Part shown: positions 1 to 56,075 of the stretch, piece by piece
Position numbering within the stretch: the stretch's first letter is position 1
How the letters are laid out: every line of letters begins with the position of its first letter
Virus record (IMG/VR): IMGVR_UViG_3300021185_002716
Coordinates: 1 to 56,075 of that record
Reading direction: 5' to 3' (one strand)
Origin: a virus
Taxonomy: Duplodnaviria; Caudoviricetes
DNA: 56,075 nucleotides
Notes under the pieces: generated by a model
Seen by the model: only the letters and a program-made list of their open reading frames with translations
Databases searched by the model: none
Told to the model about the DNA's origin: nothing
Position numbers and translations under genes: made by a program

Positions 1-486
1 AAAGACACCGCAGTAGACCTAAGAATTAACAATTCTTCTAGACTTATATGTGATACAGGCGGTACTGAGTTTAGAAACGGAGGTACAATTGTTGGTGAGG
101 TAACTACATCAGGTGTAGCAAGGTTTATAAGCGATGTGATTGCATACTATAGTTACTCTGATCAAAGACTTAAAACAGACATTAAGGCAACTACAAATAA
201 CTTAGATAAAATACTTAAACTTGAGCCAGTAGAATACACCTGGAAAGATGGTGGAAGAGAAGGTAAAAAAGAAATTGGACTTATAGCCCAAGATGTAGAA
301 AAGGTTGTCCCTGAAGTAGTTAGAGAAAACGAAAGGTTAAATGACGACACCTTATATAAGCAGGTTGACTACGAGCACCTTGTATCAACCTTAATAGGGG
401 CTATACAAGAACAACAAGATCAAATTGCAGAATTAAAATCTGAGGTGACCAATTTAAAATCAACAATGTGTAATTGTAAAAAATAA
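1..486 (+). CDS. C-terminal part of a tail fibre/spike with peptidase S74 (intramolecular chaperone) domain; 5' truncated
   Basis: Frame is open from base 1. It carries YSDQRLKTDIK...LEPVEYTWK...IGLIAQDVEKVVPEVV...VDYEHL..LIGAIQE plus a coiled coil, the S74 autocleavage pattern. Confidence 0.9.
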   Translation, partial: KDTAVDLRINNSSRLICDTGGTEFRNGGTIVGEVTTSGVARFISDVIAYYSYSDQRLKTDIKATTNNLDKILKLEPVEYTWKDGGREGKKEIGLIAQDVEKVVPEVVRENERLNDDTLYKQVDYEHLVSTLIGAIQEQQDQIAELKSEVTNLKSTMCNCKK

Positions 487-490
487 AATT

Positions 491-865
491 ATGGCAAATA
501 CTTATAAAAAAGAAATAAATAAAATTTTTGTTCAGACTTATTACGTTAATGAGGAACTTACCTTAGTAGATGTGGTGACGAGAATTGACTACATGATAGT
601 AGGGACTTCTTCTAAGACAGATGCCTCTGCACATGAGGGTCCAATTACTTTCTACCCTAATAAACCGGGAAGTACAGACGGGTACATATTGTTTGATGAC
701 CTTACTAATCAAAATGTTTTAGATTGGCTTCCCGCCCTTACTCAAGAAGAGGAGGATAGGTATCACGGAGAAATAGACAGACTCATCTCCATGGTAGAGT
801 CACCAACAGAAGAACTAAGGCCACTTCCCTGGACTGTACTGAGCGATGAAGAATCACCTAATTAA
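491..865 (+). CDS. fibre-associated hypothetical protein (possible fibre assembly factor)
   Basis: 124-aa ORF directly after the fibre gene; FDDLTNQNVLDW and LPW motifs resemble small fibre-adjacent phage proteins. Confidence 0.5.
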   Translation: MANTYKKEINKIFVQTYYVNEELTLVDVVTRIDYMIVGTSSKTDASAHEGPITFYPNKPGSTDGYILFDDLTNQNVLDWLPALTQEEEDRYHGEIDRLISMVESPTEELRPLPWTVLSDEESPN

Positions 866-874
866 TCATTTGTT

Positions 875-1438
875 ATGGCGTGTCCAAGTTCAGGTCAAAT
901 TACTTTATGGGGCGTTGCTAAGGAGTTAGAACTTAATGACTACTTTAGTACAATACCCGTAAGCACTTATATTTCTTATTATGCAGACCCTGTGTCCCTA
1001 GCAAACATGAGTACTGGTGCAGGCGGATTTGATTCTATAAACACCGCCAACGCAGCGGCAAATAGACCGAACGGATCCAGTCCTCACAGTTTGGATGAGT
1101 TTTATGCATATAACCATGACGAGGTAGCACCAACACCTCCGGGAATCAACACAGTCAGTGCAAGTTGGAATAGTTCAACCGATACGGCATCTTTGCAGGC
1201 CTATATTTATTATGGTGCTGGTAGCATTAATAAAAGGGGTTTTGTGATTAGTGCCTACAACACGACCCCCGTCCAAAATCAGAGCGGTAGCATGACCTAT
1301 TTGGTAGGAAGTACTCTTAATCCTTATGCTACATCAGTAGGATTGGCCTCGGGGGCTACTTATTATGTAAGGGGTTTTGCTGAAAGTAATGCTGGTGCGG
1401 TAGGTTATGGTAATGTAAGAAGTTTTTATGCTTACTAA
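875..1438 (+). CDS. virion-associated protein with Fn3/Ig-like C-terminus
   Basis: N-terminus MACPSSGQITL...SLDEFY; C-terminal RGFV...GLASGATYYVRGFAESNAGAVGYG is Fn3-like. Confidence 0.55.
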   Translation: MACPSSGQITLWGVAKELELNDYFSTIPVSTYISYYADPVSLANMSTGAGGFDSINTANAAANRPNGSSPHSLDEFYAYNHDEVAPTPPGINTVSASWNSSTDTASLQAYIYYGAGSINKRGFVISAYNTTPVQNQSGSMTYLVGSTLNPYATSVGLASGATYYVRGFAESNAGAVGYGNVRSFYAY

Positions 1439-1574
1439 TCTACCAGAGTACAACTCATAATTTAAGGATCAATTCAATAGTATTTTAAAATACAGTTAAT
1501 AACAACAATCAAAAATTTAATATGATCACATACTAATTTCTTTTATTTGTATAACAAATTCAACAATTAAAATT

Positions 1575-1862
1575 ATGGCAAAGAAGATTAAAAAAGATGA
1601 ACTAGTAAAAGTTCAGGAAAACAATCAAAAGCAGTTTCAGATTAAAACCGCTTTGGCTGATTTGGTAATATCTAAAAGACAATATGATGCAAGAAAGGCA
1701 GAGTTATTTGCCAATCTTGATGAGACTGTCCAAGAGCAACAAGAGATTCAAAAAGAGTTGCAAGAAAAATACGGAGATGTTACTATCGATATTAGCAACG
1801 GTTCAATTATGGATGCTGCTCCTACTAATGTAGAGCAAGATGACGATAAAGGAGATTCATGA
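1575..1862 (+). CDS. small coiled-coil phage protein
   Basis: 95-aa ORF with A-rich leader; helical, ending ELQEKYGDVTIDISNG. Confidence 0.6.
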   Translation: MAKKIKKDELVKVQENNQKQFQIKTALADLVISKRQYDARKAELFANLDETVQEQQEIQKELQEKYGDVTIDISNGSIMDAAPTNVEQDDDKGDS

Positions 1863-2691
1863 TTATATAGTCTTTATACTTAATAAAGAGACTACTGGGT
1901 ATATATCTCATAAAGATATTGACGCTGTCATTGATAGAGGTCAGATGTCTAAGTTTATGGAGTTATACGGTAACCCAAAGCAACATCAGCCCGGTAGGCC
2001 AATCCCCCCTATCGCATATGGTCAGACACAAAAGATTAGTGATGACCTTAGATTCTTTAAAAGAAGAGAGCAGTTCACGACCACAAGTACTGGTATAATT
2101 GACTTCTCAACGCTTACAGAGTATCTTCACCTTTTGGGTGTATATGTTACTGGCACAATTAATAATACAACGGAGCATACCTTTACCACATCAAGTGATG
2201 GGGTAAGGACGTTTACATCCGGCACAACAAATCAAAATTACAGTAGATCTGTCAAGATAGTAAACGAAGATCAGTTGGCTGACAGGTTGATATCTCAAGT
2301 TGCCGCCCCAAATGTTACATCACCAATTGGTATATTAGGTAATGGCGGCAATAAAATACAACTGTTTCCAGAGGTAGAATTGTCTGGGTATATCATGTAT
2401 TTGAGTAGGCCACCCAAGCCTCTGTTTAGTCATGTTGTTGATGGTAGGAAGGTTATACACAACCCGTCATCATCAAGTGCAACATTTACTGCAACTAACG
2501 CATTGACGCTACCAGACGGAACTTCTGTTGCCGCAGGTGCAACATACACTTTAGCAGGTAGTATTGAAATTAGTTGGCCAGAAGATTGTATAAACGATAT
2601 TATAAATAAGGCTCTTGCGTCTCTTGGTGTACACATCGAAGATGCGAATGTATACCAGTACACGGAGGCTAAAAATCAAACAGGGCTATGA
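1840..2691 (+). CDS. putative tail ring / head-tail adaptor protein 1
   Basis: MTIKEIHDYIVFILNKETTGYIS...YLSRP...DIINKAL pattern; first of three overlapping genes ahead of the muzzle, as in crAss-like podoviruses. Confidence 0.6.
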   Translation: MTIKEIHDYIVFILNKETTGYISHKDIDAVIDRGQMSKFMELYGNPKQHQPGRPIPPIAYGQTQKISDDLRFFKRREQFTTTSTGIIDFSTLTEYLHLLGVYVTGTINNTTEHTFTTSSDGVRTFTSGTTNQNYSRSVKIVNEDQLADRLISQVAAPNVTSPIGILGNGGNKIQLFPEVELSGYIMYLSRPPKPLFSHVVDGRKVIHNPSSSSATFTATNALTLPDGTSVAAGATYTLAGSIEISWPEDCINDIINKALASLGVHIEDANVYQYTEAKNQTGL

Positions 2692-3314
2692 TAACCAAGG
2701 GGAAAATAACAGATCAAATATTAAGGTTATACACCGGAGGTAGTCCTAATGATGAAAAAGAAATCTCCAGAGATGACATTAACTTGATTGTTGGTCAGGT
2801 GATTAATAGGCTACTGAAGTTGGAGCACGCTTCTGTTAACATGGCTAATGGTGACATGTATCCACCTCACACCTTAATAACTCAATACAAGATATCACTC
2901 TCCGGATCTTATGATTCTAATGGGTCTATGTTTGATAAGTTTGCGAAACTTCCAGTGATGCCTATATCCCTACCAAGAAATATGGGGGTATGGAATGTGT
3001 CCATGAGTGGAATTGAATTTATACCACTCCAGAGCGGACAGGAGACTATGATTGGTTCACAGGATCAGTTACAATATCTTGAAAATCAAATTGGATATTA
3101 TGTTGAGGGTGACGTAGTTAGATTTACTAAAGATCCATCGGGTTCTAATATAAACGTCAGGTTATTAATCGTAGATCCAACTGTACTGGGAGAGTATGAT
3201 TATCTAGCAATCCCTGCTGAAATGGAGGAGGCTGTAATAAAAGAAGTTTTAACCCTACTCGGTGCGTTACCTAAAGTTGTAGATAAAGCATCAGATTCAA
3301 ATAGTCAGATATGA
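2688..3314 (+). CDS. putative tail ring protein 2
   Basis: ATGA overlap coupling; C-terminal IPAEMEEAVIKEV motif; position. Confidence 0.55.
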   Translation: MITKGKITDQILRLYTGGSPNDEKEISRDDINLIVGQVINRLLKLEHASVNMANGDMYPPHTLITQYKISLSGSYDSNGSMFDKFAKLPVMPISLPRNMGVWNVSMSGIEFIPLQSGQETMIGSQDQLQYLENQIGYYVEGDVVRFTKDPSGSNINVRLLIVDPTVLGEYDYLAIPAEMEEAVIKEVLTLLGALPKVVDKASDSNSQI

Positions 3315-4066
3315 AAGTATATACAGTAAATGAAATAGTTAGATCGGCTCTTTTAACAACGGGCAAACCTATTCATTACTATATGAATTATTTGCACTAT
3401 GCTTTAAAGGGTGTCAAAGAAATAGGGTTCGATTCTCCGTTTAAAATTAAGTCTACCAAAATAACTATAGACAATAACAGAGAAGTTACCATCCCGGATG
3501 ATTACGTTGATTACGTTAGGATAGGATGGGAAAATGGTCAATATGTAAAAAATCTAATTGAAAAAGATTCTTACAATAGATTGATGAAGTTTGACAACAA
3601 TGGAAATCAAATTCCATATGAAGATGCTGAAAGCGATCAAGATCTTATTTATGCAGAAAATAATGACACCCACGCTAATGACAAGAGCGAGCACATTGGT
3701 AGGCACTTTGGCCATAAACCGACTTATAAAAATTCTTTTATGGTTATACCAGAAAGAAATAAAATTCTATTTGATCCTTCTTTAGGTGTAGGCAAAACAA
3801 TTGTTATAGATTATATAACAACCGGACTTCCAGAAAAAAGCAGCGATGCTACAACTTTACCGGCATATGCCGCTGAAGCAATAGAAAGATATGTTTTATG
3901 GAGGTTTGCCGAGCAAGATAGAAATGCTCCGATGAACCAAAAGTTAATGGCAAAAGAAGAGTGGAACCAGGCACACAAAAGGTATAGAAGTAGAAGGTAT
4001 AATCTTTCTATGGATGATATACTTAAGTCTTTGCGTTCACACACTTACGCTGCTTTTAAAGGATAA
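3311..4066 (+). CDS. putative tail ring / tubular protein 3
   Basis: VTIPDDYVDYVRIG and IVIDYITTG...AEAIERYVLW motifs typical of tail tubular/ring proteins; position. Confidence 0.65.
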   Translation: MKVYTVNEIVRSALLTTGKPIHYYMNYLHYALKGVKEIGFDSPFKIKSTKITIDNNREVTIPDDYVDYVRIGWENGQYVKNLIEKDSYNRLMKFDNNGNQIPYEDAESDQDLIYAENNDTHANDKSEHIGRHFGHKPTYKNSFMVIPERNKILFDPSLGVGKTIVIDYITTGLPEKSSDATTLPAYAAEAIERYVLWRFAEQDRNAPMNQKLMAKEEWNQAHKRYRSRRYNLSMDDILKSLRSHTYAAFKG

Positions 4067-4068
4067 TA

Positions 4069-7000
4069 ATGAATAGATCTAAAAAGACATTCCTAACGGG
4101 TCTCAACTTCGATGACTCCTTTTATGCTCATAGAAAAGAGGATACTATAGACGCTCTAAACGCAAAGGTAGTGACTTCCGATGAGGGTAAGGCGGGCTCG
4201 TTGTCTAATGTTTTTGGCAATAGACTAGTGTCAAATCAATTCTTAGATCGATTTGCATTTCCTAAAGTGATAGGGACATACGAAGACTCAAACACAAATG
4301 ACCTTTATTACTTTATTAAAGATGATAATGAAAGTTATATTTTCAAGTACGATGTATCTGACAACTTTGTTTATTTAGTTTTAAGAGATCAAGACTTTAA
4401 TGATGGTTACACTTTAAACTTTTCAAAAAGCAAACCTGTCACTGGAGTTTATTTTGTAGATAAACTTTTATATTGGACTGGCCCAGATGAAAGAGAGCCT
4501 AGCAGAATTAATGTAGACCGTGGTATTAAAATGCACCACTCAGGATATACTACAGAAGAAACTGCATATACAGACAAACTTTCTAAGCACTTAGTGACGG
4601 TGATAAGAAAACCTCCCATGTTGCCGTTGGTTACTGAAGCACAAGAAGATACATCAAGAGACACTACGTTCTTGAAATCAAGATCGTTGACATTTGCATA
4701 TAGATATATATATAAAGATGGTGAGACGAGTGTTTTTTCGCCATCTTCAGATATGTATCCAAATCAAGATGTTGATAACGCAAACCACAAAACAACTAAA
4801 AAAATCAAAGTCAGTTTCCCGTTTGGTGAAGCAGAGACTTATGGAATATCAGACGATATAGATAAGGTCCAGTTTTCAGTAAAGTTTGATAATGACACAT
4901 CTTATTTCATATGGAAGGAGTTTGATAGAGACAGGGATTCAGGTTTGTTTGCAAACCAAAAGAGAAGTGTTGCAGGTGTGTTGTCTGGAGATTTCCACAA
5001 TGACGTTTTAGGAAGGGCCGTTAGCGATAGCAATTCTATTAAGTTATATGACACTGTTCCTACAGAGGCCCAAGCACTTACTGTTGCAAGAAATAGATTG
5101 TTCTTAGGAAACTTCAAGGAAGGAAGAGTAAATCCAAGAAGCCTTACTGCGTCCGACATGACTGCTAGTGTTGATAGAAGGATTTTAAATACTTCTACTT
5201 TTAATCAAACGACCAGAAATGATGGTGGAACCAGGGGGTTCTCCTCCTCTTCCGCCTACCAGGTAGGTATTGCATTTTATGATTTTGCAGGAAGATCTGG
5301 AGGTGTTTTAACAAACGACAGCCTAAAGGTTGTTACGCAAGAAAGAACATTAGCCCTTTATAATTATAATAAATCAATTAAATATTCATTTGGACAAAAT
5401 TTCAATACCGCAATTCCAGATTGGGCAACCCACTATTCTATATTAAGAACAAAAAACTTAACAAAAGATTTTTCATTAACAAACCTTATTGATTCGATAA
5501 GATACTATAGGTTTGATAGCAGCGGATCGTTTACCGTAAACGTAGAAAATGTGGATGAAAACGGTGTACTTAATGGAAGTTTTTCAGAGAATGAGTATAC
5601 TGATTTTAGTCCTGACCACGAAGGTGTTGCTATTGGTCTTGGTGATTTAACCTCATTCAAGCAGGGGTATAGTTTTCAGAATGGAGATAGAGTCAAGGTC
5701 TTGACGGGAAGTGATGTATATGAATTTGCTATAACAGGAGTTTTTGGTAAGTATGTTACAGTCAATCTTGTTGACTTAAATGGGATTAATTATTTTAATG
5801 TAGCATCTTTAGCAAACAAGGATTACAAGTTTATATACGAGATATATAGCCCTCATAAGCAACAAGAGAATGAATTTTTCTATGAGGCAAAAAGATACAA
5901 GGTGGTTAATCCAGGGTTGTCTAATAGATCTTTGCAAACCCTTCATGACGACCTTCGGGGGGATGTGTACTTAAAAAGCAGAGATGCGGATACCTCAACT
6001 GTTGAGCCATTTACTTGGGAATCAGAAGATAACACGGCAAACGATAATGAGCAACCAATTAAAAATGCTAGCATAGATTATGTTGATAATGCATCTTTTT
6101 ACGGTTCGGGTTTAAATGATGCTGGATCAAATGCGGGGGTGACCACAACAACAGAGATACAGGATAAAAGAATAGATATTAAAATCACCTCTACCTCAAC
6201 AAATGGAGATAAAATAAAATGGGCTGTTAGAAGTAGAAACCAACGGATGAACTCCGCCAACTACAGTTATGGTGGGTCTTCAGGGACAACAATCGTGGCA
6301 GGAACGCCTATAACACTACTTAGTGGAGTCACGATAACATTTGATGCCGCCACAGGCCACACTCTTAATGACAGGTGGACTATAAATTTAAAGACCGAGA
6401 GTTTTGCGAGCAACAGCGAAATGGAAGAACATACATATCAATTGTATTCTTCGCCTCCAAACGGAATTATTTTAGCGGGTAGTAAAATTGACTTTTCTTA
6501 TTATGAAAAGAAAAAAAGAAATTTAGCGAGTGATCAAACGATTGAGTTTGATTTTACTACTCAACCTTCTGATGTATCTCAAAACTATAATAGTTTAGAA
6601 GAATTATTTTGGGAAACCTCTTTTGGTAGTTCGTTTAATAATAGGTTTGATTTTGATAAAATTTATTTTAGAAGAGGAACTGTAACAACTGGTGGTAATG
6701 GTGGGAAAAACCAGATATACATCTTAAACACAACGGCTGATACTGCTTCGGCAACTTGGCCTTCAGGCTCAGATGTAACTGCTGTACATGTTATTTTGAA
6801 ATCAAATAGAGAGCAGGATAATGAAACTGAAGGCAGAGTTAGCAGCAAGGGTACTTTAAAAATTGATGAGCCAGACGACTACTCCTACTCTACTGAACTA
6901 ATGAATCCAAGTGATGATTATTTCTTGAATTGGGTTCAAATTACTGGTAGGCCAAATTTAGTGCCAGATGACGTAAGTAGCCAAAACAAAGTGACCGGAA

Positions 7001-9354
7001 TAACATTTTCAGAAACTAAAATACCAGGCAGTAAAGTAAATGGCTTATCAAAATTTAGTGCACTTGATGAGGATAGGCTTGATGAGGTAACGGGTCCGAT
7101 TAGAAAATTAACTCTTACAACAAAAACACAATCCACTGGCACTGTGATGCTTGCTATATCAGAAAACGAAAGCACCGCTATATACCTAGGTGAGTCCCAG
7201 TTGCAAGGAGCATCGAGTGGCAATGAGTTCCTTTCTGTATCAAAAAGTGTGATTGGCACCAAGAATACCTTACAGGGATCTTTTGGTACAATAAACCCAG
7301 AGTCTGTAGTTACAAACGAAGGACGAGCATTTTGGTTTGATGCAAAAAACTCAACAGTGGTCAGGTACACCGGAGAAGGTTTAATGCCTATTGGTGATCT
7401 AAAAATGAAAACTTATTTTAGAGAAAAGGCTAAGGAGGTGTTCAGAAACAACACTATTGTTCCTGCTACTTTTGACGACTTTAACAATGAGTATATAATT
7501 ACATTCCCATCACACGAAGAAACAACAATTGTGTTACAGCAAGATGCGGAATTTGAGTTAAATCCATCAGAAGACTTTACAAACCCCGCAAACGAAGCAT
7601 TAAATGGAACCATACCAGTTTCAATTATTTCGCCATGGGGTATTACAAAATACGTTCAATTTACAAATGGCGTTGGCACTATAGTTTTTGATAGTGAATA
7701 TAAGTTTCAAATACCCTCCAACTTCTTACAGTACCCAACAGGGAACACAACAATAACTGTTGCAAACTCAACGGGGACTCCATTCACGACATCAACAAGC
7801 GGTGGAGTTATACTACATTCCGCAGGAACAGGTGGGCTGACTGTGTCAAATGTTTTTGACGATGTGGCGGCAGTGATTTTAAATTTAACTAGAGTTAACG
7901 ACCCTTTAACGGGAGATATAGTTATAGAACTTCCAAGGGTTTATACAGAGACATCTGCTTTAGAATACTCTTACGAGCAGGGATCAAACCCTACACCTTT
8001 ACTATTTAATACAAATAACACCATTACAACGGATGATGATATTCATCAGGCGACATTTTCTGCTTCCAATGGGTCTGTTTCCATACCACTAAAATCTAAT
8101 GGACACTGGGGGATTGGTGTAGATAGCCCGAATGATGGTTGTTTTTATGTTGACAATGAGACGTTTGAAGATCCAGATCAAATACCAATTGCAAATCTTG
8201 TAGTTGGTGGTGCTCAAAGCAACACGGACTCTAATGGAAATATCATTGCCTACGATCCTTCTACATTTACTGTAACTGTATCTGGAATAGAGGATAATAT
8301 AAATAAAATAATTCTAGATAGTAGGCCAAGAACAACTCCTTTAATGTCCACTTCTGAACCATCTGGCCTTTCACAAACAGGCGTAACATTAAATGCATCC
8401 ATACTTAATGATGGTGCAGGTGAAACTTCTGCATATGGGTTTGTGTGGAGTTTAACAAACGCAGATCCAACCATATCTGATTCATCAGGTACAACGATTA
8501 TAACTACCGCAACGTCTTTATCGGGATCGGTATCTTATAGTACAGATATTACTGGGTTAACTGCAGGTGACCTAATATATTACCAAGCATATGTTACAAC
8601 AGACTTGGGTACATTTTATTCTGGTGCTGTAACGCACGAAACCGCATCATCAAATGTAACCGCACCTTCAGTAACCACAGGATCTTTTAACGCATCAGAC
8701 AATAGTATAACAGGAACTGTAACTGCAAACGGAGGGGATACGGCAGGAACAAATGGAATCACCGAAATGGGCTTTGTTTATAGTACAGTAAACACGATCC
8801 CTGCCCTTGATGATTCGAGTGGAACCACTTCTATCTCTAACCCTTTATCTAATATAACTGGATTTCCACATATATTTAAAAGAACAGGCCTATTACTTAT
8901 TTCAAGTTCCACCTATTATTTTAGAGCATATGCAAAGAATAGTGTAGGAACTGCATATGGGAGTGTAACTCAGGTAACGACAGCAGCCCCAAATGGATTT
9001 ATATCTGGTGTCCAAAGAATTGGCGGAAGTCTTTTAAACCAAAATGGTGGAACTGTTACATTTAGATTTAATAGAGATTCGAATTTCACAACAGCAACAG
9101 GAACTGCAAGAATAAAAGTACTTGGAGACGGAAACCCCATCACGACTAGAACAGTAAATCTATCTGTTTCTGGGTCTTATCAGGATCGTGGTATAAACAT
9201 TCCTATTAACCCTAGTTCATCTAGTATAACTTTATCATTTCAACTTAGTTCCTTTAGCCCATCGTCATTGAACGGTACGGGGCAAACGCTGCCTTTGAAT
9301 ATACCAGGAGGGACGGTACAACAAGCAGGAACGGGTGGGCCTAGTACGCCATAA
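4069..9354 (+). CDS. muzzle / tail stabilisation protein, N-terminal part, with Ig/Fn3-like extension
   Basis: DALN start, LLYWT..EPSRINV, FAYRYIYKDGETSVFSP, NRLFLGN, YQVGIAFYDFAGR, FGTINPES, FWFD, ISD/GMK-like IGDLKMKTYF; the last ~600 aa are Thr/Ser-rich Fn3-like repeats. Confidence 0.75.
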   Translation: MNRSKKTFLTGLNFDDSFYAHRKEDTIDALNAKVVTSDEGKAGSLSNVFGNRLVSNQFLDRFAFPKVIGTYEDSNTNDLYYFIKDDNESYIFKYDVSDNFVYLVLRDQDFNDGYTLNFSKSKPVTGVYFVDKLLYWTGPDEREPSRINVDRGIKMHHSGYTTEETAYTDKLSKHLVTVIRKPPMLPLVTEAQEDTSRDTTFLKSRSLTFAYRYIYKDGETSVFSPSSDMYPNQDVDNANHKTTKKIKVSFPFGEAETYGISDDIDKVQFSVKFDNDTSYFIWKEFDRDRDSGLFANQKRSVAGVLSGDFHNDVLGRAVSDSNSIKLYDTVPTEAQALTVARNRLFLGNFKEGRVNPRSLTASDMTASVDRRILNTSTFNQTTRNDGGTRGFSSSSAYQVGIAFYDFAGRSGGVLTNDSLKVVTQERTLALYNYNKSIKYSFGQNFNTAIPDWATHYSILRTKNLTKDFSLTNLIDSIRYYRFDSSGSFTVNVENVDENGVLNGSFSENEYTDFSPDHEGVAIGLGDLTSFKQGYSFQNGDRVKVLTGSDVYEFAITGVFGKYVTVNLVDLNGINYFNVASLANKDYKFIYEIYSPHKQQENEFFYEAKRYKVVNPGLSNRSLQTLHDDLRGDVYLKSRDADTSTVEPFTWESEDNTANDNEQPIKNASIDYVDNASFYGSGLNDAGSNAGVTTTTEIQDKRIDIKITSTSTNGDKIKWAVRSRNQRMNSANYSYGGSSGTTIVAGTPITLLSGVTITFDAATGHTLNDRWTINLKTESFASNSEMEEHTYQLYSSPPNGIILAGSKIDFSYYEKKKRNLASDQTIEFDFTTQPSDVSQNYNSLEELFWETSFGSSFNNRFDFDKIYFRRGTVTTGGNGGKNQIYILNTTADTASATWPSGSDVTAVHVILKSNREQDNETEGRVSSKGTLKIDEPDDYSYSTELMNPSDDYFLNWVQITGRPNLVPDDVSSQNKVTGITFSETKIPGSKVNGLSKFSALDEDRLDEVTGPIRKLTLTTKTQSTGTVMLAISENESTAIYLGESQLQGASSGNEFLSVSKSVIGTKNTLQGSFGTINPESVVTNEGRAFWFDAKNSTVVRYTGEGLMPIGDLKMKTYFREKAKEVFRNNTIVPATFDDFNNEYIITFPSHEETTIVLQQDAEFELNPSEDFTNPANEALNGTIPVSIISPWGITKYVQFTNGVGTIVFDSEYKFQIPSNFLQYPTGNTTITVANSTGTPFTTSTSGGVILHSAGTGGLTVSNVFDDVAAVILNLTRVNDPLTGDIVIELPRVYTETSALEYSYEQGSNPTPLLFNTNNTITTDDDIHQATFSASNGSVSIPLKSNGHWGIGVDSPNDGCFYVDNETFEDPDQIPIANLVVGGAQSNTDSNGNIIAYDPSTFTVTVSGIEDNINKIILDSRPRTTPLMSTSEPSGLSQTGVTLNASILNDGAGETSAYGFVWSLTNADPTISDSSGTTIITTATSLSGSVSYSTDITGLTAGDLIYYQAYVTTDLGTFYSGAVTHETASSNVTAPSVTTGSFNASDNSITGTVTANGGDTAGTNGITEMGFVYSTVNTIPALDDSSGTTSISNPLSNITGFPHIFKRTGLLLISSSTYYFRAYAKNSVGTAYGSVTQVTTAAPNGFISGVQRIGGSLLNQNGGTVTFRFNRDSNFTTATGTARIKVLGDGNPITTRTVNLSVSGSYQDRGINIPINPSSSSITLSFQLSSFSPSSLNGTGQTLPLNIPGGTVQQAGTGGPSTP

Positions 9355-9410
9355 TATTAAAATGAAGAAATTTAAAAGATATGCTATAAGTACAATAATA
9401 AAAGTTAGAC

Positions 9411-10268
9411 ATGAGTAATTTTAGTTTAGATACACAATACGGAATAAATGATCAGTTGAAGATTGATATTGATTTATCAAACAACAATCCCACAACAGGT
9501 CAAACCGTTGATCTTGTCGTGAAGTTTGGAAACGATGAGGAGGTTATCTACAACCAAACTGGAGTTGGGACTACGCCTAACATCATAATATTACACACTG
9601 TTACTAGTCTTAATAAAAGTTATCCTGTAGTAAAACTGGAATTTAGTAACACTTCGGCAGGTGCTTATGGTTGGGGAACAAGGATTAGGATATTTAAAAA
9701 AGTTGAAGAAGTGTTTTTCCAACCACAAACAGGTAGAAAAGCGACTATAACTTTTAATAACGATATCAATAGATGGACATCTAGGTACTCATTTTTACCT
9801 GAATTTATGGCAACACATGAGCAGGGAATCATGACGTTTCTAAACGGACACCTATATATTCATGATGATTCTTTAAATAAAAACTATTTTTACGGTATTG
9901 TTTACCCTACATATGTTTCATATGTAGAGAACGAGTTTCCTAGTCAAACTAAAGTGTTTTTAACACATAGTGTCGAGGGCAAAGGAAAACCAAGTTATGC
10001 GACATTTGAGTGTGCAGATGATTACCAAATGTTTACTGACCTGGTGAATGATGACTATGTAAAGAGGGAGGCTGTTCATTACTCTGAAATAATGGGAGAC
10101 ACAAATGATCCTAACGTAGCAGAAAATGCAGTCTACGGAGACAAACTAAGAAACGGAACTAAACTAAGAGGTCAATACGTTAAAGTCGGGGTGACCTTCA
10201 GAGAAAACGACCTAGAGGTTAAACACTCCAATATAGGGTTTATAGCCAGTAAAGGTCACGGAACTTAA
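9411..10268 (+). CDS. muzzle / stabilisation protein, C-terminal part
   Basis: TITFNNDINRWTSRYSFLPE...FLNGHLYIHD...NYFYG...KVF...KRE...LRGQY match the usual C-terminal segment of this family. Confidence 0.65.
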   Translation: MSNFSLDTQYGINDQLKIDIDLSNNNPTTGQTVDLVVKFGNDEEVIYNQTGVGTTPNIIILHTVTSLNKSYPVVKLEFSNTSAGAYGWGTRIRIFKKVEEVFFQPQTGRKATITFNNDINRWTSRYSFLPEFMATHEQGIMTFLNGHLYIHDDSLNKNYFYGIVYPTYVSYVENEFPSQTKVFLTHSVEGKGKPSYATFECADDYQMFTDLVNDDYVKREAVHYSEIMGDTNDPNVAENAVYGDKLRNGTKLRGQYVKVGVTFRENDLEVKHSNIGFIASKGHGT

Positions 10269-10279
10269 AAAAATATATT

Positions 10280-10873
10280 ATGTCAGCAGAAGCAGGTAAA
10301 GCCTTTGGTCTTATTGGTGGAGGTCTTCAGGCAGTTGGGGGTTTAGCACAACTGGCTTCAGGAATCTTCGGTAGGAAGGGAAGGCAAAGAAGACTTGAAA
10401 ACTTAATTGCATCAAGACCAAAATATCAAATCCCAAAAGAAATACAACAAGACATGGAGATGAGAAGAAACCGTGTCAACTCTCAACTTGACGAGCAACA
10501 GGCATTGCGTGATAATTTGTTTACTCAACAGCAAAATCAAATAGCAATGGCTCAACAATCAGGTGGATCAATAGAAGACATGTTGGCTGTTGGTGCTAGT
10601 CAAGATGCCTCAATGAGTAATGCCTTAATCAATGCACAAGCACAAGGAGCATCACAAAGAGCACAAAGACTTGATGATTTTTCTCAAGCCGGGATGAACC
10701 TTGCTCAAGCAAAAGATCAAGCGTTTAAAATAAACGAATTAGATCCTGCTAACATGAGAATAAAAGGCACACTAGCAAATGATGCTATGTCTAGAGAGAT
10801 GACCTTTGGCGGACTTAATCAAGCAGGTGGAGGTTTAGCAAACATAGGATCTACATTAATAGCAACAGCATAA
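10280..10873 (+). CDS. putative ejected/internal virion (cargo) protein
   Basis: Gly/Ala-rich hydrophobic N-terminus and Gln/Ala-rich helices; directly after the muzzle. Confidence 0.6.
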   Translation: MSAEAGKAFGLIGGGLQAVGGLAQLASGIFGRKGRQRRLENLIASRPKYQIPKEIQQDMEMRRNRVNSQLDEQQALRDNLFTQQQNQIAMAQQSGGSIEDMLAVGASQDASMSNALINAQAQGASQRAQRLDDFSQAGMNLAQAKDQAFKINELDPANMRIKGTLANDAMSREMTFGGLNQAGGGLANIGSTLIATA

Positions 10874-10885
10874 AAACGGTTAAAA

Positions 10886-12802
10886 ATGGCAGTATACAGA
10901 CCTACACTATTAGGAAATACAGAGGTTGATATAGCACCCTTCTTTGGAGGTTTTGTTGACAAAGGGGCAGCCCAAATGAATCAAGCCGTACAGAATTATG
11001 GTAAAGTTTTAATTGAGTCTAAGAACAAAGCGTTTGAACAAGCACAAAACCTTAGAGATGGCATAGTGTCTGGACACTTTTCGGATGCGATGGCTTCGGA
11101 CGTAGAAGGGTACATCAAAGAGTTATCAGAACTTCCGACTTACAGTAAGGAATATGCAGCCAAACTTGCAGCGGCAAATGCAGACCTAGGTATCAAGGTC
11201 TCAAAGCAAAGCAAGATTACTACAGAGATTGCTGATATTGAACAAAAGTGGAGTCAGGATCCAAGCAAAATATATTATGATCAAAACGCTTTAGGTGCCA
11301 GAATGCATGACCAACTAAATGGTGATACAGAACAAGGTATAGAGGCCACAGGTATTAACACTACATCTGAAGATCTTCAGGGTGCACTCACTGATTATAA
11401 AAGAAATGTTAACAACATTAAGGACGGAGAGGTAAGAAAAACTTTCCAATCACAGTTGGGTGAAATTGTAAGTCAAGTAGATAGAACTGGAGGTTTAGAA
11501 AACGAAAACTCAGAGTTTGTGAAATTTACAAAAAACTCTGACGGGACAAAGTTTGTAACTGGATTCAAGTATGATGCTCAAAATAAAATGTATGTACCTG
11601 ATTTTGATATAACAAAATTACCTCCTATGGGTCTTGTAGAACTTTATAGAGGTATTGATGGTGCTGCCTCAATTTTAATGGATGATTATGTAAACAACAA
11701 ACATAGAACTACATCTGATGATCCAGATGCACCCATCAATGATTCAGCGAGACAAACATACGAAAGAGAGTTTGTTTTAGAAGAAATGAAAAAACTTGCA
11801 CCGGGAGGTCAACAAAAATCTTCAACTGCAACGGAGTATAGAAGCAGACCTCAAGATCCTTTGGCGGGTTCTGGAAGAATGATTGACATGGAAAAAAACC
11901 ACTCTACTGTAAATGATATGTTAAATAGTGTGGATAGATTAAAAAATCTAGATCCTGCTCAATTGTCTGGTGGACCAAAAACCGTTCCTTTTGTGAAGGT
12001 TGACATAAACGGTAATGGAAATCCTATACAGATGTTAGATATTTCTGGCTCTAATCAAGGAGGTTATAATGTGGCCAGAACGACATATAAAAACATACAA
12101 TCAGGAGCGTTAACAGAGGCTTATGTAAAACCAGAAAAAACTTATTTGTCTATAGATCCTGATGATGGAGAGAGAACAGTATATTTTGAAACAACAAATT
12201 CTGATGGTAAAAAAGTATATACTATTTATAACGATAGGACTGCAACTCAGTTCGTTCAGAATGTAACGAAAGGAATATATAACAGCCAAGATTATTATGA
12301 CGATTGGGCTTTTATTAATAAAAGGAGAGGCGTACAGTCTTCTGATGGAGGTGTAAACAGACAGATTAAATTATCTGACTCAACTCCTGCTGCTCAGGCG
12401 GAGGCGATAGAGAAAGGGAATCGTGCAGAGAAACAGGCACAAGAGAGAGGTGTGTTTGACGCTCCGGAGTTAACAAATTCCCTTAACACTAATAACAGGA
12501 TTTCGATCAAAGAAGCCTTGCTTCCTGTAAATAAGTTTTTTGAAAAAACAGGTTATGATCAGTCAGGGTTAACTGATAGAAATGGGAAAAGAGTAACAGA
12601 TAAAAAAGTAAAGTTTGTAAAGTTTGATCAATTCGGTACTCAAGTTAAAAACATGATTAATAGTTATGGCAAATTAACGTATAGAGTAATAAACGATGAC
12701 GGATCTTTAGGCGAGCCCCAAACAGTAGATTACAACACAAAAGATATAGTTGCTGATGTCTCAGGTGGGCAAGGAAGTTTTGATCTTAATGCAGAAAAAT
12801 AA
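10886..12802 (+). CDS. putative internal virion (cargo) protein
   Basis: 638-aa ORF between the small cargo gene and the giant gene. Confidence 0.55.
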   Translation: MAVYRPTLLGNTEVDIAPFFGGFVDKGAAQMNQAVQNYGKVLIESKNKAFEQAQNLRDGIVSGHFSDAMASDVEGYIKELSELPTYSKEYAAKLAAANADLGIKVSKQSKITTEIADIEQKWSQDPSKIYYDQNALGARMHDQLNGDTEQGIEATGINTTSEDLQGALTDYKRNVNNIKDGEVRKTFQSQLGEIVSQVDRTGGLENENSEFVKFTKNSDGTKFVTGFKYDAQNKMYVPDFDITKLPPMGLVELYRGIDGAASILMDDYVNNKHRTTSDDPDAPINDSARQTYEREFVLEEMKKLAPGGQQKSSTATEYRSRPQDPLAGSGRMIDMEKNHSTVNDMLNSVDRLKNLDPAQLSGGPKTVPFVKVDINGNGNPIQMLDISGSNQGGYNVARTTYKNIQSGALTEAYVKPEKTYLSIDPDDGERTVYFETTNSDGKKVYTIYNDRTATQFVQNVTKGIYNSQDYYDDWAFINKRRGVQSSDGGVNRQIKLSDSTPAAQAEAIEKGNRAEKQAQERGVFDAPELTNSLNTNNRISIKEALLPVNKFFEKTGYDQSGLTDRNGKRVTDKKVKFVKFDQFGTQVKNMINSYGKLTYRVINDDGSLGEPQTVDYNTKDIVADVSGGQGSFDLNAEK

Positions 12803-12805
12803 AAT

Positions 12806-15800
12806 ATGGAAGACGAAGAAATCCTAGGTGTCGATCCCTTTGTTGACTTAAGTATAGAGGATCGGGAAGACAAGTTGACTATACTTGCTGATCGTTTAAG
12901 ACGATCATCGGGAACTGGTATGACTAATTTTGCCATACAAGATATCCAAGGTGTTATACCTGAACTAAACCCTGAACAGTTTCAAGATGCTGTAGCATGG
13001 GGGAACACATTCAATAGAGGTAGGTATGAACAAGGCAATGAATTAAACTCTAAGTTTGAATCTTTATTTCCAGAACTTGACGATTTACAATTTCCTGAAT
13101 ATGAAAACAACAACGGATCCATTGATGTTGTCAACAAACAACTAAACCCAGAAAATGCCCAAAATAAATGGGCAGGAATCCAGTCCGCTATAGATAAAGG
13201 CACTGATATGTACAACAATCAGCAGCCTGATTCGGTGATAGAAAATATAAATCTTCTACCTGAAGGAACAGATGAAGACATAAAAAAGAATTTAATTCAA
13301 TATGGACAGGTGTTAAGACATACTGATCCAGAGTTTAATAAAAGATACACTCCAGGTGAAGACCCATTTCAAACCCCGGAGTCTGCATATGAGTTTACAA
13401 AACAAGCAAGAAACTTTCAAGGAACTAAGTTTAAGGTAAACGGACTTAGGTATGTCGCAAAAAATTATGATAGAAATCTATATGACTATATAGAAAAAAA
13501 TGAAGACTTCTTTGCTTACATGCCGGAACTAAGGGATGATGAGGAGTTTATGAAGATGTATAAACATCACGAAAAGTTAGCGTCAAACTATCATGACCAT
13601 ATTGACAACAATTTTAAAGAATTGTATGATAATGAAATGAGGGATGTGATGCAGACCATGAGGCTTAGTGGTGAGGGAGTAGTGCCTGGAGATTATTTGA
13701 GTTCGTCAATGGCAGTTGGTTTTGGTGCTATTGTAGAATCAGTCGGAAATTTAGCAGGAGGTATAGTAGAGTTTGGAGGGAAGTACGGAACAAACCTTGT
13801 TGGTGGAAAAACAGGTTTAGCCCTAGACGTGGCGTTAGATGCTTTTGCTGCAACTACAATGACTGATGAGCAAAGAGAATCTGTTGATGGTTTAAGCACT
13901 GCATATGAGCAGAGGGTTGGCGAAGTGGCAGATAATATATCTCACTTCTTTTCATCAGACAATTGGAAAGATACAGCAATTGGACAGTTTGCATACGTTC
14001 CAGATCAGGTAGCATCAGCAAGCCTATCAGAAAACCCTGTTTATATTCTACCCATGACTCTTAAAACGGTGGGAGAAATGGCACCTGCAATTGCTGCCGC
14101 TGCGTACACAGGTGGCGGAACATTAGTTGCCGGTGGTATTATGGGGGGTGACCAATTCTTTAAAGCGTATCACCAAACCAATAAGGAGGCAAGAGAACTA
14201 GGAGTAGATGAGGAAGACGCAGAAGCAATGGCCTTAAGTATAGGTCTTGTTACTGGAGGTACTTCTGCCCTATTTAACAACCCTCTTGCAAGGAAGGGTG
14301 CGGCAGCCATGATGGGAATCAGAAGTAATTCCGTAAAGAAGGCTGTTGATGTTTTATCTAAAACAGGAAGCAGGCAGGCTGCCGTAAAAGCAGGAACTAG
14401 AGCATATGCTAAAGAAATAGTTGGCGAAAACTTTGAAGAAATTATTCAAGGTAGTTTTGAAAACTATACTAAATACAAGTATGATGCAAAATCCCCAAAT
14501 CCAGTATACGGTGTAGACAAGTTTATGTCAAAAGATGAGTTTATCAACACCATGATATTGACAACTACAGCAACCACTTTAATGGCTAGTCCTGGTCTAG
14601 GCGTATCTTCTACTCAGTTAGAAAAAGAAGCGTGGACAACAGCGGGATTGGGCTACAAAACATTTGAATCTGCTGTTCAAAAAGAACTAAAAAGAAAGAG
14701 TCCTAAATTCACTGCCGAAGTTGCACAGGGAATGCTTGATAAAGCCAAGAAATATGAGGCTATAGTTTTGCCAATGAAAGAGGCGGGGACTAAGATTAAC
14801 CAAATAGTAGAGGAGGCTGATTTTGTCTACAACGCAATGAATGCTCCGAGAGCAGAGAATGCGGAATCTACCGTAGAGGAAACTATAGAGGAAAAGAAAA
14901 CAGAAATAAAAAATGGCATTCCAAAACCAGGTGCTATTGTGGATGGATCTAAGGTAGTGTCTGTTATAGAAAATATTGGAGACAGTAAAACCGACAAGGA
15001 ACTGTCAGACAAACTTGGAAACATTGAAGGAAGGACTTTTAAAATGAAGAGAGTCGACCTTGAAACTTTATACCAAACAAATGAAAACTTTAAAAACTTT
15101 GTTGATGAGAACCCTGATATGGAGTATGAGGGCTCTCGTAAGAATGCACCCGCTGTTATAGACGAAAGCGGAAATGTATTAGATGGTATGAAAAGAATGG
15201 TTGCTGCTTATAACAGAGGCCAAAAAGGCATTAGAGTTCTCACAGAACAGGAGGCGGTTATATCTAAAGAAAAGCAGTCTGAGGCGGATAGTTTGATTGA
15301 TGAAATTATTTCACCTCCAAAGCCAAGCACAGGACAAGAGGTTGATCCCGAAACAGGAGATGTTAATACAGAGATTGAAAAATTAAGCAACCACTTTCAA
15401 AGGGTGTTCAAAGGATCAGAAGTTACTTATGATCAACAAACCTTTAATGATGCGGCAGCGTCTGTCAATTTAGATCCTAAAAAATTAAAAGGGTTTAGGG
15501 ATAGAAAGACAAATAAAATTTACATTAACCCAAAACTGGCAACGCTAGACACTCCTATTCATGAGTTCGCTCATATATGGGAAGACATGTTATCTGAGGT
15601 TAATCCGGAGGCCCACAAAAAAGCACTTAAATTAATCGAAGGAACTAAGTTTCATAAGGATGCTGTTGCGTCAGGGTATGGTGATAGGTCCTTAAACGAG
15701 GCTTTGGTTCAGGCAATTGGCGAAAAGGGTGCTAAGATATTTAAAGACCCGAAGCGACAATCGGAGTTTGAAAAAATTATAGAGCAGGTAAAGGATATGA

Positions 15801-18800
15801 TTAAGAAGGCTTTATCACTTCCTGCCGAAGCAGACTTTGATATTAAGACATCAAGTCTAAATGAAATGATTGAGTCTAGTGCGGAGAAGTTGATGACCGC
15901 TACGAGCATAGATCCAACAACAGATAACGAAATAGATGTTGATGCTATAGACATGCAAAGGTATAAAAACCCAGAGCGTGAAGCAATATCAGAATTTAAA
16001 GCACTGCAAGAAACTCTTAAGAACGACCCAACGCTATCACTCATAGAGCCCGTGATGAAGGATGGGAGGTATCAGTTTGAAAAACGAGGTAAAAAATTAA
16101 AGATCAAAATATCAAGCCAATCTTATAACATGGTTAATGGTCTTGAAAAATATTTTGAAGGTACGCTTGAACAAAAAATAAATCAGATTGGTGACAAAAT
16201 TGTAGATGAATATAATGCTAATTCCACTGTTGAAGAAGTAGTGAAGGGAATGGGTTGGTATAAAGATCTGCACACAAGAATGAGAAATATTTTTGGAGGT
16301 AGAACTAATTTCTTCGGAAGACTTATTGGGGCAACTTCAGCACAAACAGACGTTAGAAATAATTACAAATATGCTGTAATGGCATTGAAAGGTTATTCAA
16401 ACGGTGCTTACGATTCTTATATAGAAGAATATAAAGAATTTATAGATAGAGTTGAGCAGTATCAAAACGAAGAAGAACTTAACCAATTTTTTAATGAGTA
16501 TAAAGGAAGGGCTATTAATGCTGCAAAGAATTTAGGTCAAAGCACAAAAATATTTGATGTAAGTCCAGACCCGAAAGACATCGATGAAACAAAAAGAAAG
16601 TTGCTGAATCTATGGCCAAAGGCTAATGTATTGTATAGAACAGACAACCCTACTTTAAGGTATGGTATAAATAGTCCGGCTACCGCTAAAGTTTTGGCGG
16701 GTATCTGGTTAAATCAAACTCAACAAACTAAAACAAATAATTTTTATAAAAACGTAGTTGGTATAACAACAAACCCAACTATTGATTTATGGGCCGCCCG
16801 AACAATCAGAAGAATGATTTATGATGGGAATATTGATAGATACAGAATCCCAGAACGTGCAGAAGCCGGTGTTAACGAAAAGGCTTTGGTCAATTCAGGT
16901 AACATATCTGACTATAGACTTGCCGAAGAGGTTATAATTAATGCCTCAGAAAAACTAGGAATGGATCCCGATGATCTTCAGGCATACTTATGGTTTGCTG
17001 AAAAGGATCTATGGCTGAAAAATGGTTGGGCAACTGGGGCCGCAGCAAAGAAAGGAGACTTTAGGGATGAGTCATCTAAAGAGGAAATAACAAGATACTA
17101 TTTAGGTTTAAGCACAGAAAGACCAAGTTACAAGAACCCTGTTTTGGACAATCAAGACAAACTGGAAATGCTTAAAGAAGAGGGGGTTAGTATTGAAAAA
17201 GATTTAAGAGGTCAAGATTTAATTTCTTTAAAAGTAAATACAACCAAATCACAATATTTAAACGATCCTGAAAGAGCATTTGATGCTGAGATGATTGTGG
17301 AGTCGAGCCAAGATATGACTCCTGTATTAAAGAGAGTGATTGAATCTGCAAAAAAATATGAGCAGGAATCTGTTTTCATGTCAGAGGTTTTACCTATTGA
17401 CGAAAGAATGGATCCTGAAACTATGGAGAGAGAGTTAACTAAAAGACCAAATGCAAGACCCGCAGTTGAATTACAGTTTGTAAATCCTTTAAGTTTTGAT
17501 GAGGCAACTAAGTTTGCACAAGACAATATAGAAAAAGAGGGTGTCCAAATTGGTCCTGTGAAAACTGCCATATCTGGTTACACTATAATAACTAATGAGT
17601 CAGGCGATAAGGCTATAGGTATTAAATATCAATTTGTTCCAGAGTTCGTTTTTGAAAATGAAGAGGATATAACAGATGATAATATAAGGCAAGCGTCCAT
17701 AGATTGGGTTAACAACGCAGCAGAAACTCAAATAAATTTAGAGAATAACGAAAATGTTTTATACTTTTACAAACATTATGTAGATACTTTCGTTGCTCAC
17801 AACAATCAGTACAATGAAATTCTAAATAAAATAAAAAATGGATCAGAAGACATATATAAAGGAACTAGCAAAACACGCACAAAGCAATACTACCAATCCA
17901 AAGGTAGATCAAGTATCGAATCAGAAACAAGTTCAGGTATCGATGCACAAAGAAACCAAGATGGAGGAGATAGACCCCGCTTCTCTGGAACTGTTCCGTC
18001 AGATGATGGCGGATCGATATCACAAACTGAACATCGAAGATTAGACACTCAAAAACTTCCGAGTGCATTATCAGGTTTACTAGGAAAACTTAAGGACAAA
18101 GGATTTACTTCTGCTGAATTAATTTACGGTATCAAATCCTATTCATTAAAAGTCAACGGTAAAGAACTTACCACAGAACAGGCACGAGTTGTATTAAGTA
18201 AATACATGAGTGACAATGGATTCAGACAAAGAGGTTTTGAAACTGGATCAGTTGAGAAAGCCAAAGACCAAGACGTAGGAAAAGAAGAGGTATACGATTG
18301 GGTGAACAACAACCCTAACTACTACAAGACTATGGATATGAAAGAAACCATGGATCTTGTATTAGAGGATGTAAATTCAAGAGGTGGTTTTGAAAATGTA
18401 GATGTCTTAAAAGATTTACTTAAGACAGACACAACAGTGAAAGAACTAGCAAGAGTTCAACTAGCACGTCAAGCAGCGTTACATCATTACGGTTTAAAGG
18501 TTAGCAAACTTAGATCAGAAGGTGCATCAACAGCAGAGATAGATTCTGTTATTGAAACCATGGGCCAGATAGAGCGTGCATTGGCAGGGGATGGTACATA
18601 TTCCGGACAAGCGTCTGCCGCACTTAGATCTTGGACCGCTCAAACTGCAACCACTTTAATTGACAGGACTGAACTGGCAATGGAAAAATTCAATGAAGAC
18701 ATGGACAACAAAACTAAGTTTGGCCATTTCATTCATAGGTTATTCGGGGGTAAACAAAAATTAGAAAGCACTACGCTATCTGCCGAACAGAAAAGTAAGA

Positions 18801-21022
18801 TAGAAGAACTGCACAGTATATTGAGAGAGGCTCCAGAAAACAGCGAGTTAGCAAATGCCGCTATGAGGTCGACATATAAGTACATGGATTCATTAGTTCC
18901 CTCTTATACATTGAAAGATACATTCTTCGGGTTGCAATATGCAGCACTTCTTTCAGGTGTTTCCACTCAAATACTTAACATAACTTCAGGATCTGCAAAC
19001 ATTATATTGCAACCACTGATGGAGATGTCGAGAGTAGATAGAATATTCACAGGAGGATATCTTGATTTCATCAGAAGCATAGGGGTTGGCACAACTAAAA
19101 GAGGTTTCGAGCAAGGCCGAAACATGGCAATGGATATTCTTAAAAATGGATCCAGAGTTGACAAGTATCAAAACTCAGAAGCAAATCCGGAGGCGGGAAG
19201 TTATAATGTTCTAGAGACAACAGAATTTAAAGGAGGTAAAAAGAACCCATACAACTATTATAAATTTGTAGGTAGAGTATTGAACGCTACAGATAGATTT
19301 ATAAGTAAGGTTGGTTATGAAGGAAGGTACTTTAATTACCTTCTTGATCAGTTAAGAAAAGATGGTGTACCAAAAAGTGAATTAAGAAAGAGAGCATCTG
19401 ATTTATACTTAGCGACAGAAGTAAGTAGGCATGCCAAAAAAGAGATGGAGTCATTGATGGGTAGACTGCGAGAGGCGGATCCCAACACAGACTTTAGTAA
19501 TATTGAAAAAGTCCGAATGAGAGAACTCATGCACGAAGCACTTGTTGCAAGGTATAGTGAGGATTTTATTGGTAAGCCTGATGCCGAACTAGAGACCATG
19601 AAAGAGAAAGAAAACTTTGACGGGTCTATAGAAGAGTATAAGGAATATCTAAAAGCAATGAAGGAGGCTGAAATCAAAGGGCTTTCTATTGATGCTACCC
19701 TTGCTAGTAATGCTCAAGTGTTTATAGACAATAGACCTGGAAGTCTTGCACAACCAGTTGCATGGATGGCTAACTACATCCGCACATTATCAAACAATCC
19801 AAAAGCAGGCTTTGGTAGGCAACTTGTTTTAAAATCGTTTGTTCCTTTTACAAGCATCATCGGCTCAATCGGAGAGTATATGATAGATGTAGCACCAGGT
19901 ATAGGTGTGGCAAGAGGTTATAAAGCAGAAGATGGATTGGGAGAAAAAGGATCTAGATTGAGAGACGAACAAATGTCAAGAGCGTATTTTGGCACAACGT
20001 CATTTATGGGTCTAGCCGCTTTAGCAGCAATGTCATATGAAGATGACGATGATGATCCGTTCTTTGAAGTTAGTGGTGGAGGTTACAATAACTCAAACCA
20101 ATACACAAGAAACGACATGAAGAACGCTCCACTACCTCCATATACAATTAAGGTTGGTAATAAGACGATGGACTACAGAAACATTATTCCTTTATCAATA
20201 CCCCTTGCTATCATAGGAAACTATATGGAGACACATAAAATGACCGGTGGAAAAGGTGAGGTCTTTGATGATATGATGGAAAGAACACTTATTGCTTATG
20301 CAAACTCTGTTAACCTTATTATGGATTCATCGGTACTTACTTCCGTAAGAGAGTTGAGTGAGGCGGTGTTTGGACAGGTAACTGGTCGTGGATCGCAATT
20401 TGATCCTAACACAGTAGATGATTCTAGTGTTACAAAAACATTGGACAGAATTTCAAAGACAGCCATAAGATCTGTTGGAGGTACCCTATTAAGGCCAATG
20501 CCACAAAATCTAAATTTGTTTAGACAGGTAACAAAGATCTTTGATGCTACATCATATAGTGCGGGCGATGTAAAGAACGCATTGTTATATGCCGCAGGTC
20601 TAAGTCAGATTGCAGGACAACCTAGGATAGATGCTTTTGGTGAAAAGACTAAGAGTTACCCTGGAGAAACTGTGATACCATACACTCACTGGCTCAATGT
20701 TAGAGGTGATGACAGAAGGTGGCAGTTTATTGACAAGCACAATGCTTACCCAGGTAAAATCCAAAACAGACCTATGAGGGTTGGTAATGAAATGAGAACC
20801 CTTACTGATGATGAACTTTATCAGCATCAAATAACAACGGGTCAAGAGTTTAGTAGAATGTTGACTAATTATATTAAAGGACAAGGGCAATTGGAAGACA
20901 GAATATTAACCACATCTGGAAGATCACAAAGCATGCATAAGATGAATATCCAAAAAATGTGGAGAGCGGCACAAGCAAAATCAAAACTTAAGAATGTAAA
21001 CACCTGGAGAAACAACGATTAA
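12806..21022 (+). CDS. giant polyvalent internal virion protein (ParB-like, zincin HExxH, glycosylase-like and helical domains)
   Basis: 2738 aa; PAVID..GNVLDGMKR (ParB-like), IYINP...TPIHEFAH (zincin), GWY...SAQT...KT.NFY.N...TIDLW...LQAYLW block; hydrophobic Gly/Ala segments. Confidence 0.7.
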   Translation: MEDEEILGVDPFVDLSIEDREDKLTILADRLRRSSGTGMTNFAIQDIQGVIPELNPEQFQDAVAWGNTFNRGRYEQGNELNSKFESLFPELDDLQFPEYENNNGSIDVVNKQLNPENAQNKWAGIQSAIDKGTDMYNNQQPDSVIENINLLPEGTDEDIKKNLIQYGQVLRHTDPEFNKRYTPGEDPFQTPESAYEFTKQARNFQGTKFKVNGLRYVAKNYDRNLYDYIEKNEDFFAYMPELRDDEEFMKMYKHHEKLASNYHDHIDNNFKELYDNEMRDVMQTMRLSGEGVVPGDYLSSSMAVGFGAIVESVGNLAGGIVEFGGKYGTNLVGGKTGLALDVALDAFAATTMTDEQRESVDGLSTAYEQRVGEVADNISHFFSSDNWKDTAIGQFAYVPDQVASASLSENPVYILPMTLKTVGEMAPAIAAAAYTGGGTLVAGGIMGGDQFFKAYHQTNKEARELGVDEEDAEAMALSIGLVTGGTSALFNNPLARKGAAAMMGIRSNSVKKAVDVLSKTGSRQAAVKAGTRAYAKEIVGENFEEIIQGSFENYTKYKYDAKSPNPVYGVDKFMSKDEFINTMILTTTATTLMASPGLGVSSTQLEKEAWTTAGLGYKTFESAVQKELKRKSPKFTAEVAQGMLDKAKKYEAIVLPMKEAGTKINQIVEEADFVYNAMNAPRAENAESTVEETIEEKKTEIKNGIPKPGAIVDGSKVVSVIENIGDSKTDKELSDKLGNIEGRTFKMKRVDLETLYQTNENFKNFVDENPDMEYEGSRKNAPAVIDESGNVLDGMKRMVAAYNRGQKGIRVLTEQEAVISKEKQSEADSLIDEIISPPKPSTGQEVDPETGDVNTEIEKLSNHFQRVFKGSEVTYDQQTFNDAAASVNLDPKKLKGFRDRKTNKIYINPKLATLDTPIHEFAHIWEDMLSEVNPEAHKKALKLIEGTKFHKDAVASGYGDRSLNEALVQAIGEKGAKIFKDPKRQSEFEKIIEQVKDMIKKALSLPAEADFDIKTSSLNEMIESSAEKLMTATSIDPTTDNEIDVDAIDMQRYKNPEREAISEFKALQETLKNDPTLSLIEPVMKDGRYQFEKRGKKLKIKISSQSYNMVNGLEKYFEGTLEQKINQIGDKIVDEYNANSTVEEVVKGMGWYKDLHTRMRNIFGGRTNFFGRLIGATSAQTDVRNNYKYAVMALKGYSNGAYDSYIEEYKEFIDRVEQYQNEEELNQFFNEYKGRAINAAKNLGQSTKIFDVSPDPKDIDETKRKLLNLWPKANVLYRTDNPTLRYGINSPATAKVLAGIWLNQTQQTKTNNFYKNVVGITTNPTIDLWAARTIRRMIYDGNIDRYRIPERAEAGVNEKALVNSGNISDYRLAEEVIINASEKLGMDPDDLQAYLWFAEKDLWLKNGWATGAAAKKGDFRDESSKEEITRYYLGLSTERPSYKNPVLDNQDKLEMLKEEGVSIEKDLRGQDLISLKVNTTKSQYLNDPERAFDAEMIVESSQDMTPVLKRVIESAKKYEQESVFMSEVLPIDERMDPETMERELTKRPNARPAVELQFVNPLSFDEATKFAQDNIEKEGVQIGPVKTAISGYTIITNESGDKAIGIKYQFVPEFVFENEEDITDDNIRQASIDWVNNAAETQINLENNENVLYFYKHYVDTFVAHNNQYNEILNKIKNGSEDIYKGTSKTRTKQYYQSKGRSSIESETSSGIDAQRNQDGGDRPRFSGTVPSDDGGSISQTEHRRLDTQKLPSALSGLLGKLKDKGFTSAELIYGIKSYSLKVNGKELTTEQARVVLSKYMSDNGFRQRGFETGSVEKAKDQDVGKEEVYDWVNNNPNYYKTMDMKETMDLVLEDVNSRGGFENVDVLKDLLKTDTTVKELARVQLARQAALHHYGLKVSKLRSEGASTAEIDSVIETMGQIERALAGDGTYSGQASAALRSWTAQTATTLIDRTELAMEKFNEDMDNKTKFGHFIHRLFGGKQKLESTTLSAEQKSKIEELHSILREAPENSELANAAMRSTYKYMDSLVPSYTLKDTFFGLQYAALLSGVSTQILNITSGSANIILQPLMEMSRVDRIFTGGYLDFIRSIGVGTTKRGFEQGRNMAMDILKNGSRVDKYQNSEANPEAGSYNVLETTEFKGGKKNPYNYYKFVGRVLNATDRFISKVGYEGRYFNYLLDQLRKDGVPKSELRKRASDLYLATEVSRHAKKEMESLMGRLREADPNTDFSNIEKVRMRELMHEALVARYSEDFIGKPDAELETMKEKENFDGSIEEYKEYLKAMKEAEIKGLSIDATLASNAQVFIDNRPGSLAQPVAWMANYIRTLSNNPKAGFGRQLVLKSFVPFTSIIGSIGEYMIDVAPGIGVARGYKAEDGLGEKGSRLRDEQMSRAYFGTTSFMGLAALAAMSYEDDDDDPFFEVSGGGYNNSNQYTRNDMKNAPLPPYTIKVGNKTMDYRNIIPLSIPLAIIGNYMETHKMTGGKGEVFDDMMERTLIAYANSVNLIMDSSVLTSVRELSEAVFGQVTGRGSQFDPNTVDDSSVTKTLDRISKTAIRSVGGTLLRPMPQNLNLFRQVTKIFDATSYSAGDVKNALLYAAGLSQIAGQPRIDAFGEKTKSYPGETVIPYTHWLNVRGDDRRWQFIDKHNAYPGKIQNRPMRVGNEMRTLTDDELYQHQITTGQEFSRMLTNYIKGQGQLEDRILTTSGRSQSMHKMNIQKMWRAAQAKSKLKNVNTWRNND

Positions 21023-21023
21023 C

Positions 21024-21446
21024 ATGAGGAAGATAGATAAAATAATTGTACACTGTACTGCCACACCAGAGGGTAGACCAGTGTCTGTAGAGGAGATTGA
21101 TTCATGGCATAAGCAAAGAGGTTGGTCACAGATTGGATATCATTATGTAGTTCAACTTGACGGCACAATAAATCCAGGAAGAGATGTCTCAATTTCGGGT
21201 GCCCATTGCAAGGGACATAACAAAACTAGCATCGGTATCACATATGTTGGAGGGTGTGACTTAGATATGGAACCTAAAGATACGAGAACGGATGCACAAA
21301 TTGACAGCCTAAACTACTTGGTTGGTTATCTTTGTGCTAGTCATCCGGGTGCTGAGGTTTATGGTCATAGAGACTTCTCAACTAAGGCCTGCCCAAGTTA
21401 CGATGCTAAGTTAGAATACAAACCAATACAAGATAAATATGTTTGA
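21024..21446 (+). CDS. endolysin, N-acetylmuramoyl-L-alanine amidase (T7 lysozyme-like, Amidase_2)
   Basis: IIVHCTAT, IGYHY, GAHCKGHN..SIGI.YVGG, GHRDF..KACP zinc amidase motifs. Confidence 0.95.
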   Translation: MRKIDKIIVHCTATPEGRPVSVEEIDSWHKQRGWSQIGYHYVVQLDGTINPGRDVSISGAHCKGHNKTSIGITYVGGCDLDMEPKDTRTDAQIDSLNYLVGYLCASHPGAEVYGHRDFSTKACPSYDAKLEYKPIQDKYV

Positions 21447-21594
21447 TACATCGATTACGCTTATAGCAGACGGTGCTTTATTTGGATTAACTTATTATCC
21501 AAAAGAAGATCGTGCTCCAGAGTTTGAAGAAGAAGATTGGAATGAACTAAATATTTATCTTTTAGTTGTCAGAATAACATTTAGATGGTGGTAA
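21439..21594 (+). CDS. 51-aa hypothetical protein (not in ORF track)
   Basis: MFDTSITLIADGALFGLTYYP...ELNIYLLVVRITFRWW*; fills the gap between flanking genes. Confidence 0.6.
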   Translation: MFDTSITLIADGALFGLTYYPKEDRAPEFEEEDWNELNIYLLVVRITFRWW

Positions 21595-21597
21595 ACA

Positions 21598-21900
21598 ATG
21601 AGCGAACTGTCAGAAAAATCAGAGGTAAAACTAGATATTAAAACGCTAGTAGGTATTGTTATTGGTATTATAACTATAGCGGGCATCTGGTTTGATTTAA
21701 CTGCAAAGATTTCTGAAATTGAAAGTTCTCTTGTGAGGTTAGAGTACAACCAGACACTCAATGATGAGTTCAGAATCAAGTGGCCACGAGGTGAGATGGG
21801 TGCACTGCCCGATGATGCGAAGCAGGATTTAAGGATTGAGTACCTACAAAAAGATATAGAAAAATTGCAAGAATTGATTAAAGAATTACAGGATGAGTAA
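21598..21900 (+). CDS. single-TM coiled-coil protein of the lysis region
   Basis: One N-terminal TM (TLVGIVIGIITIAGIWF) then coiled coil; similar to 43371..43670. Confidence 0.6.
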   Translation: MSELSEKSEVKLDIKTLVGIVIGIITIAGIWFDLTAKISEIESSLVRLEYNQTLNDEFRIKWPRGEMGALPDDAKQDLRIEYLQKDIEKLQELIKELQDE

Positions 21901-22330
21901 ACCTAAAAAAAAATTTAAAGAAACTAAGGTGGGGTCTTTCCTTAGTAAAGTGGCACCTAGCCTTTTAGGTACGATGGGTGACATACTACCTGATGCGGGA
22001 GTTCTCGGTATCGTAAAGAACCTAATTGAAAAAGAAGATCCAAAAGTATTAGCCCCTCAAGATAAAGAAACAGCACTTAAGTTGTTAGAGCAGGATGCAA
22101 TAGAGATGCAAGAGATCACAAAGCGTTGGACCGCAGACATGAGTTCAAAGTCTTGGCTTGCTCAAAACGTAAGGCCGTTAACGCTTGTATTTTTCTCCGT
22201 TTCATACGTTGCGGGGTGGTATATGGACTATTCTTTAGATTCTATATCTGGAGTTTTATCTCTAATTGTTGGAGCATACTTCGGATCCAGAGGGGTTGAG
22301 AAAGTGATGGGCAATAATAGACATAAGTAA
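21893..22330 (+). CDS. putative holin (3TM holin-like)
   Basis: RWTADM...WLAQNVRPL, two TMs, GAYFGSRGVEK; next to the endolysin. Confidence 0.75.
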   Translation: MSKPKKKFKETKVGSFLSKVAPSLLGTMGDILPDAGVLGIVKNLIEKEDPKVLAPQDKETALKLLEQDAIEMQEITKRWTADMSSKSWLAQNVRPLTLVFFSVSYVAGWYMDYSLDSISGVLSLIVGAYFGSRGVEKVMGNNRHK

Positions 22331-22467
22331 TGGCAAGATTAATAGCATCGGCTTATATCGAGAAGCCTAAAAAAAAGAGACCTGGTGTTCACGCAAAAAC
22401 AAAAACATCCAAGTCTCCTGGTAGTAAGAACTACCGTAAATCTTATCGGGGGCAAGGAAGAAATTAA
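22330..22467 (+). CDS. 45-aa basic protein ending YRGQGR (not in ORF track)
   Basis: MARLIASAYIEKPKKKRPGVHAKTKTSKSPGSKNYRKSYRGQGRN*; TAATG coupling to the holin. Confidence 0.7.
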   Translation: MARLIASAYIEKPKKKRPGVHAKTKTSKSPGSKNYRKSYRGQGRN

Positions 22468-22473
22468 ATCCAC

Positions 22474-22800
22474 TTATATTCCCCAAGATTTATTGGTAAA
22501 CCACTTAACAGTTTCACTTGGTTTAGCACCCTCGATCTCTTCTTGATCTCTAAGAGCAACCAAAAGAAGAATAAGATAACCAACAAGATCTTTGACGGTA
22601 TCTTCAGTCTTGTCATATATACCCTTTTGTTCTATCCTTGATATCTTATCATCGATTCTAGCACATAAAGATTCTACAGCGTTACCATCACTGAATATCT
22701 TAACAGGGTTTGTTGCGGAATCCCCGTATGCTTCGTTCTTTGAAATAAGAAGGCCGATGATTTCGGCACCGACCCTCTCAATTTTCTCTCTCGTATTCAT
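22474..22800 (-). CDS. nucleotide-modification-associated domain protein (DUF1599-like)
   Basis: LLISKNEAYGDS...ARIDDKISRI...EDTVKDLVGYLIL. Confidence 0.8.
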   Translation of the reverse strand: MNTREKIERVGAEIIGLLISKNEAYGDSATNPVKIFSDGNAVESLCARIDDKISRIEQKGIYDKTEDTVKDLVGYLILLLVALRDQEEIEGAKPSETVKWFTNKSWGI

Positions 22801-23162
22801 TAAAATGCAAGATCGTTTACAGCGTTTTCAACTTTTTGAGCATGGTTGTTATTGCTGTTAGGAATATTACCATCCGCATAGGTAATCTTCCAGGCATTAG
22901 CATTTGCTGTTCTAAGTTCGCCATTACGATCTGTGTAACTTCTTAGGTTAACAGACACCTTCACTTCGTCACCGACATTATAAGCATTGAATAGGTTTGC
23001 TTTAGCACCAATGGCTTCAACAGGATAGTCCACAGGATACTGTGAGTCACCACCTAGTTCAACTGTTAATACTCTTTTTTCAATATCTCCTTTTTGAGTT
23101 TGAATGGTTTGTGCATCAGAGATTTTTTTGATGCGACCTTGTAATTCTACTGAATTTGACAT
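22800..23162 (-). CDS. DUF3127-family OB-fold single-stranded DNA-binding protein
   Basis: ELQGRIKKI...QYP...VGDEVKVSVNLR...AWKI and acidic tail NDLAF. Confidence 0.8.
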   Translation of the reverse strand: MSNSVELQGRIKKISDAQTIQTQKGDIEKRVLTVELGGDSQYPVDYPVEAIGAKANLFNAYNVGDEVKVSVNLRSYTDRNGELRTANANAWKITYADGNIPNSNNNHAQKVENAVNDLAF

Positions 23163-23179
23163 AATTATAATTTAAAGTG

Positions 23180-23419
23180 TTATATATATTCAGAGGTATC
23201 ACAACCTCTCGCCTCGAGATATTCGAGGACTTCACAGACTACATGATTCACATAGTCTATTTTCTTTATAAGAGTTTCATCCAACTCTTTTAATTTCTTT
23301 TTATCCTTTTCTGTATTAGTAACAGAAACTATTTCAACATGAGCCTTGTTATGGTCAATTAAAAGTTTGTCTATTTCTGGTATTTTTATTTTGTATTGTA
23401 CAGGCATTTCATCTTGCAT
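23180..23419 (-). CDS. hypothetical protein
   Basis: 79-aa ORF tightly packed in the operon. Confidence 0.55.
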   Translation of the reverse strand: MQDEMPVQYKIKIPEIDKLLIDHNKAHVEIVSVTNTEKDKKKLKELDETLIKKIDYVNHVVCEVLEYLEARGCDTSEYI

Positions 23420-23420
23420 A

Positions 23421-23768
23421 TTAAGGTGTATTTATTATCTTATTTGATATTAACATTTCAATTAACTCTAGCAGGTCTTCTTTATATAACACACAATACT
23501 CCCTGCCCCTGGGTACTTTGTGAAAAACAATAGGCACATCAGTTGCTCTGATCTGCATCTCTTCTAATACCTTTCTGTAGTTGGGATTTCGGGAGTAGCA
23601 TTTTGCCTGGACAGCAAAGTCTCCGGTATACATAAGATCAATCCCTTGATCATCCAACATCTTAGATCCGTATCTTGAAGTAACACAGTTTGTGAAACCT
23701 AAATTCTTAAAATCCTTTACTAAATCACGCTCATAGTCGTGACCCTTTCTTCTATTTTTATTTCCCAT
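23421..23768 (-). CDS. Holliday junction resolvase-like PD-(D/E)xK nuclease
   Basis: NRRKGHDYERDL...GIDL...AVQAK. Confidence 0.8.
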   Translation of the reverse strand: MGNKNRRKGHDYERDLVKDFKNLGFTNCVTSRYGSKMLDDQGIDLMYTGDFAVQAKCYSRNPNYRKVLEEMQIRATDVPIVFHKVPRGREYCVLYKEDLLELIEMLISNKIINTP

Positions 23769-24105
23769 GTCTTTTGTTTTCCTGATAATATTTATGGTTG
23801 TAACTAGATACGTGTTCTTTATTATTGTTTCTCCAGTTATGATTAGTCTCTAAATATTTTTCTCGATTGGACTCCACATACTTCCTTCTGTTTAATACTC
23901 CAAGAGATATCCCTTCAATTCCAGAAGGTTTGCTGTAATATTTTTTTCGATACTCCTTTTCTTTTTCAGGGTTCTCCAATTTTCTCAATCTTGATCTCTC
24001 TTTTATCTTTTCCTTATTTTTAAGATAATGTCTTCGGCTTGCTGCCTTTTGATCTTCTTTATTTTTGTACGCCATATAAATTAAAATCTTTGTAGACATA
24101 AACAT
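23758..24105 (-). CDS. basic helical repeat protein (true start probably at MAYKNKEDQK)
   Basis: Y..N.EK-type repeats as seen in N-termini of phage endonucleases; no nuclease motif. Confidence 0.55.
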   Translation of the reverse strand: MFMSTKILIYMAYKNKEDQKAASRRHYLKNKEKIKERSRLRKLENPEKEKEYRKKYYSKPSGIEGISLGVLNRRKYVESNREKYLETNHNWRNNNKEHVSSYNHKYYQENKRHGK

Positions 24106-24394
24106 ATTTGTACTTTACAAATGTTTTTATATCCTCATATTCTGCTAGTTTACTAAACCCTTTATGCAATAGATAGTAACAGTTACCCTCTGCCATCGGC
24201 CTAATGAAGTAGTCCTCTCTCTCAGGGACTACCTCATCTAACATAGCCGGTCTTAATAAATCTCCTGCTTCAAACTTTTTCTGTTTGCCAACGTGTCCTC
24301 CCCACCTGTTCTGTGTCCACTCAACTTTAAAAAGTTGTTGTTCATTGTCCTTTGAACCTTGGGAACTGACTATTGATTTCCTGCGTCTCGCCAT
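24059..24394 (-). CDS. hypothetical protein
   Basis: 111-aa ORF overlapping the end of the primase-helicase gene. Confidence 0.55.
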   Translation of the reverse strand: MARRRKSIVSSQGSKDNEQQLFKVEWTQNRWGGHVGKQKKFEAGDLLRPAMLDEVVPEREDYFIRPMAEGNCYYLLHKGFSKLAEYEDIKTFVKYKYVYVYKDFNLYGVQK

Positions 24395-26066
24395 TTTCGT
24401 ATTCTGAATAACATGTTGTATCTAAATCATACTTGAACTCCTGCATACCGGTCTTACCCGTGAACCTCCATCGAACCTTCCAAACATGCACCTCGACAAG
24501 TTCTTTCTCGAAGTCCCGGTAAACAGTAATTCCATTATCTACTTTATTAAAAAAGTGGGAAGAGCCGCTTACGCTATAACCTGAAGCGACTTCCACTTTC
24601 CCGTTTTCTTTTTTCAACTTCTGTGGGTGAGCAACTAGCATAACACCACAGTCATAAGCCTCCTTGAAGATCTTAATCTTTGACAGTTGAAGTCCAGTGT
24701 ATTGATGTTCGTTCATTCCTCTCTCAATCTTATGCTCTACAAAAGCCCAGTTATCAATGATCAAACAATTAATACCCATTTTCTTTACTAACTCTTTTCC
24801 TTTGTTAAGTATGCCCTCCACGGTGAGATCGTTGTCCTTTAGGTTTATGAAAAAGAAATGTTTATTTATAAAATCAATAGCGGGGTCAAGTTCTTCTGGC
24901 TGAAGGTTTGTTACAGAACCCTTCCCAAACTTCTTACCTGCATACTTTTCTATTAGTTCTGCCACATGTACCTTGATGGGTTGTTTCTCTGCTGAAAACA
25001 CTCCAAACTTCCAACCCTTCTTTGCTAACTCAACAGCAACCTGATCAACGAAACTAGACTTACCGTGACCAGGAACACCTGTTACTAGAGTAAATTCTGA
25101 TGGCCTCCAGGACATTAAACGATCAAAGTTGTTGTACCCTATCGTATCGCCTTGAGGCATACCATAATTATAGAGATCGTGAATTTCTTTTCGAGAATCC
25201 GATGCTTTACTCACGCCTTCTAATGGGTAAGGTTTTGCTGAATCAATACATTTGACCAACTCTTCAGACCCATGCTTGAGTAAAACATCATTAGCATCTT
25301 TACAATCATCAGGAAAAGTCACTAACCAAATCCTATCCTTGCCAATTCTTCTCGATAATTCGTCTCTAAGTTTTATACCTGGACCATCGTTGTCAAGTGC
25401 TAAATATATTTTATCCTTGTTTTCAAACTCATCAATGCTATTGTCAAGGTATGTGAGGTTTTGATTTCCAGTTGACGCTCCATTTGGGACCGAACAGGAA
25501 AACATTAACCTGTCTTGTTGAAGACCCGCCTCATAAAAAGCCATAGCATCAAACTCTCCCTCCGTTATTATACACCAAGATGCATCTTTGATTAGGTCCA
25601 GACCATACATAATCATTTCAGATCCCTTGTTTAGTTTAAAGTTCTTCTCTGAATCTCTAAACTTGATGTTTATCTTTCTGCCTTTTCTTATGTAATTGAA
25701 TTGAATAACTGGTCTGTCTTTCTGGACCTGTGGCATATACTCAACGCCTTCTGTTACGCCAAAATATTCTATAGTAGAATCCTTGATGCCCCTGTCATGA
25801 AAGAATTTTAAAATCTTTGGTGATAATGGAGACGCCTTTACTGTTGGTAGTTCGTAATCAGATTTATATTCAGCAACAGATCCGTTGTCTCCACAGTGGT
25901 GGCAATAATATGTCCCAGACTCCACCCATACTCTCAAACATTTTTCATGTTTGTTTCTTTTTCTGGAGTGTGAGCACTTTGGGCATGTTGTTTTTTGAGG
26001 TTCTGTCCCAGTGTTATGCTTGACGTTAATGCCAAGATCCTGTAATTTAGTTAAGTTATCTGTCAT
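24342..26066 (-). CDS. DNA primase-helicase (T7 gp4/Twinkle-like)
   Basis: Zn finger CPKC...CHHC, TOPRIM TEGEFD and LDNDGPG, KDAND, Walker A GVPGHGKS, IIDNW, VAHP, SGSSHF. Confidence 0.95.
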   Translation of the reverse strand: MTDNLTKLQDLGINVKHNTGTEPQKTTCPKCSHSRKRNKHEKCLRVWVESGTYYCHHCGDNGSVAEYKSDYELPTVKASPLSPKILKFFHDRGIKDSTIEYFGVTEGVEYMPQVQKDRPVIQFNYIRKGRKINIKFRDSEKNFKLNKGSEMIMYGLDLIKDASWCIITEGEFDAMAFYEAGLQQDRLMFSCSVPNGASTGNQNLTYLDNSIDEFENKDKIYLALDNDGPGIKLRDELSRRIGKDRIWLVTFPDDCKDANDVLLKHGSEELVKCIDSAKPYPLEGVSKASDSRKEIHDLYNYGMPQGDTIGYNNFDRLMSWRPSEFTLVTGVPGHGKSSFVDQVAVELAKKGWKFGVFSAEKQPIKVHVAELIEKYAGKKFGKGSVTNLQPEELDPAIDFINKHFFFINLKDNDLTVEGILNKGKELVKKMGINCLIIDNWAFVEHKIERGMNEHQYTGLQLSKIKIFKEAYDCGVMLVAHPQKLKKENGKVEVASGYSVSGSSHFFNKVDNGITVYRDFEKELVEVHVWKVRWRFTGKTGMQEFKYDLDTTCYSEYENGETQEINSQFPRFKGQ

Positions 26067-26677
26067 ATTATCGCTATATTCTTTCTGTTGGGGGCGACCT
26101 TACTCATAGTCTCCCACTCTTTATATTGTATTAGGTATTTTTCTATAAACTTATTTCCAAAGATCACTTCAGGAGTTACAGAGGACTGATACTTAGCACT
26201 CCAGTTCTCCTTGCACCAGACAAAAACATCGACCATCATTGCTCCCGTCACTGGCTTGCCGTCAAACTTCTTTGATAGTATGCTTTTGAATCTCTTCTCG
26301 TAGGTTCTTGGGTTATATTTATTATTGAATCTCTCATTGATATACTCAATCACATCCTTACAAACAGTTTGATACTCAAGAGATATAACCTCGTCACTGT
26401 CTGACACGGCTAACCGGAACCAGAGGGGGGTAGTCTTATACTTCGGATGAGACTTAGTGCCGATGTTTTCAATGAGACCCTTGTCGCTTAATTCAGTAAC
26501 ATACCTACTAAGACTACGGCTTGAGGTGTTAAGTTCTTCCGCTAGGTCAGTTAATATTTTATCACAGTATCCACCGCTACTGGTGTACTTGTATATAAGA
26601 TCACACAACATATATGCGACAGGAGATAGGTCGTGCTTTCTCAAAACATCATACAATATGGTGGTGGACCTTATCAT
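26063..26677 (-). CDS. putative replication initiator (N-terminal wHTH plus conserved phage C-terminal domain)
   Basis: LAEELNTSSRSLSRYVTELSDKGLIE HTH; VIEYIN...W...PEVIFGNKFIEKYL; coupled to the helicase gene. Confidence 0.75.
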   Translation of the reverse strand: MIRSTTILYDVLRKHDLSPVAYMLCDLIYKYTSSGGYCDKILTDLAEELNTSSRSLSRYVTELSDKGLIENIGTKSHPKYKTTPLWFRLAVSDSDEVISLEYQTVCKDVIEYINERFNNKYNPRTYEKRFKSILSKKFDGKPVTGAMMVDVFVWCKENWSAKYQSSVTPEVIFGNKFIEKYLIQYKEWETMSKVAPNRKNIAII

Positions 26678-26931
26678 ATTAAAAATATTTTATGAAAGTG
26701 CAATCCTTCTCTCTTTTTGTTTTGGTGAGACTCTACCCTACAGTTCAGGGTGACTATATCCTTCACCTTATATTCATCAACTTTTTCCATCTTGTCATCC
26801 CAAGCATTGACGGCTATATAAGAGTTCTCCAAGGTCTTTAACCAAATTGTTTTAAAGAAGTGTTGCTCTTTGCCTGAAATTTCTTTTGCCTCAGATATAT
26901 ATTGTACTTGCCCAATAATTTCTAATTTCAT
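26674..26931 (-). CDS. second short OB-fold / DUF3127-like protein
   Basis: LEIIGQVQYISEAKEI...IAVNAW...VKDIVTLNCRVES; no acidic tail. Confidence 0.55.
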   Translation of the reverse strand: MKLEIIGQVQYISEAKEISGKEQHFFKTIWLKTLENSYIAVNAWDDKMEKVDEYKVKDIVTLNCRVESHQNKKREGLHFHKIFLI

Positions 26932-27293
26932 TTTATTTTATCTTTAATGATCTCATCAAGAGATACTGTTTTACTATAGTTTATTCTAATGTGATTAAGA
27001 ATTAAATTTGTTTTCACAAAAAACCCTTTAGTGGTAGTGCTCGGATCTTTGGTTGTGAAGTAATCTCCCAAGATGTTAATGAACTTTTCTTCTAAAAATT
27101 CAACATGCTCTTCAGTTTCAGATAATTCTTCTGCTAATTCTGTTGTTGAAAAATTATACATCTTTCCAACTCCAATAAATATGCACGCCCCAAAATATGA
27201 GTTACCTTCAATCACCGGATTAACTTCTAGTGTGTGAGGGTTTTTAACCGCTAGGTTTTTAAGTATACCTTTTTTAATGTCTGTTAATTTCAT
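26928..27293 (-). CDS. hypothetical protein, possible HTH
   Basis: FSTTELAEELSETEEHV helix-turn-helix-like segment. Confidence 0.5.
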   Translation of the reverse strand: MKLTDIKKGILKNLAVKNPHTLEVNPVIEGNSYFGACIFIGVGKMYNFSTTELAEELSETEEHVEFLEEKFINILGDYFTTKDPSTTTKGFFVKTNLILNHIRINYSKTVSLDEIIKDKIK

Positions 27294-27294
27294 A

Positions 27295-28314
27295 TTAAAA
27301 ATTTACTTCTGCTTTTTCTTTAAATCTTACATTAAATGTCTTGCCCCATACTATCTTGCCAGAGTCTCCAAAGTCAACTTCTTGTGCCCCTCTGTGTAAC
27401 ATAATCTGTTTCAATTGTTGCATGTGAAGTTGTTTAGTTTCTTTAGCCAACTTCTCCTCTTGTCTGGCCTGAACATACTCTCTTGTGAGGTTTTTTAATT
27501 CATCATCAGAATCAATGCTTACCCTGTCGACCATGGCCTTGTGTTTTTCAGACAAGAATTGATCAAGATCAACCTTATATTCGTCCTCAATGTCTGGCTC
27601 CAGGTGTGATATCATTCTGTATGCTTCCGTAGGATTGGTAGGCCTTCCTTCCTCAATAATCTTTCTCGCATCCTGTACGCTGTTGTAGAAATTAAAAGCC
27701 TCCTCTACTATTGTTGCCTGAATATTTGGGTTTGCTTCAACAGTAAAGACATCCATGTGTCTACCATCTTTTAAGAAGGCAAACTGACCATAGTTATAGC
27801 CCAGGACTAACATATATAGTTGTATTTGGGCAATGTAGTATGGAGGGATACCACCTTCCCACTTGTCGGCATTGTATCCTGAAATCGTCTTAATTTCAAG
27901 TATGCCCTTTCCCTCTTCTGTGTCGTGACTCGTTATCTGTCTATCAATATTAGCAAACAAGAAGGGGTACTCCGGGTTAATAAATATGGAGTTTCTTCTA
28001 ATTGATTTTCTAAGTTTTGTTTTGCTTTGGTAGTTATTGATCATTTCCACAGGGTCTCCTGTCCAGTACTGCCACAGATCAGCAACGTAATCTTCAAGCA
28101 ATCTACCGTGAAACATAACTTCATTGTCAATGTTTTTCATATTGGCAGTCCCAACTGATTGATTCCATCTAGTAATTTTAGATGTCCAGGGGTTTAATCC
28201 TAGCAATGTTGAAGCGTCAGATCCGCCAACCATTCCTTTAAATACTAATGACTTTCTAAGTTCAACCCACTCTTCATAGGGCAGGTTTGCTGTTGGTATT
28301 CTTTTTAATTTCAT
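27295..28314 (-). CDS. YqaJ-like viral recombinase exonuclease
   Basis: W..LRK...GGSDAS.LLGLNPW, GRLLE, FANIDR, LEIKT, YIAQIQLYM. Confidence 0.92.
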   Translation of the reverse strand: MKLKRIPTANLPYEEWVELRKSLVFKGMVGGSDASTLLGLNPWTSKITRWNQSVGTANMKNIDNEVMFHGRLLEDYVADLWQYWTGDPVEMINNYQSKTKLRKSIRRNSIFINPEYPFLFANIDRQITSHDTEEGKGILEIKTISGYNADKWEGGIPPYYIAQIQLYMLVLGYNYGQFAFLKDGRHMDVFTVEANPNIQATIVEEAFNFYNSVQDARKIIEEGRPTNPTEAYRMISHLEPDIEDEYKVDLDQFLSEKHKAMVDRVSIDSDDELKNLTREYVQARQEEKLAKETKQLHMQQLKQIMLHRGAQEVDFGDSGKIVWGKTFNVRFKEKAEVNF

Positions 28315-28466
28315 ATTTTATATGTCTTTTTTAGTGCAGTCCTTATTAGTTCGGACACATTCATGTGTTGATTAACACACTCATTGTGCATGTTTTCGAC
28401 CTCTCCTTGAGTAAGTCTGAACGTGATTCTGTTTGATTTTTTTTCTGTGTTTACCCCTCTATCCAT
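28311..28466 (-). CDS. 51-aa ribbon-helix-helix protein (not in ORF track)
   Basis: MDRGVNTEKKSNRITFRLTQGEVENMHNECVNQHMNVSELIRTALKKTYKI*; strand-helix-helix pattern; ATGA overlap with yqaJ. Confidence 0.7.
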   Translation of the reverse strand: MDRGVNTEKKSNRITFRLTQGEVENMHNECVNQHMNVSELIRTALKKTYKI

Positions 28467-28478
28467 CTCGAATAATTT

Positions 28479-28558
28479 AAAAAAAGGAGGGTGGTATTAA
28501 GTGGCTAGGGACAACCCGCCACCAACACTATTCCTTGTTGTTGGTTTAACCCTCCTTT
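28479..28558 (-). terminator. branched stem followed by U-tract (terminator/attenuator-like)
   Basis: Minus-strand AAAGGAGGGU/ACCCUCCUUU closing stem, two internal hairpins, then a U run. Confidence 0.6.
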
Positions 28559-28563
28559 AAGTT

Positions 28564-29100
28564 TTACTTACTGGCTTGCTTTACTGCTTTTTTGGATTTT
28601 TCTGCGTTGATTAAGGACTTAAGATTTTTTAACTGTTCGCTAGTTAAAGTGCCCTTGTTAGCAGGTATCCTTTGTTCTACAACAGTGTAGTCTACAGGTA
28701 TGTGATTGACCATGCTTTCGTATACGGTCATGCTATCCTGTGCTTTAACTTGTTGTAATTCTTTCGCCTCGTCCTCGTCCATGATAGTTTCCTCCCCACT
28801 ATCTACGATCCCTAAAATAAACAATGCTCTATTTAAGGCACCAGATTGACATTTTTGAAATGAAAATGGCTCACTTGTTTTTTTATGAGCGACACCATCA
28901 GCCACAGGATTTCTATCAGGATCATAAACGACCCCTCTCATAACGATAATACTATCGTTCATATCTATAATCTCTGTGTTTAAAGAATATCCTTCAACTC
29001 TGAAGAAGTCGTTGAAGTAATTAAGTCTTTCAACCCATGGCACAATTTCTATGCCTCTACCGATTGAAGTCTTCTTGAGTTTTCGTTTTAGTTTTCCCAT
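28564..29100 (-). CDS. putative single-strand annealing protein (Rad52/Sak-like)
   Basis: IVPWVERL..F...VADGVAH...KCQSGALNRALFILGI; adjacent to the YqaJ exonuclease. Confidence 0.6.
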   Translation of the reverse strand: MGKLKRKLKKTSIGRGIEIVPWVERLNYFNDFFRVEGYSLNTEIIDMNDSIIVMRGVVYDPDRNPVADGVAHKKTSEPFSFQKCQSGALNRALFILGIVDSGEETIMDEDEAKELQQVKAQDSMTVYESMVNHIPVDYTVVEQRIPANKGTLTSEQLKNLKSLINAEKSKKAVKQASK

Positions 29101-29317
29101 AATTTATCTGTTTAGTTAAATTGATTAAATAAAAATTTACTATATAATACTTCCTTGCGTGAAACAAGATTGACTCCCAATCAAATATCCAACCCTTAAT
29201 TCTTCGCTCCATACATATTTTTTCGTGGTGTCTGAGCATAAAAAGTTTGAAATCCCTAAGAGGAAACCTCTTACGATCATGAATAATCTCGCTATTATCG
29301 TAGTCAAATCTGACCAT
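29057..29317 (-). CDS. hypothetical protein
   Basis: 86-aa ORF; an overlapping 65-aa alternative frame exists. Confidence 0.4.
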   Translation of the reverse strand: MVRFDYDNSEIIHDRKRFPLRDFKLFMLRHHEKICMERRIKGWIFDWESILFHARKYYIVNFYLINLTKQINYGKTKTKTQEDFNR

Positions 29318-29404
29318 TTTGTAAGTGATATTTTCATGTCGTGGTTATTTGCCTCGAAGTTAAAAAGAATATTAACATATGAACGATTGTAGTGTTAAAA
29401 TGTG

Positions 29405-30367
29405 TTAACTATTTATTAACAATTTATTATTTGCCTCCTGCTTTCTCAAGGAATCTATGTCGCTATGTTTTACATATCTATAAAATGCTTCAGATCCATT
29501 CGCATGGCCTGATATCCTTCTCACCTCCATCTCACTTAAACCTTTAGATAAATGGTAGGTAATCCCACTGCTTCTAAGTTTGTGTGGTGTGATTAGGTCG
29601 TATAAAAAATGTTCCGATGCTTGAGGGTTCCCCTCATGATCATAATTGTAAACGGTTTTGATTTGCATAAACTCTGGATAGAATTTAAGCAGTCTCTTCA
29701 ATGCTCTTCTAAAAGATTTCATTGACCAAACATAAGTGCCATGTTTTGCTATGTAATTATTTACATCGTCTGGCAAATAGAATCTTGATAGAGATCCCAT
29801 TCCCTTTTTTGTAATGATCGTTACAATATTACCATCACTTGTTGCCTTAAAGTTTCCAAGATCTGATATTCTCATACAAGAATAAAGCATAAGTCTAGTG
29901 TAATACCAGACGTGCTCTAGTTCTTTTCCGGGACATGTATTGTGTATAAGATCAACCTGATCTGGGGACAAAGCAATTACCTCTGTCTGTACCTCTCTCA
30001 TTGACTGCAACTTAGGAAACAGATACCCATAGTATGATTCCGCTTTTTTAAGTGTAGCCCTTATGTTTTTAAGGTCTGACTTCCTTGTGTTCGGATGCTT
30101 GCATTCATCCATAAGGATATTCAAATATCCATTGACATTGTTTTGTAATTTTCGGGTGACGATCAACCGCTCCCTTCTATTGGCAACACCGTTTAGATCT
30201 AACTCTTCGATATTAAAATCATATGAGTGGTTTCTAAAAGATGTAAGTAATTTTCTATATGCCGATATAGTTAATTTAGAGAATCTCTTTCCGTAATTCA
30301 TTATCTCCCCGTTCTCCATTAGTTCGATAATGTTTTCTAAAAGTAATGTGAATTTATAATCCTTCAT
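29405..30367 (-). CDS. int: tyrosine recombinase / integrase
   Basis: Catalytic residues visible: MRISD (R), K, HKLR (HxxR), SGH, YRY (Y). Confidence 0.88.
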   Translation of the reverse strand: MKDYKFTLLLENIIELMENGEIMNYGKRFSKLTISAYRKLLTSFRNHSYDFNIEELDLNGVANRRERLIVTRKLQNNVNGYLNILMDECKHPNTRKSDLKNIRATLKKAESYYGYLFPKLQSMREVQTEVIALSPDQVDLIHNTCPGKELEHVWYYTRLMLYSCMRISDLGNFKATSDGNIVTIITKKGMGSLSRFYLPDDVNNYIAKHGTYVWSMKSFRRALKRLLKFYPEFMQIKTVYNYDHEGNPQASEHFLYDLITPHKLRSSGITYHLSKGLSEMEVRRISGHANGSEAFYRYVKHSDIDSLRKQEANNKLLINS

Positions 30368-30477
30368 AGAAGTATATTTATTTAGTTAAACAAAATCCGA
30401 TAGTTAATAAGTAAAATTAGTTGTGATTGTAGTTGATTTCAGAATGTGCCCGTACTGACTGTACAGGCCGTTCTGTC

Positions 30478-30499
30478 GTAGTCCCTAGGGGACTTGAAC
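30478..30499 (-). other. candidate attP core: 3' end of a tRNA (Glu-like)
   Basis: Minus strand GTTCAAGTCCCCT-AGGGACT-AC reads as T-loop, 3' T-stem, acceptor strand and discriminator, with no 5' half; 110 bp upstream of int. Confidence 0.6.
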
Positions 30500-30505
30500 A
30501 ATCGT

Positions 30506-30763
30506 TCAATCGTTAATAACTTTATCTATCCTTTCGGACAGGCCTCCATAGTACTCTATGATCCTGCACGACTCCTCGAATCGTAGTGGTGATAAGCCTG
30601 TTTTCTTTTGATTTAACGTGCTCTTTTTAGACTTCGAGCCGTATATATATTCACATACCTGTGTAGTTGGTATGTCCTCTAATTGAAGCAACTTATGTGC
30701 TTTTTCTTTGAGAGATATGTGAGAGGAGAGTCCTCTTCTTTTAGTTTTCATTCTAGTTATCAT
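30506..30763 (-). CDS. small HTH (XRE/Cro-like) protein
   Basis: IPTTQVCEYIYG...STLNQKKTG...LRFEE pattern. Confidence 0.55.
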   Translation of the reverse strand: MITRMKTKRRGLSSHISLKEKAHKLLQLEDIPTTQVCEYIYGSKSKKSTLNQKKTGLSPLRFEESCRIIEYYGGLSERIDKVIND

Positions 30764-30787
30764 TAGTTATTATCATTAAAAATAGTA

Positions 30788-31324
30788 TTATTTTGTCTTA
30801 TTTACAAGTATCTTCTTTAAAGTTCTGTTTAACCGGTAAGAACAGTTGCGATCATTCATAACACCCCTTAAAACAGAATTTTCTATTCCCAAAAAGTTTT
30901 CACGGATTAAGTCCCATGAGTTCATCTCAATGTTACTAAGTAGTTCGTCATATTTTTTAGTCATATCGTTCAAAAGTCCCTTTAATTCAACAACATCTAT
31001 AATATTAACATCACCTAATTTACCCTTACCTAGATCCGTGTCTGTTATAATCTTCAGACAAGTTGAGTAGTTTCTCCTAAATTCTTTGTCTGCTTCAGCG
31101 AGCGAAATGGCTTGCTTACAGGCATACATTATTGTGGCGTGATCTCTTTTCAACACCTTTCCAATTCTATTGTAGGGTGCACCTAAAAAATCTCTAGTTA
31201 ACTTACACAGTATAAAGCGAGCGTCTACATTATCACGAGTCCTGTCCCCGGAAAAAGGATTTGCTCCAGTTACTCTGTTGACGACATCGCCTATAAATTT
31301 CATATCTTCTTTTAGTCTACTCAT
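30788..31324 (-). CDS. DnaA C-terminal (domain IV)-like DNA-binding protein
   Basis: RTRDNVDARFIL.KLTRD...YNRIGKVLKRDHATIMYACK matches the DnaA domain IV RDHxTV signature. Confidence 0.8.
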   Translation of the reverse strand: MSRLKEDMKFIGDVVNRVTGANPFSGDRTRDNVDARFILCKLTRDFLGAPYNRIGKVLKRDHATIMYACKQAISLAEADKEFRRNYSTCLKIITDTDLGKGKLGDVNIIDVVELKGLLNDMTKKYDELLSNIEMNSWDLIRENFLGIENSVLRGVMNDRNCSYRLNRTLKKILVNKTK

Positions 31325-31393
31325 TGTTGTTTATTTTTTAAGCATAAATTCCCTGTCACATATATGTAACTAAAAAATTATATGTGGTTGATT

Positions 31394-31699
31394 TTAAACT
31401 GTTTGCAATACGCTTCTGCCTATCTCTCTTGATAAATTCCAGGAATCCGCCCAATATTTTTTTGATCTTTGCACTGACCCGTAACCGTTGGCCTTTACCT
31501 GATACCTTGATGGTACTGTGACAAAAATGTTTATTTTGATTGAGTGATAAGGCAAGTAACACGCCCCAGATTTAAGGGCTTCCTTACATGATTTAGTGAC
31601 GTTTCCGCCAATCTTCCACGCCTCTCCTGAATTGATAAGACTCTGCTGAATGTCGTATCCAAATTGCTTTTGCAACTCTTGAATTTTACGCTCGTTCAT
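31394..31699 (-). CDS. hypothetical phage protein
   Basis: 101-aa ORF, QSLINSGEAWK...LKSGACYLP...VPSRYQVK; A-rich leader. Confidence 0.65.
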   Translation of the reverse strand: MNERKIQELQKQFGYDIQQSLINSGEAWKIGGNVTKSCKEALKSGACYLPYHSIKINIFVTVPSRYQVKANGYGSVQRSKKYWADSWNLSREIGRSVLQTV

Positions 31700-31755
31700 A
31701 ATTATAGTTTTTTTTTGTAGTTATAATTAACGTCTGACATTGCTAAAATAACATT

Positions 31756-31938
31756 TTAGTCTGACATATCAAAAAATTTAACATCCGGATTTGAATTATC
31801 GTTCAACTCATTTGAATGAAAAATTATTTGTCTACCTCTGATGTTGTGAAAAATCTCTAGTATAAATTCCTCTCCCGCACCAGGATAAAGTCCCTTTAGG
31901 TTTGATATCAATTTGATATCCTTTTTATTTAAACTCAT
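31756..31938 (-). CDS. hypothetical protein
   Basis: 60-aa ORF with ATGA overlap. Confidence 0.5.
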   Translation of the reverse strand: MSLNKKDIKLISNLKGLYPGAGEEFILEIFHNIRGRQIIFHSNELNDNSNPDVKFFDMSD

Positions 31939-32318
31939 TGTTGGCTTCTTTTTAGATAATTTTTTGCTCTTCTTTCGTTCTCAAAATATATTTGATTTGA
32001 ATTTTGTCTGTAAAGTTCTTCGCTAACGTCATCCCATATTGAATACACTACCTCTCCGTCTTCAATAATCCAGTAGTCATCTCCCTCTTTAAATGGAAAA
32101 ACTATTCCCGCTCGCTCGTCTTTTATCCGCTTTACTCTTCCCATATATTTTTTAGTTTCGCTTATAAGTACCTGTACCTCCAGTAGTTGTTCACTGATAT
32201 CCTTTAGGTATTTTATTGATTGGTCAGGAGAATAATTATACTTCTTCGAGATCGTGTCGAGAATGTTCTTTTTAAGAAACTTTCCCATTTTTAAATTAGT
32301 AATTCCCATAAAACTCAT
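31935..32318 (-). CDS. hypothetical protein
   Basis: 127-aa ORF with A-rich leader. Confidence 0.6.
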   Translation of the reverse strand: MSFMGITNLKMGKFLKKNILDTISKKYNYSPDQSIKYLKDISEQLLEVQVLISETKKYMGRVKRIKDERAGIVFPFKEGDDYWIIEDGEVVYSIWDDVSEELYRQNSNQIYFENERRAKNYLKRSQQ

Positions 32319-32330
32319 ATTGTTTGTTTT

Positions 32331-32912
32331 TTAAGTTAGTGATCTTTTTAGTTCATCCCTTAACATTCCGTATTCAACCTCTAGCCACTCAACAAATTGC
32401 TTTTCTTCTCTTTTCGGTATTGCTATGGTTACCGATGATGAAAACACGTTAGTAGTTGGGCTTGAGATCACCGATACACGGACAGGACAATGGACGTGTC
32501 CATTCATAATTTCTTCTACAAGATCATTCAAGTCATGCTTCCACGGGACATCACTCCAGTAGTCCGTACCCCATCCCGACTCTATCTCCTTCCAACCATT
32601 GGACAGATCTATTTCATAGTATCCTCTCCATGCATTTGAAGATTTCCAAACCACATCATCTATTGACAAATGCTCATGATCATCCTCTCCCCAGATTTCT
32701 TCATGGTAATCGTTGAATGCCATACCTAGTCCAGGAACAAAAAAGAATTTCTTACTTTCCTCGTCTTGGGGTGACCAAGTTAGTATCTGTGTTGCACTCT
32801 CCCACATAGAATGGTAGCAGTGTTCACATATTTGGTTACCATCCTTATCAAAGGAGTGCCAATCATCTTGGTCATAAGTCTCCTCGCACGAAGTACATTT
32901 AAATTTATCCAT
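32331..32912 (-). CDS. acidic early protein with N-terminal Zn ribbon
   Basis: CTSC...CEHC; starts 30 nt after the hammerhead 1 cut site. Confidence 0.7.
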   Translation of the reverse strand: MDKFKCTSCEETYDQDDWHSFDKDGNQICEHCYHSMWESATQILTWSPQDEESKKFFFVPGLGMAFNDYHEEIWGEDDHEHLSIDDVVWKSSNAWRGYYEIDLSNGWKEIESGWGTDYWSDVPWKHDLNDLVEEIMNGHVHCPVRVSVISSPTTNVFSSSVTIAIPKREEKQFVEWLEVEYGMLRDELKRSLT

Positions 32913-32937
32913 TTTGTTTTAGTTTAAATTATTATTT

Positions 32938-33019
32938 ACAAAGACGGAGGGCTGAAAATCATGCTCGTTCAAAACATATCCCTCCGTTTCGCCTGAATCT
33001 CACAGGCTCATCAGTTTGC
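32938..33019 (-). ncRNA. type I hammerhead ribozyme HHR1
   Basis: GCAAA-CUGAUGA-GCCUG(UGAGAUU)CAGGC-GAAA-CGGAGGG(large loop)CCCUCCG-UC^UUUGU; all three stems pair; predicted cut 32943/32942. Confidence 0.9.
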
Positions 33020-33199
33020 TTATTTTTTAAAAAAGTATTTATCTTCCTTATCTATTACTTCGACTCCAATGATCTTTGATGTGCCATGATCTTTGTTTGC
33101 CTTATTCAAATAGTTGTTGAGGTGTCTATCGTCATTAAAGTCTCTCACATAAGAGCGATAGTTTCCTGACCAGTTTTTAATATCTATTCTAACCTTCAT
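33020..33199 (-). CDS. 59-aa hypothetical protein (not in ORF track)
   Basis: MKVRIDIKNWSGNYRSYVRDFNDDRHLNNYLNKANKDHGTSKIIGVEVIDKEDKYFFKK*; its stop abuts HHR1. Confidence 0.65.
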   Translation of the reverse strand: MKVRIDIKNWSGNYRSYVRDFNDDRHLNNYLNKANKDHGTSKIIGVEVIDKEDKYFFKK

Positions 33200-33211
33200 C
33201 GTTAACTTTAT

Positions 33212-33565
33212 TTAAGTTTTAATTATATCTGTTATTAATTCACACACCACATAGTAAGATGCTTTTATGCTTTGAGCATCAAACTCTTGATAAAGAATGT
33301 CATTACCTTTTACTATTAGTGACTGCCAATCTTTATCTATTGGTTGATAGTTTTTCTCGAAAGTATATCCAAGAGTTTCTATCTTTTCTATTACTGGCAT
33401 CAGCCAATCCCAAGATTTGTGAAATTGCATTGGTGCAATCGTACCATCATTGTATTTAGGTGAGTAGCATTTGTTATGATTTACCTCGTACCCCATAAAT
33501 TCTGCTATAAGTCTATTACTCCTACCTTCCATATTAATTGTTTTAGTTTTCATATTAGTATGCAC
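33212..33565 (-). CDS. hypothetical phage protein (NRLIAEFMG...FHKSWDWLMPVIEKIE family)
   Basis: Recurring phage motif recognised by eye; function unknown. Confidence 0.7.
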   Translation of the reverse strand: MHTNMKTKTINMEGRSNRLIAEFMGYEVNHNKCYSPKYNDGTIAPMQFHKSWDWLMPVIEKIETLGYTFEKNYQPIDKDWQSLIVKGNDILYQEFDAQSIKASYYVVCELITDIIKT

Positions 33566-33851
33566 TTACAGGTTTTAATTGATTTTGTTCAAACGTCTCC
33601 CATTCCCATTCGTCATCGTGAACAGTTAGACTGTGGAAATACTTCTGTAGGTTTTCAGCAATGTATTCAAGTTCATCACTTTCTCTCCAATCTTTAATGG
33701 TGCAGTCACCATCTATTCTGCCGAGCATTCCTCCACCCAAATAGTTTTGGTATGCCGTCATCTTTTCTCCAAAATACCCAAAGTTGTCAAGGGCAATCTC
33801 TATTCCTCCACCTCGGTAGGAAATCTCTTGTCTGATGATATTAAATTTCAT
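33555..33851 (-). CDS. hypothetical early protein
   Basis: 98 aa; starts 27 nt after the HHR2 cut site. Confidence 0.7.
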   Translation of the reverse strand: MKFNIIRQEISYRGGGIEIALDNFGYFGEKMTAYQNYLGGGMLGRIDGDCTIKDWRESDELEYIAENLQKYFHSLTVHDDEWEWETFEQNQLKPVSAY

Positions 33852-33873
33852 TTTGTTTTAGTTTAAATTATTT

Positions 33874-33931
33874 AACCTGACTCGATCCGGAGACCGAGTT
33901 TCGCCTGAATCTCACAGGCTCATCAGAGGTT
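33874..33931 (-). ncRNA. type I hammerhead ribozyme HHR2
   Basis: AACCU-CUGAUGA-GCCUG(UGAGAUU)CAGGC-GAAA-CUCGGUC(UCCG)GAUCGAG-UC^AGGUU; predicted cut 33879/33878. Confidence 0.95.
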
Positions 33932-34390
33932 TTATTTTTCTACAAAGTCAAACTTCTGGCGGAGGTTACCCTCGTGGATTGCAGTAGGAAATAGTTCTTG
34001 CATAAGTTCTAATTCTTCACCATACAGGAATCTGTCTCCATCTTTTTTCAATCTCTCCTCCATTTCCTTCCCGATCCAAGAGTCTTGTAGAAGTACTCTG
34101 TAAACATCTTTGCTTATGTCTTTCCAACCCCTCTCTTTATCCCAAAGAGTATCGTCTGCGTAGTCACCATCTATTGTGATATTATCACCCGACCATCGTC
34201 CGATGATCTCAGACTCCGAAGGATGGTCTCCACCTCCACGACCATTGCCGTTTGCTAGAAGTAAAGAGAGACCTTGTAGCATGCCTCTACCATCAGATGT
34301 AAATTCCATTAACTTCATACCATTCCCAAACGTGTGTGGGCTTAGGTATTCCTTTTTAGTTTTGTTGAACACTTTATAGTATTGTCCCAT
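33932..34390 (-). CDS. hypothetical early protein (MGQYY...GRWxGD family)
   Basis: 152 aa; flanked by HHR3 and HHR2. Confidence 0.75.
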   Translation of the reverse strand: MGQYYKVFNKTKKEYLSPHTFGNGMKLMEFTSDGRGMLQGLSLLLANGNGRGGGDHPSESEIIGRWSGDNITIDGDYADDTLWDKERGWKDISKDVYRVLLQDSWIGKEMEERLKKDGDRFLYGEELELMQELFPTAIHEGNLRQKFDFVEK

Positions 34391-34413
34391 GACTTTAGTT
34401 TTAATTATTATTT

Positions 34414-34477
34414 AACCTGACTCGGTCTGTATCTATTGACCGAGTTTCGTCCCATCACAGGGTACTCATCAGAGGTT
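34414..34477 (-). ncRNA. type I hammerhead ribozyme HHR3
   Basis: AACCU-CUGAUGA-GU(A)CCC(UGUGAU)GGGAC-GAAA-CUCGGUC(10 nt)GACCGAG-UC^AGGUU; predicted cut 34419/34418. Confidence 0.92.
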
Positions 34478-34981
34478 TTACTTGATTTCTGTAAAGTGAT
34501 TAATAAGCATATTCAAGCCCGAAACAATGCCTTTGTGTTCTGACATAGTGTGTGAATCGTTTACCCATTCATCATCTGAAACAATATCTATCATTACATT
34601 TTTGATATCCTGAATTGAGTAAGTCTTCTCCGAGTTATTGATAAGAGTTTTGTAGAAGTCGTACACCTCTATTACCTTGCTCATTGTTTGGTCGAAGAAT
34701 GATAATTGGTGGGGGGTGACCTTGTCCTTGTACTTATCCATAAAGACCCTTAGATACTCTACATCTAAATAAACTCCTTCAGGAAGATGACCATCGAGTA
34801 AATCATAAAGACCTCCCTCAATTCTAGTGATGGTATTATCCCAGTCATTAATTGGAATAACTTTACGAAAGGAATACTCTATACCTGAAACGTCTTTGAT
34901 TAAGCCCTTAATATGTGTTAGATGTATAGGGTCTTTTACTTTTGATGTTGGGACTTTTGGTTGTGGTTTTGTAGTTGTCAT
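34478..34981 (-). CDS. hypothetical early protein
   Basis: 167 aa; flanked by HHR4 and HHR3. Confidence 0.7.
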   Translation of the reverse strand: MTTTKPQPKVPTSKVKDPIHLTHIKGLIKDVSGIEYSFRKVIPINDWDNTITRIEGGLYDLLDGHLPEGVYLDVEYLRVFMDKYKDKVTPHQLSFFDQTMSKVIEVYDFYKTLINNSEKTYSIQDIKNVMIDIVSDDEWVNDSHTMSEHKGIVSGLNMLINHFTEIK

Positions 34982-35005
34982 GATTTTCAGTTTAAATTAT
35001 TATTT

Positions 35006-35057
35006 GACATTGACGCTCCGAAGAGCGTTTCGACCATTAAGGTCTCGTCAGAATGTC
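35006..35057 (-). ncRNA. type I hammerhead ribozyme HHR4
   Basis: GACAUU-CUGACGA-GACC(UUAAU)GGUC-GAAA-CGCUC(UUCG)GAGCG-UC^AAUGUC; predicted cut 35012/35011. Confidence 0.95.
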
Positions 35058-35068
35058 TTTAGTCTCCC

Positions 35069-35386
35069 TTATCTCATGCCCAATTGTGATCTTTGCTCCC
35101 TTTCAAAGTCAGCATCTGTGTTTGCACTGTCAATTTGTGATCTTGTAGTTGTCGTAATTTCTGTTAACTTGGTAACCTCCGTAATCCCGTCAGTCATTGA
35201 TAGACTAAAACCTGCCCGGGTCAAGTTATTGATGACACTAGCACAGCAATCTATTATTCCAATCTTAAATTCCGATGATCCAAGCCCTCCCACGAAGTTA
35301 TCTTTTGGCTTGTTGATGATGATTTTTGTTGAGTGATTTTTTGATATGATCTCAATCGCTTGTAAAAAAGTCTCTAATTTTCTCAT
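35069..35386 (-). CDS. hypothetical protein, first gene of the early operon
   Basis: 105 aa; same AAUUUAAACU.GAAAAUC-AUG leader type as the downstream genes. Confidence 0.65.
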   Translation of the reverse strand: MRKLETFLQAIEIISKNHSTKIIINKPKDNFVGGLGSSEFKIGIIDCCASVINNLTRAGFSLSMTDGITEVTKLTEITTTTRSQIDSANTDADFEREQRSQLGMR

Positions 35387-35427
35387 GATTTTCTAGTTTA
35401 AATTAATATTTGTTTTGAACGATGGTA

Positions 35428-35435
35428 CAAATATA
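35428..35435 (-). promoter_or_regulatory. Bacteroidota primary-sigma -7 element (TAnnTTTG)
   Basis: TATATTTG on the minus strand ~42 nt upstream of the 35386 start; no clean -33 TTG found. Confidence 0.65.
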
Positions 35436-35592
35436 AAACAAAAAATCAATACGTCCGACACGGCTAACTAAAATAAATCGTCTCAACAGATCTAAAATAC
35501 ATGAAATTTTTTTTTGGGGGGTAATGAACAAACGTACAAATTAGGGGGTGTTCAACTCCCGTTTACTATAGTTGGCGGGATATCGAAACTTG

Positions 35593-35664
35593 TACCTTCG
35601 GAAGGAATCGAACCTTCATCACTGGTTTAGAAGACCAGGGTTTTATCCGTTAAACTACGAAGGC
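35593..35664 (-). tRNA. tRNA-Arg(UCU), CCA not encoded
   Basis: Acceptor GCCTTCG/CGAAGGT, anticodon arm CTGGT-CT TCT AA-ACCAG, T arm GAAGG TTCGATT CCTTC. Confidence 0.93.
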
Positions 35665-35690
35665 GATTTTGGGGCGACCTTATCAAATTA

Positions 35691-36110
35691 CTATAGGCAA
35701 GTATACAAGTCCCGTATAAGGTAATTATATATGCGTCTTAACTGTATACGGCCATAGACAGAAATACAAAACTGTTGACCCTTAAATTGTTTCTTCTTGG
35801 TTAACCTGTCAACGAAACCTAATTGAAGTAGTAACTTATGTTCCCTGTAGATAGGTGTTTGATTTGATCGATTAGGTAACCAGTCCATCTTCTCACAGAT
35901 ATCAATTACATCAGGCATTGTGTAGAAGGTGAAGTCACTCTTATTCTCCGACTCTTTAATGGCACACGCTAAGAAGACCATGACCGCTCTGGACGATAGT
36001 TCACCATCGATACTTCGAAGGTATTTATTGATAGAATGTTTATGGCTGAATAACTCAACCAGTTTCTTGGCTACAACCATCAGGCAAATAGAAGGGTTAA
36101 CACAATACAA
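35691..36110 (-). CDS. winged-helix-like DNA-binding protein (start uncertain)
   Basis: IYREHKLLLQLGFVDR...FCISVYGR, MarR/wHTH-like. Confidence 0.55.
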   Translation of the reverse strand: MYCVNPSICLMVVAKKLVELFSHKHSINKYLRSIDGELSSRAVMVFLACAIKESENKSDFTFYTMPDVIDICEKMDWLPNRSNQTPIYREHKLLLQLGFVDRLTKKKQFKGQQFCISVYGRIQLRRIYNYLIRDLYTCL

Positions 36111-36839
36111 ATGGCAAGCAATTTAAATGACCATTCAATTGTTTTGTAACTGTTCTCGACCTGTCCTTTGGTCCGTCCTTGGCGGTAGTAATAATCTTTG
36201 TAATCCATCTCTTTTATTTTGTTTTAAAAGTTAGTTATCAATTTTGTCCAGGCGTTGCATCGTTAACATAAACGCATGCGATTTTTTCTTTTGACCTTTC
36301 CGAATGGTTTCCCTCTTGCAGAAAACTGTAGGAAAAATGCACACACCATGTAAAAAGGTGTATGGGTGGAACGTAAAACGCTGATAGTCAGGTGTTAGGG
36401 GTGGGTTTGTCCGAGTCCCGTTTGGACTACTTCCCAATGCCAAACTCATTTCTACAGGGTACCCAGTTCCACTTTTCTGATTCCACTCTTGTGTGTTGGT
36501 ACCCATGTATTAGGTGTAAGCCCATTGACACATCAACAATGACGTTCTGAGCAAATCTAAGAAACTTTATTTGATTTCTAATACAATGATGCCGGTTTAA
36601 TTTTTACATAACCTTAGATCCTCTTAAAATCAATTCGGGGTGTCTGAACTATGTAATATACTTTTTAATAAAATACTTGTATAATAAATAAACACTAGTA
36701 TATTATATATAATACTAGTATAGTGGGTAGCCAATTTGTCTAGCCGTGATAGCCATAATGGCTAGCAGTTAAAAACTCTGTTAAGAACTTGCTTAACAAA
36801 CTACTCTGAACAGTCGTTCATTATTTCTAACTTGCACCT

Positions 36840-37442
36840 ATGGAAATGATTGGTCAAAGACTAGCGGTCAAGATTGAGAAAAAATATAATGACGAGGTAG
36901 AGTTCTCCAATGGGGAGAAACTATTTATGGACGTTTCCTGGAATCCAGAGCATCACGTAACGATATGTGGAGAGGTCGTGGCTTTGCCTAGAGGAGAGTG
37001 GTGTAAAAATACAAGGGGTGAGTTGATCAAGCAGGAATTGCAAGTAGGCGACCTAGCCTATTTTAATTATCTGACAGTTCAGGAGGATAACCTTGTAACG
37101 GACGAAAGGAACGTCTACCTTGTCGATTTAGAAGAATGTTTTTGCTATGTAAGATCAGGAGAAATTACTGCTGTAGCAAATCATGTCCTTATAGAGCCCG
37201 ATATCATAGAGGATAAGGTGGGTTCAATTTATGTGGGTGTACCAACAAAGAGTGAGGAGGAAGGATATGTGAGGTATTTGAGTACACCTCTTAAGGACAA
37301 AGAAGAACTAGGTTTAGTTAGTGGAGATAAGGTTAGGTTTCATGAGAGAAACGCCTTTCTTAACAAAATCGAGGGGAATGAATATTATGTGATGAAGCAG
37401 GATGATTTGTTTGGAAAGGTAATAAATGGAGGGACCCTATAA
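36840..37442 (+). CDS. tandem GroES-like co-chaperonin protein
   Basis: Two GroES-like units: GQRLAVK...GEVVALP...LQVGDL and NHVLIEP...GSIYV...GDKVRF...IEGNEYYVMKQDDL. Confidence 0.75.
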   Translation: MEMIGQRLAVKIEKKYNDEVEFSNGEKLFMDVSWNPEHHVTICGEVVALPRGEWCKNTRGELIKQELQVGDLAYFNYLTVQEDNLVTDERNVYLVDLEECFCYVRSGEITAVANHVLIEPDIIEDKVGSIYVGVPTKSEEEGYVRYLSTPLKDKEELGLVSGDKVRFHERNAFLNKIEGNEYYVMKQDDLFGKVINGGTL

Positions 37443-37977
37443 CATACCAGAATGTATTTTTGAACACGCCCGACTTTATGTCGATACACGAGTGATGGCC
37501 AACAGAGATCACTACAAAAAACTTTATTGGAAGTCCAGAAGTTATCAATACAAGCACCCAATACTATTTGATGAGCCGGTAGATAACGAGTTCTACACAG
37601 ACTTTAAAGGGATCTTAGCCGAGTTATTGGTTAGGCATCATTTTGATTTAAAGGGCGTGAATTATACAACTTCAGCATTTGTAAAAGAAAAAGGAATAAA
37701 TGATCCTGACTTAATAGTTAAAGATAAAAGGATAGATGTCAAAGGTTGTGAGAGATCTTTGAAGGTAAATATGTTTACCATAGATAAGTTAGAGGTTGAC
37801 TATGTATTGTTTGTATTGTTTCTTTCAGACCATAGGTACATTCTTTTGAACTTTAAGAAGAGTGATATAAAGAAGTGGAAAGTCGTCACCATTAATGATC
37901 GTAATAAATACTACGAGTTTAAGGTAGATAAACGTCAGTTTAGATATGACACCCCCAATCAAACTACCCCCAAATAA
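37426..37977 (+). CDS. PD-(D/E)xK nuclease-like protein
   Basis: GILAE...DPDLIV...IDVKG. Confidence 0.6.
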   Translation: MEGPYNIPECIFEHARLYVDTRVMANRDHYKKLYWKSRSYQYKHPILFDEPVDNEFYTDFKGILAELLVRHHFDLKGVNYTTSAFVKEKGINDPDLIVKDKRIDVKGCERSLKVNMFTIDKLEVDYVLFVLFLSDHRYILLNFKKSDIKKWKVVTINDRNKYYEFKVDKRQFRYDTPNQTTPK

Positions 37978-37989
37978 AAAATTTTTAAA

Positions 37990-38385
37990 ATGAGTAGCCT
38001 AAATGAACATGACGGATTTCGCTCTGTAATACCAAAGAAGACCTGTAATGTATGCGGTAAAGAAAAGAGGGCGGATAGGTTTAGGGGTCGTGAAATAAAA
38101 ACCTGTAAGAAGTGTGAGTTTCGTTGGTACCTTAGACTACTTAGGTATTTAGTAAAAGAAAGAAAACTAACCCCCGTAGAGAGAATTGCAAATCGACTGG
38201 GGTACATGGGGACCGCCTTTATAATGATGTCCCCCTATCTCTTGAAGCATGATGATGTTGGTGCGGTTACATATGTTATTGGTGGCATTCTTTCTTTACC
38301 ACAAGTCTTTGTTGCAAAGCAATGGAATATTGTTGCAGTCAACCTTAATGTAACTATCGGATACTTAATTTATATAATGTTATGA
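37990..38385 (+). CDS. Zn-ribbon plus membrane domain protein
   Basis: CNVC...CKKC then ~3 short hydrophobic segments containing LPQV. Confidence 0.6.
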   Translation: MSSLNEHDGFRSVIPKKTCNVCGKEKRADRFRGREIKTCKKCEFRWYLRLLRYLVKERKLTPVERIANRLGYMGTAFIMMSPYLLKHDDVGAVTYVIGGILSLPQVFVAKQWNIVAVNLNVTIGYLIYIML

Positions 38386-38657
38386 AAAAACATGTTAAAT
38401 TATATCACGAGCACTTTTTATATCAACCCGGAGATTGGATAGGGTGTGAGGTTTGTGACACTACAGCCGTAGATATACACCATATTGATCCAAGAGGGAT
38501 GGGTGGATCTAACTCAAAGGACGATCCAGAAAACTTAATGGCACTATGTAGAGAGTGTCACACGATGTTTGGTGACAAAAAGAAGTTCAAGAGAATGCTT
38601 AAAAAAATGCACTATGAACGAGTCAATGATACAATCAAATCCCTTAGAGGCAATTGA
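38382..38657 (+). CDS. small HNH endonuclease
   Basis: CEVC...DIHHI...GG...ENLMALCRECH. Confidence 0.88.
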   Translation: MKKHVKLYHEHFLYQPGDWIGCEVCDTTAVDIHHIDPRGMGGSNSKDDPENLMALCRECHTMFGDKKKFKRMLKKMHYERVNDTIKSLRGN

Positions 38658-38757
38658 ACTGCCTAAACAACTTCTAGGTGAATATATCTTACAAATGAAG
38701 ATAGATTGTCCATATCACCCTGCGATAAAAATTCTTCAAATACATTGGGACCAGATG

Positions 38758-38943
38758 TTATAAGTTCTCTACTGCTTTAGAGATTTTGTCTACAACGGCC
38801 ATTTTAACACCATAAAGATCTGGTGAGTTTGCATTTTCTAATGCTGCTAGTACATCAAGCAATAATTCTAACTTTCTAATCGCTAACACATCCACTGCGT
38901 TTTGATCACTTAATACAAATTGGGAATTATTATCATATGACAT
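38758..38943 (-). CDS. hypothetical protein
   Basis: 61-aa helical ORF, last of the leftward block. Confidence 0.55.
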   Translation of the reverse strand: MSYDNNSQFVLSDQNAVDVLAIRKLELLLDVLAALENANSPDLYGVKMAVVDKISKAVENL

Positions 38944-38944
38944 A

Positions 38945-39202
38945 CTATACTTTTTTTAATGGTTTAACTTTAGTGGGGGTTGGGCCACTATTACTTTTCT
39001 TTTTCTTTTCAGCCTTTTTCTTGGCAAGTTTGCTTTTAGATATCTCACGAACTGTTACTGGAGTTGTTGAGTCTACCCTATTAGTTGGCCTACAATATTT
39101 ACCGGTTGATCCTACAGAACCTCCCTCACCACAAGCCTCGCCTGTTGATGTATTGATCCAGTTCTCTTTGAACCATTTTCTGAGACCACCCTCGTATGCC
39201 AT
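38945..39202 (-). CDS. small basic phage protein (GLRKWFKENW...CG...YCRP family)
   Basis: Recurring aquatic-phage motif recognised by eye. Confidence 0.7.
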   Translation of the reverse strand: MAYEGGLRKWFKENWINTSTGEACGEGGSVGSTGKYCRPTNRVDSTTPVTVREISKSKLAKKKAEKKKKSNSGPTPTKVKPLKKV

Positions 39203-39408
39203 TATTTTTTATTTTCCTTGAGTTTTTTTCTAATCAACTTGATGGCTTTCAACCCAAATTTAACACCTTTCTTAAAAGCACCACCTCCACCGATGAGTCC
39301 ATTGCCCAAGGTACCTCCAAGCCTTGTGCTTTCTGGTGTAATACCAAAATCAGAGATTGGTCTTAGTTCACCCTTTTTAACTTTTTTAATACTTGAATAA
39401 CCTGGCAT
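39202..39408 (-). CDS. small basic Gly-rich protein
   Basis: 68 aa, TAATG coupling. Confidence 0.55.
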   Translation of the reverse strand: MPGYSSIKKVKKGELRPISDFGITPESTRLGGTLGNGLIGGGGAFKKGVKFGLKAIKLIRKKLKENKK

Positions 39409-39411
39409 AAC

Positions 39412-39771
39412 TTATTTCTTTGAATTTTTAAATTGAAACTTTTCACCAGTTATAGATAGTTTTTCTATAACTTCATTTTGAAGGGATCTCAATAACGCCT
39501 CCAACTTATCTTTTTCTACAACCATAGCGGACACTTTATCTTCTAGAGCCTCGTTCTTTGCCTTCAGGGCCTCCACCTCTTCAGGGTTCTTACCAATGAA
39601 TGTGTATATAACTACAGATAAAGACCCAACAAGCATACCGACAATAACTTTAAATATGTCGTTATTTGTATCAGGAATTTCTTTAAATGCCAGAAATAAT
39701 AACAACCCCATTACCATTGCAAATACTGTTGCTGCTCCTATATAGCCCCTAAGTTCTTTATCTTTAAACAT
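39412..39771 (-). CDS. two-TM plus coiled-coil membrane protein
   Basis: Two hydrophobic helices around EIPDTNNDIF, then coiled coil. Confidence 0.7.
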   Translation of the reverse strand: MFKDKELRGYIGAATVFAMVMGLLLFLAFKEIPDTNNDIFKVIVGMLVGSLSVVIYTFIGKNPEEVEALKAKNEALEDKVSAMVVEKDKLEALLRSLQNEVIEKLSITGEKFQFKNSKK

Positions 39772-40175
39772 TACTTATAATATTTTTTTATTTGATTGTC
39801 TCCCCTACGAGACATTCTCTTTTTAATCCTCTTATATCTCTTTTCAGAAATATTTTTTTCTTTGCTTTTGTTTCTTCCGTTGACGGTTCTGTTTCTCAAT
39901 AACATGAAAGTTCCATCATCGTTCTTAACAACACCTTTATAAACCTGTTTACTAACCTCTCTGTCACCTGTCAAGCCAACACCACTCTTGTTCTTCAATT
40001 TTAGTTTTCCGGCTGAATTGTCATCTGTGCTGAAGGTTTTTTGCTTGAACCTGCTTTTGCTTTTTTCGTTTTTATTTTTAAGGTTTAGTGCAGCCACATT
40101 GGACACAACTGCGTTAGTGGACACAACTTTAGGGCCTGGCTTATTCTTTTTAATTTTTTTAGGCTCCATACTCAT
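39771..40175 (-). CDS. Lys-rich basic protein
   Basis: 134 aa, TAATG coupling on both sides. Confidence 0.6.
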   Translation of the reverse strand: MSMEPKKIKKNKPGPKVVSTNAVVSNVAALNLKNKNEKSKSRFKQKTFSTDDNSAGKLKLKNKSGVGLTGDREVSKQVYKGVVKNDDGTFMLLRNRTVNGRNKSKEKNISEKRYKRIKKRMSRRGDNQIKKYYK

Positions 40176-40357
40176 TACTTTCCTATTTTTTTCATTGCTA
40201 TTTCGTGAGCCTCACTAAAAGACTTACCATTTCTCATTACCCCAATCATGTATTTCATATGTTCCATAGAGTGATGACTAGAGTGTTTCTTCATAGTGGC
40301 TTGTTCTTTTTTCGACAAACCATCCATATCTAATTTTTTTATTTTTTTTATCGCCAT
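40175..40357 (-). CDS. small His/Met-rich protein
   Basis: MKKHSSHHSMEHMKYM...GKSFSEAHEIAMKKIGK. Confidence 0.7.
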   Translation of the reverse strand: MAIKKIKKLDMDGLSKKEQATMKKHSSHHSMEHMKYMIGVMRNGKSFSEAHEIAMKKIGK

Positions 40358-40503
40358 GATCCACCTTTTGATTTATACCACTTACTTGCCCAAGCATTTG
40401 CATACGCACTTGGGTAAACCTTAAACTTTTTTTTGGCAGCAGAAATTGCTCTGCTCCATAGATCAGGTTGTGTGGGTTTTGGTTTTTTAATTTTTTTTGC
40501 CAT
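40348..40503 (-). CDS. 51-aa basic protein (not in ORF track)
   Basis: MAKKIKKPKPTQPDLWSRAISAAKKKFKVYPSAYANAWASKWYKSKGGSWR*. Confidence 0.75.
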   Translation of the reverse strand: MAKKIKKPKPTQPDLWSRAISAAKKKFKVYPSAYANAWASKWYKSKGGSWR

Positions 40504-40512
40504 AATTAAAAT

Positions 40513-40680
40513 TTATGATCCACATCCAATACAATCAATATGAGAATCGGTTGGCTTTACGCCATTGATCTTCATTTTGATGTTATGTATCTTATCAGCA
40601 ATCTCCATTTGTAAACCAAAATCATCTGTCTTGGTTTTCATGATTTCTAACTCCTGAATTTCTTTTTCTAGATCTTTCAT
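40513..40680 (-). CDS. 55-aa protein ending CIGCGS (not in ORF track)
   Basis: MKDLEKEIQELEIMKTKTDDFGLQMEIADKIHNIKMKINGVKPTDSHIDCIGCGS*. Confidence 0.7.
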   Translation of the reverse strand: MKDLEKEIQELEIMKTKTDDFGLQMEIADKIHNIKMKINGVKPTDSHIDCIGCGS

Positions 40681-41603
40681 TAACTCCAGTCTGTTTTACC
40701 TCTTGTTGTAGTTGATCCTGAGGCAGAACCTCTTCCAACAAGAAAATCATATCCGTTCTCTCTTGCCCACTTTATAGCATCCTTTTCCGAACTCATATTT
40801 TTAAACACTTTCTCAAGTTCATCAGGGCTTACGTCAGCACCTCTTTCTTTTAATTTCCTAGACATTCTTGATATACTGGCCGGATTGAATTTACTACTCC
40901 AGTGGTTTGTTTTCTCAAAATCCTCTCTGTCCTGAGTAATAGTTTCCTGTTTGGTTACAGGAACTAACTTTTTGGAAGTAACGGTTTCTGTGGTGTTTTG
41001 ACTTGCTCTAAATGCTTCAGCCGCTTCTCTAAATTCTCCAATGGTCGGGTATTTATCTTTTAATCCAGGATCGGATTCATAGACCTCTTTGTCTGTTTTT
41101 CCGGTTGATACACCATCATTAAATTTTTTTTCAATAACCTTGGTGTCCTCAACCTCTTCCATGCTTGTTTTGTCGATAGTTCTAAACCTTTGATTTGCGG
41201 AGTCTTTATCTCCACCCACATAGGTCCAGTTCATATCTTCTTCTTCTTTTTGCTGTTGTTCTTTTTCTTGGTTTTTGCGAGAGACATAATCGTCACCCTC
41301 TTTTTGTAGAGCAGCCCTTTCTTTCTTTTCTTTTTCTATTTGTTGCTTTTTTTCGTCAATACGTTCTCTTCTGATGGCGGTAGAGGAAGCCCTTGCAAGA
41401 TTAAATTCGGAGTCCGTGTCTATCCCAGAGTCGGTGAGTGCTTTCTGCTCTCTTTTAGAATCAGCACTACTTTCTTGTGCTTTTGTCATCTCTTCCATTT
41501 CCCTAAGTCTTTCTAAAGTTCTAGCAAGTTTTGCATTACGATCAGCAGCCTTCTTTTCCTCAAGAGCCTTTTTCTTATTAATGGGTTTTGTTTTTTCAGA
41601 CAT
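40680..41603 (-). CDS. charged coiled-coil protein
   Basis: 307 aa, E/K-rich. Confidence 0.65.
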   Translation of the reverse strand: MSEKTKPINKKKALEEKKAADRNAKLARTLERLREMEEMTKAQESSADSKREQKALTDSGIDTDSEFNLARASSTAIRRERIDEKKQQIEKEKKERAALQKEGDDYVSRKNQEKEQQQKEEEDMNWTYVGGDKDSANQRFRTIDKTSMEEVEDTKVIEKKFNDGVSTGKTDKEVYESDPGLKDKYPTIGEFREAAEAFRASQNTTETVTSKKLVPVTKQETITQDREDFEKTNHWSSKFNPASISRMSRKLKERGADVSPDELEKVFKNMSSEKDAIKWARENGYDFLVGRGSASGSTTTRGKTDWS

Positions 41604-41605
41604 AA

Positions 41606-41827
41606 TTATAAATTTAATGAATCACTAATAGCGTTATAGTTAACAGTGCTTTGAATCGGAGTAGGTCCAGGCATTGAATCACCATACTTTTCTTTGTTTG
41701 CTGCATAATTTGCTGCTATCTTCTCAGAGCGTCTCTTTCTTTCAGCCTTGCGAACCATTTTTTTTATAGGACGATACTTTTTTCGGATCAACCTTTTAGC
41801 CACTCTCAATGCTTTTCCTTTACCCAT
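41606..41827 (-). CDS. small basic protein
   Basis: 73 aa, K/R-rich N-terminus. Confidence 0.6.
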   Translation of the reverse strand: MGKGKALRVAKRLIRKKYRPIKKMVRKAERKRRSEKIAANYAANKEKYGDSMPGPTPIQSTVNYNAISDSLNL

Positions 41828-41829
41828 TA

Positions 41830-41916
41830 TTAATATTTTTTACAACTGCTGCAAGAGGATTTCATCTTACCGCATGTTTTACATCTTTTCTTTTTTTTAA
41901 TTTTTCCGTACGCCAT
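41830..41916 (-). CDS. 28-aa basic Cys-rich peptide (not in ORF track)
   Basis: MAYGKIKKKKRCKTCGKMKSSCSSCKKY*; fills the gap between neighbours. Confidence 0.5.
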   Translation of the reverse strand: MAYGKIKKKKRCKTCGKMKSSCSSCKKY

Positions 41917-41920
41917 GATA

Positions 41921-43030
41921 CTATAATTTTAAATTCAAACCTGCTTTTATATAAACCAAGTCTTTGTCCCAGAACTTAGTTTTTTCATACTCGGTGAATA
42001 TACCTATTCTCTTATTGATGTTCCATCCAAAAATAATCCCGTAATTATAATCAACCCAGTCATCACTTCCGATAAAGGTTTCATAACTAAATTCTTCATC
42101 TCCATGTATATGTTTGTGTTTAGGAAATAAGTTTCCCCAACTATGAACCCATAAGTTATCTCTGTAGTGATAATAATCTACACCGACTACAGCAGATAAG
42201 GTTCCTAAAATTCCAATAGCATCTAGCATTGTTTTATTATAGTCATTAACAATTTTAGTATAATCATTTCTACGAAAATCTAAATCTGTATCTGCAACTC
42301 TTTCACCGTCTTCGTCTACCCAATACCAATCTGATTGATCAATTTGCCCGTCAAAGTCTGCGTCAATACCGTAGCCCACATCTTGAAATCCATAATTATA
42401 TGCTAGGTCCCACCAGTTTGCAGGATACTCATTACCGTCATCATCAACCAACATTGAGTTTAAATATTCATCAATAGGATTATATCCGTATGGCTTATGA
42501 GTTCTAACCGCAACTCCGGCAGATAAACTAAACTTTTTTCCAATAGGTAATCTTAGTCTTAAATCTGCTGTTTTATAATTAAGAGATATTAGCCCGTTGT
42601 TTTGCATTTCAACTCTGCCTATCCAATACTTGGCAATGTACCTTATTAAATATCTTTCGCTTTTAAAGTCCCTACCCTGTTGTCTTCCTTTACTATATTG
42701 AAATAAATATTCCAAACCTTTGATGTTCCCTATGTTACTGGATAAGGATGAGTTTTGCTCACTACCATCATAAAACCTATTAGTTCTGTTTTCATAATCC
42801 ATACGAGCAATTTTTCTTATACCATATGAAACAACATAGTCATTTGATCTTTCTGCCGTCACATCTCTTACCTCACCGTCCTGTGTAACAAAATACATAG
42901 GCGTAGTAAAAAGAGGACTGGTTTCTGTATACGAACCAAATACTGTAGAATATTTAAAAACATCTCTTAATATCTGAGCGTCAACCGATGTGCTAAACAG
43001 AACTAATAATAATAGTAATTTTTTCATCAA
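41921..43030 (-). CDS. putative outer-membrane beta-barrel protein
   Basis: Sec signal MKKLLLLLVLFSTSVDA-Q; alternating aromatic strands; ends YIKAGLNLKL. Confidence 0.7.
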   Translation of the reverse strand: MMKKLLLLLVLFSTSVDAQILRDVFKYSTVFGSYTETSPLFTTPMYFVTQDGEVRDVTAERSNDYVVSYGIRKIARMDYENRTNRFYDGSEQNSSLSSNIGNIKGLEYLFQYSKGRQQGRDFKSERYLIRYIAKYWIGRVEMQNNGLISLNYKTADLRLRLPIGKKFSLSAGVAVRTHKPYGYNPIDEYLNSMLVDDDGNEYPANWWDLAYNYGFQDVGYGIDADFDGQIDQSDWYWVDEDGERVADTDLDFRRNDYTKIVNDYNKTMLDAIGILGTLSAVVGVDYYHYRDNLWVHSWGNLFPKHKHIHGDEEFSYETFIGSDDWVDYNYGIIFGWNINKRIGIFTEYEKTKFWDKDLVYIKAGLNLKL

Positions 43031-43368
43031 AACTTATTTCCGATTAATTCTTCTACTTTCTTTCTTATTTTTTTACCAGTTCCTTCTGGGAATGCCATTG
43101 ATATACCAGTTTCAACTCTCATAATCTCTTTACCGTTTTGGTAAACAAGAACTGTAGGCAGGTATTCTATCTTCTCTCTGATAAAGTAAACCTTATTTTT
43201 TTCTATATAGAAAGTGTATGTACTACAATCTTTTAGTTTTTTTAAGTCTATTTCTGAGTCCTTTACAAAACTTGCAGAGAATTGAACCACACTAATGTCT
43301 TCCTTAAATTCTTGTCCGTATGCAACCGAAGCAAGTAACAGGAATATTATTGTGATTATTGATTTCAT
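43027..43368 (-). CDS. exported thioredoxin-fold protein without CxxC
   Basis: Signal peptide; VVQFSASF and IEYLPTVLVYQNGKEIMR thioredoxin pattern. Confidence 0.7.
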   Translation of the reverse strand: MKSIITIIFLLLASVAYGQEFKEDISVVQFSASFVKDSEIDLKKLKDCSTYTFYIEKNKVYFIREKIEYLPTVLVYQNGKEIMRVETGISMAFPEGTGKKIRKKVEELIGNKF

Positions 43369-43370
43369 GG

Positions 43371-43670
43371 TTATCTACTTAAGTCATATAGTCTCTCCTC
43401 CATCTTTGCAAGGCTCTCCTTTATTTCTGTTATATCCTCTTTGATGGTGTTTACATCCGCTTGGACACCCTCAACTACCGATCTTGTCAATTTGTCTTTA
43501 TAGGAAAACTCAATTTTAGAAACCTCTGGTGCGGGCTCAAGCATTGCTTGGTCAATTTGAGCAGACAATCGGAAATATGTTCCCGCCATGCTAATTGAGA
43601 AGAAAATAATTAAACCTACAGTTTTGAGATCTAATTGTACTTTTGTTGATTCTGAAATTTCAGTTGCCAT
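43371..43670 (-). CDS. single-TM coiled-coil protein
   Basis: EISESTKVQLDLKT + TM + coiled coil; similar to 21598..21900. Confidence 0.65.
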   Translation of the reverse strand: MATEISESTKVQLDLKTVGLIIFFSISMAGTYFRLSAQIDQAMLEPAPEVSKIEFSYKDKLTRSVVEGVQADVNTIKEDITEIKESLAKMEERLYDLSR

Positions 43671-43673
43671 ATT

Positions 43674-43919
43674 TTACCATGTTTTGCAAGCCCAATATCT
43701 CGCCTTCCAACGAGGGCCTGGATTGTCACAATTATGTCTTGCTCTAAAAGACTTTCTTCTAGAGGGTATATTCTTTTTAATTCTCATGTTTGGATCTCCA
43801 AAGTGAACAACCGTAACCTTGCCGTTAGGTTTTTTCACATACACCTTGCTTTTTTTAGCAGGACGTTCTGATTTCATAATCTTGTTAAGCGTAACTTGCT
43901 TACCCTGATAGAGAGCCAT
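43674..43919 (-). CDS. small basic phage protein (HFGDPNM...RKSFRARHNC...ARYWAC family)
   Basis: Recurring aquatic-phage motif recognised by eye. Confidence 0.75.
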   Translation of the reverse strand: MALYQGKQVTLNKIMKSERPAKKSKVYVKKPNGKVTVVHFGDPNMRIKKNIPSRRKSFRARHNCDNPGPRWKARYWACKTW

Positions 43920-44062
43920 AACCCATAAATTAAGCGTAAATATAATCTTTGGCCTCTGTTACGCTGTAAAAATTTTATACCCAAAATGATGTATCAAAAC
44001 TGAAAGTTAAATTTTTACATGTGTACAGATTTTAAATTTTATTTTTACCGAAAACCAACAGT

Positions 44063-44659
44063 ATGTCCTTGAGTGAGATCTTCAATAAGGAAGACTTTGA
44101 TAAAATGATCTTTAACCCATTCAAGGTAAAGAGCACATTGAAGAAAGCATTCCCAAAAATAAAAATGTTTAAGTCGTTTGAACTCGCTGATGATCAAATG
44201 ATTGCTTATGTTCTTTACATGTATGACCAAAACACTCCACTTAAAGAGCAATTTCCAGATCTAAAAATTAGAAAAGAGCAAGCCGCTATTTTGTCTGGAT
44301 ATAGTTTAACCAAGGATGGTACGTTTTTACATGACCTATTTTTCTTTGTATCAGAAAAATTAGTTCAGATGGTGGATGAGTTTTTAAGAAAGCAAAACAA
44401 CAGAATATGGTCTATGATAGTTTCAAACGAACAAACATTCTTTGAGTATCAAACCAAACTATTGAGTCCGGTGGAGGGTGAGCGGGATAAGGATATACTT
44501 CAAGCCTTGCAAATTAAATCTAAAATTATGGATGACCTCAATACTATTAATGATAGGTTGGATTCGTACTATATGAAACTGTACGGTGAGGATCAGGAGT
44601 TGCTTAAGGTAATAAAAGCAGACAAAAGATTGACACCAGAATTTATTGCAAATTTATGA
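44063..44659 (+). CDS. putative terminase small subunit
   Basis: 198-aa helical ORF coupled by ATGA overlap to TerL; call is positional. Confidence 0.5.
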   Translation: MSLSEIFNKEDFDKMIFNPFKVKSTLKKAFPKIKMFKSFELADDQMIAYVLYMYDQNTPLKEQFPDLKIRKEQAAILSGYSLTKDGTFLHDLFFFVSEKLVQMVDEFLRKQNNRIWSMIVSNEQTFFEYQTKLLSPVEGERDKDILQALQIKSKIMDDLNTINDRLDSYYMKLYGEDQELLKVIKADKRLTPEFIANL

Positions 44660-46641
44660 TAGTTAACATTCAGGGAGTTGAATTTACTATTCCCCCAAAG
44701 GGAAAGGTATTTAACGTAATTAGTGGCGAACTTGAGAAAAGACCGTACATAACAAGTTCATCTAAAAAATCCGACCAGGTCTGGATAAGAACTGAATTGC
44801 CTGATAATTATGACTACAAAAGAAATGAAGAGTTATCTAAACAGGCTGAAGACAAAGATTACTTCGATGTTGAGTTAGAAAACTTTAGATCTCAAGAATG
44901 GGACAGGAGACTAAATGGAGTGTGGTTTATGAATAATGGCACCCCTGAATATATAACTGGCTTACATTATTTGTTTTTAAACTGGTGGAAAATAGATATT
45001 GGATACCCAAATTTTAGAAAGGTTGATCAAGAGTATTTTTATTTTTTACAGTCTTGTATAGAAAATCCTGACTGTCTGGGAATGATAGAGTTAACAAAAC
45101 GTAGACAGGGTAAGACGGTTAGGGCGGGTGTTTTTATGTTCGACTTAGTATCTAGATCTAAAAACAAAAACGGAGGAATACAGTCTAAGACCGCTAGTGA
45201 TGCGAAAAATAATGTTTTTGCAAAATCAATAGTTGGCCCATTTAAAAAACTACCAGACTTCTTTAGACCTGTGTATGATCAGTCAAAGGGTGTCACCCCA
45301 ACTTCAGAGTTGAGGTTTTACAGAACAACTAAGCGTGGGAGAAGGTCCTTGGAGGATTTGGGAAAACCAGAACTTGAAAGTCAGATAGATTGGAAGAGTT
45401 CAGATAAGTATGCATATGACGGTACAAAACTACATAGGTACCTTGGTGATGAGGTTGGTAAAACTATGGAGGTTGATGTTTGGGAAAGGCACAATGTTGT
45501 CAGGTTCTGTTCAGAGTTGGATGGTGAATACATCGGAAAATTACTTTATACAACCACTGTCGAGGAAATGGAATCAGGTGGTGAGTCTTTTAAAAGGCTT
45601 TGGGACTCTAGCAACCAAGAAGATAGGAACGCTCATGGTAGAACTGCCAGTGGACTATTTCGATTCTTTACTCCCTCATACAAAACCCTATACTTTGATA
45701 AGTATGGTCACGCAGACGAAGGGCGTGCTAAGGAGTATTATTTGGCTGAGCGTGCAAATCTTGTCAATGATGATCGTGCTCTTTCGAGTATCATTAGAAG
45801 AAATCCCTTCACTGTTGAGGAGGCATTCAGAATAGACGGTGAGCGTTCACTATTCAATGCAATGAAATTAAACGACCAAATAGACAGAATATCTTGGAAC
45901 GATAACTTATATACGGTGGGAAACTTTGAATGGGTTGGCGACAGAGAGACTGGCTACGTTGAGTTTAAGCCAATGAGTAATGGTAGATTTAAGGTGTCAT
46001 ATTTGTTTGATGATCATAAGGACGCAAACAATGTGATAAAAAGAGGGAAGAATTTTTTCCCAACTAAAAAAGGAGATTTCGTTATGGGGTGTGACCCTTA
46101 TGATCATGATTCTACTGTCGACCAAAGAAGGTCCAACGGAGCCTTCTATGTATACAAGAAACACAATTCGATATCAAATTTTTATGACAGTTCTTTTATA
46201 GTTGAATATATTTACCGACCAAGCACCGCAAGACAATTTTACGAAGATGTTTTGAAGTGTTGTCACTACTATTCTTGTGAACTTCTTTTCGAGGATAACA
46301 AGATAGGGATTAAAAATTATTTTGAGGATAGAGGATATTCCTCTTTCTTAATGTATTTACCTGGTAGTACAAAACCTGGGATGAGCGGATCGGTAAAAAC
46401 ACATCAGCAAATTGCAGAAGTAACTGAAGATTATATAGAAACTAATATTGAAAAAGTTTGTTTTCCAGGACTGTTAAAAGACTGGTTAGAGTTTGATATA
46501 AGCAAAACAACAAAATTTGATGCCGCAATGGCTGCAGGATATACACTTATAGCAGACAAAAATATACTCTTAAGAAATTACCAAAGAAAGGGAAATCTTG
46601 TTGAGGCTAAAAAAATGTTTAAAAAGTTTAAGGTAGGATGA
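44656..46641 (+). CDS. terL: terminase large subunit
   Basis: ITGLHYLFLNW, Walker A KRRQGKT, Walker B LGDEVGK, nuclease GCDPYD, FEDNK, KFDAAMA. Confidence 0.92.
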   Translation: MIVNIQGVEFTIPPKGKVFNVISGELEKRPYITSSSKKSDQVWIRTELPDNYDYKRNEELSKQAEDKDYFDVELENFRSQEWDRRLNGVWFMNNGTPEYITGLHYLFLNWWKIDIGYPNFRKVDQEYFYFLQSCIENPDCLGMIELTKRRQGKTVRAGVFMFDLVSRSKNKNGGIQSKTASDAKNNVFAKSIVGPFKKLPDFFRPVYDQSKGVTPTSELRFYRTTKRGRRSLEDLGKPELESQIDWKSSDKYAYDGTKLHRYLGDEVGKTMEVDVWERHNVVRFCSELDGEYIGKLLYTTTVEEMESGGESFKRLWDSSNQEDRNAHGRTASGLFRFFTPSYKTLYFDKYGHADEGRAKEYYLAERANLVNDDRALSSIIRRNPFTVEEAFRIDGERSLFNAMKLNDQIDRISWNDNLYTVGNFEWVGDRETGYVEFKPMSNGRFKVSYLFDDHKDANNVIKRGKNFFPTKKGDFVMGCDPYDHDSTVDQRRSNGAFYVYKKHNSISNFYDSSFIVEYIYRPSTARQFYEDVLKCCHYYSCELLFEDNKIGIKNYFEDRGYSSFLMYLPGSTKPGMSGSVKTHQQIAEVTEDYIETNIEKVCFPGLLKDWLEFDISKTTKFDAAMAAGYTLIADKNILLRNYQRKGNLVEAKKMFKKFKVG

Positions 46642-48950
46642 TAAAACATAACGGTAAAGCAAACTATCCAAACCATAATGTTGACCCTAAAGAAAAGGGG
46701 AAAGATTGGTGTTTGTCATATGCAAAAGCGGCATGGTCTGATTATACAAATCATGGCACTCAATCATTTCACAACAACAGGGGGTCTTACCCAAAAATCA
46801 AAGACTACTCACAGGGTAATCAATCAATCAATAAGTATAAGCAATTATTAAATGTTGATGACGCAGACAACGAAAGTTGGTTTGCAATTGATTGGTCTGT
46901 ACTGCCCATTGTTCCAAAATTCAGAAGAATTGCCCTTGGCAAGTTAAGTAAATCAGAATACAACATCACCGCTAGTCCTATTGATAGCATGGCTCAGTCA
47001 GAGGTCGAAAGTTATTACAAAGAACAGAAGGCTAAAATGGATCTAAGAAATTCAATGGCTAAACAAATGCCTGGCATAGAGGAGTTTAGTGGACTGAAAC
47101 AAAAGCCTGGAGAGCCAGATAATGACGAGGAACTAGAGATGCATATGTCTTATACATATAAGCATAATGCAGCAATAGAAATGGAGCAGGGCATTGATTT
47201 AGTTTTTCATACAAACGATATGGATGAAAAAAGAAAACAAGTCAATGAATACCTGTTTGATTATGGGGTTGCAGGGTATAAAGAATATATTGACAGCAAT
47301 GGTGCGGTAAAAGTTAGGGTTGTAAATCCCGCAAAACTTATAGTATCACACTGTAATAAAAGAGACTTTTCTGATAAAATACATGTTGGAGAGATTACAG
47401 AAATGACTATTGCGGATCTAAAGCAAAGAGCAGGTGATCAGTTTAGTGAAAAGGAATATCAGGATATTGCTGACAGATACTCAGGAAGACAGGGAGATAC
47501 TAAAATGTTCCCCTCGAATAAAAAATTTTACAAACATTATGATGACAGAAAAATCATGGTATTAGACCTTGAGTTCTTTTCTGTAGATCAAATGGTTCAC
47601 GAATCGAGAGTTGACAAGAGAGGAAACAAAAGGTTCGGCCGAGCCGGATATAATAGTTATAATAAAAGAAAGAAAAAGTTCGTCAGGTCCTCATACAAAA
47701 CTGTTTACAAGACTTCTTGGGTTGTAGATTCAGAGTATTGTTTTGATTTTGGTTTATGTAATGACATGAAGCGTGTTCAATCAAATCTGATGGACACGGA
47801 TCTTTCATATCACTTGTTTGCTCCTGACTTTCATAACATGAAGCCACTGGGGATAATGGAACAACTAATTCCTATTGCAGATCAAATCCAGATTTCTTGG
47901 TATAGACTACAAAACACAATCAACCAGGCAAGACCAAAAGGTATTATGATTGAGTTAGGTGCCCTTGAGGATATCCCTCTTGGTGCAGGCGGTCAACAAA
48001 TGAAGCCTATGGACGTAATTGATCTGTTCAATAAAACAGGTACACTTGTCTATAGAAAGTCTGATATCACAGGAAAGCAAACAAACTACAAACCTATTGA
48101 GGAACTTGAAAACGGGTTGGGGCGAGATGCCATGACTTATTATCAGGTTATTCAAAATAACATTGAAATGATCAGGCAAATAACTGGTCTTAATGAATTT
48201 ACAGATGGGTCTACCCCAGATGCAAGATCGTTGACAACTACCGCTAAACTGGCGGCTCAGGCAACCAATAACGCTTTAGCACACATAGAGCAGGGTGAAA
48301 GAAGGTTATTAGAAAGACTTGCATCAGCGGTTATTGTTAGGCTGCAAGACTCTGTAAAGAAAAATCCAATCGAAGGATATATAAGGTCTCTGGGTAAAAA
48401 TACAATGGAGTTCTTTAAAATGACACCATCAGTTTCAAAACATGAGTTTGGTGTCAAAATTGAAGATAGGCCCACTGAAGAACAAAAGGCAAGACTGATG
48501 CAGATTCTTCAAGCCTCTGTAGCACAGGGTCAGGTTGACTTCGAGGATGCGGTCTTTATAGAACAAATAACTAATCTAAAACAAGCACAACAGGTTCTAG
48601 CATATAGGATCAAGAAAAAAAGAGAAGAAGCGGAAGCGAAGGCTCAAAGGCAACAGCAGCAGAATGGACAGATACAGCAACAGGCCGCTCAGTCTGCCGA
48701 ACAGTCAAAGCAACAAACCATACAGATGGAGATGCAAATAAAAATGGAAATGGAGAAACTCAAATCAGAATTGCAATCCAAGTTACAAAGAGAAAAGTAT
48801 GAGTTTGAAATGCAACTAGCAGGTATTAAAGAAGGTAGTGCTGTTGAAAGAAATTTAATGGACAACCTGCCAACTAAAGAAGCATTCACGGAGGGGGTAA
48901 AAATGGCTCAAATGGAAGAAGGGCCGGCTCCTGGCGGAATGCCTAATTAA
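46638..48950 (+). CDS. portal protein
   Basis: 770 aa after TerL; DWSVLPIVPKF, IRQITGLNE..DGSTP, Gln-rich C-terminal barrel. Confidence 0.85.
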   Translation: MIKHNGKANYPNHNVDPKEKGKDWCLSYAKAAWSDYTNHGTQSFHNNRGSYPKIKDYSQGNQSINKYKQLLNVDDADNESWFAIDWSVLPIVPKFRRIALGKLSKSEYNITASPIDSMAQSEVESYYKEQKAKMDLRNSMAKQMPGIEEFSGLKQKPGEPDNDEELEMHMSYTYKHNAAIEMEQGIDLVFHTNDMDEKRKQVNEYLFDYGVAGYKEYIDSNGAVKVRVVNPAKLIVSHCNKRDFSDKIHVGEITEMTIADLKQRAGDQFSEKEYQDIADRYSGRQGDTKMFPSNKKFYKHYDDRKIMVLDLEFFSVDQMVHESRVDKRGNKRFGRAGYNSYNKRKKKFVRSSYKTVYKTSWVVDSEYCFDFGLCNDMKRVQSNLMDTDLSYHLFAPDFHNMKPLGIMEQLIPIADQIQISWYRLQNTINQARPKGIMIELGALEDIPLGAGGQQMKPMDVIDLFNKTGTLVYRKSDITGKQTNYKPIEELENGLGRDAMTYYQVIQNNIEMIRQITGLNEFTDGSTPDARSLTTTAKLAAQATNNALAHIEQGERRLLERLASAVIVRLQDSVKKNPIEGYIRSLGKNTMEFFKMTPSVSKHEFGVKIEDRPTEEQKARLMQILQASVAQGQVDFEDAVFIEQITNLKQAQQVLAYRIKKKREEAEAKAQRQQQQNGQIQQQAAQSAEQSKQQTIQMEMQIKMEMEKLKSELQSKLQREKYEFEMQLAGIKEGSAVERNLMDNLPTKEAFTEGVKMAQMEEGPAPGGMPN

Positions 48951-48983
48951 TAATTTTAAAATAAACACAACAAATTAAAACAT

Positions 48984-50156
48984 ATGGAAGAATTTGATTT
49001 ATCTGAAGTCAAGGTAATTGATGAAAATGGTGAGGCTCAATCAGTTGAGGCTCCCAAAGAGGAAGAAAAGACAGAGAATGTCGCAGAAAATAAAGAAATT
49101 GAAAACACTGAAGAGGAGGCTCCAGTTGCCGAAACTTCAGGTGAAGAAACTTCAGAAGAAAAAGTAGATGGATCTACTGAACCTAATGAAGAGCAGGAAA
49201 CTTCTGAACAGGAAGATTCCGAAGAGAGTTTAGAAAACAATCCAGAAACTGTTAAGTTGTTTGAGCAATTAGATGGAATTGCAAAAGATCTTACCGGTGG
49301 GAAAGTTGATAAACTCGAAGACTTTTTTGACGAGTACAAAAGAATGAGAGATTCATCAGGTGCTCAATTTAAAGATGACTACATCAAAGATGCAGTCGAG
49401 TATTACAATAAAACTGGAAACTTGACTCCGTATTTAGAGGCAACATCAGTTAACTATGAGGAAATGTCTGACGAAAAAATCATGAGACGTGAACTAGAAC
49501 AGGCAAATCCCTCACTATCTGCAAAAGCCATTGAGCGTTTGTATAATAGAGACGTAGTTAGCAAATACTCTTTAGACGTAGACAAGTATGATGAGGAAGA
49601 GGTGGAACTCGGTAAGGAACTTCTGAAAGCAGATGCAGCCAAACTGAGAGAAAAGTATGTTGACGAACAGACGAAATTCACCCAACCTGAAGTGGCGGAA
49701 ACTAAGCAGGAAGATACTGTGAGCCAGGAGGAAGCAATGACTCAGTGGACACAGACTGTTTCACAAAGTGACTACACTAAAGATGTGCTTGAGAACAAGC
49801 GTATTTTAGTTAGTTATGGTGAAGAGAAGTTTTCATATGAGGTAGAGAATCCAGAGGATTTGCAGGCGATGACGCTTGATAATAACAAGTTCTTTTCTTT
49901 ATTCAAAGATGAAAATGGTCAAGTCGACTTTGACAAGTGGTACAGAGTGTTGGCATTTGCAGCGGATCCTGAAGTTTACGACTCATCTCTTATTTCTCAC
50001 GGCCAAGAGTTAGGTCAAGAAAAGGTGGTTTCTGATTTAAAGAATCCGGCCAAGCCTACTAGGAGTAGTGAGGATTATAAAACACCTAACAGTCCTCTAG
50101 AAGGATTGATTGGTGCACTGAGTAGAGGTGACTCAGATGTTAAAATTATTCGTTAA
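48984..50156 (+). CDS. acidic scaffolding-like protein
   Basis: Glu-rich disordered N-terminus; between portal and capsid. Confidence 0.65.
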   Translation: MEEFDLSEVKVIDENGEAQSVEAPKEEEKTENVAENKEIENTEEEAPVAETSGEETSEEKVDGSTEPNEEQETSEQEDSEESLENNPETVKLFEQLDGIAKDLTGGKVDKLEDFFDEYKRMRDSSGAQFKDDYIKDAVEYYNKTGNLTPYLEATSVNYEEMSDEKIMRRELEQANPSLSAKAIERLYNRDVVSKYSLDVDKYDEEEVELGKELLKADAAKLREKYVDEQTKFTQPEVAETKQEDTVSQEEAMTQWTQTVSQSDYTKDVLENKRILVSYGEEKFSYEVENPEDLQAMTLDNNKFFSLFKDENGQVDFDKWYRVLAFAADPEVYDSSLISHGQELGQEKVVSDLKNPAKPTRSSEDYKTPNSPLEGLIGALSRGDSDVKIIR

Positions 50157-50179
50157 AAATTTAAAAATTAAAAGTTATT

Positions 50180-51496
50180 ATGGAAAATTCTAGTTATATA
50201 AGTTCTCTATCATTCCTACAGCACTCATTTGTGCAGGGGAGAGAGATCTTGTCAAGCGTCTTAGACGTACAAAACGAAGAGGAAGGATTCCTTGACGTTA
50301 TGCAGGCATTGGGCAAATTAAAGCCTACTAGCCAACCGGTATACCATGCATTCGTAAACGAAGCATTGTATAAGGACAACTCAATCACTATTTCTGAAGC
50401 AGGTTCAGGTACTGGTAAACAATCAGGTATCTCAACATCCGCAGTCGGAAACTCAAGAGTTGGTGATTTGATGATGGGTGCATCAGGAAATGTGTACCTA
50501 ATTACAGCAATCTCTGGATCAGGAGAGGTTGATTTTGTACCAGTTGATGGTGCAGGCGTTGCTACAGACTATGATGCATCAGGAGACGTATTTGTTGTTT
50601 TCTCCAATGCACAAGGAGAAGGATCTGGATCTCCAGACTCAATCAAGTATGGTCTTACAAAGCAATCAAACAGAGTGCAAATCTTTAAAAACAAATACAG
50701 AATCTCAGATGTTGCTAAAGCGTCTAAGGTTACTGTTGAGTATAAAGGTAAGCCTTACTTCATGTACAAAGGTACCTACGAAGCATTACAAAGATTTAGA
50801 GGTGATATCTCTAACGCTTTAATGTTTGGCGTAGGATCAGGTGACTTCTATGCGGGTGCATCTGTAGGTGATATGGCAATTGGTGGAAACGCAGTACAAA
50901 CTACTAACGGTCTTAAGTCTGAACTTAAGTCAGGTGGTATTTTGAACTCTGGATCTCCTTATGACCATGGATCTGATGTGATCGCAACCCTATCTACTTT
51001 GACTGCTGCTTTGAATAAAGCGAGAGCACCAAAGGATTATTGGATGTGGTTGGGCACTTCTGCTAACATTGCAATTGACAATGCATTAAATGGATTATCT
51101 GGAACTGTTTTAACAGGTGCTAGATTCTCTGTTGATGGAAGAGAGATTGACTTGGGTGTTGATAAGTTTAGCCTATATGGAAGAACTTGGAACAAGAAGC
51201 AATTGTCAATTCTTGATCACAATGAACTAGGTTCTACGGTTACAGGATCTGGTGAAATTTATCTTGTACCAACTGGACAAGTTAAAACTGCCGGTGGTGG
51301 CGGTGGATCACAAGATTACCTACAGGTACGTTACTTAGAAGGAGATGGAAACAACTTCTCTTTCAGAGAAACATTAACTGGAGGTCTTGCACCTACACCT
51401 ACAAGTGCAGATTCAATTCTTGACGTAAACTACCAGGCTATTATGGGTCTAGAAGTTTTAGGAAAAGAACACTGTGCTCTTGTAACAGGATTCTAA
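50180..51496 (+). CDS. major capsid protein
   Basis: 438 aa; NRVQIFKNKYRIS...ISNALMFG...TTNGL HK97-like pattern; followed by a terminator. Confidence 0.8.
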   Translation: MENSSYISSLSFLQHSFVQGREILSSVLDVQNEEEGFLDVMQALGKLKPTSQPVYHAFVNEALYKDNSITISEAGSGTGKQSGISTSAVGNSRVGDLMMGASGNVYLITAISGSGEVDFVPVDGAGVATDYDASGDVFVVFSNAQGEGSGSPDSIKYGLTKQSNRVQIFKNKYRISDVAKASKVTVEYKGKPYFMYKGTYEALQRFRGDISNALMFGVGSGDFYAGASVGDMAIGGNAVQTTNGLKSELKSGGILNSGSPYDHGSDVIATLSTLTAALNKARAPKDYWMWLGTSANIAIDNALNGLSGTVLTGARFSVDGREIDLGVDKFSLYGRTWNKKQLSILDHNELGSTVTGSGEIYLVPTGQVKTAGGGGGSQDYLQVRYLEGDGNNFSFRETLTGGLAPTPTSADSILDVNYQAIMGLEVLGKEHCALVTGF

Positions 51497-51509
51497 TATT
51501 AAATAATTT

Positions 51510-51539
51510 AAGAGGGGACTAACCTCCCCTCTTTTTTTT
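51510..51539 (+). terminator. rho-independent terminator after the capsid gene
   Basis: AGAGGGGA-ctaacc-TCCCCTCT followed by a T run. Confidence 0.85.
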
Positions 51540-51553
51540 AAATCACAACAATT

Positions 51554-52375
51554 ATGATAAAAACAAAAGAATATAACAACGTAAATAACCCTCCTCAACT
51601 AAAGAGAAACGAGGTTAAAGTATTCCAATACTTAAATGTTAAGGAAGATAAGGCAAACCCAGGAAAGGTGATTATGCCTTCAATTCATATGGTACCTACT
51701 GTTGACAGGGTTTATAATAAAGAAAATGATGATTATTTGGATATTGCATCAATTGCATCATTGGGTGTAGGTGGTAAGCCACAATTCAACACAATCCAAT
51801 TTACTAAAAAAGATAAAGGGTTGTTAATTTTAAGAGGCGATAAGACGGGAGATAGAGAGATATATCAATATCTTATGTTGTCAAATTACAACCAATCAAA
51901 CCCCGATAGAGATAGTAGTATTGTTCCTATGTTTAAATTAGTAGAACCTAAAAAGGATGCTGCTGATAATAGAAAGGAAAGAACCTTAAGGAGAGACGCA
52001 ATGAATGTTGCTGCTGAACTTTCTGCTGCTGAGGTAAGAGAGTTTATCGCTTCTATGAATAAGGATGAAACTAGAGATGTTTCAATCCTAAGAGATGAGT
52101 TAGAGATCATGGCAGAAAAAGATCCAAAACAATTCATCACATTAAGCAAGGATAAGAACAAGTCTATTCAGGCCAACTGCAAGGCGGCGATAGACAAAAA
52201 GGTGATCAAATTTGACAAGGCATCTAGCACGTTCTCTTGGGTTTCAACCGGAGAGACTATTGTACAGGTACCGAGGTCATCTAAAACAAGTTATTTGCAA
52301 GGCTTTACCAACTTTGTTTTGAGTAACAAAAATGGTGAATTAGTTTACGAAGAAATCGTAAAATTGCTTAAATAA
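51554..52375 (+). CDS. conserved capsid-adjacent protein
   Basis: 273 aa directly after the MCP. Confidence 0.6.
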   Translation: MIKTKEYNNVNNPPQLKRNEVKVFQYLNVKEDKANPGKVIMPSIHMVPTVDRVYNKENDDYLDIASIASLGVGGKPQFNTIQFTKKDKGLLILRGDKTGDREIYQYLMLSNYNQSNPDRDSSIVPMFKLVEPKKDAADNRKERTLRRDAMNVAAELSAAEVREFIASMNKDETRDVSILRDELEIMAEKDPKQFITLSKDKNKSIQANCKAAIDKKVIKFDKASSTFSWVSTGETIVQVPRSSKTSYLQGFTNFVLSNKNGELVYEEIVKLLK

Positions 52376-52395
52376 TTTGTTGTTGGTTTGTTTTG

Positions 52396-52435
52396 AAAGC
52401 CGACCAATGTTTTTACACTGAGGTCGGCTTTTTTT
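52396..52435 (+). terminator. rho-independent terminator
   Basis: AAAGCCGACC...GGTCGGCTTT followed by a T run. Confidence 0.8.
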
Positions 52436-52447
52436 ATAACTTAAAAT

Positions 52448-53716
52448 ATGAGCACGTTTAGTAACGATACAGGCACAGTTAATATCGATTTTAGTTTTCT
52501 TTTTGATCTGCGTGGTACGCCAGTTCTAAAAGTTGACGATACTTCAACATACTCAGCAGTACAAACCGATGTAAAAATATATGTTAAGGTCACAAGACCA
52601 GACGGCATTATTAGGGATTTCCCAACAACCCCAGATATATCAGGAACTTCAAGTGACCTTGCCCCTTTGGCAGGCTACTCTTTTACCTTGCCACTCGATC
52701 CATTGAGTGGTCAACCTGCTTACGGAACATACAAGGTTGAGTATAAATTCACAGTGGGAAATCAGATGGCGGTGACCGTAACAAAGTCTCACAATTTTGA
52801 GTTTGCTCAAATCAAGTTGCAGCATGAAGAAATTGTAGACGAGTTCACTCCTCAAGTTAAAGTAAAAGAAACCACGCCAAGTTACAACATCCTGAATTAC
52901 AACTCACCTTCAATTAGTAGAGATTTTTTCGGAAGCGTAGGATCTACTATGACTTTGGCAAATGGAACTATACGAACTGTCAATATTATGAATGGACTAA
53001 CAACAGGCAATTCAGGTAGTGCTAGAACTTATGATCTAAAGGATAATGCTTACGGCAGCAATGATGATACATACTATGATACGGAGTATACCGTAACGGT
53101 AAATGTTAATGCCAATTACACGCATTCAACATATAGTTGGGTGCAAGTAAAAGAAATATTTACAAAGACATTCAAGGTTAATGTTTATGCACCTCCAACT
53201 AAAGCAGGATTGATTGATGAGTTTGATCAATTGAAAAATTTAGTGGAAAAGTATGATGATGAAAACAAAACTTTATTCAGAAAATATAGAACTGATTACG
53301 AGCAGGTTGTAACCAGTTTCAACCATTTAGTTCTTAGACTAAATGATAATGATTCTGACAATGAAAATACTGAGATAATGAGAGACATTCTCCTTATCTT
53401 GCGTAACAATGTTCCAAGAACACACACTAATCTTGAGTTAACAAATACTCCTTTAAGTATTTACTCTGACTTAGGTGCTGTAGATTGGACCAGTATTCAA
53501 AACCTACCAACATATAACCCGTTTGCTACCTACGAGTTTGAACAGACTGAGGCAAGTAATCAATGGGTAATAGATCATAACCTTGGAAAGCACCCATCAG
53601 TAATGGTGGTTGATTCTCAGGGGAACCAGGTTTTTGCTGACGTAGTTTACAATAGCAACAACCAGTTAGCAATAAATTTCTACTATGAGGTTAGTGGAAA
53701 GGTATATTTGAATTAA
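52448..53716 (+). CDS. structural protein (fibre hub/attachment-like)
   Basis: Beta-rich; C-terminal WVIDHNLGKHPSVMVVD...SGKVYLN module. Confidence 0.6.
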   Translation: MSTFSNDTGTVNIDFSFLFDLRGTPVLKVDDTSTYSAVQTDVKIYVKVTRPDGIIRDFPTTPDISGTSSDLAPLAGYSFTLPLDPLSGQPAYGTYKVEYKFTVGNQMAVTVTKSHNFEFAQIKLQHEEIVDEFTPQVKVKETTPSYNILNYNSPSISRDFFGSVGSTMTLANGTIRTVNIMNGLTTGNSGSARTYDLKDNAYGSNDDTYYDTEYTVTVNVNANYTHSTYSWVQVKEIFTKTFKVNVYAPPTKAGLIDEFDQLKNLVEKYDDENKTLFRKYRTDYEQVVTSFNHLVLRLNDNDSDNENTEIMRDILLILRNNVPRTHTNLELTNTPLSIYSDLGAVDWTSIQNLPTYNPFATYEFEQTEASNQWVIDHNLGKHPSVMVVDSQGNQVFADVVYNSNNQLAINFYYEVSGKVYLN

Positions 53717-53732
53717 TAAAAAAAGATAAGTC

Positions 53733-55301
53733 ATGCCAATTAATTTTTTACAACAACTAGATCTCAACCAGACCCCAGTTAAGGAACTAGTTCCAGAAAA
53801 AATTACGACCACCGAAAGAGGGCAACTTTCAGGCGTCGTAGCGGGGCGAATAATTTTCAATACCACAACAAGCCAATTTCAGGTTTGGGATGGTACTTCG
53901 TGGGTTGCCCTAGGAGAGGCTAACTTCACGATTAACAGTGCTAGCAAAGTAGTATCAGGCGGTAGTGGGGCAATCGTCACCTTAACAGGACCAGATATCG
54001 CCACAACAGATACGTTTGATATAACAGCACTAACTGCTGAAGGTATCACTATTGATGGATCCGCAGCAGATGTAATTAAGATCAAACACGCTGATACGTC
54101 AAATATTGGTGATCTTAGTGCTACTTCAAGAACGTATGTTACAGGATTGACGTTTGATACATTTGGTCACGTCACTGCCCTTACAACTTCAAGTGAGACT
54201 GTAACCCAAAGAACTGATGAGTCAGTTAGAGATGTTGTAGAAGGAATGTTTGCTCACAGTGAGCACACAAATGTGACAGTAGTAAATGATGATTCAGGAA
54301 ACAAGATAAAATTAACATCGCCATCTGACACAACTTATGCTCTTGAAAACGCAACAGTAAGTGGTGGGTCCAAGATAACACTTACTCCAAATACAGGAAC
54401 AGCGACTGAGGTTTCGGTAATAGGTACTGGAAGCGAGGTTGAAGTCACACACGGATCAGGAAGTATACAAGTTGGTTTGCCAAACGATGTTGTTATAGGG
54501 AATAACTTGTCGGTTACCAATGATTTAAGTGTATCAGGAGACGCTAGTATTACGGGTTCGCTAACAATCACAGGTGACCTTATTAGCACAAATACTGAGA
54601 GAATTGACCTAGAGGATAGTGTTATACAACTTAACAGTAATGCAACTGGTACTCCTACAGACGCAGCAGACGCAGGATTAGAGGTAAACAGAGGTTCGTC
54701 AACCAATGTAAAGTTGCTTTGGGATGAGAGTTCAGATAGATGGACCTTCAGTAACAATGGCACAGACTATTACGATATTCCGATATCAACTGAATATGAT
54801 AGTTATGGAGATTGGGATTTAAAAGTAGATGGAACAAAAGTTTTAGATGTTACTTCTGGGGTTGCTATTGATTTTGTAAATGGTACAAATACAGATGCTG
54901 TATGGGATTCAACTGGAAATAAAGTTAAAATCAATGTAGCAAACGCAAGCACTACTGCAAAAGGTGTTGTTGAGTTAGCAACTAGTGTTGAAACAAAAGC
55001 GGGTACAAGTTCATCACTTGCGGTTACTCCTGCAGGTTTAGAGGCTACTCTAGATAATAAAAAGAAAGCGGTTACTATTTCGGGAGATGGTTCAACGACA
55101 AGTTTCACTGTAACCTATGGATTCACAGTTTCTAATGGCATTGATGTTATGATTCAGGTGGTTGGATTATCTGGTGATGATGCAGGTAGGAATGTTTTTC
55201 CTGAAGTAGACAGAGATGGTACAACCTCAGCGGAGATCAAATTTGCATCAGCACCTGCAAGTGGTACTAATTATAGAGTCTTGTGCCTGAATATGGAATA
55301 A
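53733..55301 (+). CDS. tail fibre-like protein
   Basis: Thr/Ser/Gly-rich; DTFGHVT, DAGLEVNRG..LLWDES.DRW, ASTTAKGVVELAT fibre motifs. Confidence 0.75.
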   Translation: MPINFLQQLDLNQTPVKELVPEKITTTERGQLSGVVAGRIIFNTTTSQFQVWDGTSWVALGEANFTINSASKVVSGGSGAIVTLTGPDIATTDTFDITALTAEGITIDGSAADVIKIKHADTSNIGDLSATSRTYVTGLTFDTFGHVTALTTSSETVTQRTDESVRDVVEGMFAHSEHTNVTVVNDDSGNKIKLTSPSDTTYALENATVSGGSKITLTPNTGTATEVSVIGTGSEVEVTHGSGSIQVGLPNDVVIGNNLSVTNDLSVSGDASITGSLTITGDLISTNTERIDLEDSVIQLNSNATGTPTDAADAGLEVNRGSSTNVKLLWDESSDRWTFSNNGTDYYDIPISTEYDSYGDWDLKVDGTKVLDVTSGVAIDFVNGTNTDAVWDSTGNKVKINVANASTTAKGVVELATSVETKAGTSSSLAVTPAGLEATLDNKKKAVTISGDGSTTSFTVTYGFTVSNGIDVMIQVVGLSGDDAGRNVFPEVDRDGTTSAEIKFASAPASGTNYRVLCLNME

Positions 55302-55320
55302 GACTTATTAAGTAAATCTT

Positions 55321-56075
55321 ATGGCAATACAATTTTTTCAAACGGCTAATTTCGCCAACTCAGTAACTGCAACATCGTTTGTAAAGTCTGGCGGAACTTC
55401 ATCACAATACCTTATGGCGGATGGCTCTGTTAGTACAGGGTCATCTGGCGTAGCGTGGACAGATATTACAAGCAAGCCTACCACTATTAGTGGGTTTGGA
55501 ATTACTGACGCATTTAGTGGTAGTTACGCAGACCTCACAAATGTACCAAGTACATTCGCACCGAGTGCACATAATCACGATGGCACATATCTAAAACTCT
55601 CAGGGGGCACCATGACTGGTGACATTACAATGGGTGGGATAAGCCCAGGTAAACTAAAATCTAATGCAGATCTTATTTTGCAGGTTGATGCCGACAACAA
55701 CTCAACGGGTTCGGCATTTAAACTATTGGGTGGAGGCGGAGGCACACTATTTAAAATAGTAGAAAACGGAAATATAGATGCCCATGGCGTTATAAACTTT
55801 ACAGGTACTGCGACAACCACAAGCGTAGATAGAGGTTTGTACTGGACTGGTTTCGATAAAGAGCAAACGACAGACTTCAGTGACAACGCTAGTATTACAC
55901 ACACAACAAATACGGGAGGTCACTCTGGATCTGTTTTAGAGATCAAGTCAATGAATGACTCTACCGATGGTATCGCCTTTACTACAAACGCAAGTAGCCT
56001 TTTGAAACATAATGGTAACGCTATATTTTCTGAAGGTCACAAACCTACCTGGAGTGAAATTGAATCTAAACCTTC
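55321..56075 (+). CDS. tail fibre protein, N-terminal part; runs off the window end
   Basis: MAIQFFQTANFANSVTATSFVKSGGTSSQYLMADGSV...KPTTISGFGITDA...PSAHNHD..YLKLSGGTMTG...GHKPTW; I saw no stop before the end. Confidence 0.8.
   Translation, partial: MAIQFFQTANFANSVTATSFVKSGGTSSQYLMADGSVSTGSSGVAWTDITSKPTTISGFGITDAFSGSYADLTNVPSTFAPSAHNHDGTYLKLSGGTMTGDITMGGISPGKLKSNADLILQVDADNNSTGSAFKLLGGGGGTLFKIVENGNIDAHGVINFTGTATTTSVDRGLYWTGFDKEQTTDFSDNASITHTTNTGGHSGSVLEIKSMNDSTDGIAFTTNASSLLKHNGNAIFSEGHKPTWSEIESKP

Follow-up and report, generated by a model that had tools for sequence, protein, structure and literature searches.

An early-operon RNA that is cut by four hammerhead ribozymes into messages with standard leaders is, with a probability of about 60%, the best overall explanation for the layout described here. 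A virus record carries four type I hammerheads between its early genes, all of them in 2.1 kb of the minus strand. We refer to the whole stretch of DNA that was analyzed (56,075 nt) as the window. The ribozymes, their cut sites and leaders, and the conservation of all of these, are evident at the level of sequence.

Hammerheads between early genes

The window contains four matches to the pattern CTGAYGAG-N5-30-CGAAAC, each of them on the minus strand, against 0.02 predicted from shuffles. Listed 5' to 3' along that strand, the array and its surroundings comprise the following features.

35428..35435, minus strand: TATATTTG box, candidate Bacteroidota sigma-A -7 element (consensus TAnnTTTG) ahead of the operon; predicted 5' UTR of ~37 nt
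35387..35411, minus strand: leader of gene 1, AAAUAUUAAUUUAAACUAGAAAAUC then AUG; no ribozyme upstream; motif match at 35391-35402 with 1 mismatch
35069..35386, minus strand: gene 1, 105 aa, no family
35012..35057, minus strand: hammerhead 1 (HH1), type I; stem I 5' strand GACAUU, core CUGACGAG, stem II, CGAAAC, stem III, GUC; cut after 35012
34982..35011, minus strand: leader of gene 2, 30 nt, made up of the stem I 3' strand AAUGUC and 24 nt
34478..34981, minus strand: gene 2, 167 aa, no family
34419..34477, minus strand: hammerhead 2 (HH2), type I; abuts the gene 2 stop codon; bulged A in stem II; cut after 34419
34391..34418, minus strand: leader of gene 3, 28 nt
33932..34390, minus strand: gene 3, 152 aa, no family
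33879..33931, minus strand: hammerhead 3 (HH3), type I; abuts the gene 3 stop codon; cut after 33879
33852..33878, minus strand: leader of gene 4, 27 nt
33020..33851, minus strand: genes 4, 5 and 6 (98, 113 and 59 aa); gaps of 1 and 12 nt, without ribozyme or leader motif
32943..33019, minus strand: hammerhead 4 (HH4), type I; long stem III; abuts the gene 6 stop codon; cut after 32943
32913..32942, minus strand: leader of gene 7, 30 nt
32331..32912, minus strand: gene 7, 193 aa, CxxC pairs; conserved at 47-90% in related records G001, G002 and G003

Read by eye and by script, the cut points after C17 are at 35012, 34419, 33879 and 32943, the 3' products begin at 35011, 34418, 33878 and 32942, and the downstream AUG codons are at 34981, 34390, 33851 and 32912 (all minus strand). 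The earlier note had given cut-to-AUG distances of 30, 28, 27 and 30 nt, and our recount on the minus strand, together with the script, returned identical values. At three of the four junctions no nucleotide separates the upstream stop codon from stem I, and at the remaining one there are 11 nt. Genes in the array are either ribozyme-led or tightly coupled, with gaps of 1-12 nt. No Pfam or PHROG matches were found for genes 1-9.

As for the ribozymes themselves, they look genuine in sequence and predicted fold. Each of the four shows the three stems (I, II and III) together with a GUC cleavage triplet, and a direct reading of the sequence gives a type I topology, in which stem I is open and stems II and III are closed by loops. 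The stems measure 4-6 bp (I), 4-5 bp (II, bulged in HH2) and 6-9 bp (III). The CUGA(U/C)GAG and CGAAA core elements are present in 4/4 window copies and in all 14 copies of the family, where the complete core CUGA(U/C)GAG...CGAAAC...GUC is kept throughout (14/14), with compensatory pair changes in stems I, II and III. Stem III carries A-U at position 1 and C-G at position 2 in 14/14 copies, and the site is GUC in 14/14. At most stem positions several standard pair types occur (UA, AU, CG and GU at stem I position 2, for example), in a covariation count that is our own register-based tally and not a curated alignment.

Scores against Rfam models are low. HH1 reaches 21.9 bits with Hammerhead_1 (RF00163; gathering score 34), HH2 reaches 26.3 bits with Hammerhead_3 (RF00008; gathering score 48.5), and the best score with RF03152 is 24.6 (gathering score 56.3); the Rfam type III and RAGATH-1 alignments fit the window hammerheads in part only. 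Since every structural feature of a hammerhead is present, we read this shortfall as a probable limit of the models for short-stemmed phage forms. Across the whole window, no other ribozyme family was found at E <= 1.

Leaders and the promoter-proximal gene

The window leaders contain 51-59% A and 10-19% G+C. G is absent from -22 to -8 in all 14 family leaders, which therefore have no Shine-Dalgarno sequence, as had been claimed from the window alone. The consensus AAAUAAU(AAU)...AUG proposed at the same time is also obeyed, leader 2 reading UUAAAACUAAAGUC and leader 3 being short of one AAU. By position, A is found at -12 in 14/14 of the family leaders, at -11 in 13/14, at -6 in 12/14 and at -3 in 11/14. 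This agrees with the reported enrichment of A at -3, -6 and -11 to -15 in Bacteroidetes start regions (PMC7366714, PMC9723704), and with the claim that the leaders are of the A-rich Bacteroidota kind. The notion that they are unstructured is weakened, their predicted structure being on a par with that of shuffles (z -0.47 to +0.94). No hairpins are predicted in them. The predicted accessibility from leader to +15 changes little on cleavage (0.56-0.73 in the product versus 0.47-0.61 in the precursor), and for HH3 that of the start region is slightly lower in the product. An end-to-end clamp, formed by pairing between the 5' leader of a cassette and the nucleotides ahead of the following hammerhead, was rejected, the duplex energies being no better than those of shuffles (z +1.48, -0.66 and +1.87).

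The same type of leader also heads the promoter-proximal gene 1, which has no ribozyme upstream, and this arrangement recurs in G002. In Bacteroidota the TAnnTTTG box is reported to sit at -12 to -5 (PMC7366714, PMC9723704). TAnnTTTG is not enriched in the window (63 found versus 68.5 expected), and it is by its position and its conservation in G002 that the TATATTTG box is a candidate promoter. By consensus scan, the minus strand has no TAnnTTTG between 32.9 and 35.1 kb and no terminator-like site within the array, which would be consistent with a single transcript. A sigma-70 promoter scan of the window was set aside as inapplicable to a Flavobacteriia-type host. Subtraction of coordinates in the ORF list shows that, further down the same strand, genes are separated by plain gaps of 17-138 nt with no ribozyme, so internal initiation evidently needs no cut. 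RNA-library contigs from four runs gave 16 pieces over parts of genes 1-6 in 32300-35500; none spans a whole ribozyme and none contains joints, such contigs being blind to RNA ends and possibly including DNA carry-over.

Spacing in relatives and in other viral hammerheads

The hammerhead array is also present in four related viral records (G001-G004), in all of which the HH4 orthologue sits before the same gene. Cut-to-start distances are 30/28/27/30 nt in the window, 30/28/27/27 nt in G001, 28/27/27 nt in G002 and 29/27/26 nt in G003. The earlier note had named highly variable spacing in relatives as evidence against its reading; across homologous cassettes the distance is 26-30 nt at all 14 junctions, including those of the three relatives, and high variability is absent. 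Between records, the orthologous leaders from HH4 to gene 7 differ by substitutions and indels, and their length is still 26-30 nt. By DNA similarity to isolated phages, the 3.4-kb region has no match, and HH4 with its leader has none of note. Among cultured phages, Flavobacterium phage vB_FspP_elemoF (NC_055853.1; host Flavobacterium sp. BAL314) carries a single hammerhead-like element, with a weak stem II, located 28 nt ahead of the annotated start of gp67. Relatives of the terminase, which speak for a Flavobacteriia-type host, were found in 129 phage records, of which 68 are Flavobacterium by name, 15 Cellulophaga, 2 Tenacibaculum and 1 Maribacter.

Because the four ribozyme modules of the window are paralogues of one another, their similar spacing does not amount to four independent observations, and part of this constancy is inherited. 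Independent support for the spacing comes from the relatives and from unrelated phage hammerheads. We surveyed 242 viral loci and obtained 72 distinct type I hammerheads, exact duplicates alone being removed; the start was taken as the first ATG opening at least 50 codons, and Shine-Dalgarno sequences were classed by motif. Leaders of 20-30 nt were found in 14/24 cases without a Shine-Dalgarno sequence versus 10/42 with one, and 3.5% of 1520 random positions fall in that range. Within the range of 10-90 nt, the median leader is 24 nt without a Shine-Dalgarno sequence versus 34 nt with one (Mann-Whitney p = 6.6e-5). Such a layout is thus general among phage hammerheads, and its spacing is no peculiarity of the window.

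The leader lengths of the window also lie within the published range of Bacteroidota primary 5' UTRs, for which reported values are a median of 24 nt in F. psychrophilum and a median of 32 nt with a mode of 23 nt in B. thetaiotaomicron (PMC7366714, PMC9723704). As described by Ryan et al. (2020, PMC7366714) and Guerin et al. (2021, PMC9723704), these 5' UTRs resemble the window leaders in length class, in the lack of a Shine-Dalgarno sequence and in A enrichment. However, their ends are triphosphates from transcription initiation, whereas the window leaders would have a 5'-OH from RNA cleavage. In the openly accessible literature searched, we found no statement of a cut-to-start spacing rule for phage hammerheads.

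These comparisons bear on whether the spacing and the shared leader might be a matter of inheritance and not of selection. The ribozyme and its leader could form a duplicated junction module for recombinational swapping of early gene cassettes, the leader length being copied along. In T4-type phages, promoter/stem-loop cassettes are swapped by recombination. Consistent with such a module, HH2 and HH3 agree in stem I, in the leader and at the base of stem III, and HH3 is identical to HH4 over the 29 nt of core plus stem II. The four related records differ in the genes that lie between the ribozymes but agree in the placement of the ribozymes and of distal genes 7-9. However, the diverged orthologous leaders keep to 26-30 nt, and a cluster at 20-28 nt is also seen among unrelated hammerheads, whose stems and leaders are different. 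Inheritance, which we regard as unlikely to be the whole account, thus explains the sequence similarity and not the general rule, and it can hold together with processing of the operon RNA.

Three other explanations fare worse. The leader words (UUUAAACUAAAA before AUG) might be an operator at which an RNA-binding protein, encoded by phage or host, times the early genes or turns them off. The T4 translational repressor RegA binds A/U-rich start regions, and here five independent start regions in succession, all in one early operon, carry the motif, which is lacking at the tightly coupled genes 5, 6 and 8. Yet A/T-rich viral contigs often contain the 17-mer AAATAWTAATTWAAACT (at least 118 stretches), which therefore carries little information; among the matches listed, only 2 of 119 follow a hammerhead, and both of these are in G001. 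Its frequency in such contigs also made it unusable as a marker for finding relatives. Furthermore, the leaders of G002 and G003 deviate from the motif and Pfam and PHROG searches of genes 1-9 revealed no candidate binding protein, which leaves an operator improbable. That the ribozymes are inactive relics, or merely structural hairpins at 3' ends that undergo no cleavage, would fit Rfam scores under the gathering cut-offs. It is very hard to reconcile with an invariant catalytic core and covariation in all three stems across 14 copies from four diverged phages, or with reports that similar phage arrays were cleaved in vitro and in E. coli (PMC3088659). Finally, part of the leader could belong to the ribozyme, pairing with loop II in a stem I/stem II pseudoknot, so that folding would set the spacing. 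About 40% of hammerheads are reported to use such a pseudoknot (PMC3088659), the AAUUU of leaders 3 and 4 is able to base-pair with the AGAUU of loop II, and one G003 copy has, by our own reading, an apparently compensatory change. Against this, copies whose loop is identical differ in the offset of AAUU from stem I (1-9 nt), and over 84 hammerheads the best complementarity of loop II to the 3' tail is 3.35 versus 3.26 +/- 0.07 for permuted loops; we therefore consider a pseudoknot extremely unlikely to set the spacing. Pairing of loop II with the 5' tail, also considered, was counted as no signal (3.61 versus 3.44 +/- 0.07 with permuted loops, 84 hammerheads).

Proposed processing of the early operon, and known ribozyme systems

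Processing of the early-operon RNA by the four hammerheads would proceed as follows. The window comes from a marine phage of a Flavobacteriia-type host that makes no use of Shine-Dalgarno sequences. Transcription of its leftward early operon most likely starts at a promoter near 35435 and yields a single RNA, which the type I hammerheads would split into messages of one to three genes. Since stem I is the open stem, the upstream message would keep nearly the whole ribozyme at its 3' end, with a 2',3'-cyclic phosphate, and the downstream message would begin with a 5'-OH and the 5-6 nt strand of stem I, followed by 21-24 nt of A-rich, G-free leader. This would be the same initiation leader that the phage uses after its promoter. 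The spacing of 26-30 nt may have two sources, namely tight packing, with the ribozyme starting on or right after the upstream stop codon, and a Shine-Dalgarno-independent ribosome that would need ~20 or more open nucleotides before the AUG. That the operon is co-transcribed, that cleavage takes place in vivo and that stability or translation is affected at all are inferences. As for stability, RNase E is described as entering RNA directly, independently of the 5' end, and a 5'-OH end therefore need not stabilize the message.

Perreault et al. (2011, PMC3088659) proposed that clustered phage hammerheads process polycistronic RNA, and showed this in vitro. Their arrays, as here, have several hammerheads at short distances from one another, in between phage genes that share a strand but vary in identity, and the proposed role is the same, a long phage transcript being converted into gene-length mRNAs. 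In a halovirus, they also note, a hammerhead lies just 13 nt ahead of a start codon, close to a 5' end that had been mapped. The available text of that study gives no cut-to-start spacing rule and no contrast of leaders with and without a Shine-Dalgarno sequence, and the tested examples it names come from Clostridium, Azorhizobium and Agrobacterium (PMC3088659), while the window phage is of Bacteroidota type. The layout is thus real but ordinary for phage hammerheads, processing arrays having been known since 2011. The role of such arrays was still called undefined in a 2019 review.

The earlier note had likened each junction to RiboJ, a synthetic insulator composed of an sTRSV-derived hammerhead and a 23-nt hairpin (Clifton et al. 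2018, PMC6206723). The likeness holds insofar as cleavage would strip the upstream context and leave a defined 5' end. It breaks down over what stays on the downstream RNA. With RiboJ, a hairpin-containing part remains at the 5' end, where it is thought to stabilize the RNA and to expose the ribosome binding site (PMC6206723), whereas in the window what would be kept is an open A-rich leader and no more than 5-6 nt of stem I, the folded ribozyme staying upstream. In addition, RiboJ is placed between promoter and gene (PMC6206723), while the window hammerheads lie between genes. A reading of the junctions as natural insulators is nonetheless reasonable on anatomical grounds.

Another parallel is found in fungal and plant RNA viruses, where type I hammerheads, as here, lie just upstream of ORFs and self-cleavage in the 5' UTR is tied to translation of the downstream ORF, in a setting that is eukaryotic, cap-independent and based on RNA genomes (Lopez-Galiano et al. 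2026, PMC13725137). A free 5' end ~20-30 nt before the AUG may itself permit efficient ribosome loading where Shine-Dalgarno pairing is lacking, and Bacteroidota phages might use type I hammerheads as internal generators of 5' ends, each uncoupled early gene being translated like a promoter-proximal one. This idea, which we offer as speculation with a small chance of being correct, is hinted at by leaders without a Shine-Dalgarno sequence being shorter and tighter (24 versus 34 nt), by the match between leader length and the modal primary 5' UTR, and by array genes being either tightly coupled (1-12 nt) or ribozyme-led. If true, it would be the bacterial counterpart of ribozyme-dependent initiation in those RNA viruses.

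The window adds a clean example and a small regularity, in that the cut leaves a 5' UTR of host-typical length and phages that lack Shine-Dalgarno sequences have shorter, more tightly distributed leaders than those that have them. If ribozyme activity has no effect on expression, the layout would be simple genome packing. If it does affect expression, natural ribozyme insulators would become a documented strategy and a source of parts for Bacteroidota genetics.

Hammerheads and leaders at four gene junctions

Small minus-strand genes occupy 32.9-35.1 kb of the window, a linear record estimated to be 88% complete. Direct reading of the strand identified four type I hammerhead ribozymes on the minus strand of this array. 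These gene-junction elements look genuine and have defined predicted cut sites, which were located, together with the next start codons, by strand reading and a script.

35012 (-): base after which the first hammerhead (HH1, before gene 2) is predicted to cut; next AUG at 34981
34419 (-): same for HH2, before gene 3; next AUG at 34390
33879 (-): same for HH3, before gene 4; next AUG at 33851
32943 (-): same for HH4, before gene 7; next AUG at 32912

Each copy has the same order of elements: stem I 5' strand, CUGA(U/C)GAG, closed stem II, CGAAAC, closed stem III, GUC and the 3' strand of stem I. Shuffled sequences would give 0.02 matches to the core pattern, and the window has four. Rfam scores are below the gathering cut-offs (21.9 vs 34, 26.3 vs 48.5 and 24.6 vs 56.3), and at E <= 1 the whole window yields no ribozyme family besides hammerhead, the other rows being one tRNA and a weak match to a snoRNA model at 49.9 kb. 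Related viral records carry the same array, with four hammerheads in G001 and three each in G002 and G003; G004 is a near repeat of G003. Across the family of 14 copies (window plus G001-G003), the core and GUC site are invariant (14/14), and stems I, II and III all show compensatory pair changes, such as UA, AU, CG and GU at stem I position 2, or CG and UA (seven copies each) at stem II position 4, as tallied in our own register counted from the core outward rather than in a curated alignment.

From these coordinates the leaders are therefore 30, 28, 27 and 30 nt long, in exact agreement with the cut-to-AUG distances claimed in the earlier note, whose interval 32910-35011 is bounded by the final base of the gene 7 AUG and by the position at which the first 3' product starts. 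Its A-rich consensus also holds, since the words AAAUAAU(AAU)UU(U/A)AAACU(A/G)AAA are common to the window leaders, which contain 51-59% A and 10-19% G+C. Among the 14 family leaders, A is found at -12 in 14/14, at -11 in 13/14, at -6 in 12/14 and at -3 in 11/14, and no G occurs from -22 to -8, which leaves no Shine-Dalgarno sequence. The stop codon directly abuts stem I at three junctions, with an 11-nt gap at the first. Gene 1 has no ribozyme upstream, yet it has the same leader type, AAAUAUUAAUUUAAACUAGAAAAUC-AUG; genes 5, 6 and 8 start 1, 12 and 12 nt behind the preceding gene, and the leader motif is absent there. As judged from sequence, a standard leader is thus present with and without a ribozyme, in a conserved layout.

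Cut-to-start spacing among phage hammerheads

The modules in the window are paralogues: HH2 and HH3 have a common stem I, stem III base and leader, and HH3 and HH4 are identical over the 29 nt of core plus stem II. Evidence on spacing that does not depend on this shared descent comes from orthologues and from unrelated hammerheads. In the relatives, cut-to-start distances are 30/28/27/27 (G001), 28/27/27 (G002) and 29/27/26 nt (G003), two of the start codons being GUG. The gene 7 leader differs in sequence in each of the four phages, through substitutions and indels, and measures 30, 27, 27 and 26 nt.

An independent sample came from two pattern scans of viral contigs, which matched at least 123 and at least 119 stretches. 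The 242 loci listed contain 72 distinct type I hammerheads (exact duplicates alone removed, start calls crude), six of them without an ORF start within 250 nt. Among these matches, 14 of 24 leaders without a Shine-Dalgarno word fall at 20-30 nt, as do 10 of 42 leaders with one, the class being taken from the leader itself and not from host identity. By comparison, when 1520 positions were drawn at random from these loci, an ORF start followed at a distance of 20-30 nt in only 3.5%. For leaders of 10-90 nt among the matches listed, the median is 24 nt without Shine-Dalgarno (n=16, sd 5.4) and 34 nt with it (n=36, sd 15.0), a contrast in length with Mann-Whitney p = 6.6e-5 (Levene p = 0.052 for the spread). 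In several of the long outliers without Shine-Dalgarno, a short ORF has its ATG at 22-24 nt. Spacing is nearly constant in orthologues and clusters in an unrelated sample, so the highly variable spacing in relatives that the earlier note named as refuting is not seen. On the evidence of these comparisons and scans, the spacing rule is general among phage hammerheads and not peculiar to the window phage.

The 29 nt of core and stem II that HH3 and HH4 have in common (loop UGAGAUU) recur identically in 12 viral contig stretches (L005-L016), several of which combine a leader of Shine-Dalgarno type with stems I and III that are unrelated. This leaves two possibilities for stem II and its loop: strong constraint, or spread among phages that infect different hosts. 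Loci with the identical 29-mer and GGAG- or AGGA-type leaders have spacings of 21, 34, 42 and 58 nt. One hammerhead-like element is also found in the cultured Flavobacterium phage vB_FspP_elemoF (NC_055853.1, 16023-16101 (-); L394, L395), with a predicted cut 28 nt before the annotated gp67 start, a poorly paired stem II and one A-A mismatch in stem III. The 35-aa opposite-strand ORF annotated over it, gp66, is probably spurious.

Host-type leaders and proposed processing of the operon

The large terminase has relatives in 129 phage records, all at ~31% identity, including 68 named after Flavobacterium, 15 after Cellulophaga, 2 after Tenacibaculum and 1 after Maribacter. The single genomic relative of the primase is in a Ferruginibacter MAG (33% identity), and, with runs that may be the source set aside, at least 95% of sampled window words are present in five marine/seawater metagenome studies. 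There is thus good support, short of proof, for a Bacteroidota host that does not use Shine-Dalgarno. The median length of primary 5' UTRs is 24 nt in F. psychrophilum and 32 nt in B. thetaiotaomicron, where the mode is 23 nt, with A enriched at -3, -6 and -11 to -15 in Bacteroidetes mRNAs (PMC7366714, PMC9723704). Given these lengths, the A profile and the lack of G from -22 to -8, the cut therefore falls just where a leader of the usual host type begins. The simplest account would be tight packing of stop codon, ribozyme, leader and AUG, combined with a need for some 20 or more open nucleotides before the AUG. Folding lends no added support to the suggestion that cleavage serves to leave an unstructured leader: compared with shuffles, the products show no deficit of structure (z -0.47 to +0.94). 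Predicted unpaired probability from the leader to +15 averages 0.56-0.73 for the product, against 0.47-0.61 for a precursor extended by 200 nt.

Upstream of the array, a TATATTTG box at 35435-35428 (-) fits TAnnTTTG, the Bacteroidota sigma-A -7 element placed at -12 to -5 (PMC7366714, PMC9723704). The box and following bases are conserved in G002, and the predicted gene 1 5' UTR is ~37 nt. Over the whole window TAnnTTTG shows no enrichment (63 sites vs 68.5 expected), and the promoter is therefore only predicted. The minus strand within the array has no TAnnTTTG, which fits a putative single transcript. A tRNA-Arg(UCU) gene (35592-35664 (-)) lies on the operon strand just upstream of the early promoter region. 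Genes 1-9 match no Pfam or PHROG family; downstream on the same strand are a DnaA-type HTH protein, an integrase-like protein, a RecE-like exonuclease and a primase/helicase. The next same-strand genes (28466-31756 (-)) are separated by plain gaps of 24-138 nt, in which neither a ribozyme nor a same-strand TAnnTTTG nor any Rfam match is present.

We propose that one early transcript would be cut during synthesis. Each upstream piece would end in a folded ribozyme with a cyclic phosphate, a plausible shield from 3' exonucleases, and each downstream piece would begin with a 5'-OH followed by a host-type leader, so that each cistron or short block would be an mRNA of its own, with an independent lifetime and independent initiation. 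A stabilising effect of the 5'-OH is plausible, since RNase E is stimulated by a 5'-monophosphate, but uncertain, because this enzyme can also gain direct entry to RNA whatever its 5' end.

Possible cassette exchange and known ribozyme systems

The early region (32331-35386 (-)) is mosaic when compared with G001, G002 and G003 (loci L259-L271). Genes 7-9, behind HH4, are kept in all four records (47-92% aa identity), while the cassettes between ribozymes differ: gene 5 is missing from G001, which has an extra 90-aa ORF instead; behind the first hammerhead of G002 and G003 comes a 46-aa membrane-like protein that starts with GUG; and for a 122-aa protein of G003, the match to window gene 2 is confined to the C-terminal 45 residues. 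This pattern suggests that ribozyme-plus-leader units may also act as recombination junctions. At the third hammerhead of G002 (L261:1426-1534) and G003 (L267:1496-1605), no stop codon precedes stem I, and the upstream ORF seems to enter the ribozyme, perhaps ending at the UGA inside CUGAUGAG.

Within 33879-34477 (-), HH2 and HH3 have identical stems I (AACCU/AGGUU), as in G001, and the 5' strand of an excised gene 3 RNA would thus pair with its own 3'-end ribozyme. Viroid-like RNAs can circularise by virtue of such an arrangement. The cassette between the second and third hammerheads of G002 also has matching ends. As the family contains just three stem I types, all of these matches may have arisen by chance. 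Perreault et al. 2011 searched their arrays for circular RNAs and splicing products and detected neither (PMC3088659).

That study described clustered hammerheads flanking single prophage genes, proposed processing of long phage transcripts, and demonstrated that three arrays cleave in vitro and that one does so in E. coli (PMC3088659). Clustered phage hammerheads are already known, and the window is a further example. According to a 2019 review, processing might yield transcripts differing in stability or translation efficiency, with the purpose undefined. RiboJ, to which the earlier note likened the array, consists of a 75-nt sTRSV-derived ribozyme plus a 23-nt hairpin (PMC6206723). The logic of removing context is common to both, whereas the anatomy is different, the RiboJ remnant staying on the downstream RNA. 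The insulator interpretation is partly supported in anatomy, its functional effect being putative. A bolder reading, that a free 5' end itself enables ribosome loading, has its nearest precedent in the ribozyme-dependent translation initiation reported in 2026 for eukaryotic RNA viruses (PMC13725137). In the open-access articles searched, we found no statement of a cut-to-start spacing rule for phage hammerheads. The added value is modest: among the matches listed, the contrast between 24 nt without and 34 nt with Shine-Dalgarno, and the fit of this spacing to the length of host 5' UTRs.

What the first reader, a model, noticed from the sequence alone, without database searches (positions are those of the whole stretch)
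32938..35057. Array of four hammerhead ribozymes punctuating a phage early operon
Seen: four intergenic elements on the coding (minus) strand (35006-35057, 34414-34477, 33874-33931, 32938-33019). Each has the full hammerhead core in type I topology: stem I, CUGANGA, stem II, GAAA, stem III, GUC cut site. Stem sequences differ between copies while pairing is kept (stem I GACAUU/AAUGUC, AACCU/AGGUU, GCAAA/UUUGU; stem III CGCUC/GAGCG, CUCGGUC/GACCGAG, CGGAGGG/CCCUCCG), which argues for selection on the fold. Established: hammerheads self-cleave to give 5'-OH and 2',3'-cyclic phosphate ends. Inference: the transcript from the promoter near 35430 cuts itself into pieces of about 410, 593, 540 and 936 nt plus the downstream remainder. 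That would be a protein-free counterpart of RNase III processing of the T7 early mRNA. Hammerheads are known in phage and bacterial DNA, but I do not know of a described gene-by-gene array like this.
Basis: partly seen in the sequence, partly recalled or inferred. Interest (0 to 1): 0.96.

Follow-up and report, generated by a model that had tools for sequence, protein, structure and literature searches.

The report
Four hammerhead ribozymes between phage genes
Four self-cutting RNA motifs (hammerhead ribozymes) lie between the first genes of a marine phage's early gene block and probably chop its long RNA into single-gene messages, an arrangement already described for prophages in 2011.

Summary
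Four complete type-I hammerhead motifs lie on the minus strand at 35057-35006, 34477-34414, 33931-33874 and 33019-32938. My descriptor found 4 in the window, against 1 hit in total across 300 shuffles. A close relative keeps all four; its 7 differences in 256 nt are 5 loop changes and one compensatory pair. A relative at about 43% protein identity keeps hammerheads before the same two genes, with co-varying stems. Sixteen of 18 modelled pairs show changes on both sides.

Each ribozyme starts at or just after a stop codon. Each would cut 27-30 nt upstream of the next ATG, leaving a conserved A/U-rich leader.

The best reading is self-cleavage of one polycistronic early RNA into gene-sized mRNAs with uniform 5' leaders. 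Cleavage itself is not shown.

The arrangement is not new. Perreault et al. 2011 (PMC3088659) described and tested clustered hammerheads flanking single genes in prophages. My scan of viral contigs found arrays of up to seven.

Verdict: a real feature and a new member of a known kind, of moderate interest.

The parts
35428..35435 (-). Promoter-like box TATATTTG. It matches the recalled Bacteroidota -7 consensus TAnnTTTG and lies about 40 nt upstream of the g1 start codon.
   Evidence: It is the only minus-strand match between 35529 and 29734. The motif is not enriched in the window as a whole (63 found against 68.5 expected), so this is weak evidence.
35069..35386 (-). g1, a 105-aa ORF with no family match. 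It is preceded by the conserved leader (AATTTAAACT at 35404-35395).
35006..35057 (-). HH1, a type-I hammerhead of 52 nt. Stem I GACAUU/AAUGUC, stem II GACC/GGUC, stem III ACGCUC/GAGCGU with a UUCG loop. Predicted cut between 35012 and 35011.
   Evidence: (55.2 bits). The L004 copy has 51 of 52 nt identical. L180 has a near-identical copy.
34982..35011 (-). Predicted 30-nt 5' leader of the g2 mRNA after cleavage: the 3' strand of stem I followed by AAAUAAUAAUUUAAACUGAAAAUC.
   Evidence: Predicted unpaired.
34478..34981 (-). g2, a 167-aa ORF with no family match. Its C-terminal 45-50 residues are shared with many viral contigs.
34414..34477 (-). HH2, a type-I hammerhead of 64 nt that starts directly after the g2 stop codon. 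Stem I AACCU/AGGUU. Stem II has a conserved bulged A and a U-GUGA-U loop. Stem III has 8 bp. Predicted cut between 34419 and 34418.
   Evidence: (65.0 bits). The orthologues in L004 and L180 keep the bulged A and carry compensatory changes.
33932..34390 (-). g3, a 152-aa ORF of unknown function. It is the most widely shared gene of the block: 7 viral contigs plus L180.
33874..33931 (-). HH3, a type-I hammerhead of 58 nt that starts directly after the g3 stop codon. Same stem I as HH2 and same stem II and loop as HH4. Predicted cut between 33879 and 33878.
   Evidence: (74.8 bits)
33020..33851 (-). g4 (33851-33555, 98 aa), g5 (33553-33212, 113 aa) and g6 (33199-33020, 59 aa). This three-gene block has no hammerhead inside it. 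g6 carries the leader motif (AATTAAAACT at 33224-33215) without a ribozyme.
   Evidence: g5 is absent from relative L004.
32938..33019 (-). HH4, a type-I hammerhead of 82 nt that starts directly after the g6 stop codon. Stem I GCAAA/UUUGU. Stem III has 8 bp and a 28-nt loop containing a small hairpin. Predicted cut between 32943 and 32942.
   Evidence: (56.6 bits). Compensatory U-A to C-G change in stem II in L004. Orthologue before the g7 homologue in L180.
32331..32912 (-). g7, a 193-aa ORF of unknown function with Cys-rich N-terminal motifs. It is the first gene of the remainder of the operon, which runs on to the replication genes.

Best explanation
The four elements are genuine type-I hammerhead ribozymes embedded in one minus-strand transcription unit. 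That unit opens the early/replication module of a marine phage of about 56 kb, whose host is probably a member of the Flavobacteriia.

As RNA polymerase passes each ribozyme, the RNA folds into the three-way junction and cuts itself after C17. This releases, in turn, the g1, g2, g3 and g4-g5-g6 messages and the downstream remainder starting at g7.

Each upstream fragment ends in an almost complete, strongly paired hammerhead with a 2',3'-cyclic phosphate. Each downstream fragment starts with a 5'-hydroxyl and a uniform, unstructured A/U-rich leader of 27-30 nt just before its start codon.

Shown here: the motifs, their statistical significance, their conservation and covariation, and their position relative to the genes. 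Taken from established hammerhead chemistry: the nature of the two ends. Inferred: transcription as one unit, cleavage in vivo, and any effect on mRNA stability or translation.
For: Motifs and significance:
- All core nucleotides are intact, and the pairs next to the core are standard in 4 of 4 elements.
- The descriptor found 4 hits, against 1 hit in total across 300 shuffles.
- The minimum-free-energy folds of HH2, HH3 and flanked HH4 give the hammerhead junction, and the leaders are predicted unpaired.

Conservation:
- Relative L004 keeps all four. Its 7 differences in 256 nt are 5 loop changes and one compensatory pair, while the flanking DNA is 85-88% identical.
- L180 is syntenic at 30-60% protein identity. 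It has hammerheads directly before the g3 and g7 homologues, with changed but still pairing stems and the same bulged A.
- On 16 aligned elements, 98.8% of cells pair (61.8% in shuffles; 29.5-42.2% when partners are slid). Sixteen of 18 pairs change on both sides, and 0 of 500 shuffles reach the observed values.

Context:
- All hits in relatives lie on the gene strand, begin at or near a stop codon, and end 20-40 nt before an ATG.
- No terminator-like site and no second TAnnTTTG box lie inside the array.
- Downstream on the same strand come a DnaA-C HTH protein, an integrase-like protein, a RecE-like exonuclease, a replication initiator and a primase/helicase.

Precedent: clustered prophage hammerheads cleaved about 2-kb polycistronic transcripts in vitro, and one set cleaved in E. 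coli (PMC3088659, passages).
Against: - There is no direct evidence of cleavage or of a single transcript.
- Rfam's curated hammerhead models do not reach their thresholds.
- I could not identify the tertiary contact (loop-loop or pseudoknot) that natural fast hammerheads usually have. Stem I is only 5-6 bp and open. Rates at cellular Mg2+ could therefore be low.
- The copies within the window are paralogues that share stems, and window and L004 are close kin. The number of independent covariation events is therefore smaller than the cell counts suggest. Alignment A5 was also fitted to the model's structure, which leans the counts towards it.
- Arrays are not universal in the lineage: 0 hits in 3 of 10 related IMG/VR records and in 5 of 6 cultured or named relatives.
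- The promoter assignment rests on an 8-nt motif that is not enriched in the window.
Confidence: 0.75

Rival explanations
1. Insulator or expression-cassette reading, which refines rather than excludes the best explanation. Here the selected function is not cutting the RNA as such. It is to give every cistron the same short 5' leader and a free 5'-OH end. That would decouple its translation and stability from the upstream gene, as the engineered hammerhead insulator RiboJ does. The repeated ribozyme-plus-leader junctions would also let genes be swapped in and out as cassettes.
For: - The same leader (consensus AAAUAAUAAUUUAAACUAAAAC, a few nt, then AUG) follows the promoter and all four ribozymes. 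It precedes 6 of the first 7 genes, and in its exact form it occurs nowhere else in the window.
- Other phage arrays each have their own repeated leader after every ribozyme. In the high-GC contigs L148 and L168 that leader holds a GGAG Shine-Dalgarno-like box.
- Gene content between conserved ribozymes differs between window and L004: an extra 90-aa ORF in L004, g5 missing from L004, and the N-terminal part of g2 not alignable as DNA. HH1 plus its leader is nevertheless 97.5% identical.
- RiboJ is described as a hammerhead that normalises the 5' UTR, and uncleaved mRNA is modelled as decaying faster (PMC7536230, passages).
Against: - No expression data exist.
- The repeated leader could simply reflect duplication of the ribozyme together with its flank.
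- g6 has the leader without a ribozyme, and g5 has neither.
Confidence: 0.35
2. Each gene has its own promoter, the conserved A/U-rich motif. The hammerheads then act as 3'-end-forming elements that trim read-through from the gene upstream, so the block is not one polycistronic RNA.
For: A 20-nt sequence repeated before six genes could in principle be a phage-specific promoter. No intrinsic terminators separate the genes.
Against: - The motif ends only 5-10 nt before each ATG.
- It does not match the TAnnTTTG box (direct reading of the alignment against the recalled consensus).
- In other arrays the equivalent repeated element holds a ribosome-binding GGAG at the normal spacing, which argues for a translation signal.
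- No phage RNA polymerase was recognised. The 2738-aa and 1761-aa proteins have no DFDxD motif and no RNA polymerase family hit.
Confidence: 0.08
3. The ribozymes are relics or selfish repeats that spread within the early region and no longer do anything for the phage.
For: The copies share modules, suggesting duplication and recombination. A degenerate copy exists in a relative at L088:2573-2671, with a U-U at the 10.1-11.1 position. Related phages lack them.
Against: Zero core or pair-breaking changes among 7 substitutions, against 12-15% divergence in the flanks. Orthologous retention with compensatory changes at about 43% protein identity. Strict placement between stop and start codons on the gene strand.
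Confidence: 0.05
4. Cleavage is followed by ligation, giving a circular or spliced RNA. HH2 and HH3 have the same stem I. The 540-nt g3 fragment could therefore bring its own two ends together in a complete hammerhead and be rejoined, either by the ribozyme or by a host RtcB-type ligase.
For: Identical AACCU/AGGUU stems in HH2 and HH3 in both window and L004. Hammerhead ends are the substrates of such ligation (established knowledge; the possibility is raised in PMC3088659).
Against: The other neighbouring pairs have different stems I. In L086, L088 and L180 the stems I of neighbouring ribozymes differ. Perreault et al. report that they could not detect circular or spliced products. The shared stem is most simply a recent duplication.
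Confidence: 0.03

Closest known systems
Clustered hammerhead ribozymes in prophages (Perreault et al. 2011, PMC3088659; Clostridium scindens, Azorhizobium caulinodans, and the Agrobacterium tumefaciens triple arrangement around ardA)
   Same: Several hammerheads a few hundred nt apart on one strand, flanking single genes or short gene blocks of phage origin, with variable gene content. The proposed role is processing long phage transcripts into single-gene mRNAs.
   Different: This example is in a virus contig from seawater, and its nearest cultured kin infect Flavobacteriia. All four are type I. Each is fused to one repeated A/U-rich leader without a Shine-Dalgarno box. I read only passages of the paper; its Figure 3 and Dataset S1 could not be seen, so I cannot say whether similar Bacteroidota-phage examples are already listed there.
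Rfam RF03152 RAGATH-1 hammerhead and RF00163 Hammerhead_1 (type I models)
   Same: Same permutation (stem I open) and same core. RF03152 aligns the core and stems I and III of three of the four elements.
   Different: Scores are far below the cut-offs, and the extra 5' hairpin of RAGATH-1 is not matched. These elements are therefore not members of those curated seed families.
HHphage of haloviruses HF1/HF2 (described in PMC3088659)
   Same: A hammerhead a few nt upstream of the first ORF of an early polycistronic phage transcript. The mapped 5' end lies within three nt of the cleavage site.
   Different: It is a single copy with an atypical core insertion, in an archaeal virus.
RNase III processing of the phage T7 early transcript (recalled knowledge)
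   Same: One long early RNA is cut between cistrons at structured intergenic sites.
   Different: T7 relies on a host protein enzyme and produces 5'-phosphate and 3'-OH ends. Here the RNA would cut itself and leave 5'-OH and 2',3'-cyclic phosphate ends.
RiboJ and other engineered ribozyme insulators (PMC7536230, passages)
   Same: A hammerhead placed upstream of a ribosome-binding region to give a defined 5' UTR.
   Different: RiboJ is engineered from a type-III satellite-RNA ribozyme with an added hairpin. The elements here are natural and type I and leave an unstructured leader.

Membership tests
Hammerhead ribozyme class (criteria in the Methods of PMC3088659) | Conserved core C3 U4 G5 A6 N7 G8 A9 ... 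G12 A13 A14 A15.1 ... U16.1 H17 | tested here: met
   4 of 4 elements; H17 is C in all
Hammerhead ribozyme class (criteria in the Methods of PMC3088659) | No mispair directly next to the core in stems I, II or III (1.1-2.1, 10.1-11.1, 15.1-16.1) | tested here: met
   U-A or A-U, G-C and A-U respectively in all four
Hammerhead ribozyme class (criteria in the Methods of PMC3088659) | Three stems without multiple mispairs or bulges | tested here: met
   Stems I have 5-6 bp, stems II 4-5 bp, stems III 6-8 bp. HH2 has one bulged A in stem II, which is kept in L004 and L180.
Hammerhead ribozyme class | Stems supported by covariation among homologues | tested here: met
   16 of 18 pairs change on both sides, and 0 of 500 shuffles reach the observed values. 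Orthologous compensatory changes are seen. Caveat: the alignment was fitted to the model and contains close kin.
Hammerhead ribozyme class | Tertiary contact between stems I and II (loop-loop or pseudoknot) for fast cleavage | tested here: inconclusive
   No closed loop I and no convincing pseudoknot. By my reading of the loop II sequences printed, 7 of 15 related elements have a U-GNRA-U(U) loop II (GUGA, GCGA, GAGA, GAAA) that could dock on stem I or its A-rich flanks. This is an observation only.
Hammerhead ribozyme class | Site-specific self-cleavage giving 5'-OH and 2',3'-cyclic phosphate | not testable with these tools
   Needs a bench assay or end-specific RNA-seq
Rfam RF00163 Hammerhead_1 | Score at or above the gathering cut-off of 34 bits | tested here: not met
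   Only HH1 is listed, at 21.9 bits. Nothing at gathering score.
Rfam RF03152 RAGATH-1-hammerhead | Score at or above 56.3 bits, including the 5' accessory hairpin | tested here: not met
   24.6, 23.5 and 20.6 bits for three elements; the hairpin columns are mismatched
Clustered phage/prophage hammerhead arrays (PMC3088659) | Multiple hammerheads in close proximity flanking single genes or short gene blocks in phage DNA, on the transcribed strand | tested here: met
   Four in 2.1 kb, separating g1 | g2 | g3 | g4-g6 | g7 onwards, in a record with terminase, portal and primase/helicase genes

The most novel reading that the evidence does not exclude
The ribozyme and the repeated leader together form a portable expression cassette. 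Self-cleavage would create a free 5'-OH end 27-30 nt upstream of each start codon. In a host lineage that does not use Shine-Dalgarno pairing, that end could be what allows efficient, context-independent translation and stabilisation of each early message. The repeated junctions would at the same time serve as recombination points for exchanging early genes between phages. This would be a natural bacterial-virus counterpart of engineered ribozyme insulators. It would also parallel the self-cleavage-enabled translation reported in 2026 for RNA viruses of fungi and plants (PMC13725137, abstract only).
Probability: 0.2. Interest if true: 0.6.

Novelty: new member of a known kind. Interest (0 to 1): 0.35.

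Why it matters
The biological role of bacterial and phage hammerheads is still described as unresolved (review PMC6765202, passage). This window is a clean test case.
- It has four intact ribozymes in 2.1 kb at the head of an early operon.
- The phage's DNA is present in many marine metagenome runs.
- Syntenic relatives at three divergence levels are available for comparison.
- One repeated leader ties each cut site to the downstream start codon.

My limited scan suggests that type-I arrays of 3-7 copies, each with its own repeated leader, recur in very different phage lineages with G+C from 30% to 63%. That makes the question of what the arrays do for phage gene expression general, and it makes the link to translation signals testable. 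The arrangement itself is not a new principle.

Tried and rejected
RNA evidence. One search found 14 DNA runs holding at least 95% of the sampled words and 5 RNA-library runs holding 7-18%. I laid the contigs of four RNA libraries on 32331-35450. This gave 16 pieces at depth 2-6.3, some with 6-9 mismatches. None bridges any of the four cut sites. One piece (35019-35169) stops 7 nt before the HH1 cut. By my rough estimate only about 2 bridging pieces would be expected by chance. Contigs cannot show RNA ends, and DNA carry-over is possible. I therefore draw no conclusion about transcription or cleavage.

Rfam. The gathering-score search over the window found only the tRNA. An E-value search over the whole window found no other ribozyme class.

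Phage collection. There was no DNA match for 30001-38000 and no protein match for g3.

Gene functions. PHROGs, Pfam and PADLOC searches of g1-g8 (PHROGs and Pfam also covered two further ORFs), and PDB sequence searches of g3 and g7, gave nothing usable. The only hits were a marginal phrog_34017 match for the ORF at 31935-32318 and a 13.8-bit typeIV_Cas8 match for g7. An AlphaFold2 model of g3 from a 9-sequence alignment had mean pLDDT 62.6. That is too low for a fold search, so none was run.

Virion RNA polymerase idea. There is no DFDxD motif in any ORF longer than 200 aa, and no RNA polymerase family hit for the 2738-aa and 1761-aa proteins.

Extended stem I or a loop II-leader pseudoknot. 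I looked by eye only. The candidate pairings were not shared between copies, so I dropped the idea.

L085:2674-2732. This was found only by my relaxed descriptor, which also gave 3 hits on reversed control sequences. Neither covariance model found it, so I rejected it.

MAFFT alignment A1 of the elements was structurally wrong and was not used.

Supplementary files of PMC3088659 (Figure S1-S3, Dataset S1) were not seen and may list similar arrays.
Full report
WHAT IS THERE

The window is a 56,075-nt IMG/VR virus record, estimated 88% complete, with 37% G+C. On the minus strand between 35057 and 32938 lie four elements with the full hammerhead consensus in the type-I permutation.

One detail was missed. 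Stem II of the second element has a bulged A. My strictest descriptor therefore found only three of the four. With one bulge allowed it found four. In 300 dinucleotide-preserving shuffles of the window, 299 gave no hit and one gave a single hit.

ViennaRNA folds HH2, HH3 and flanked HH4 into the three-way junction as the minimum-energy structure. It leaves the downstream leaders unpaired.

Rfam does not call these elements. Nothing reaches gathering score. In E-value mode there are only weak hits to RAGATH-1-hammerhead (24.6, 23.5 and 20.6 bits against 56.3), Hammerhead_1 (21.9 against 34) and Hammerhead_3 (26.3, 22.0 and 21.1 against 48.5). No other ribozyme class appears anywhere in the window.

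CONTEXT

The elements sit between small ORFs with no family matches. The layout is: g1 (35386-35069), HH1, g2 (34981-34478), HH2, g3 (34390-33932), HH3, g4-g5-g6 (33851-33020), HH4, g7 (32912-32331).

HH2, HH3 and HH4 begin at the base immediately after the upstream stop codon. HH1 begins 11 nt after it.

The same strand continues into a DnaA-C HTH protein, an integrase-like protein, a RecE-like exonuclease, a replication initiator and a primase/helicase. Terminase, portal and virion proteins are on the other strand. Calling the block 'early' is a reasonable inference from this layout. It is not shown.

A TATATTTG box lies at 35435-35428. It fits the Bacteroidota -7 consensus as I recall it. 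It is the only minus-strand match down to 29734, and no terminator-like site lies inside the array. The motif is not enriched in the window overall, so this is weak support for a single promoter.

A tRNA-Arg(UCU) gene lies just upstream on the same strand.

The large terminase is about 31% identical to those of Flavobacterium phages. It is also related to terminases of Cellulophaga, Tenacibaculum and Maribacter phages, and more distantly to those of crAss-like phages. The host is therefore probably a marine member of the Flavobacteriia (inference).

THE LEADER

Cleavage would leave 30, 28, 27 and 30 nt before the start codons of g2, g3, g4 and g7. These leaders, the 5' UTR of g1 and the region before g6 share one sequence. 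The consensus is AAAUAAUAAUUUAAACUAAAAC, followed by a few nt and then AUG. The 10-mer AATTTAAACT occurs exactly four times in the window, all in this block, plus two one-mismatch copies in the block. There is no Shine-Dalgarno box.

CONSERVATION

Three levels of relatives were found.

(i) L004/L084 (91% identity in g3) has the same four ribozymes. Of 256 ribozyme positions, 7 differ. Five are in loops and two form a compensatory U-A to C-G change in stem II of HH4. None touches the core or breaks a pair. The flanking DNA is 85-88% identical. Gene content between the ribozymes differs: L004 has an extra 90-aa ORF, lacks g5, and has a g2 N-terminal part that cannot be aligned as DNA. HH1 plus its leader is nevertheless 97.5% identical.

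(ii) L180 is syntenic at 30-60% protein identity across g3 and g7-g11. It has hammerheads directly before the g3 and g7 homologues, and an HH1-like copy. Stem II and stem III pairs are changed on both sides. The bulged A of HH2 and a GNRA-type loop II are retained.

(iii) L086 and L088 have two hammerheads each, and L089, L024 and L033 have one each. L088 also has a degenerate third copy just before its g3 homologue. L085, L087 and L090 have none.

On an alignment of 16 such elements, 98.8% of cells pair, against 61.8% in shuffles and 29.5-42.2% when the partners are slid. Sixteen of 18 pairs show changes on both sides, and 0 of 500 shuffles reach the observed values. Two caveats apply. The alignment was fitted to the model's structure. 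Eight of the 16 rows come from two close relatives.

HOW COMMON ARE SUCH ARRAYS?

My second model, run on 79 of the 80 loci (L116 was omitted as a duplicate of the L088 contig), gave 104 hits at E <= 0.001. Of the 79 loci, 74 had at least one hit, 15 had two or more, 6 had three or more, and 4 had four or more: 7, 6, 4 and 4. A few of the lowest-scoring hits look doubtful.

In the six multi-copy loci I inspected, all copies lie on one strand, between ORFs. Each locus has its own repeated leader after every ribozyme. In the high-GC loci L148 and L168 that leader contains GGAG.

This sample was selected for the pattern, and the loci are truncated. It shows that such arrays exist, not how frequent they are.

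Among six cultured or named relatives, only Flavobacterium phage elemoF_6-3D gave a hit (30.6 bits). It has a weak stem II. It lies between gp65 and gp67, under a small CDS annotated on the opposite strand.

WHAT IS KNOWN

Passages of Perreault et al. 2011 (PMC3088659) make three points. [quoted passage not shown] Three tandem arrangements cleaved as expected on about 2-kb transcripts, and one set also cleaved in E. coli.

A 2019 review repeats the idea and says the purpose is still undefined (PMC6765202). Searches combining hammerhead and ribozyme terms with Flavobacteri-, Bacteroidetes, phage and virome terms returned no paper on such phages. I could not see the 2011 supplements.

The kind of system is therefore already known. 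This is a new, clean member of it.

MECHANISM

Most likely (0.75), the block is transcribed as one RNA and each ribozyme cuts itself co-transcriptionally after C17.
- By established hammerhead chemistry, the upstream piece ends in a 2',3'-cyclic phosphate behind a stable hammerhead fold.
- The downstream piece begins with a 5'-OH.
- The short A/U-rich stem I should let the products part.
- Whether this mainly separates the cistrons or mainly standardises and stabilises each downstream message cannot be decided here. The second reading parallels the engineered RiboJ insulator (PMC7536230). The repeated leader and the cassette-like gene turnover favour it as a refinement (0.35, not exclusive).
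- Less likely readings are per-gene promoters with the ribozymes acting as 3'-end formers (0.08), inert relics (0.05), and circularisation of the g3 fragment through the shared stem I of HH2 and HH3 (0.03).

WEAK POINTS

- There is no cleavage or transcript evidence. The RNA-library contigs were too sparse to use (see Tried and rejected).
- No tertiary contact was identified.
- The Rfam thresholds are not met.
- The promoter call rests on an 8-nt motif.
- The copies within the window are paralogous.

VERDICT

The feature is a new member of a known kind. Interest is 0.35.

Noticed in passing
L148 (IMGVR_UViG_3300031366_000001), minus strand, locus 543-4550; L168 (IMGVR_UViG_3300021180_000047), plus strand, locus 6029-10567: These high-GC viral contigs carry 7 and 6 type-I hammerhead hits on one strand. 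Each hit lies between small ORFs and is followed by a contig-specific repeated leader with a GGAG box (AGGAGCUGAA... in L148, CUGCAAUGGAG... in L168). Both arrays are larger than the one in the window.
   Followed up: partly
NC_055853.1 16046-16101, minus strand (L097 1501-1556): The cultured Flavobacterium phage vB_FspP_elemoF_6-3D has a candidate type-I hammerhead (30.6 bits) with the same stem I as HH4 but a weak stem II. It lies in the gap between gp65 and gp67, under a 35-aa CDS (gp66) annotated on the opposite strand. That CDS is probably spurious.
   Followed up: partly
L086 about 4466-4544: In this relative the g3 homologue appears to read five codons into the hammerhead and to stop at a UAA at the start of stem II. 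Coding sequence and ribozyme would then overlap. This is my reading of the sequence printed.
   Followed up: no
window 35592-35664, minus strand: A tRNA-Arg(UCU) gene lies directly upstream of the array on the same strand. About 200 nt separate it from g1; this gap holds a C-rich/A-run stretch and the promoter-like box.
   Followed up: no
window 29405-30367, minus strand: An integrase-like gene (phrog_1, E 4e-18) lies in the same leftward block, between the DnaA-C HTH protein and the RecE-like exonuclease. The phage may be temperate.
   Followed up: no
window 33932-34390, minus strand (g3), and alignment A8: g3 belongs to a small protein family found only in related viral contigs. It has an invariant MGQY N-terminus and conserved GRW.GD.I...GDY and NGRGGGD motifs, and no family or PDB match. 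The AlphaFold2 model had low confidence.
   Followed up: partly
window 34478-34981, minus strand (g2), residues about 119-167: The C-terminal 45-50 residues of g2 form a module shared at 45-73% identity with at least 99 stretches in many otherwise unrelated viral contigs. Almost all of those contigs lack hammerheads nearby.
   Followed up: partly
window 12806-21022 and 4069-9354, plus strand: Two giant ORFs of 2738 and 1761 aa lie in the structural module. The second matches a virion structural protein family. Neither has the DFDxD motif of crAss-like virion RNA polymerases.
   Followed up: partly
window 36840-37442, plus strand: A 200-aa ORF matches a PHROG annotated as co-chaperonin GroES. 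It is transcribed divergently from the leftward block.
   Followed up: no
window 32331-35450: Fourteen DNA runs, labelled marine, seawater or viral metagenome and drawn from 10 coded studies, hold at least 95% of the sampled words of this stretch. Nine rows are flagged as possible sources of the record. The phage is therefore recurrent in seawater samples.
   Followed up: no

What the first reader, a model, noticed from the sequence alone, without database searches (positions are those of the whole stretch)
33879..34418. The 540-nt HHR3-HHR2 fragment could circularise into a one-gene circular mRNA
Seen: HHR2 and HHR3 share the same stem I (AACCU/AGGUU). The excised fragment therefore starts with 5'-OH AGGUU and ends with AACCU-core-GUC cyclic phosphate, so its ends can rebuild a complete hammerhead. 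It contains exactly the 152-aa MGQYY gene and its leader. The other fragments have mismatched stem I halves. Established: tandem hammerheads yield circular RNAs in retrozymes and viroid-like RNAs, and RtcB joins these end types. Inference: a phage-encoded circular mRNA.
Basis: inference. Interest (0 to 1): 0.75.

Follow-up and report, generated by a model that had tools for sequence, protein, structure and literature searches.

The report
Hammerhead-flanked phage gene; circle unproven
Two real self-cutting hammerhead RNA motifs with interchangeable ends bracket one small gene in a marine phage operon; they most likely just chop a long message into single-gene pieces, and nothing yet shows that the piece closes into a circle.

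Summary
Observation confirmed. Four type I hammerheads lie on the minus strand between stop codons and a repeated A-rich leader, against 0.02 expected by chance. HHR2 and HHR3 both have stem I AACCU/AGGUU. The piece between their cut sites (34418..33879) is 540 nt: 28-nt leader, 152-aa ORF, then HHR3.

The circular-mRNA reading is possible but unsupported.
- RNA contigs were too sparse to test it.
- All three frames of the circle hold stops, and stem I is a weak 5-bp helix.
- No RNA ligase was recognised in the phage.
- Among 39 loci of this gene, only three lineages have a matched pair, and two of those enclose more than one gene.
- Perreault 2011 described such clusters, raised circles and did not detect them.

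New here: in 86 neighbouring type I pairs from 47 phage contig groups, fragment ends are stem-I compatible in 49 (57%) versus 3.8% between contigs. The closed hairpins differ. So matching is a general, unexplained habit, not special to this gene.

The scan raised the same circular-RNA idea for tandem hammerheads on other genomes (8 notes shown). Their follow-ups favoured linear processing or found nothing supporting a circle.

The parts
35006..35057 (-). HHR1, type I hammerhead. Stem I GACAUU/AAUGUC, core CUGACGA, cut between 35012 and 35011.
   Evidence: Rfam Hammerhead_1 scores 21.9 bits, below the threshold of 34. The copy in L005 differs by one loop base.
34414..34477 (-). HHR2, type I hammerhead. 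Stem I AACCU/AGGUU, cut between 34419 and 34418. It starts directly after the TAA stop of the 167-aa gene.
   Evidence: The L005 copy differs at two loop positions only.
33879..34418 (-). The 540-nt piece released by HHR2 and HHR3. It begins 5'-OH AGGUU and ends with the HHR3 core and GUC carrying a 2',3'-cyclic phosphate.
   Evidence: length 540, starts AGGTT, ends GTC.
34391..34418 (-). 28-nt A-rich leader of the MGQYY gene. It contains one copy of the repeated leader motif (34396-34407).
33932..34390 (-). ORF of 152 aa (MGQYY...). It belongs to a widespread phage protein family of unknown function.
   Evidence: ORF; 1207 homologues with E <= 0.001 among 1647 candidates. No Pfam or PHROG hit. 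Model pLDDT 87 with no solved fold match.
33874..33931 (-). HHR3, type I hammerhead. Stem I AACCU/AGGUU, cut between 33879 and 33878. Its stem I and stem III match HHR2; its stem II and loop are identical to HHR4.
   Evidence: Rfam RAGATH-1-hammerhead scores 24.6 bits, below the threshold of 56.3.
32938..33019 (-). HHR4, type I hammerhead with a long stem III arm. Stem I GCAAA/UUUGU, cut between 32943 and 32942.
   Evidence: Stem II shows a compensatory U-A to C-G change in L005.
34478..34981 (-). Upstream 167-aa gene, the sole ORF of the 593-nt HHR1-HHR2 piece.
33020..33851 (-). Three ORFs (98, 117 and 59 aa) carried on the 936-nt HHR3-HHR4 piece.
35394..35405 (-). Fifth copy of the leader motif TAATTTAAACTR, before the 105-aa gene and without a hammerhead. 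The other copies are at 34988-34999, 34396-34407, 33859-33870 and 32920-32931, each just after a hammerhead.
   Evidence: 8 matches with at most 1 mismatch against a mean of 2.64 in shuffles. Five lie on the minus strand in this cluster.
35592..35664 (-). tRNA-Arg (anticodon TCT) on the same strand, upstream of the cluster.

Best explanation
HHR2 and HHR3 are two of four self-cleaving type I hammerheads in a block of small genes on the minus strand of a marine, crAss-like phage.

Each ribozyme sits exactly between the stop codon of one gene and the conserved A-rich leader of the next. As the long transcript is made, each one folds and cuts after its GUC. This releases linear single-gene or few-gene mRNAs. 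Each piece starts with a 5'-OH a few bases before the leader and ends in a compact ribozyme fold with a 2',3'-cyclic phosphate.

That lets each gene have its own stability and translation. The 540-nt MGQYY RNA is one such linear piece.

What is shown: the motifs, their placement and their conservation. What is inferred: cleavage in vivo and the consequences for stability and translation.

The shared stem I of HHR2 and HHR3 reflects their mosaic, paralogous origin. It may also reflect extra constraint on stem I, which overlaps the upstream stop codon and forms the 5' end of the leader. On this reading it is not an adaptation for circle closure.
For: Motifs and placement
- There are four complete type I motifs on the gene strand against 0.02 expected.
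- All four lie in intergenic gaps directly after TAA stops and before the repeated leader.
- No terminator-like site lies on the minus strand between 35700 and 32900, which fits one long transcript.

Conservation
- Against the 91%-identical relative L005, all 7 differences inside the four ribozymes are in loops or form one compensatory stem II pair.

The same architecture is general
- Of 186 unique phage type I hammerheads, 152 have an upstream ORF stop within 30 nt of the core.
- 152 have an ATG ORF within 80 nt after the cut, with a median leader of 28 nt.

Paralogy
- HHR2 and HHR3 share stem I, stem III and the start of the leader. HHR3 and HHR4 share an identical stem II and loop.

Literature
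- Prophage hammerhead clusters flanking single genes were described and shown to cleave in vitro and in E. coli. Processing into single-gene mRNAs was proposed (PMC3088659, passages; review PMC6765202, passages).
Against: Cleavage was not observed here, and Rfam thresholds are not reached.

Simple paralogy does not explain the wider pattern.
- Neighbouring hammerheads share stem I in 49 of 86 pairs.
- Their stem II and III hairpins are only slightly more alike than in unrelated phages: 0.71/0.61 against a background of 0.56/0.48.
- Only 1 of 49 compatible pairs is a whole-ribozyme duplicate.

Among pairs whose stems differ, 8 stay compatible only in the fragment-end direction and 2 only in the reciprocal direction. 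This is not significant, but it points the other way.
Confidence: 0.75

Rival explanations
1. Circular mRNA. After both cuts, the 5' AGGUU of the 540-nt piece pairs with the AACCU of HHR3. The ends are then joined by the reverse hammerhead reaction or by a host RtcB-type ligase, giving a circular, exonuclease-resistant mRNA for the MGQYY protein.
For: - The ends match exactly.
- Matching of fragment ends is strongly enriched among neighbouring phage type I hammerheads: 49 of 86 pairs against 3.8% of 123,876 between-contig pairs. It occurs without sharing of the closed hairpins.
- There is an 8:2 excess of pairs compatible only in the circle direction.
- L008 has a type III pair with identical open stem III around the homologous gene.
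- Retrozyme monomers with type I hammerheads are circularised by RtcB at 30-80% (PMC7229834, passages).
Against: - There is no direct evidence of a junction.
- The helix is 5 bp, worth -3.4 kcal/mol at 37 C and -4.9 at 20 C. The MFE fold leaves the 5' end free.
- Self-ligation of comparable RNAs is 1-3%.
- No RtcB or RNA-ligase Pfam hit was found in the 65 window ORFs scanned. The host is unknown.
- Only 1 of 3 fragments in this cluster is matched.
- 37 of 86 neighbour pairs elsewhere are not matched, including diverged paralogues that kept their own pairing but lost cross pairing.
- The gene's relatives mostly lack a matched pair.
- All three frames on the circle have stops (15, 4, 11), so there is no endless ORF.
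- Circles were sought in prophage clusters and not detected (PMC3088659).
Confidence: 0.12
2. Cassette boundaries at the DNA level. The short shared flanks (stop codon plus stem I half, and stem I half plus leader) mark gene-cassette borders where phages gain, lose or swap small genes by recombination. Shared stem I is kept because it belongs to these junction modules.
For: - Relative to L005, the window lacks about 290 nt holding the tail of the MGQYY gene and a 90-aa ORF. The difference ends exactly at the TAA plus HHR3 boundary.
- L005 in turn lacks the 117-aa gene.
- Hammerheads around the MGQYY gene come and go among relatives and change type.
Against: Shared segments are only 5-20 nt, short for homologous recombination. 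The upstream end of the window/L005 indel is inside the gene, not at a hammerhead. No recombination junctions were tested.
Confidence: 0.08
3. The motifs are inactive look-alikes or relics, and the operon is translated from an uncut polycistronic mRNA.
For: All Rfam hits are below the gathering scores. No cleavage data exist for this phage.
Against: - Core bases are perfect in all four, with 4 observed against 0.02 expected.
- Changes against L005 avoid the core and include a compensatory pair.
- Placement is identical in hundreds of phage loci.
Confidence: 0.04

Closest known systems
Clustered hammerhead ribozymes flanking single genes or short gene blocks in prophages (Perreault et al. 2011, PMC3088659; passages read)
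   Same: Several hammerheads lie in the gene orientation in phage intergenic gaps. They flank one gene or a few genes whose identity varies between relatives. The proposed role is processing of long transcripts into single-gene mRNAs. The circular-product idea was already raised there.
   Different: This is a marine crAss-like phage with four type I motifs placed stop-to-leader. I add counts showing that neighbours usually share the open stem I but not the closed hairpins. None of my six literature searches listed a report of this. The supplements of that paper are PDFs I could not read and may show it.
Retrozymes and small type I hammerhead circRNAs of animals and plants (Cervera and de la Pena 2020, PMC7229834, passages; PMC5680766, search listing only)
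   Same: Two same-sense hammerheads release a monomer with 5'-OH and 2',3'-cyclic phosphate ends that can rebuild a ribozyme. RtcB joins such ends.
   Different: Retrozyme units are repeated, non-coding and highly structured, and their circles are documented. Here the unit is a unique protein-coding gene. The two ribozymes share only stem I and stem III. The fold z-score is -1.73. No circle has been seen.
Self-cleaving ribozymes in 5' UTRs of RNA viruses that enable translation initiation (PMC13725137; abstract only)
   Same: A type I hammerhead sits just upstream of an ORF, so cleavage creates the 5' end of the translated RNA.
   Different: That is cap-independent translation in eukaryotic hosts. 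Here the system is a bacterial phage operon with a 28-nt A-rich leader, and no translation data exist.

Membership tests
Hammerhead ribozyme, type I | Conserved core CUGANGA ... GAAA ... UH at the junction of three helices | tested here: met
   All four have CUGA(U/C)GA, GAAAC and GUC.
Hammerhead ribozyme, type I | Stems II and III closed by loops; stem I open and formed by the flanks | tested here: met
   Detector stem sizes for I/II/III are 6/4/5, 5/5/7, 5/5/7 and 5/5/14 bp. Stems II and III of HHR3 form in the MFE fold of the 540-nt RNA.
Hammerhead ribozyme, type I | More frequent than chance and conserved with structure-preserving changes | tested here: met
   4 observed against 0.02 in shuffles. 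The 7 differences against L005 are in loops or compensatory; the sample is small.
Hammerhead ribozyme, type I | Score at or above the Rfam gathering threshold (RF00163, RF00008, RF03152) | tested here: not met
   Best scores are 21.9 against 34, 26.3 against 48.5, and 24.6 against 56.3 bits. In the two hammerhead alignments printed (Hammerhead_3 at HHR2, RAGATH-1 at HHR3), the core letters align.
Hammerhead ribozyme, type I | Site-specific self-cleavage | not testable with these tools
   Needs in vitro transcription or end-mapping.
Phage/prophage hammerhead clusters (Perreault 2011) | Several same-sense hammerheads in phage intergenic gaps, flanking single genes or short blocks of varying identity | tested here: met
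   The fragments hold 1, 1 and 3 ORFs. Gene content differs in L005.
Retrozyme / viroid-like hammerhead circRNA | Ends of the excised unit can rebuild a complete ribozyme | tested here: met
   The cross stem I is 5 bp, the same as each ribozyme's own stem.
Retrozyme / viroid-like hammerhead circRNA | Covalently closed circular RNA detected | tested here: inconclusive
   Only sparse contig pieces from four RNA runs could be laid, and they cannot test for a circle (details under Tried and rejected).
Retrozyme / viroid-like hammerhead circRNA | Repeated unit with the same whole ribozyme at both ends (tandem repeat or LTR) | tested here: not met
   The stem II and III hairpins of HHR2 and HHR3 are 65% and 62% identical. 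The intervening sequence is a unique gene.
Retrozyme / viroid-like hammerhead circRNA | Non-coding, strongly self-paired RNA | tested here: not met
   459 of the 540 nt are the ORF (456 nt coding 152 aa plus the stop codon). Fold z-score is -1.73.
Retrozyme / viroid-like hammerhead circRNA | A ligase for 2',3'-cyclic phosphate and 5'-OH ends is available | tested here: inconclusive
   No RtcB or RNA-ligase Pfam family was found among 65 window ORFs. The host and its ligases are unknown.

The most novel reading that the evidence does not exclude
Tandem type I hammerheads of phages keep interchangeable stem I halves on purpose. This would let excised single-gene RNAs bring their own ends together (or the ends of other pieces) and be re-joined by the ribozyme or a host RtcB. 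The 540-nt MGQYY RNA would then be a phage-encoded circular mRNA, one case of a widespread RNA-level ligation system.
Probability: 0.12. Interest if true: 0.8.

Novelty: new member of a known kind. Interest (0 to 1): 0.42.

Why it matters
The role of the many hammerheads in phage genomes is still open (reviews PMC6765202 and PMC6155905; passages).

This locus is a clean, compact case for bench work: four ribozymes, three defined fragments, and only one fragment with matched ends. That gives built-in controls for asking whether matched ends lead to ligation.

The wider count made here gives a concrete, falsifiable handle on that question. Neighbouring hammerheads share the open stem about 15 times more often than unrelated ones, while their closed hairpins diverge.

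A confirmed natural circular mRNA in a phage would be new biology and of interest for circular-RNA technology. If the fragments are linear, the locus is an ordinary member of a class known since 2011.

Tried and rejected
RNA evidence
- The run search returned 11 runs, none holding more than 0.20 of the sampled words.
- I laid four marine RNA runs (X1, X2, X5, X6). They gave 16 contig pieces of 37-343 nt at depth 2-6.3, mostly identical to the window.
- No joints were reported, and no piece spans any of the four cut sites.
- Contigs at this depth show neither a circle nor its absence, and they may derive from DNA. I draw no conclusion from them.

Junction search not run
- Searching public contigs for the back-junction would need a joined sequence, which I did not type.

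Other searches that gave nothing
- Phage GenBank records: no blastn match to 32900-35700.
- Pfam and PHROGs on the eight cluster ORFs: nothing except one weak PHROG hit of unknown function.
- MGQYY protein: no PDB sequence match, Foldseek PDB E > 5, and VIA-align Z <= 4.3 on the C-terminal helices only. Two uncharacterised phage proteins matched in BFVD. Its function stays unknown.
- Genome-contig scan: only 2 type I hammerheads by my detector, so it added almost nothing.
- Earlier-findings look-up by place: empty.

Ideas considered and set aside
- Rolling-circle translation: rejected, since all frames of the circle have stops.
- Whole-ribozyme duplication as the cause of shared stem I across phages: rejected, since only 1 of 49 compatible pairs fits it.
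- Direction asymmetry (8 circle-only against 2 skip-only pairs; about 6-7 against 2 by independent contig groups): not significant, so kept only as a lead.
- Sigma-70 promoter scan: not above shuffles (26 against 19.5 +/- 4.7).

Full report
WHAT IS THERE

The window is a 56,075-base IMG/VR virus record, estimated 88% complete. It has crAss-like hallmarks:
- a Crassvirus muzzle-protein C-terminal domain (E 3.4e-9);
- an SU10-type major capsid protein;
- ORFs of 1761 and 2738 aa;
- a primase-helicase and a YqaJ recombinase.

Near-identical pieces occur in marine RNA libraries of four studies. Homologues of its genes come largely from marine sets such as TARA.

The finding lies in a run of small minus-strand genes downstream of a tRNA-Arg(TCT) at 35664..35592. 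Read on the minus strand, four complete type I hammerheads appear.

| Motif | Span | Stem I | Cut |
|---|---|---|---|
| HHR1 | 35057..35006 | GACAUU/AAUGUC | 35012 / 35011 |
| HHR2 | 34477..34414 | AACCU/AGGUU | 34419 / 34418 |
| HHR3 | 33931..33874 | AACCU/AGGUU | 33879 / 33878 |
| HHR4 | 33019..32938 | GCAAA/UUUGU | 32943 / 32942 |

HHR4 has a long stem III arm. Each has CUGA(U/C)GA, a closed stem II, GAAAC, a closed stem III and GUC.

HHR2, HHR3 and HHR4 begin directly after the TAA of the preceding ORF; HHR1 begins 11 nt after its TAA. All four are followed by the same A-rich leader. The motif TAATTTAAACTR has five minus-strand copies in this cluster: four just after the hammerheads and one before the first gene.

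CHECK OF THE OBSERVATION

- The HHR2-HHR3 piece is 34418..33879, 540 nt. It starts AGGUU and ends ...GUC.
- It holds a 28-nt leader, the 152-aa ORF 34390..33932 and 53 nt of HHR3.
- The neighbouring pieces (593 nt and 936 nt) have unmatched ends, with cross stems of 1 and 0 bp.

The motifs are not chance.
- A detector requiring the core plus all three stems finds 4 in the window. The mean in 100 dinucleotide shuffles is 0.02, and 2 of 100 shuffles had one.
- A looser pattern gave 9 rows against a mean of 1.94.

Rfam misses them at gathering thresholds and lists only sub-threshold hits. Membership therefore rests on the defining features, not on an Rfam score.

Against the closest relative, L005 (91% protein identity), the four ribozymes show 7 differences. 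Five are single changes in loops, and one is a compensatory U-A to C-G pair in stem II of HHR4. None touches the core.

HOW HHR2 AND HHR3 RELATE

They share stem I, the stem III helix (UCGGUC paired with GAYCGA) and the first 12 nt of the leader. They differ in stem II and loop III. HHR3 and HHR4 share an identical 29-nt core-stem II-loop block. The copies are therefore mosaic paralogues, and the shared stem I of this particular pair needs no special selection.

RELATIVES OF THE GENE

The MGQYY protein has 1207 homologues with E <= 0.001 among 1647 candidates. It has no Pfam or PHROG family. Its model is confident (pLDDT 87) but matches no solved fold.

I examined 38 related loci: 7 viral and 31 of 32 metagenomic. 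The 32nd, L371, covers only the gene's end. Results:
- Eleven loci have a hammerhead within 30 nt upstream of the gene: type I in 9 and type III in 2. L007 has a type III-like motif with almost no stem II, seen by eye only.
- Two loci (L007, L340) have a type I overlapping the gene's end, with a different stem I.
- Twenty-one loci have no hammerhead called anywhere in the locus.

A matched pair around the gene occurs only in three lineages.
- The window.
- L005, which has the same stem I but two genes in between because of an extra 90-aa ORF.
- L008, which has two type III motifs with identical open stem III and an identical upstream GGGGAC...GUCCCC hairpin, but different stems I and II. Several ORFs lie between them.

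L006, at 84% identity, has no flanking hammerhead. So an upstream ribozyme recurs, but 'one gene between matched ribozymes' is not conserved.

A WIDER PATTERN

I pooled loci from eight IMG/VR scans, one metagenome scan and one genome scan. This gave 859 loci and 2.58 Mb. My detector unique type I hammerheads in 263 contig groups.

Placement is uniform. In the first 186 hammerheads:
- 152 have an upstream ORF stop within 30 nt of the core. The commonest cases are a stop ending 5 nt before the core (38), the core's own first UGA acting as the stop (34), and a stop directly abutting the core (15).
- 152 have an ATG ORF within 80 nt after the cut, with a median leader of 28 nt.

There are 86 neighbouring same-strand pairs in 47 contig groups. 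I dropped duplicate loci of the same contig and kept the window lineage and the L040/L081 lineage once each. In 49 pairs (57%), the 3' half of the upstream motif pairs with the 5' half of the downstream motif as well as their own stems do. This holds for at least one pair in 28 groups and for all pairs in 20 groups. The figure for ordered pairs from different groups is 4,698 of 123,876, or 3.8%.

The 86 pairs fall into these classes:

| Class | Pairs |
|---|---|
| Identical stems | 28 |
| Different stems, compatible both ways | 13 |
| Compatible only in the fragment-end direction | 8 |
| Compatible only in the reciprocal direction | 2 |
| Incompatible | 35 |

The sharing is specific to stem I. 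The figures below come from one search, which was run on 85 pairs because one window pair was missing from that run.

| Pair set | Stem II hairpin identity | Stem III hairpin identity |
|---|---|---|
| Compatible pairs | 0.71 | 0.61 |
| Incompatible pairs | 0.66 | 0.56 |
| Different groups (background) | 0.56 | 0.48 |

Only 1 of 49 compatible pairs is a whole-ribozyme duplicate, and 42 of 49 have at least one hairpin below 70% identity.

Matched ends are therefore a common habit of phage hammerhead clusters, not a peculiarity of this gene. Two readings fit.
- Stem I diverges slowly because both halves are embedded in other signals. The 5' half overlaps the last codons and the stop. The 3' half is the first bases of a leader that is itself more alike between neighbours (4.7 of 8 positions against 3.2, on the first 33 pairs).
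- Pairing of fragment ends is selected.

They include families such as L199, L266 and L278, where copies kept their own pairing but drifted apart. The 8:2 asymmetry hints at the second but is not significant.

THE CIRCLE HYPOTHESIS

For:
- the ends match;
- the enrichment above;
- RtcB circularises retrozyme monomers with the same end chemistry at 30-80% (PMC7229834, passages).

Against:
- Stem I is a 5-bp helix of -3.4 kcal/mol at 37 C and -4.9 at 20 C.
- The MFE and centroid folds of the linear RNA leave the 5' end unpaired. The RNA is not unusually structured, with z = -1.73.
- Ribozyme self-circularisation of comparable RNAs is 1-3%.
- None of 65 window ORFs matches an RNA-ligase family, and the host is unknown.
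- All three frames of the circle contain stops, so a circle would gain stability only.
- Perreault et al. raised circular or spliced products for prophage clusters and could not detect them (PMC3088659, passage, data not shown there).

No direct test was possible (see Tried and rejected).

COMPARISON WITH WHAT IS KNOWN

The locus is a member of the class 'clustered hammerheads flanking phage genes', described in 2011. It works like those: processing of a polycistronic RNA, inferred here.

It resembles retrozymes only in having two same-sense ribozymes whose ends can rebuild one. It fails the other defining features tested, namely a repeated unit and a non-coding, strongly paired RNA.

Earlier notes of this scan on other genomes raised the same circular-RNA idea. 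Their follow-ups favoured linear processing or found nothing supporting a circle. I treat them as leads only.

None of my six literature searches listed a report that neighbouring phage hammerheads share the open stem while their hairpins differ. I read only passages of six papers and one abstract, and could not read PDF supplements, so this may already be in print.

VERDICT

The best explanation is linear mRNA processing (0.75). A circular mRNA remains an untested possibility (about 0.12). The cross-genome stem I pattern is the most interesting by-product and makes the question testable.

Noticed in passing
L013, L064, L079, L083/L252, L141, L192, L297 and others (IMG/VR loci): Neighbouring type I hammerheads in many phage contigs carry the same stem I (for example GGUUAA/UUAACC or GUCUAA/UUAGAC) while stems II and III differ. 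49 of 86 neighbour pairs are end-compatible against a 3.8% background.
   Followed up: yes
window 35394-35405, 34988-34999, 34396-34407, 33859-33870, 32920-32931 (minus strand): A leader motif, TAATTTAAACTR, is repeated five times in this gene cluster. Four copies lie right after hammerheads. One lies before the first gene without a hammerhead, just downstream of a TATATTTG that resembles (from memory) a Bacteroidota -7 promoter element.
   Followed up: partly
L005:1150-1445 versus window 33927-33945: The closest relative has a longer MGQYY gene (164 aa) plus an extra overlapping 90-aa ORF. The roughly 290-nt difference ends exactly at the TAA plus HHR3 boundary. L005 also lacks the window's 117-aa gene (33212-33565).
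   Followed up: partly
L008:2905-2975 and 4056-4125: Two type III hammerheads flank the MGQYY homologue and further ORFs. They share the open stem III, the GUC and an upstream GGGGAC...GUCCCC hairpin, but have unrelated stems I and II. This is the type III counterpart of the stem I pattern.
   Followed up: partly
186 phage type I hammerheads: The upstream ORF's stop codon has preferred positions: ending 5 nt before CUGAUGA (38 cases), being the core's own first UGA (34), or abutting the core (15). A terminating ribosome would therefore sit on stem I and the core.
   Followed up: partly
window 33932-34390 (minus strand): The MGQYY protein family is large (1207 homologues) with invariant G, W, D and GDY positions. 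Its model is confident (pLDDT 87) with no solved-structure match. Its only structural neighbours are two uncharacterised phage proteins, one labelled as SWIM-type domain-containing.
   Followed up: partly
window 33928-34072, run X5 record 11: A 151-nt contig from an oligo-dT RNA library stops matching at 33928, inside the 5' half of HHR3 stem I, with 6 further letters that do not fit the window. The letters were not shown, so this is unexplained.
   Followed up: no
window 4069-9354 and 12806-21022 (plus strand): Two giant ORFs (1761 and 2738 aa) lie next to a muzzle-protein homologue, as in crAss-like phages. The 2738-aa ORF has only a DUF7178 hit.
   Followed up: no
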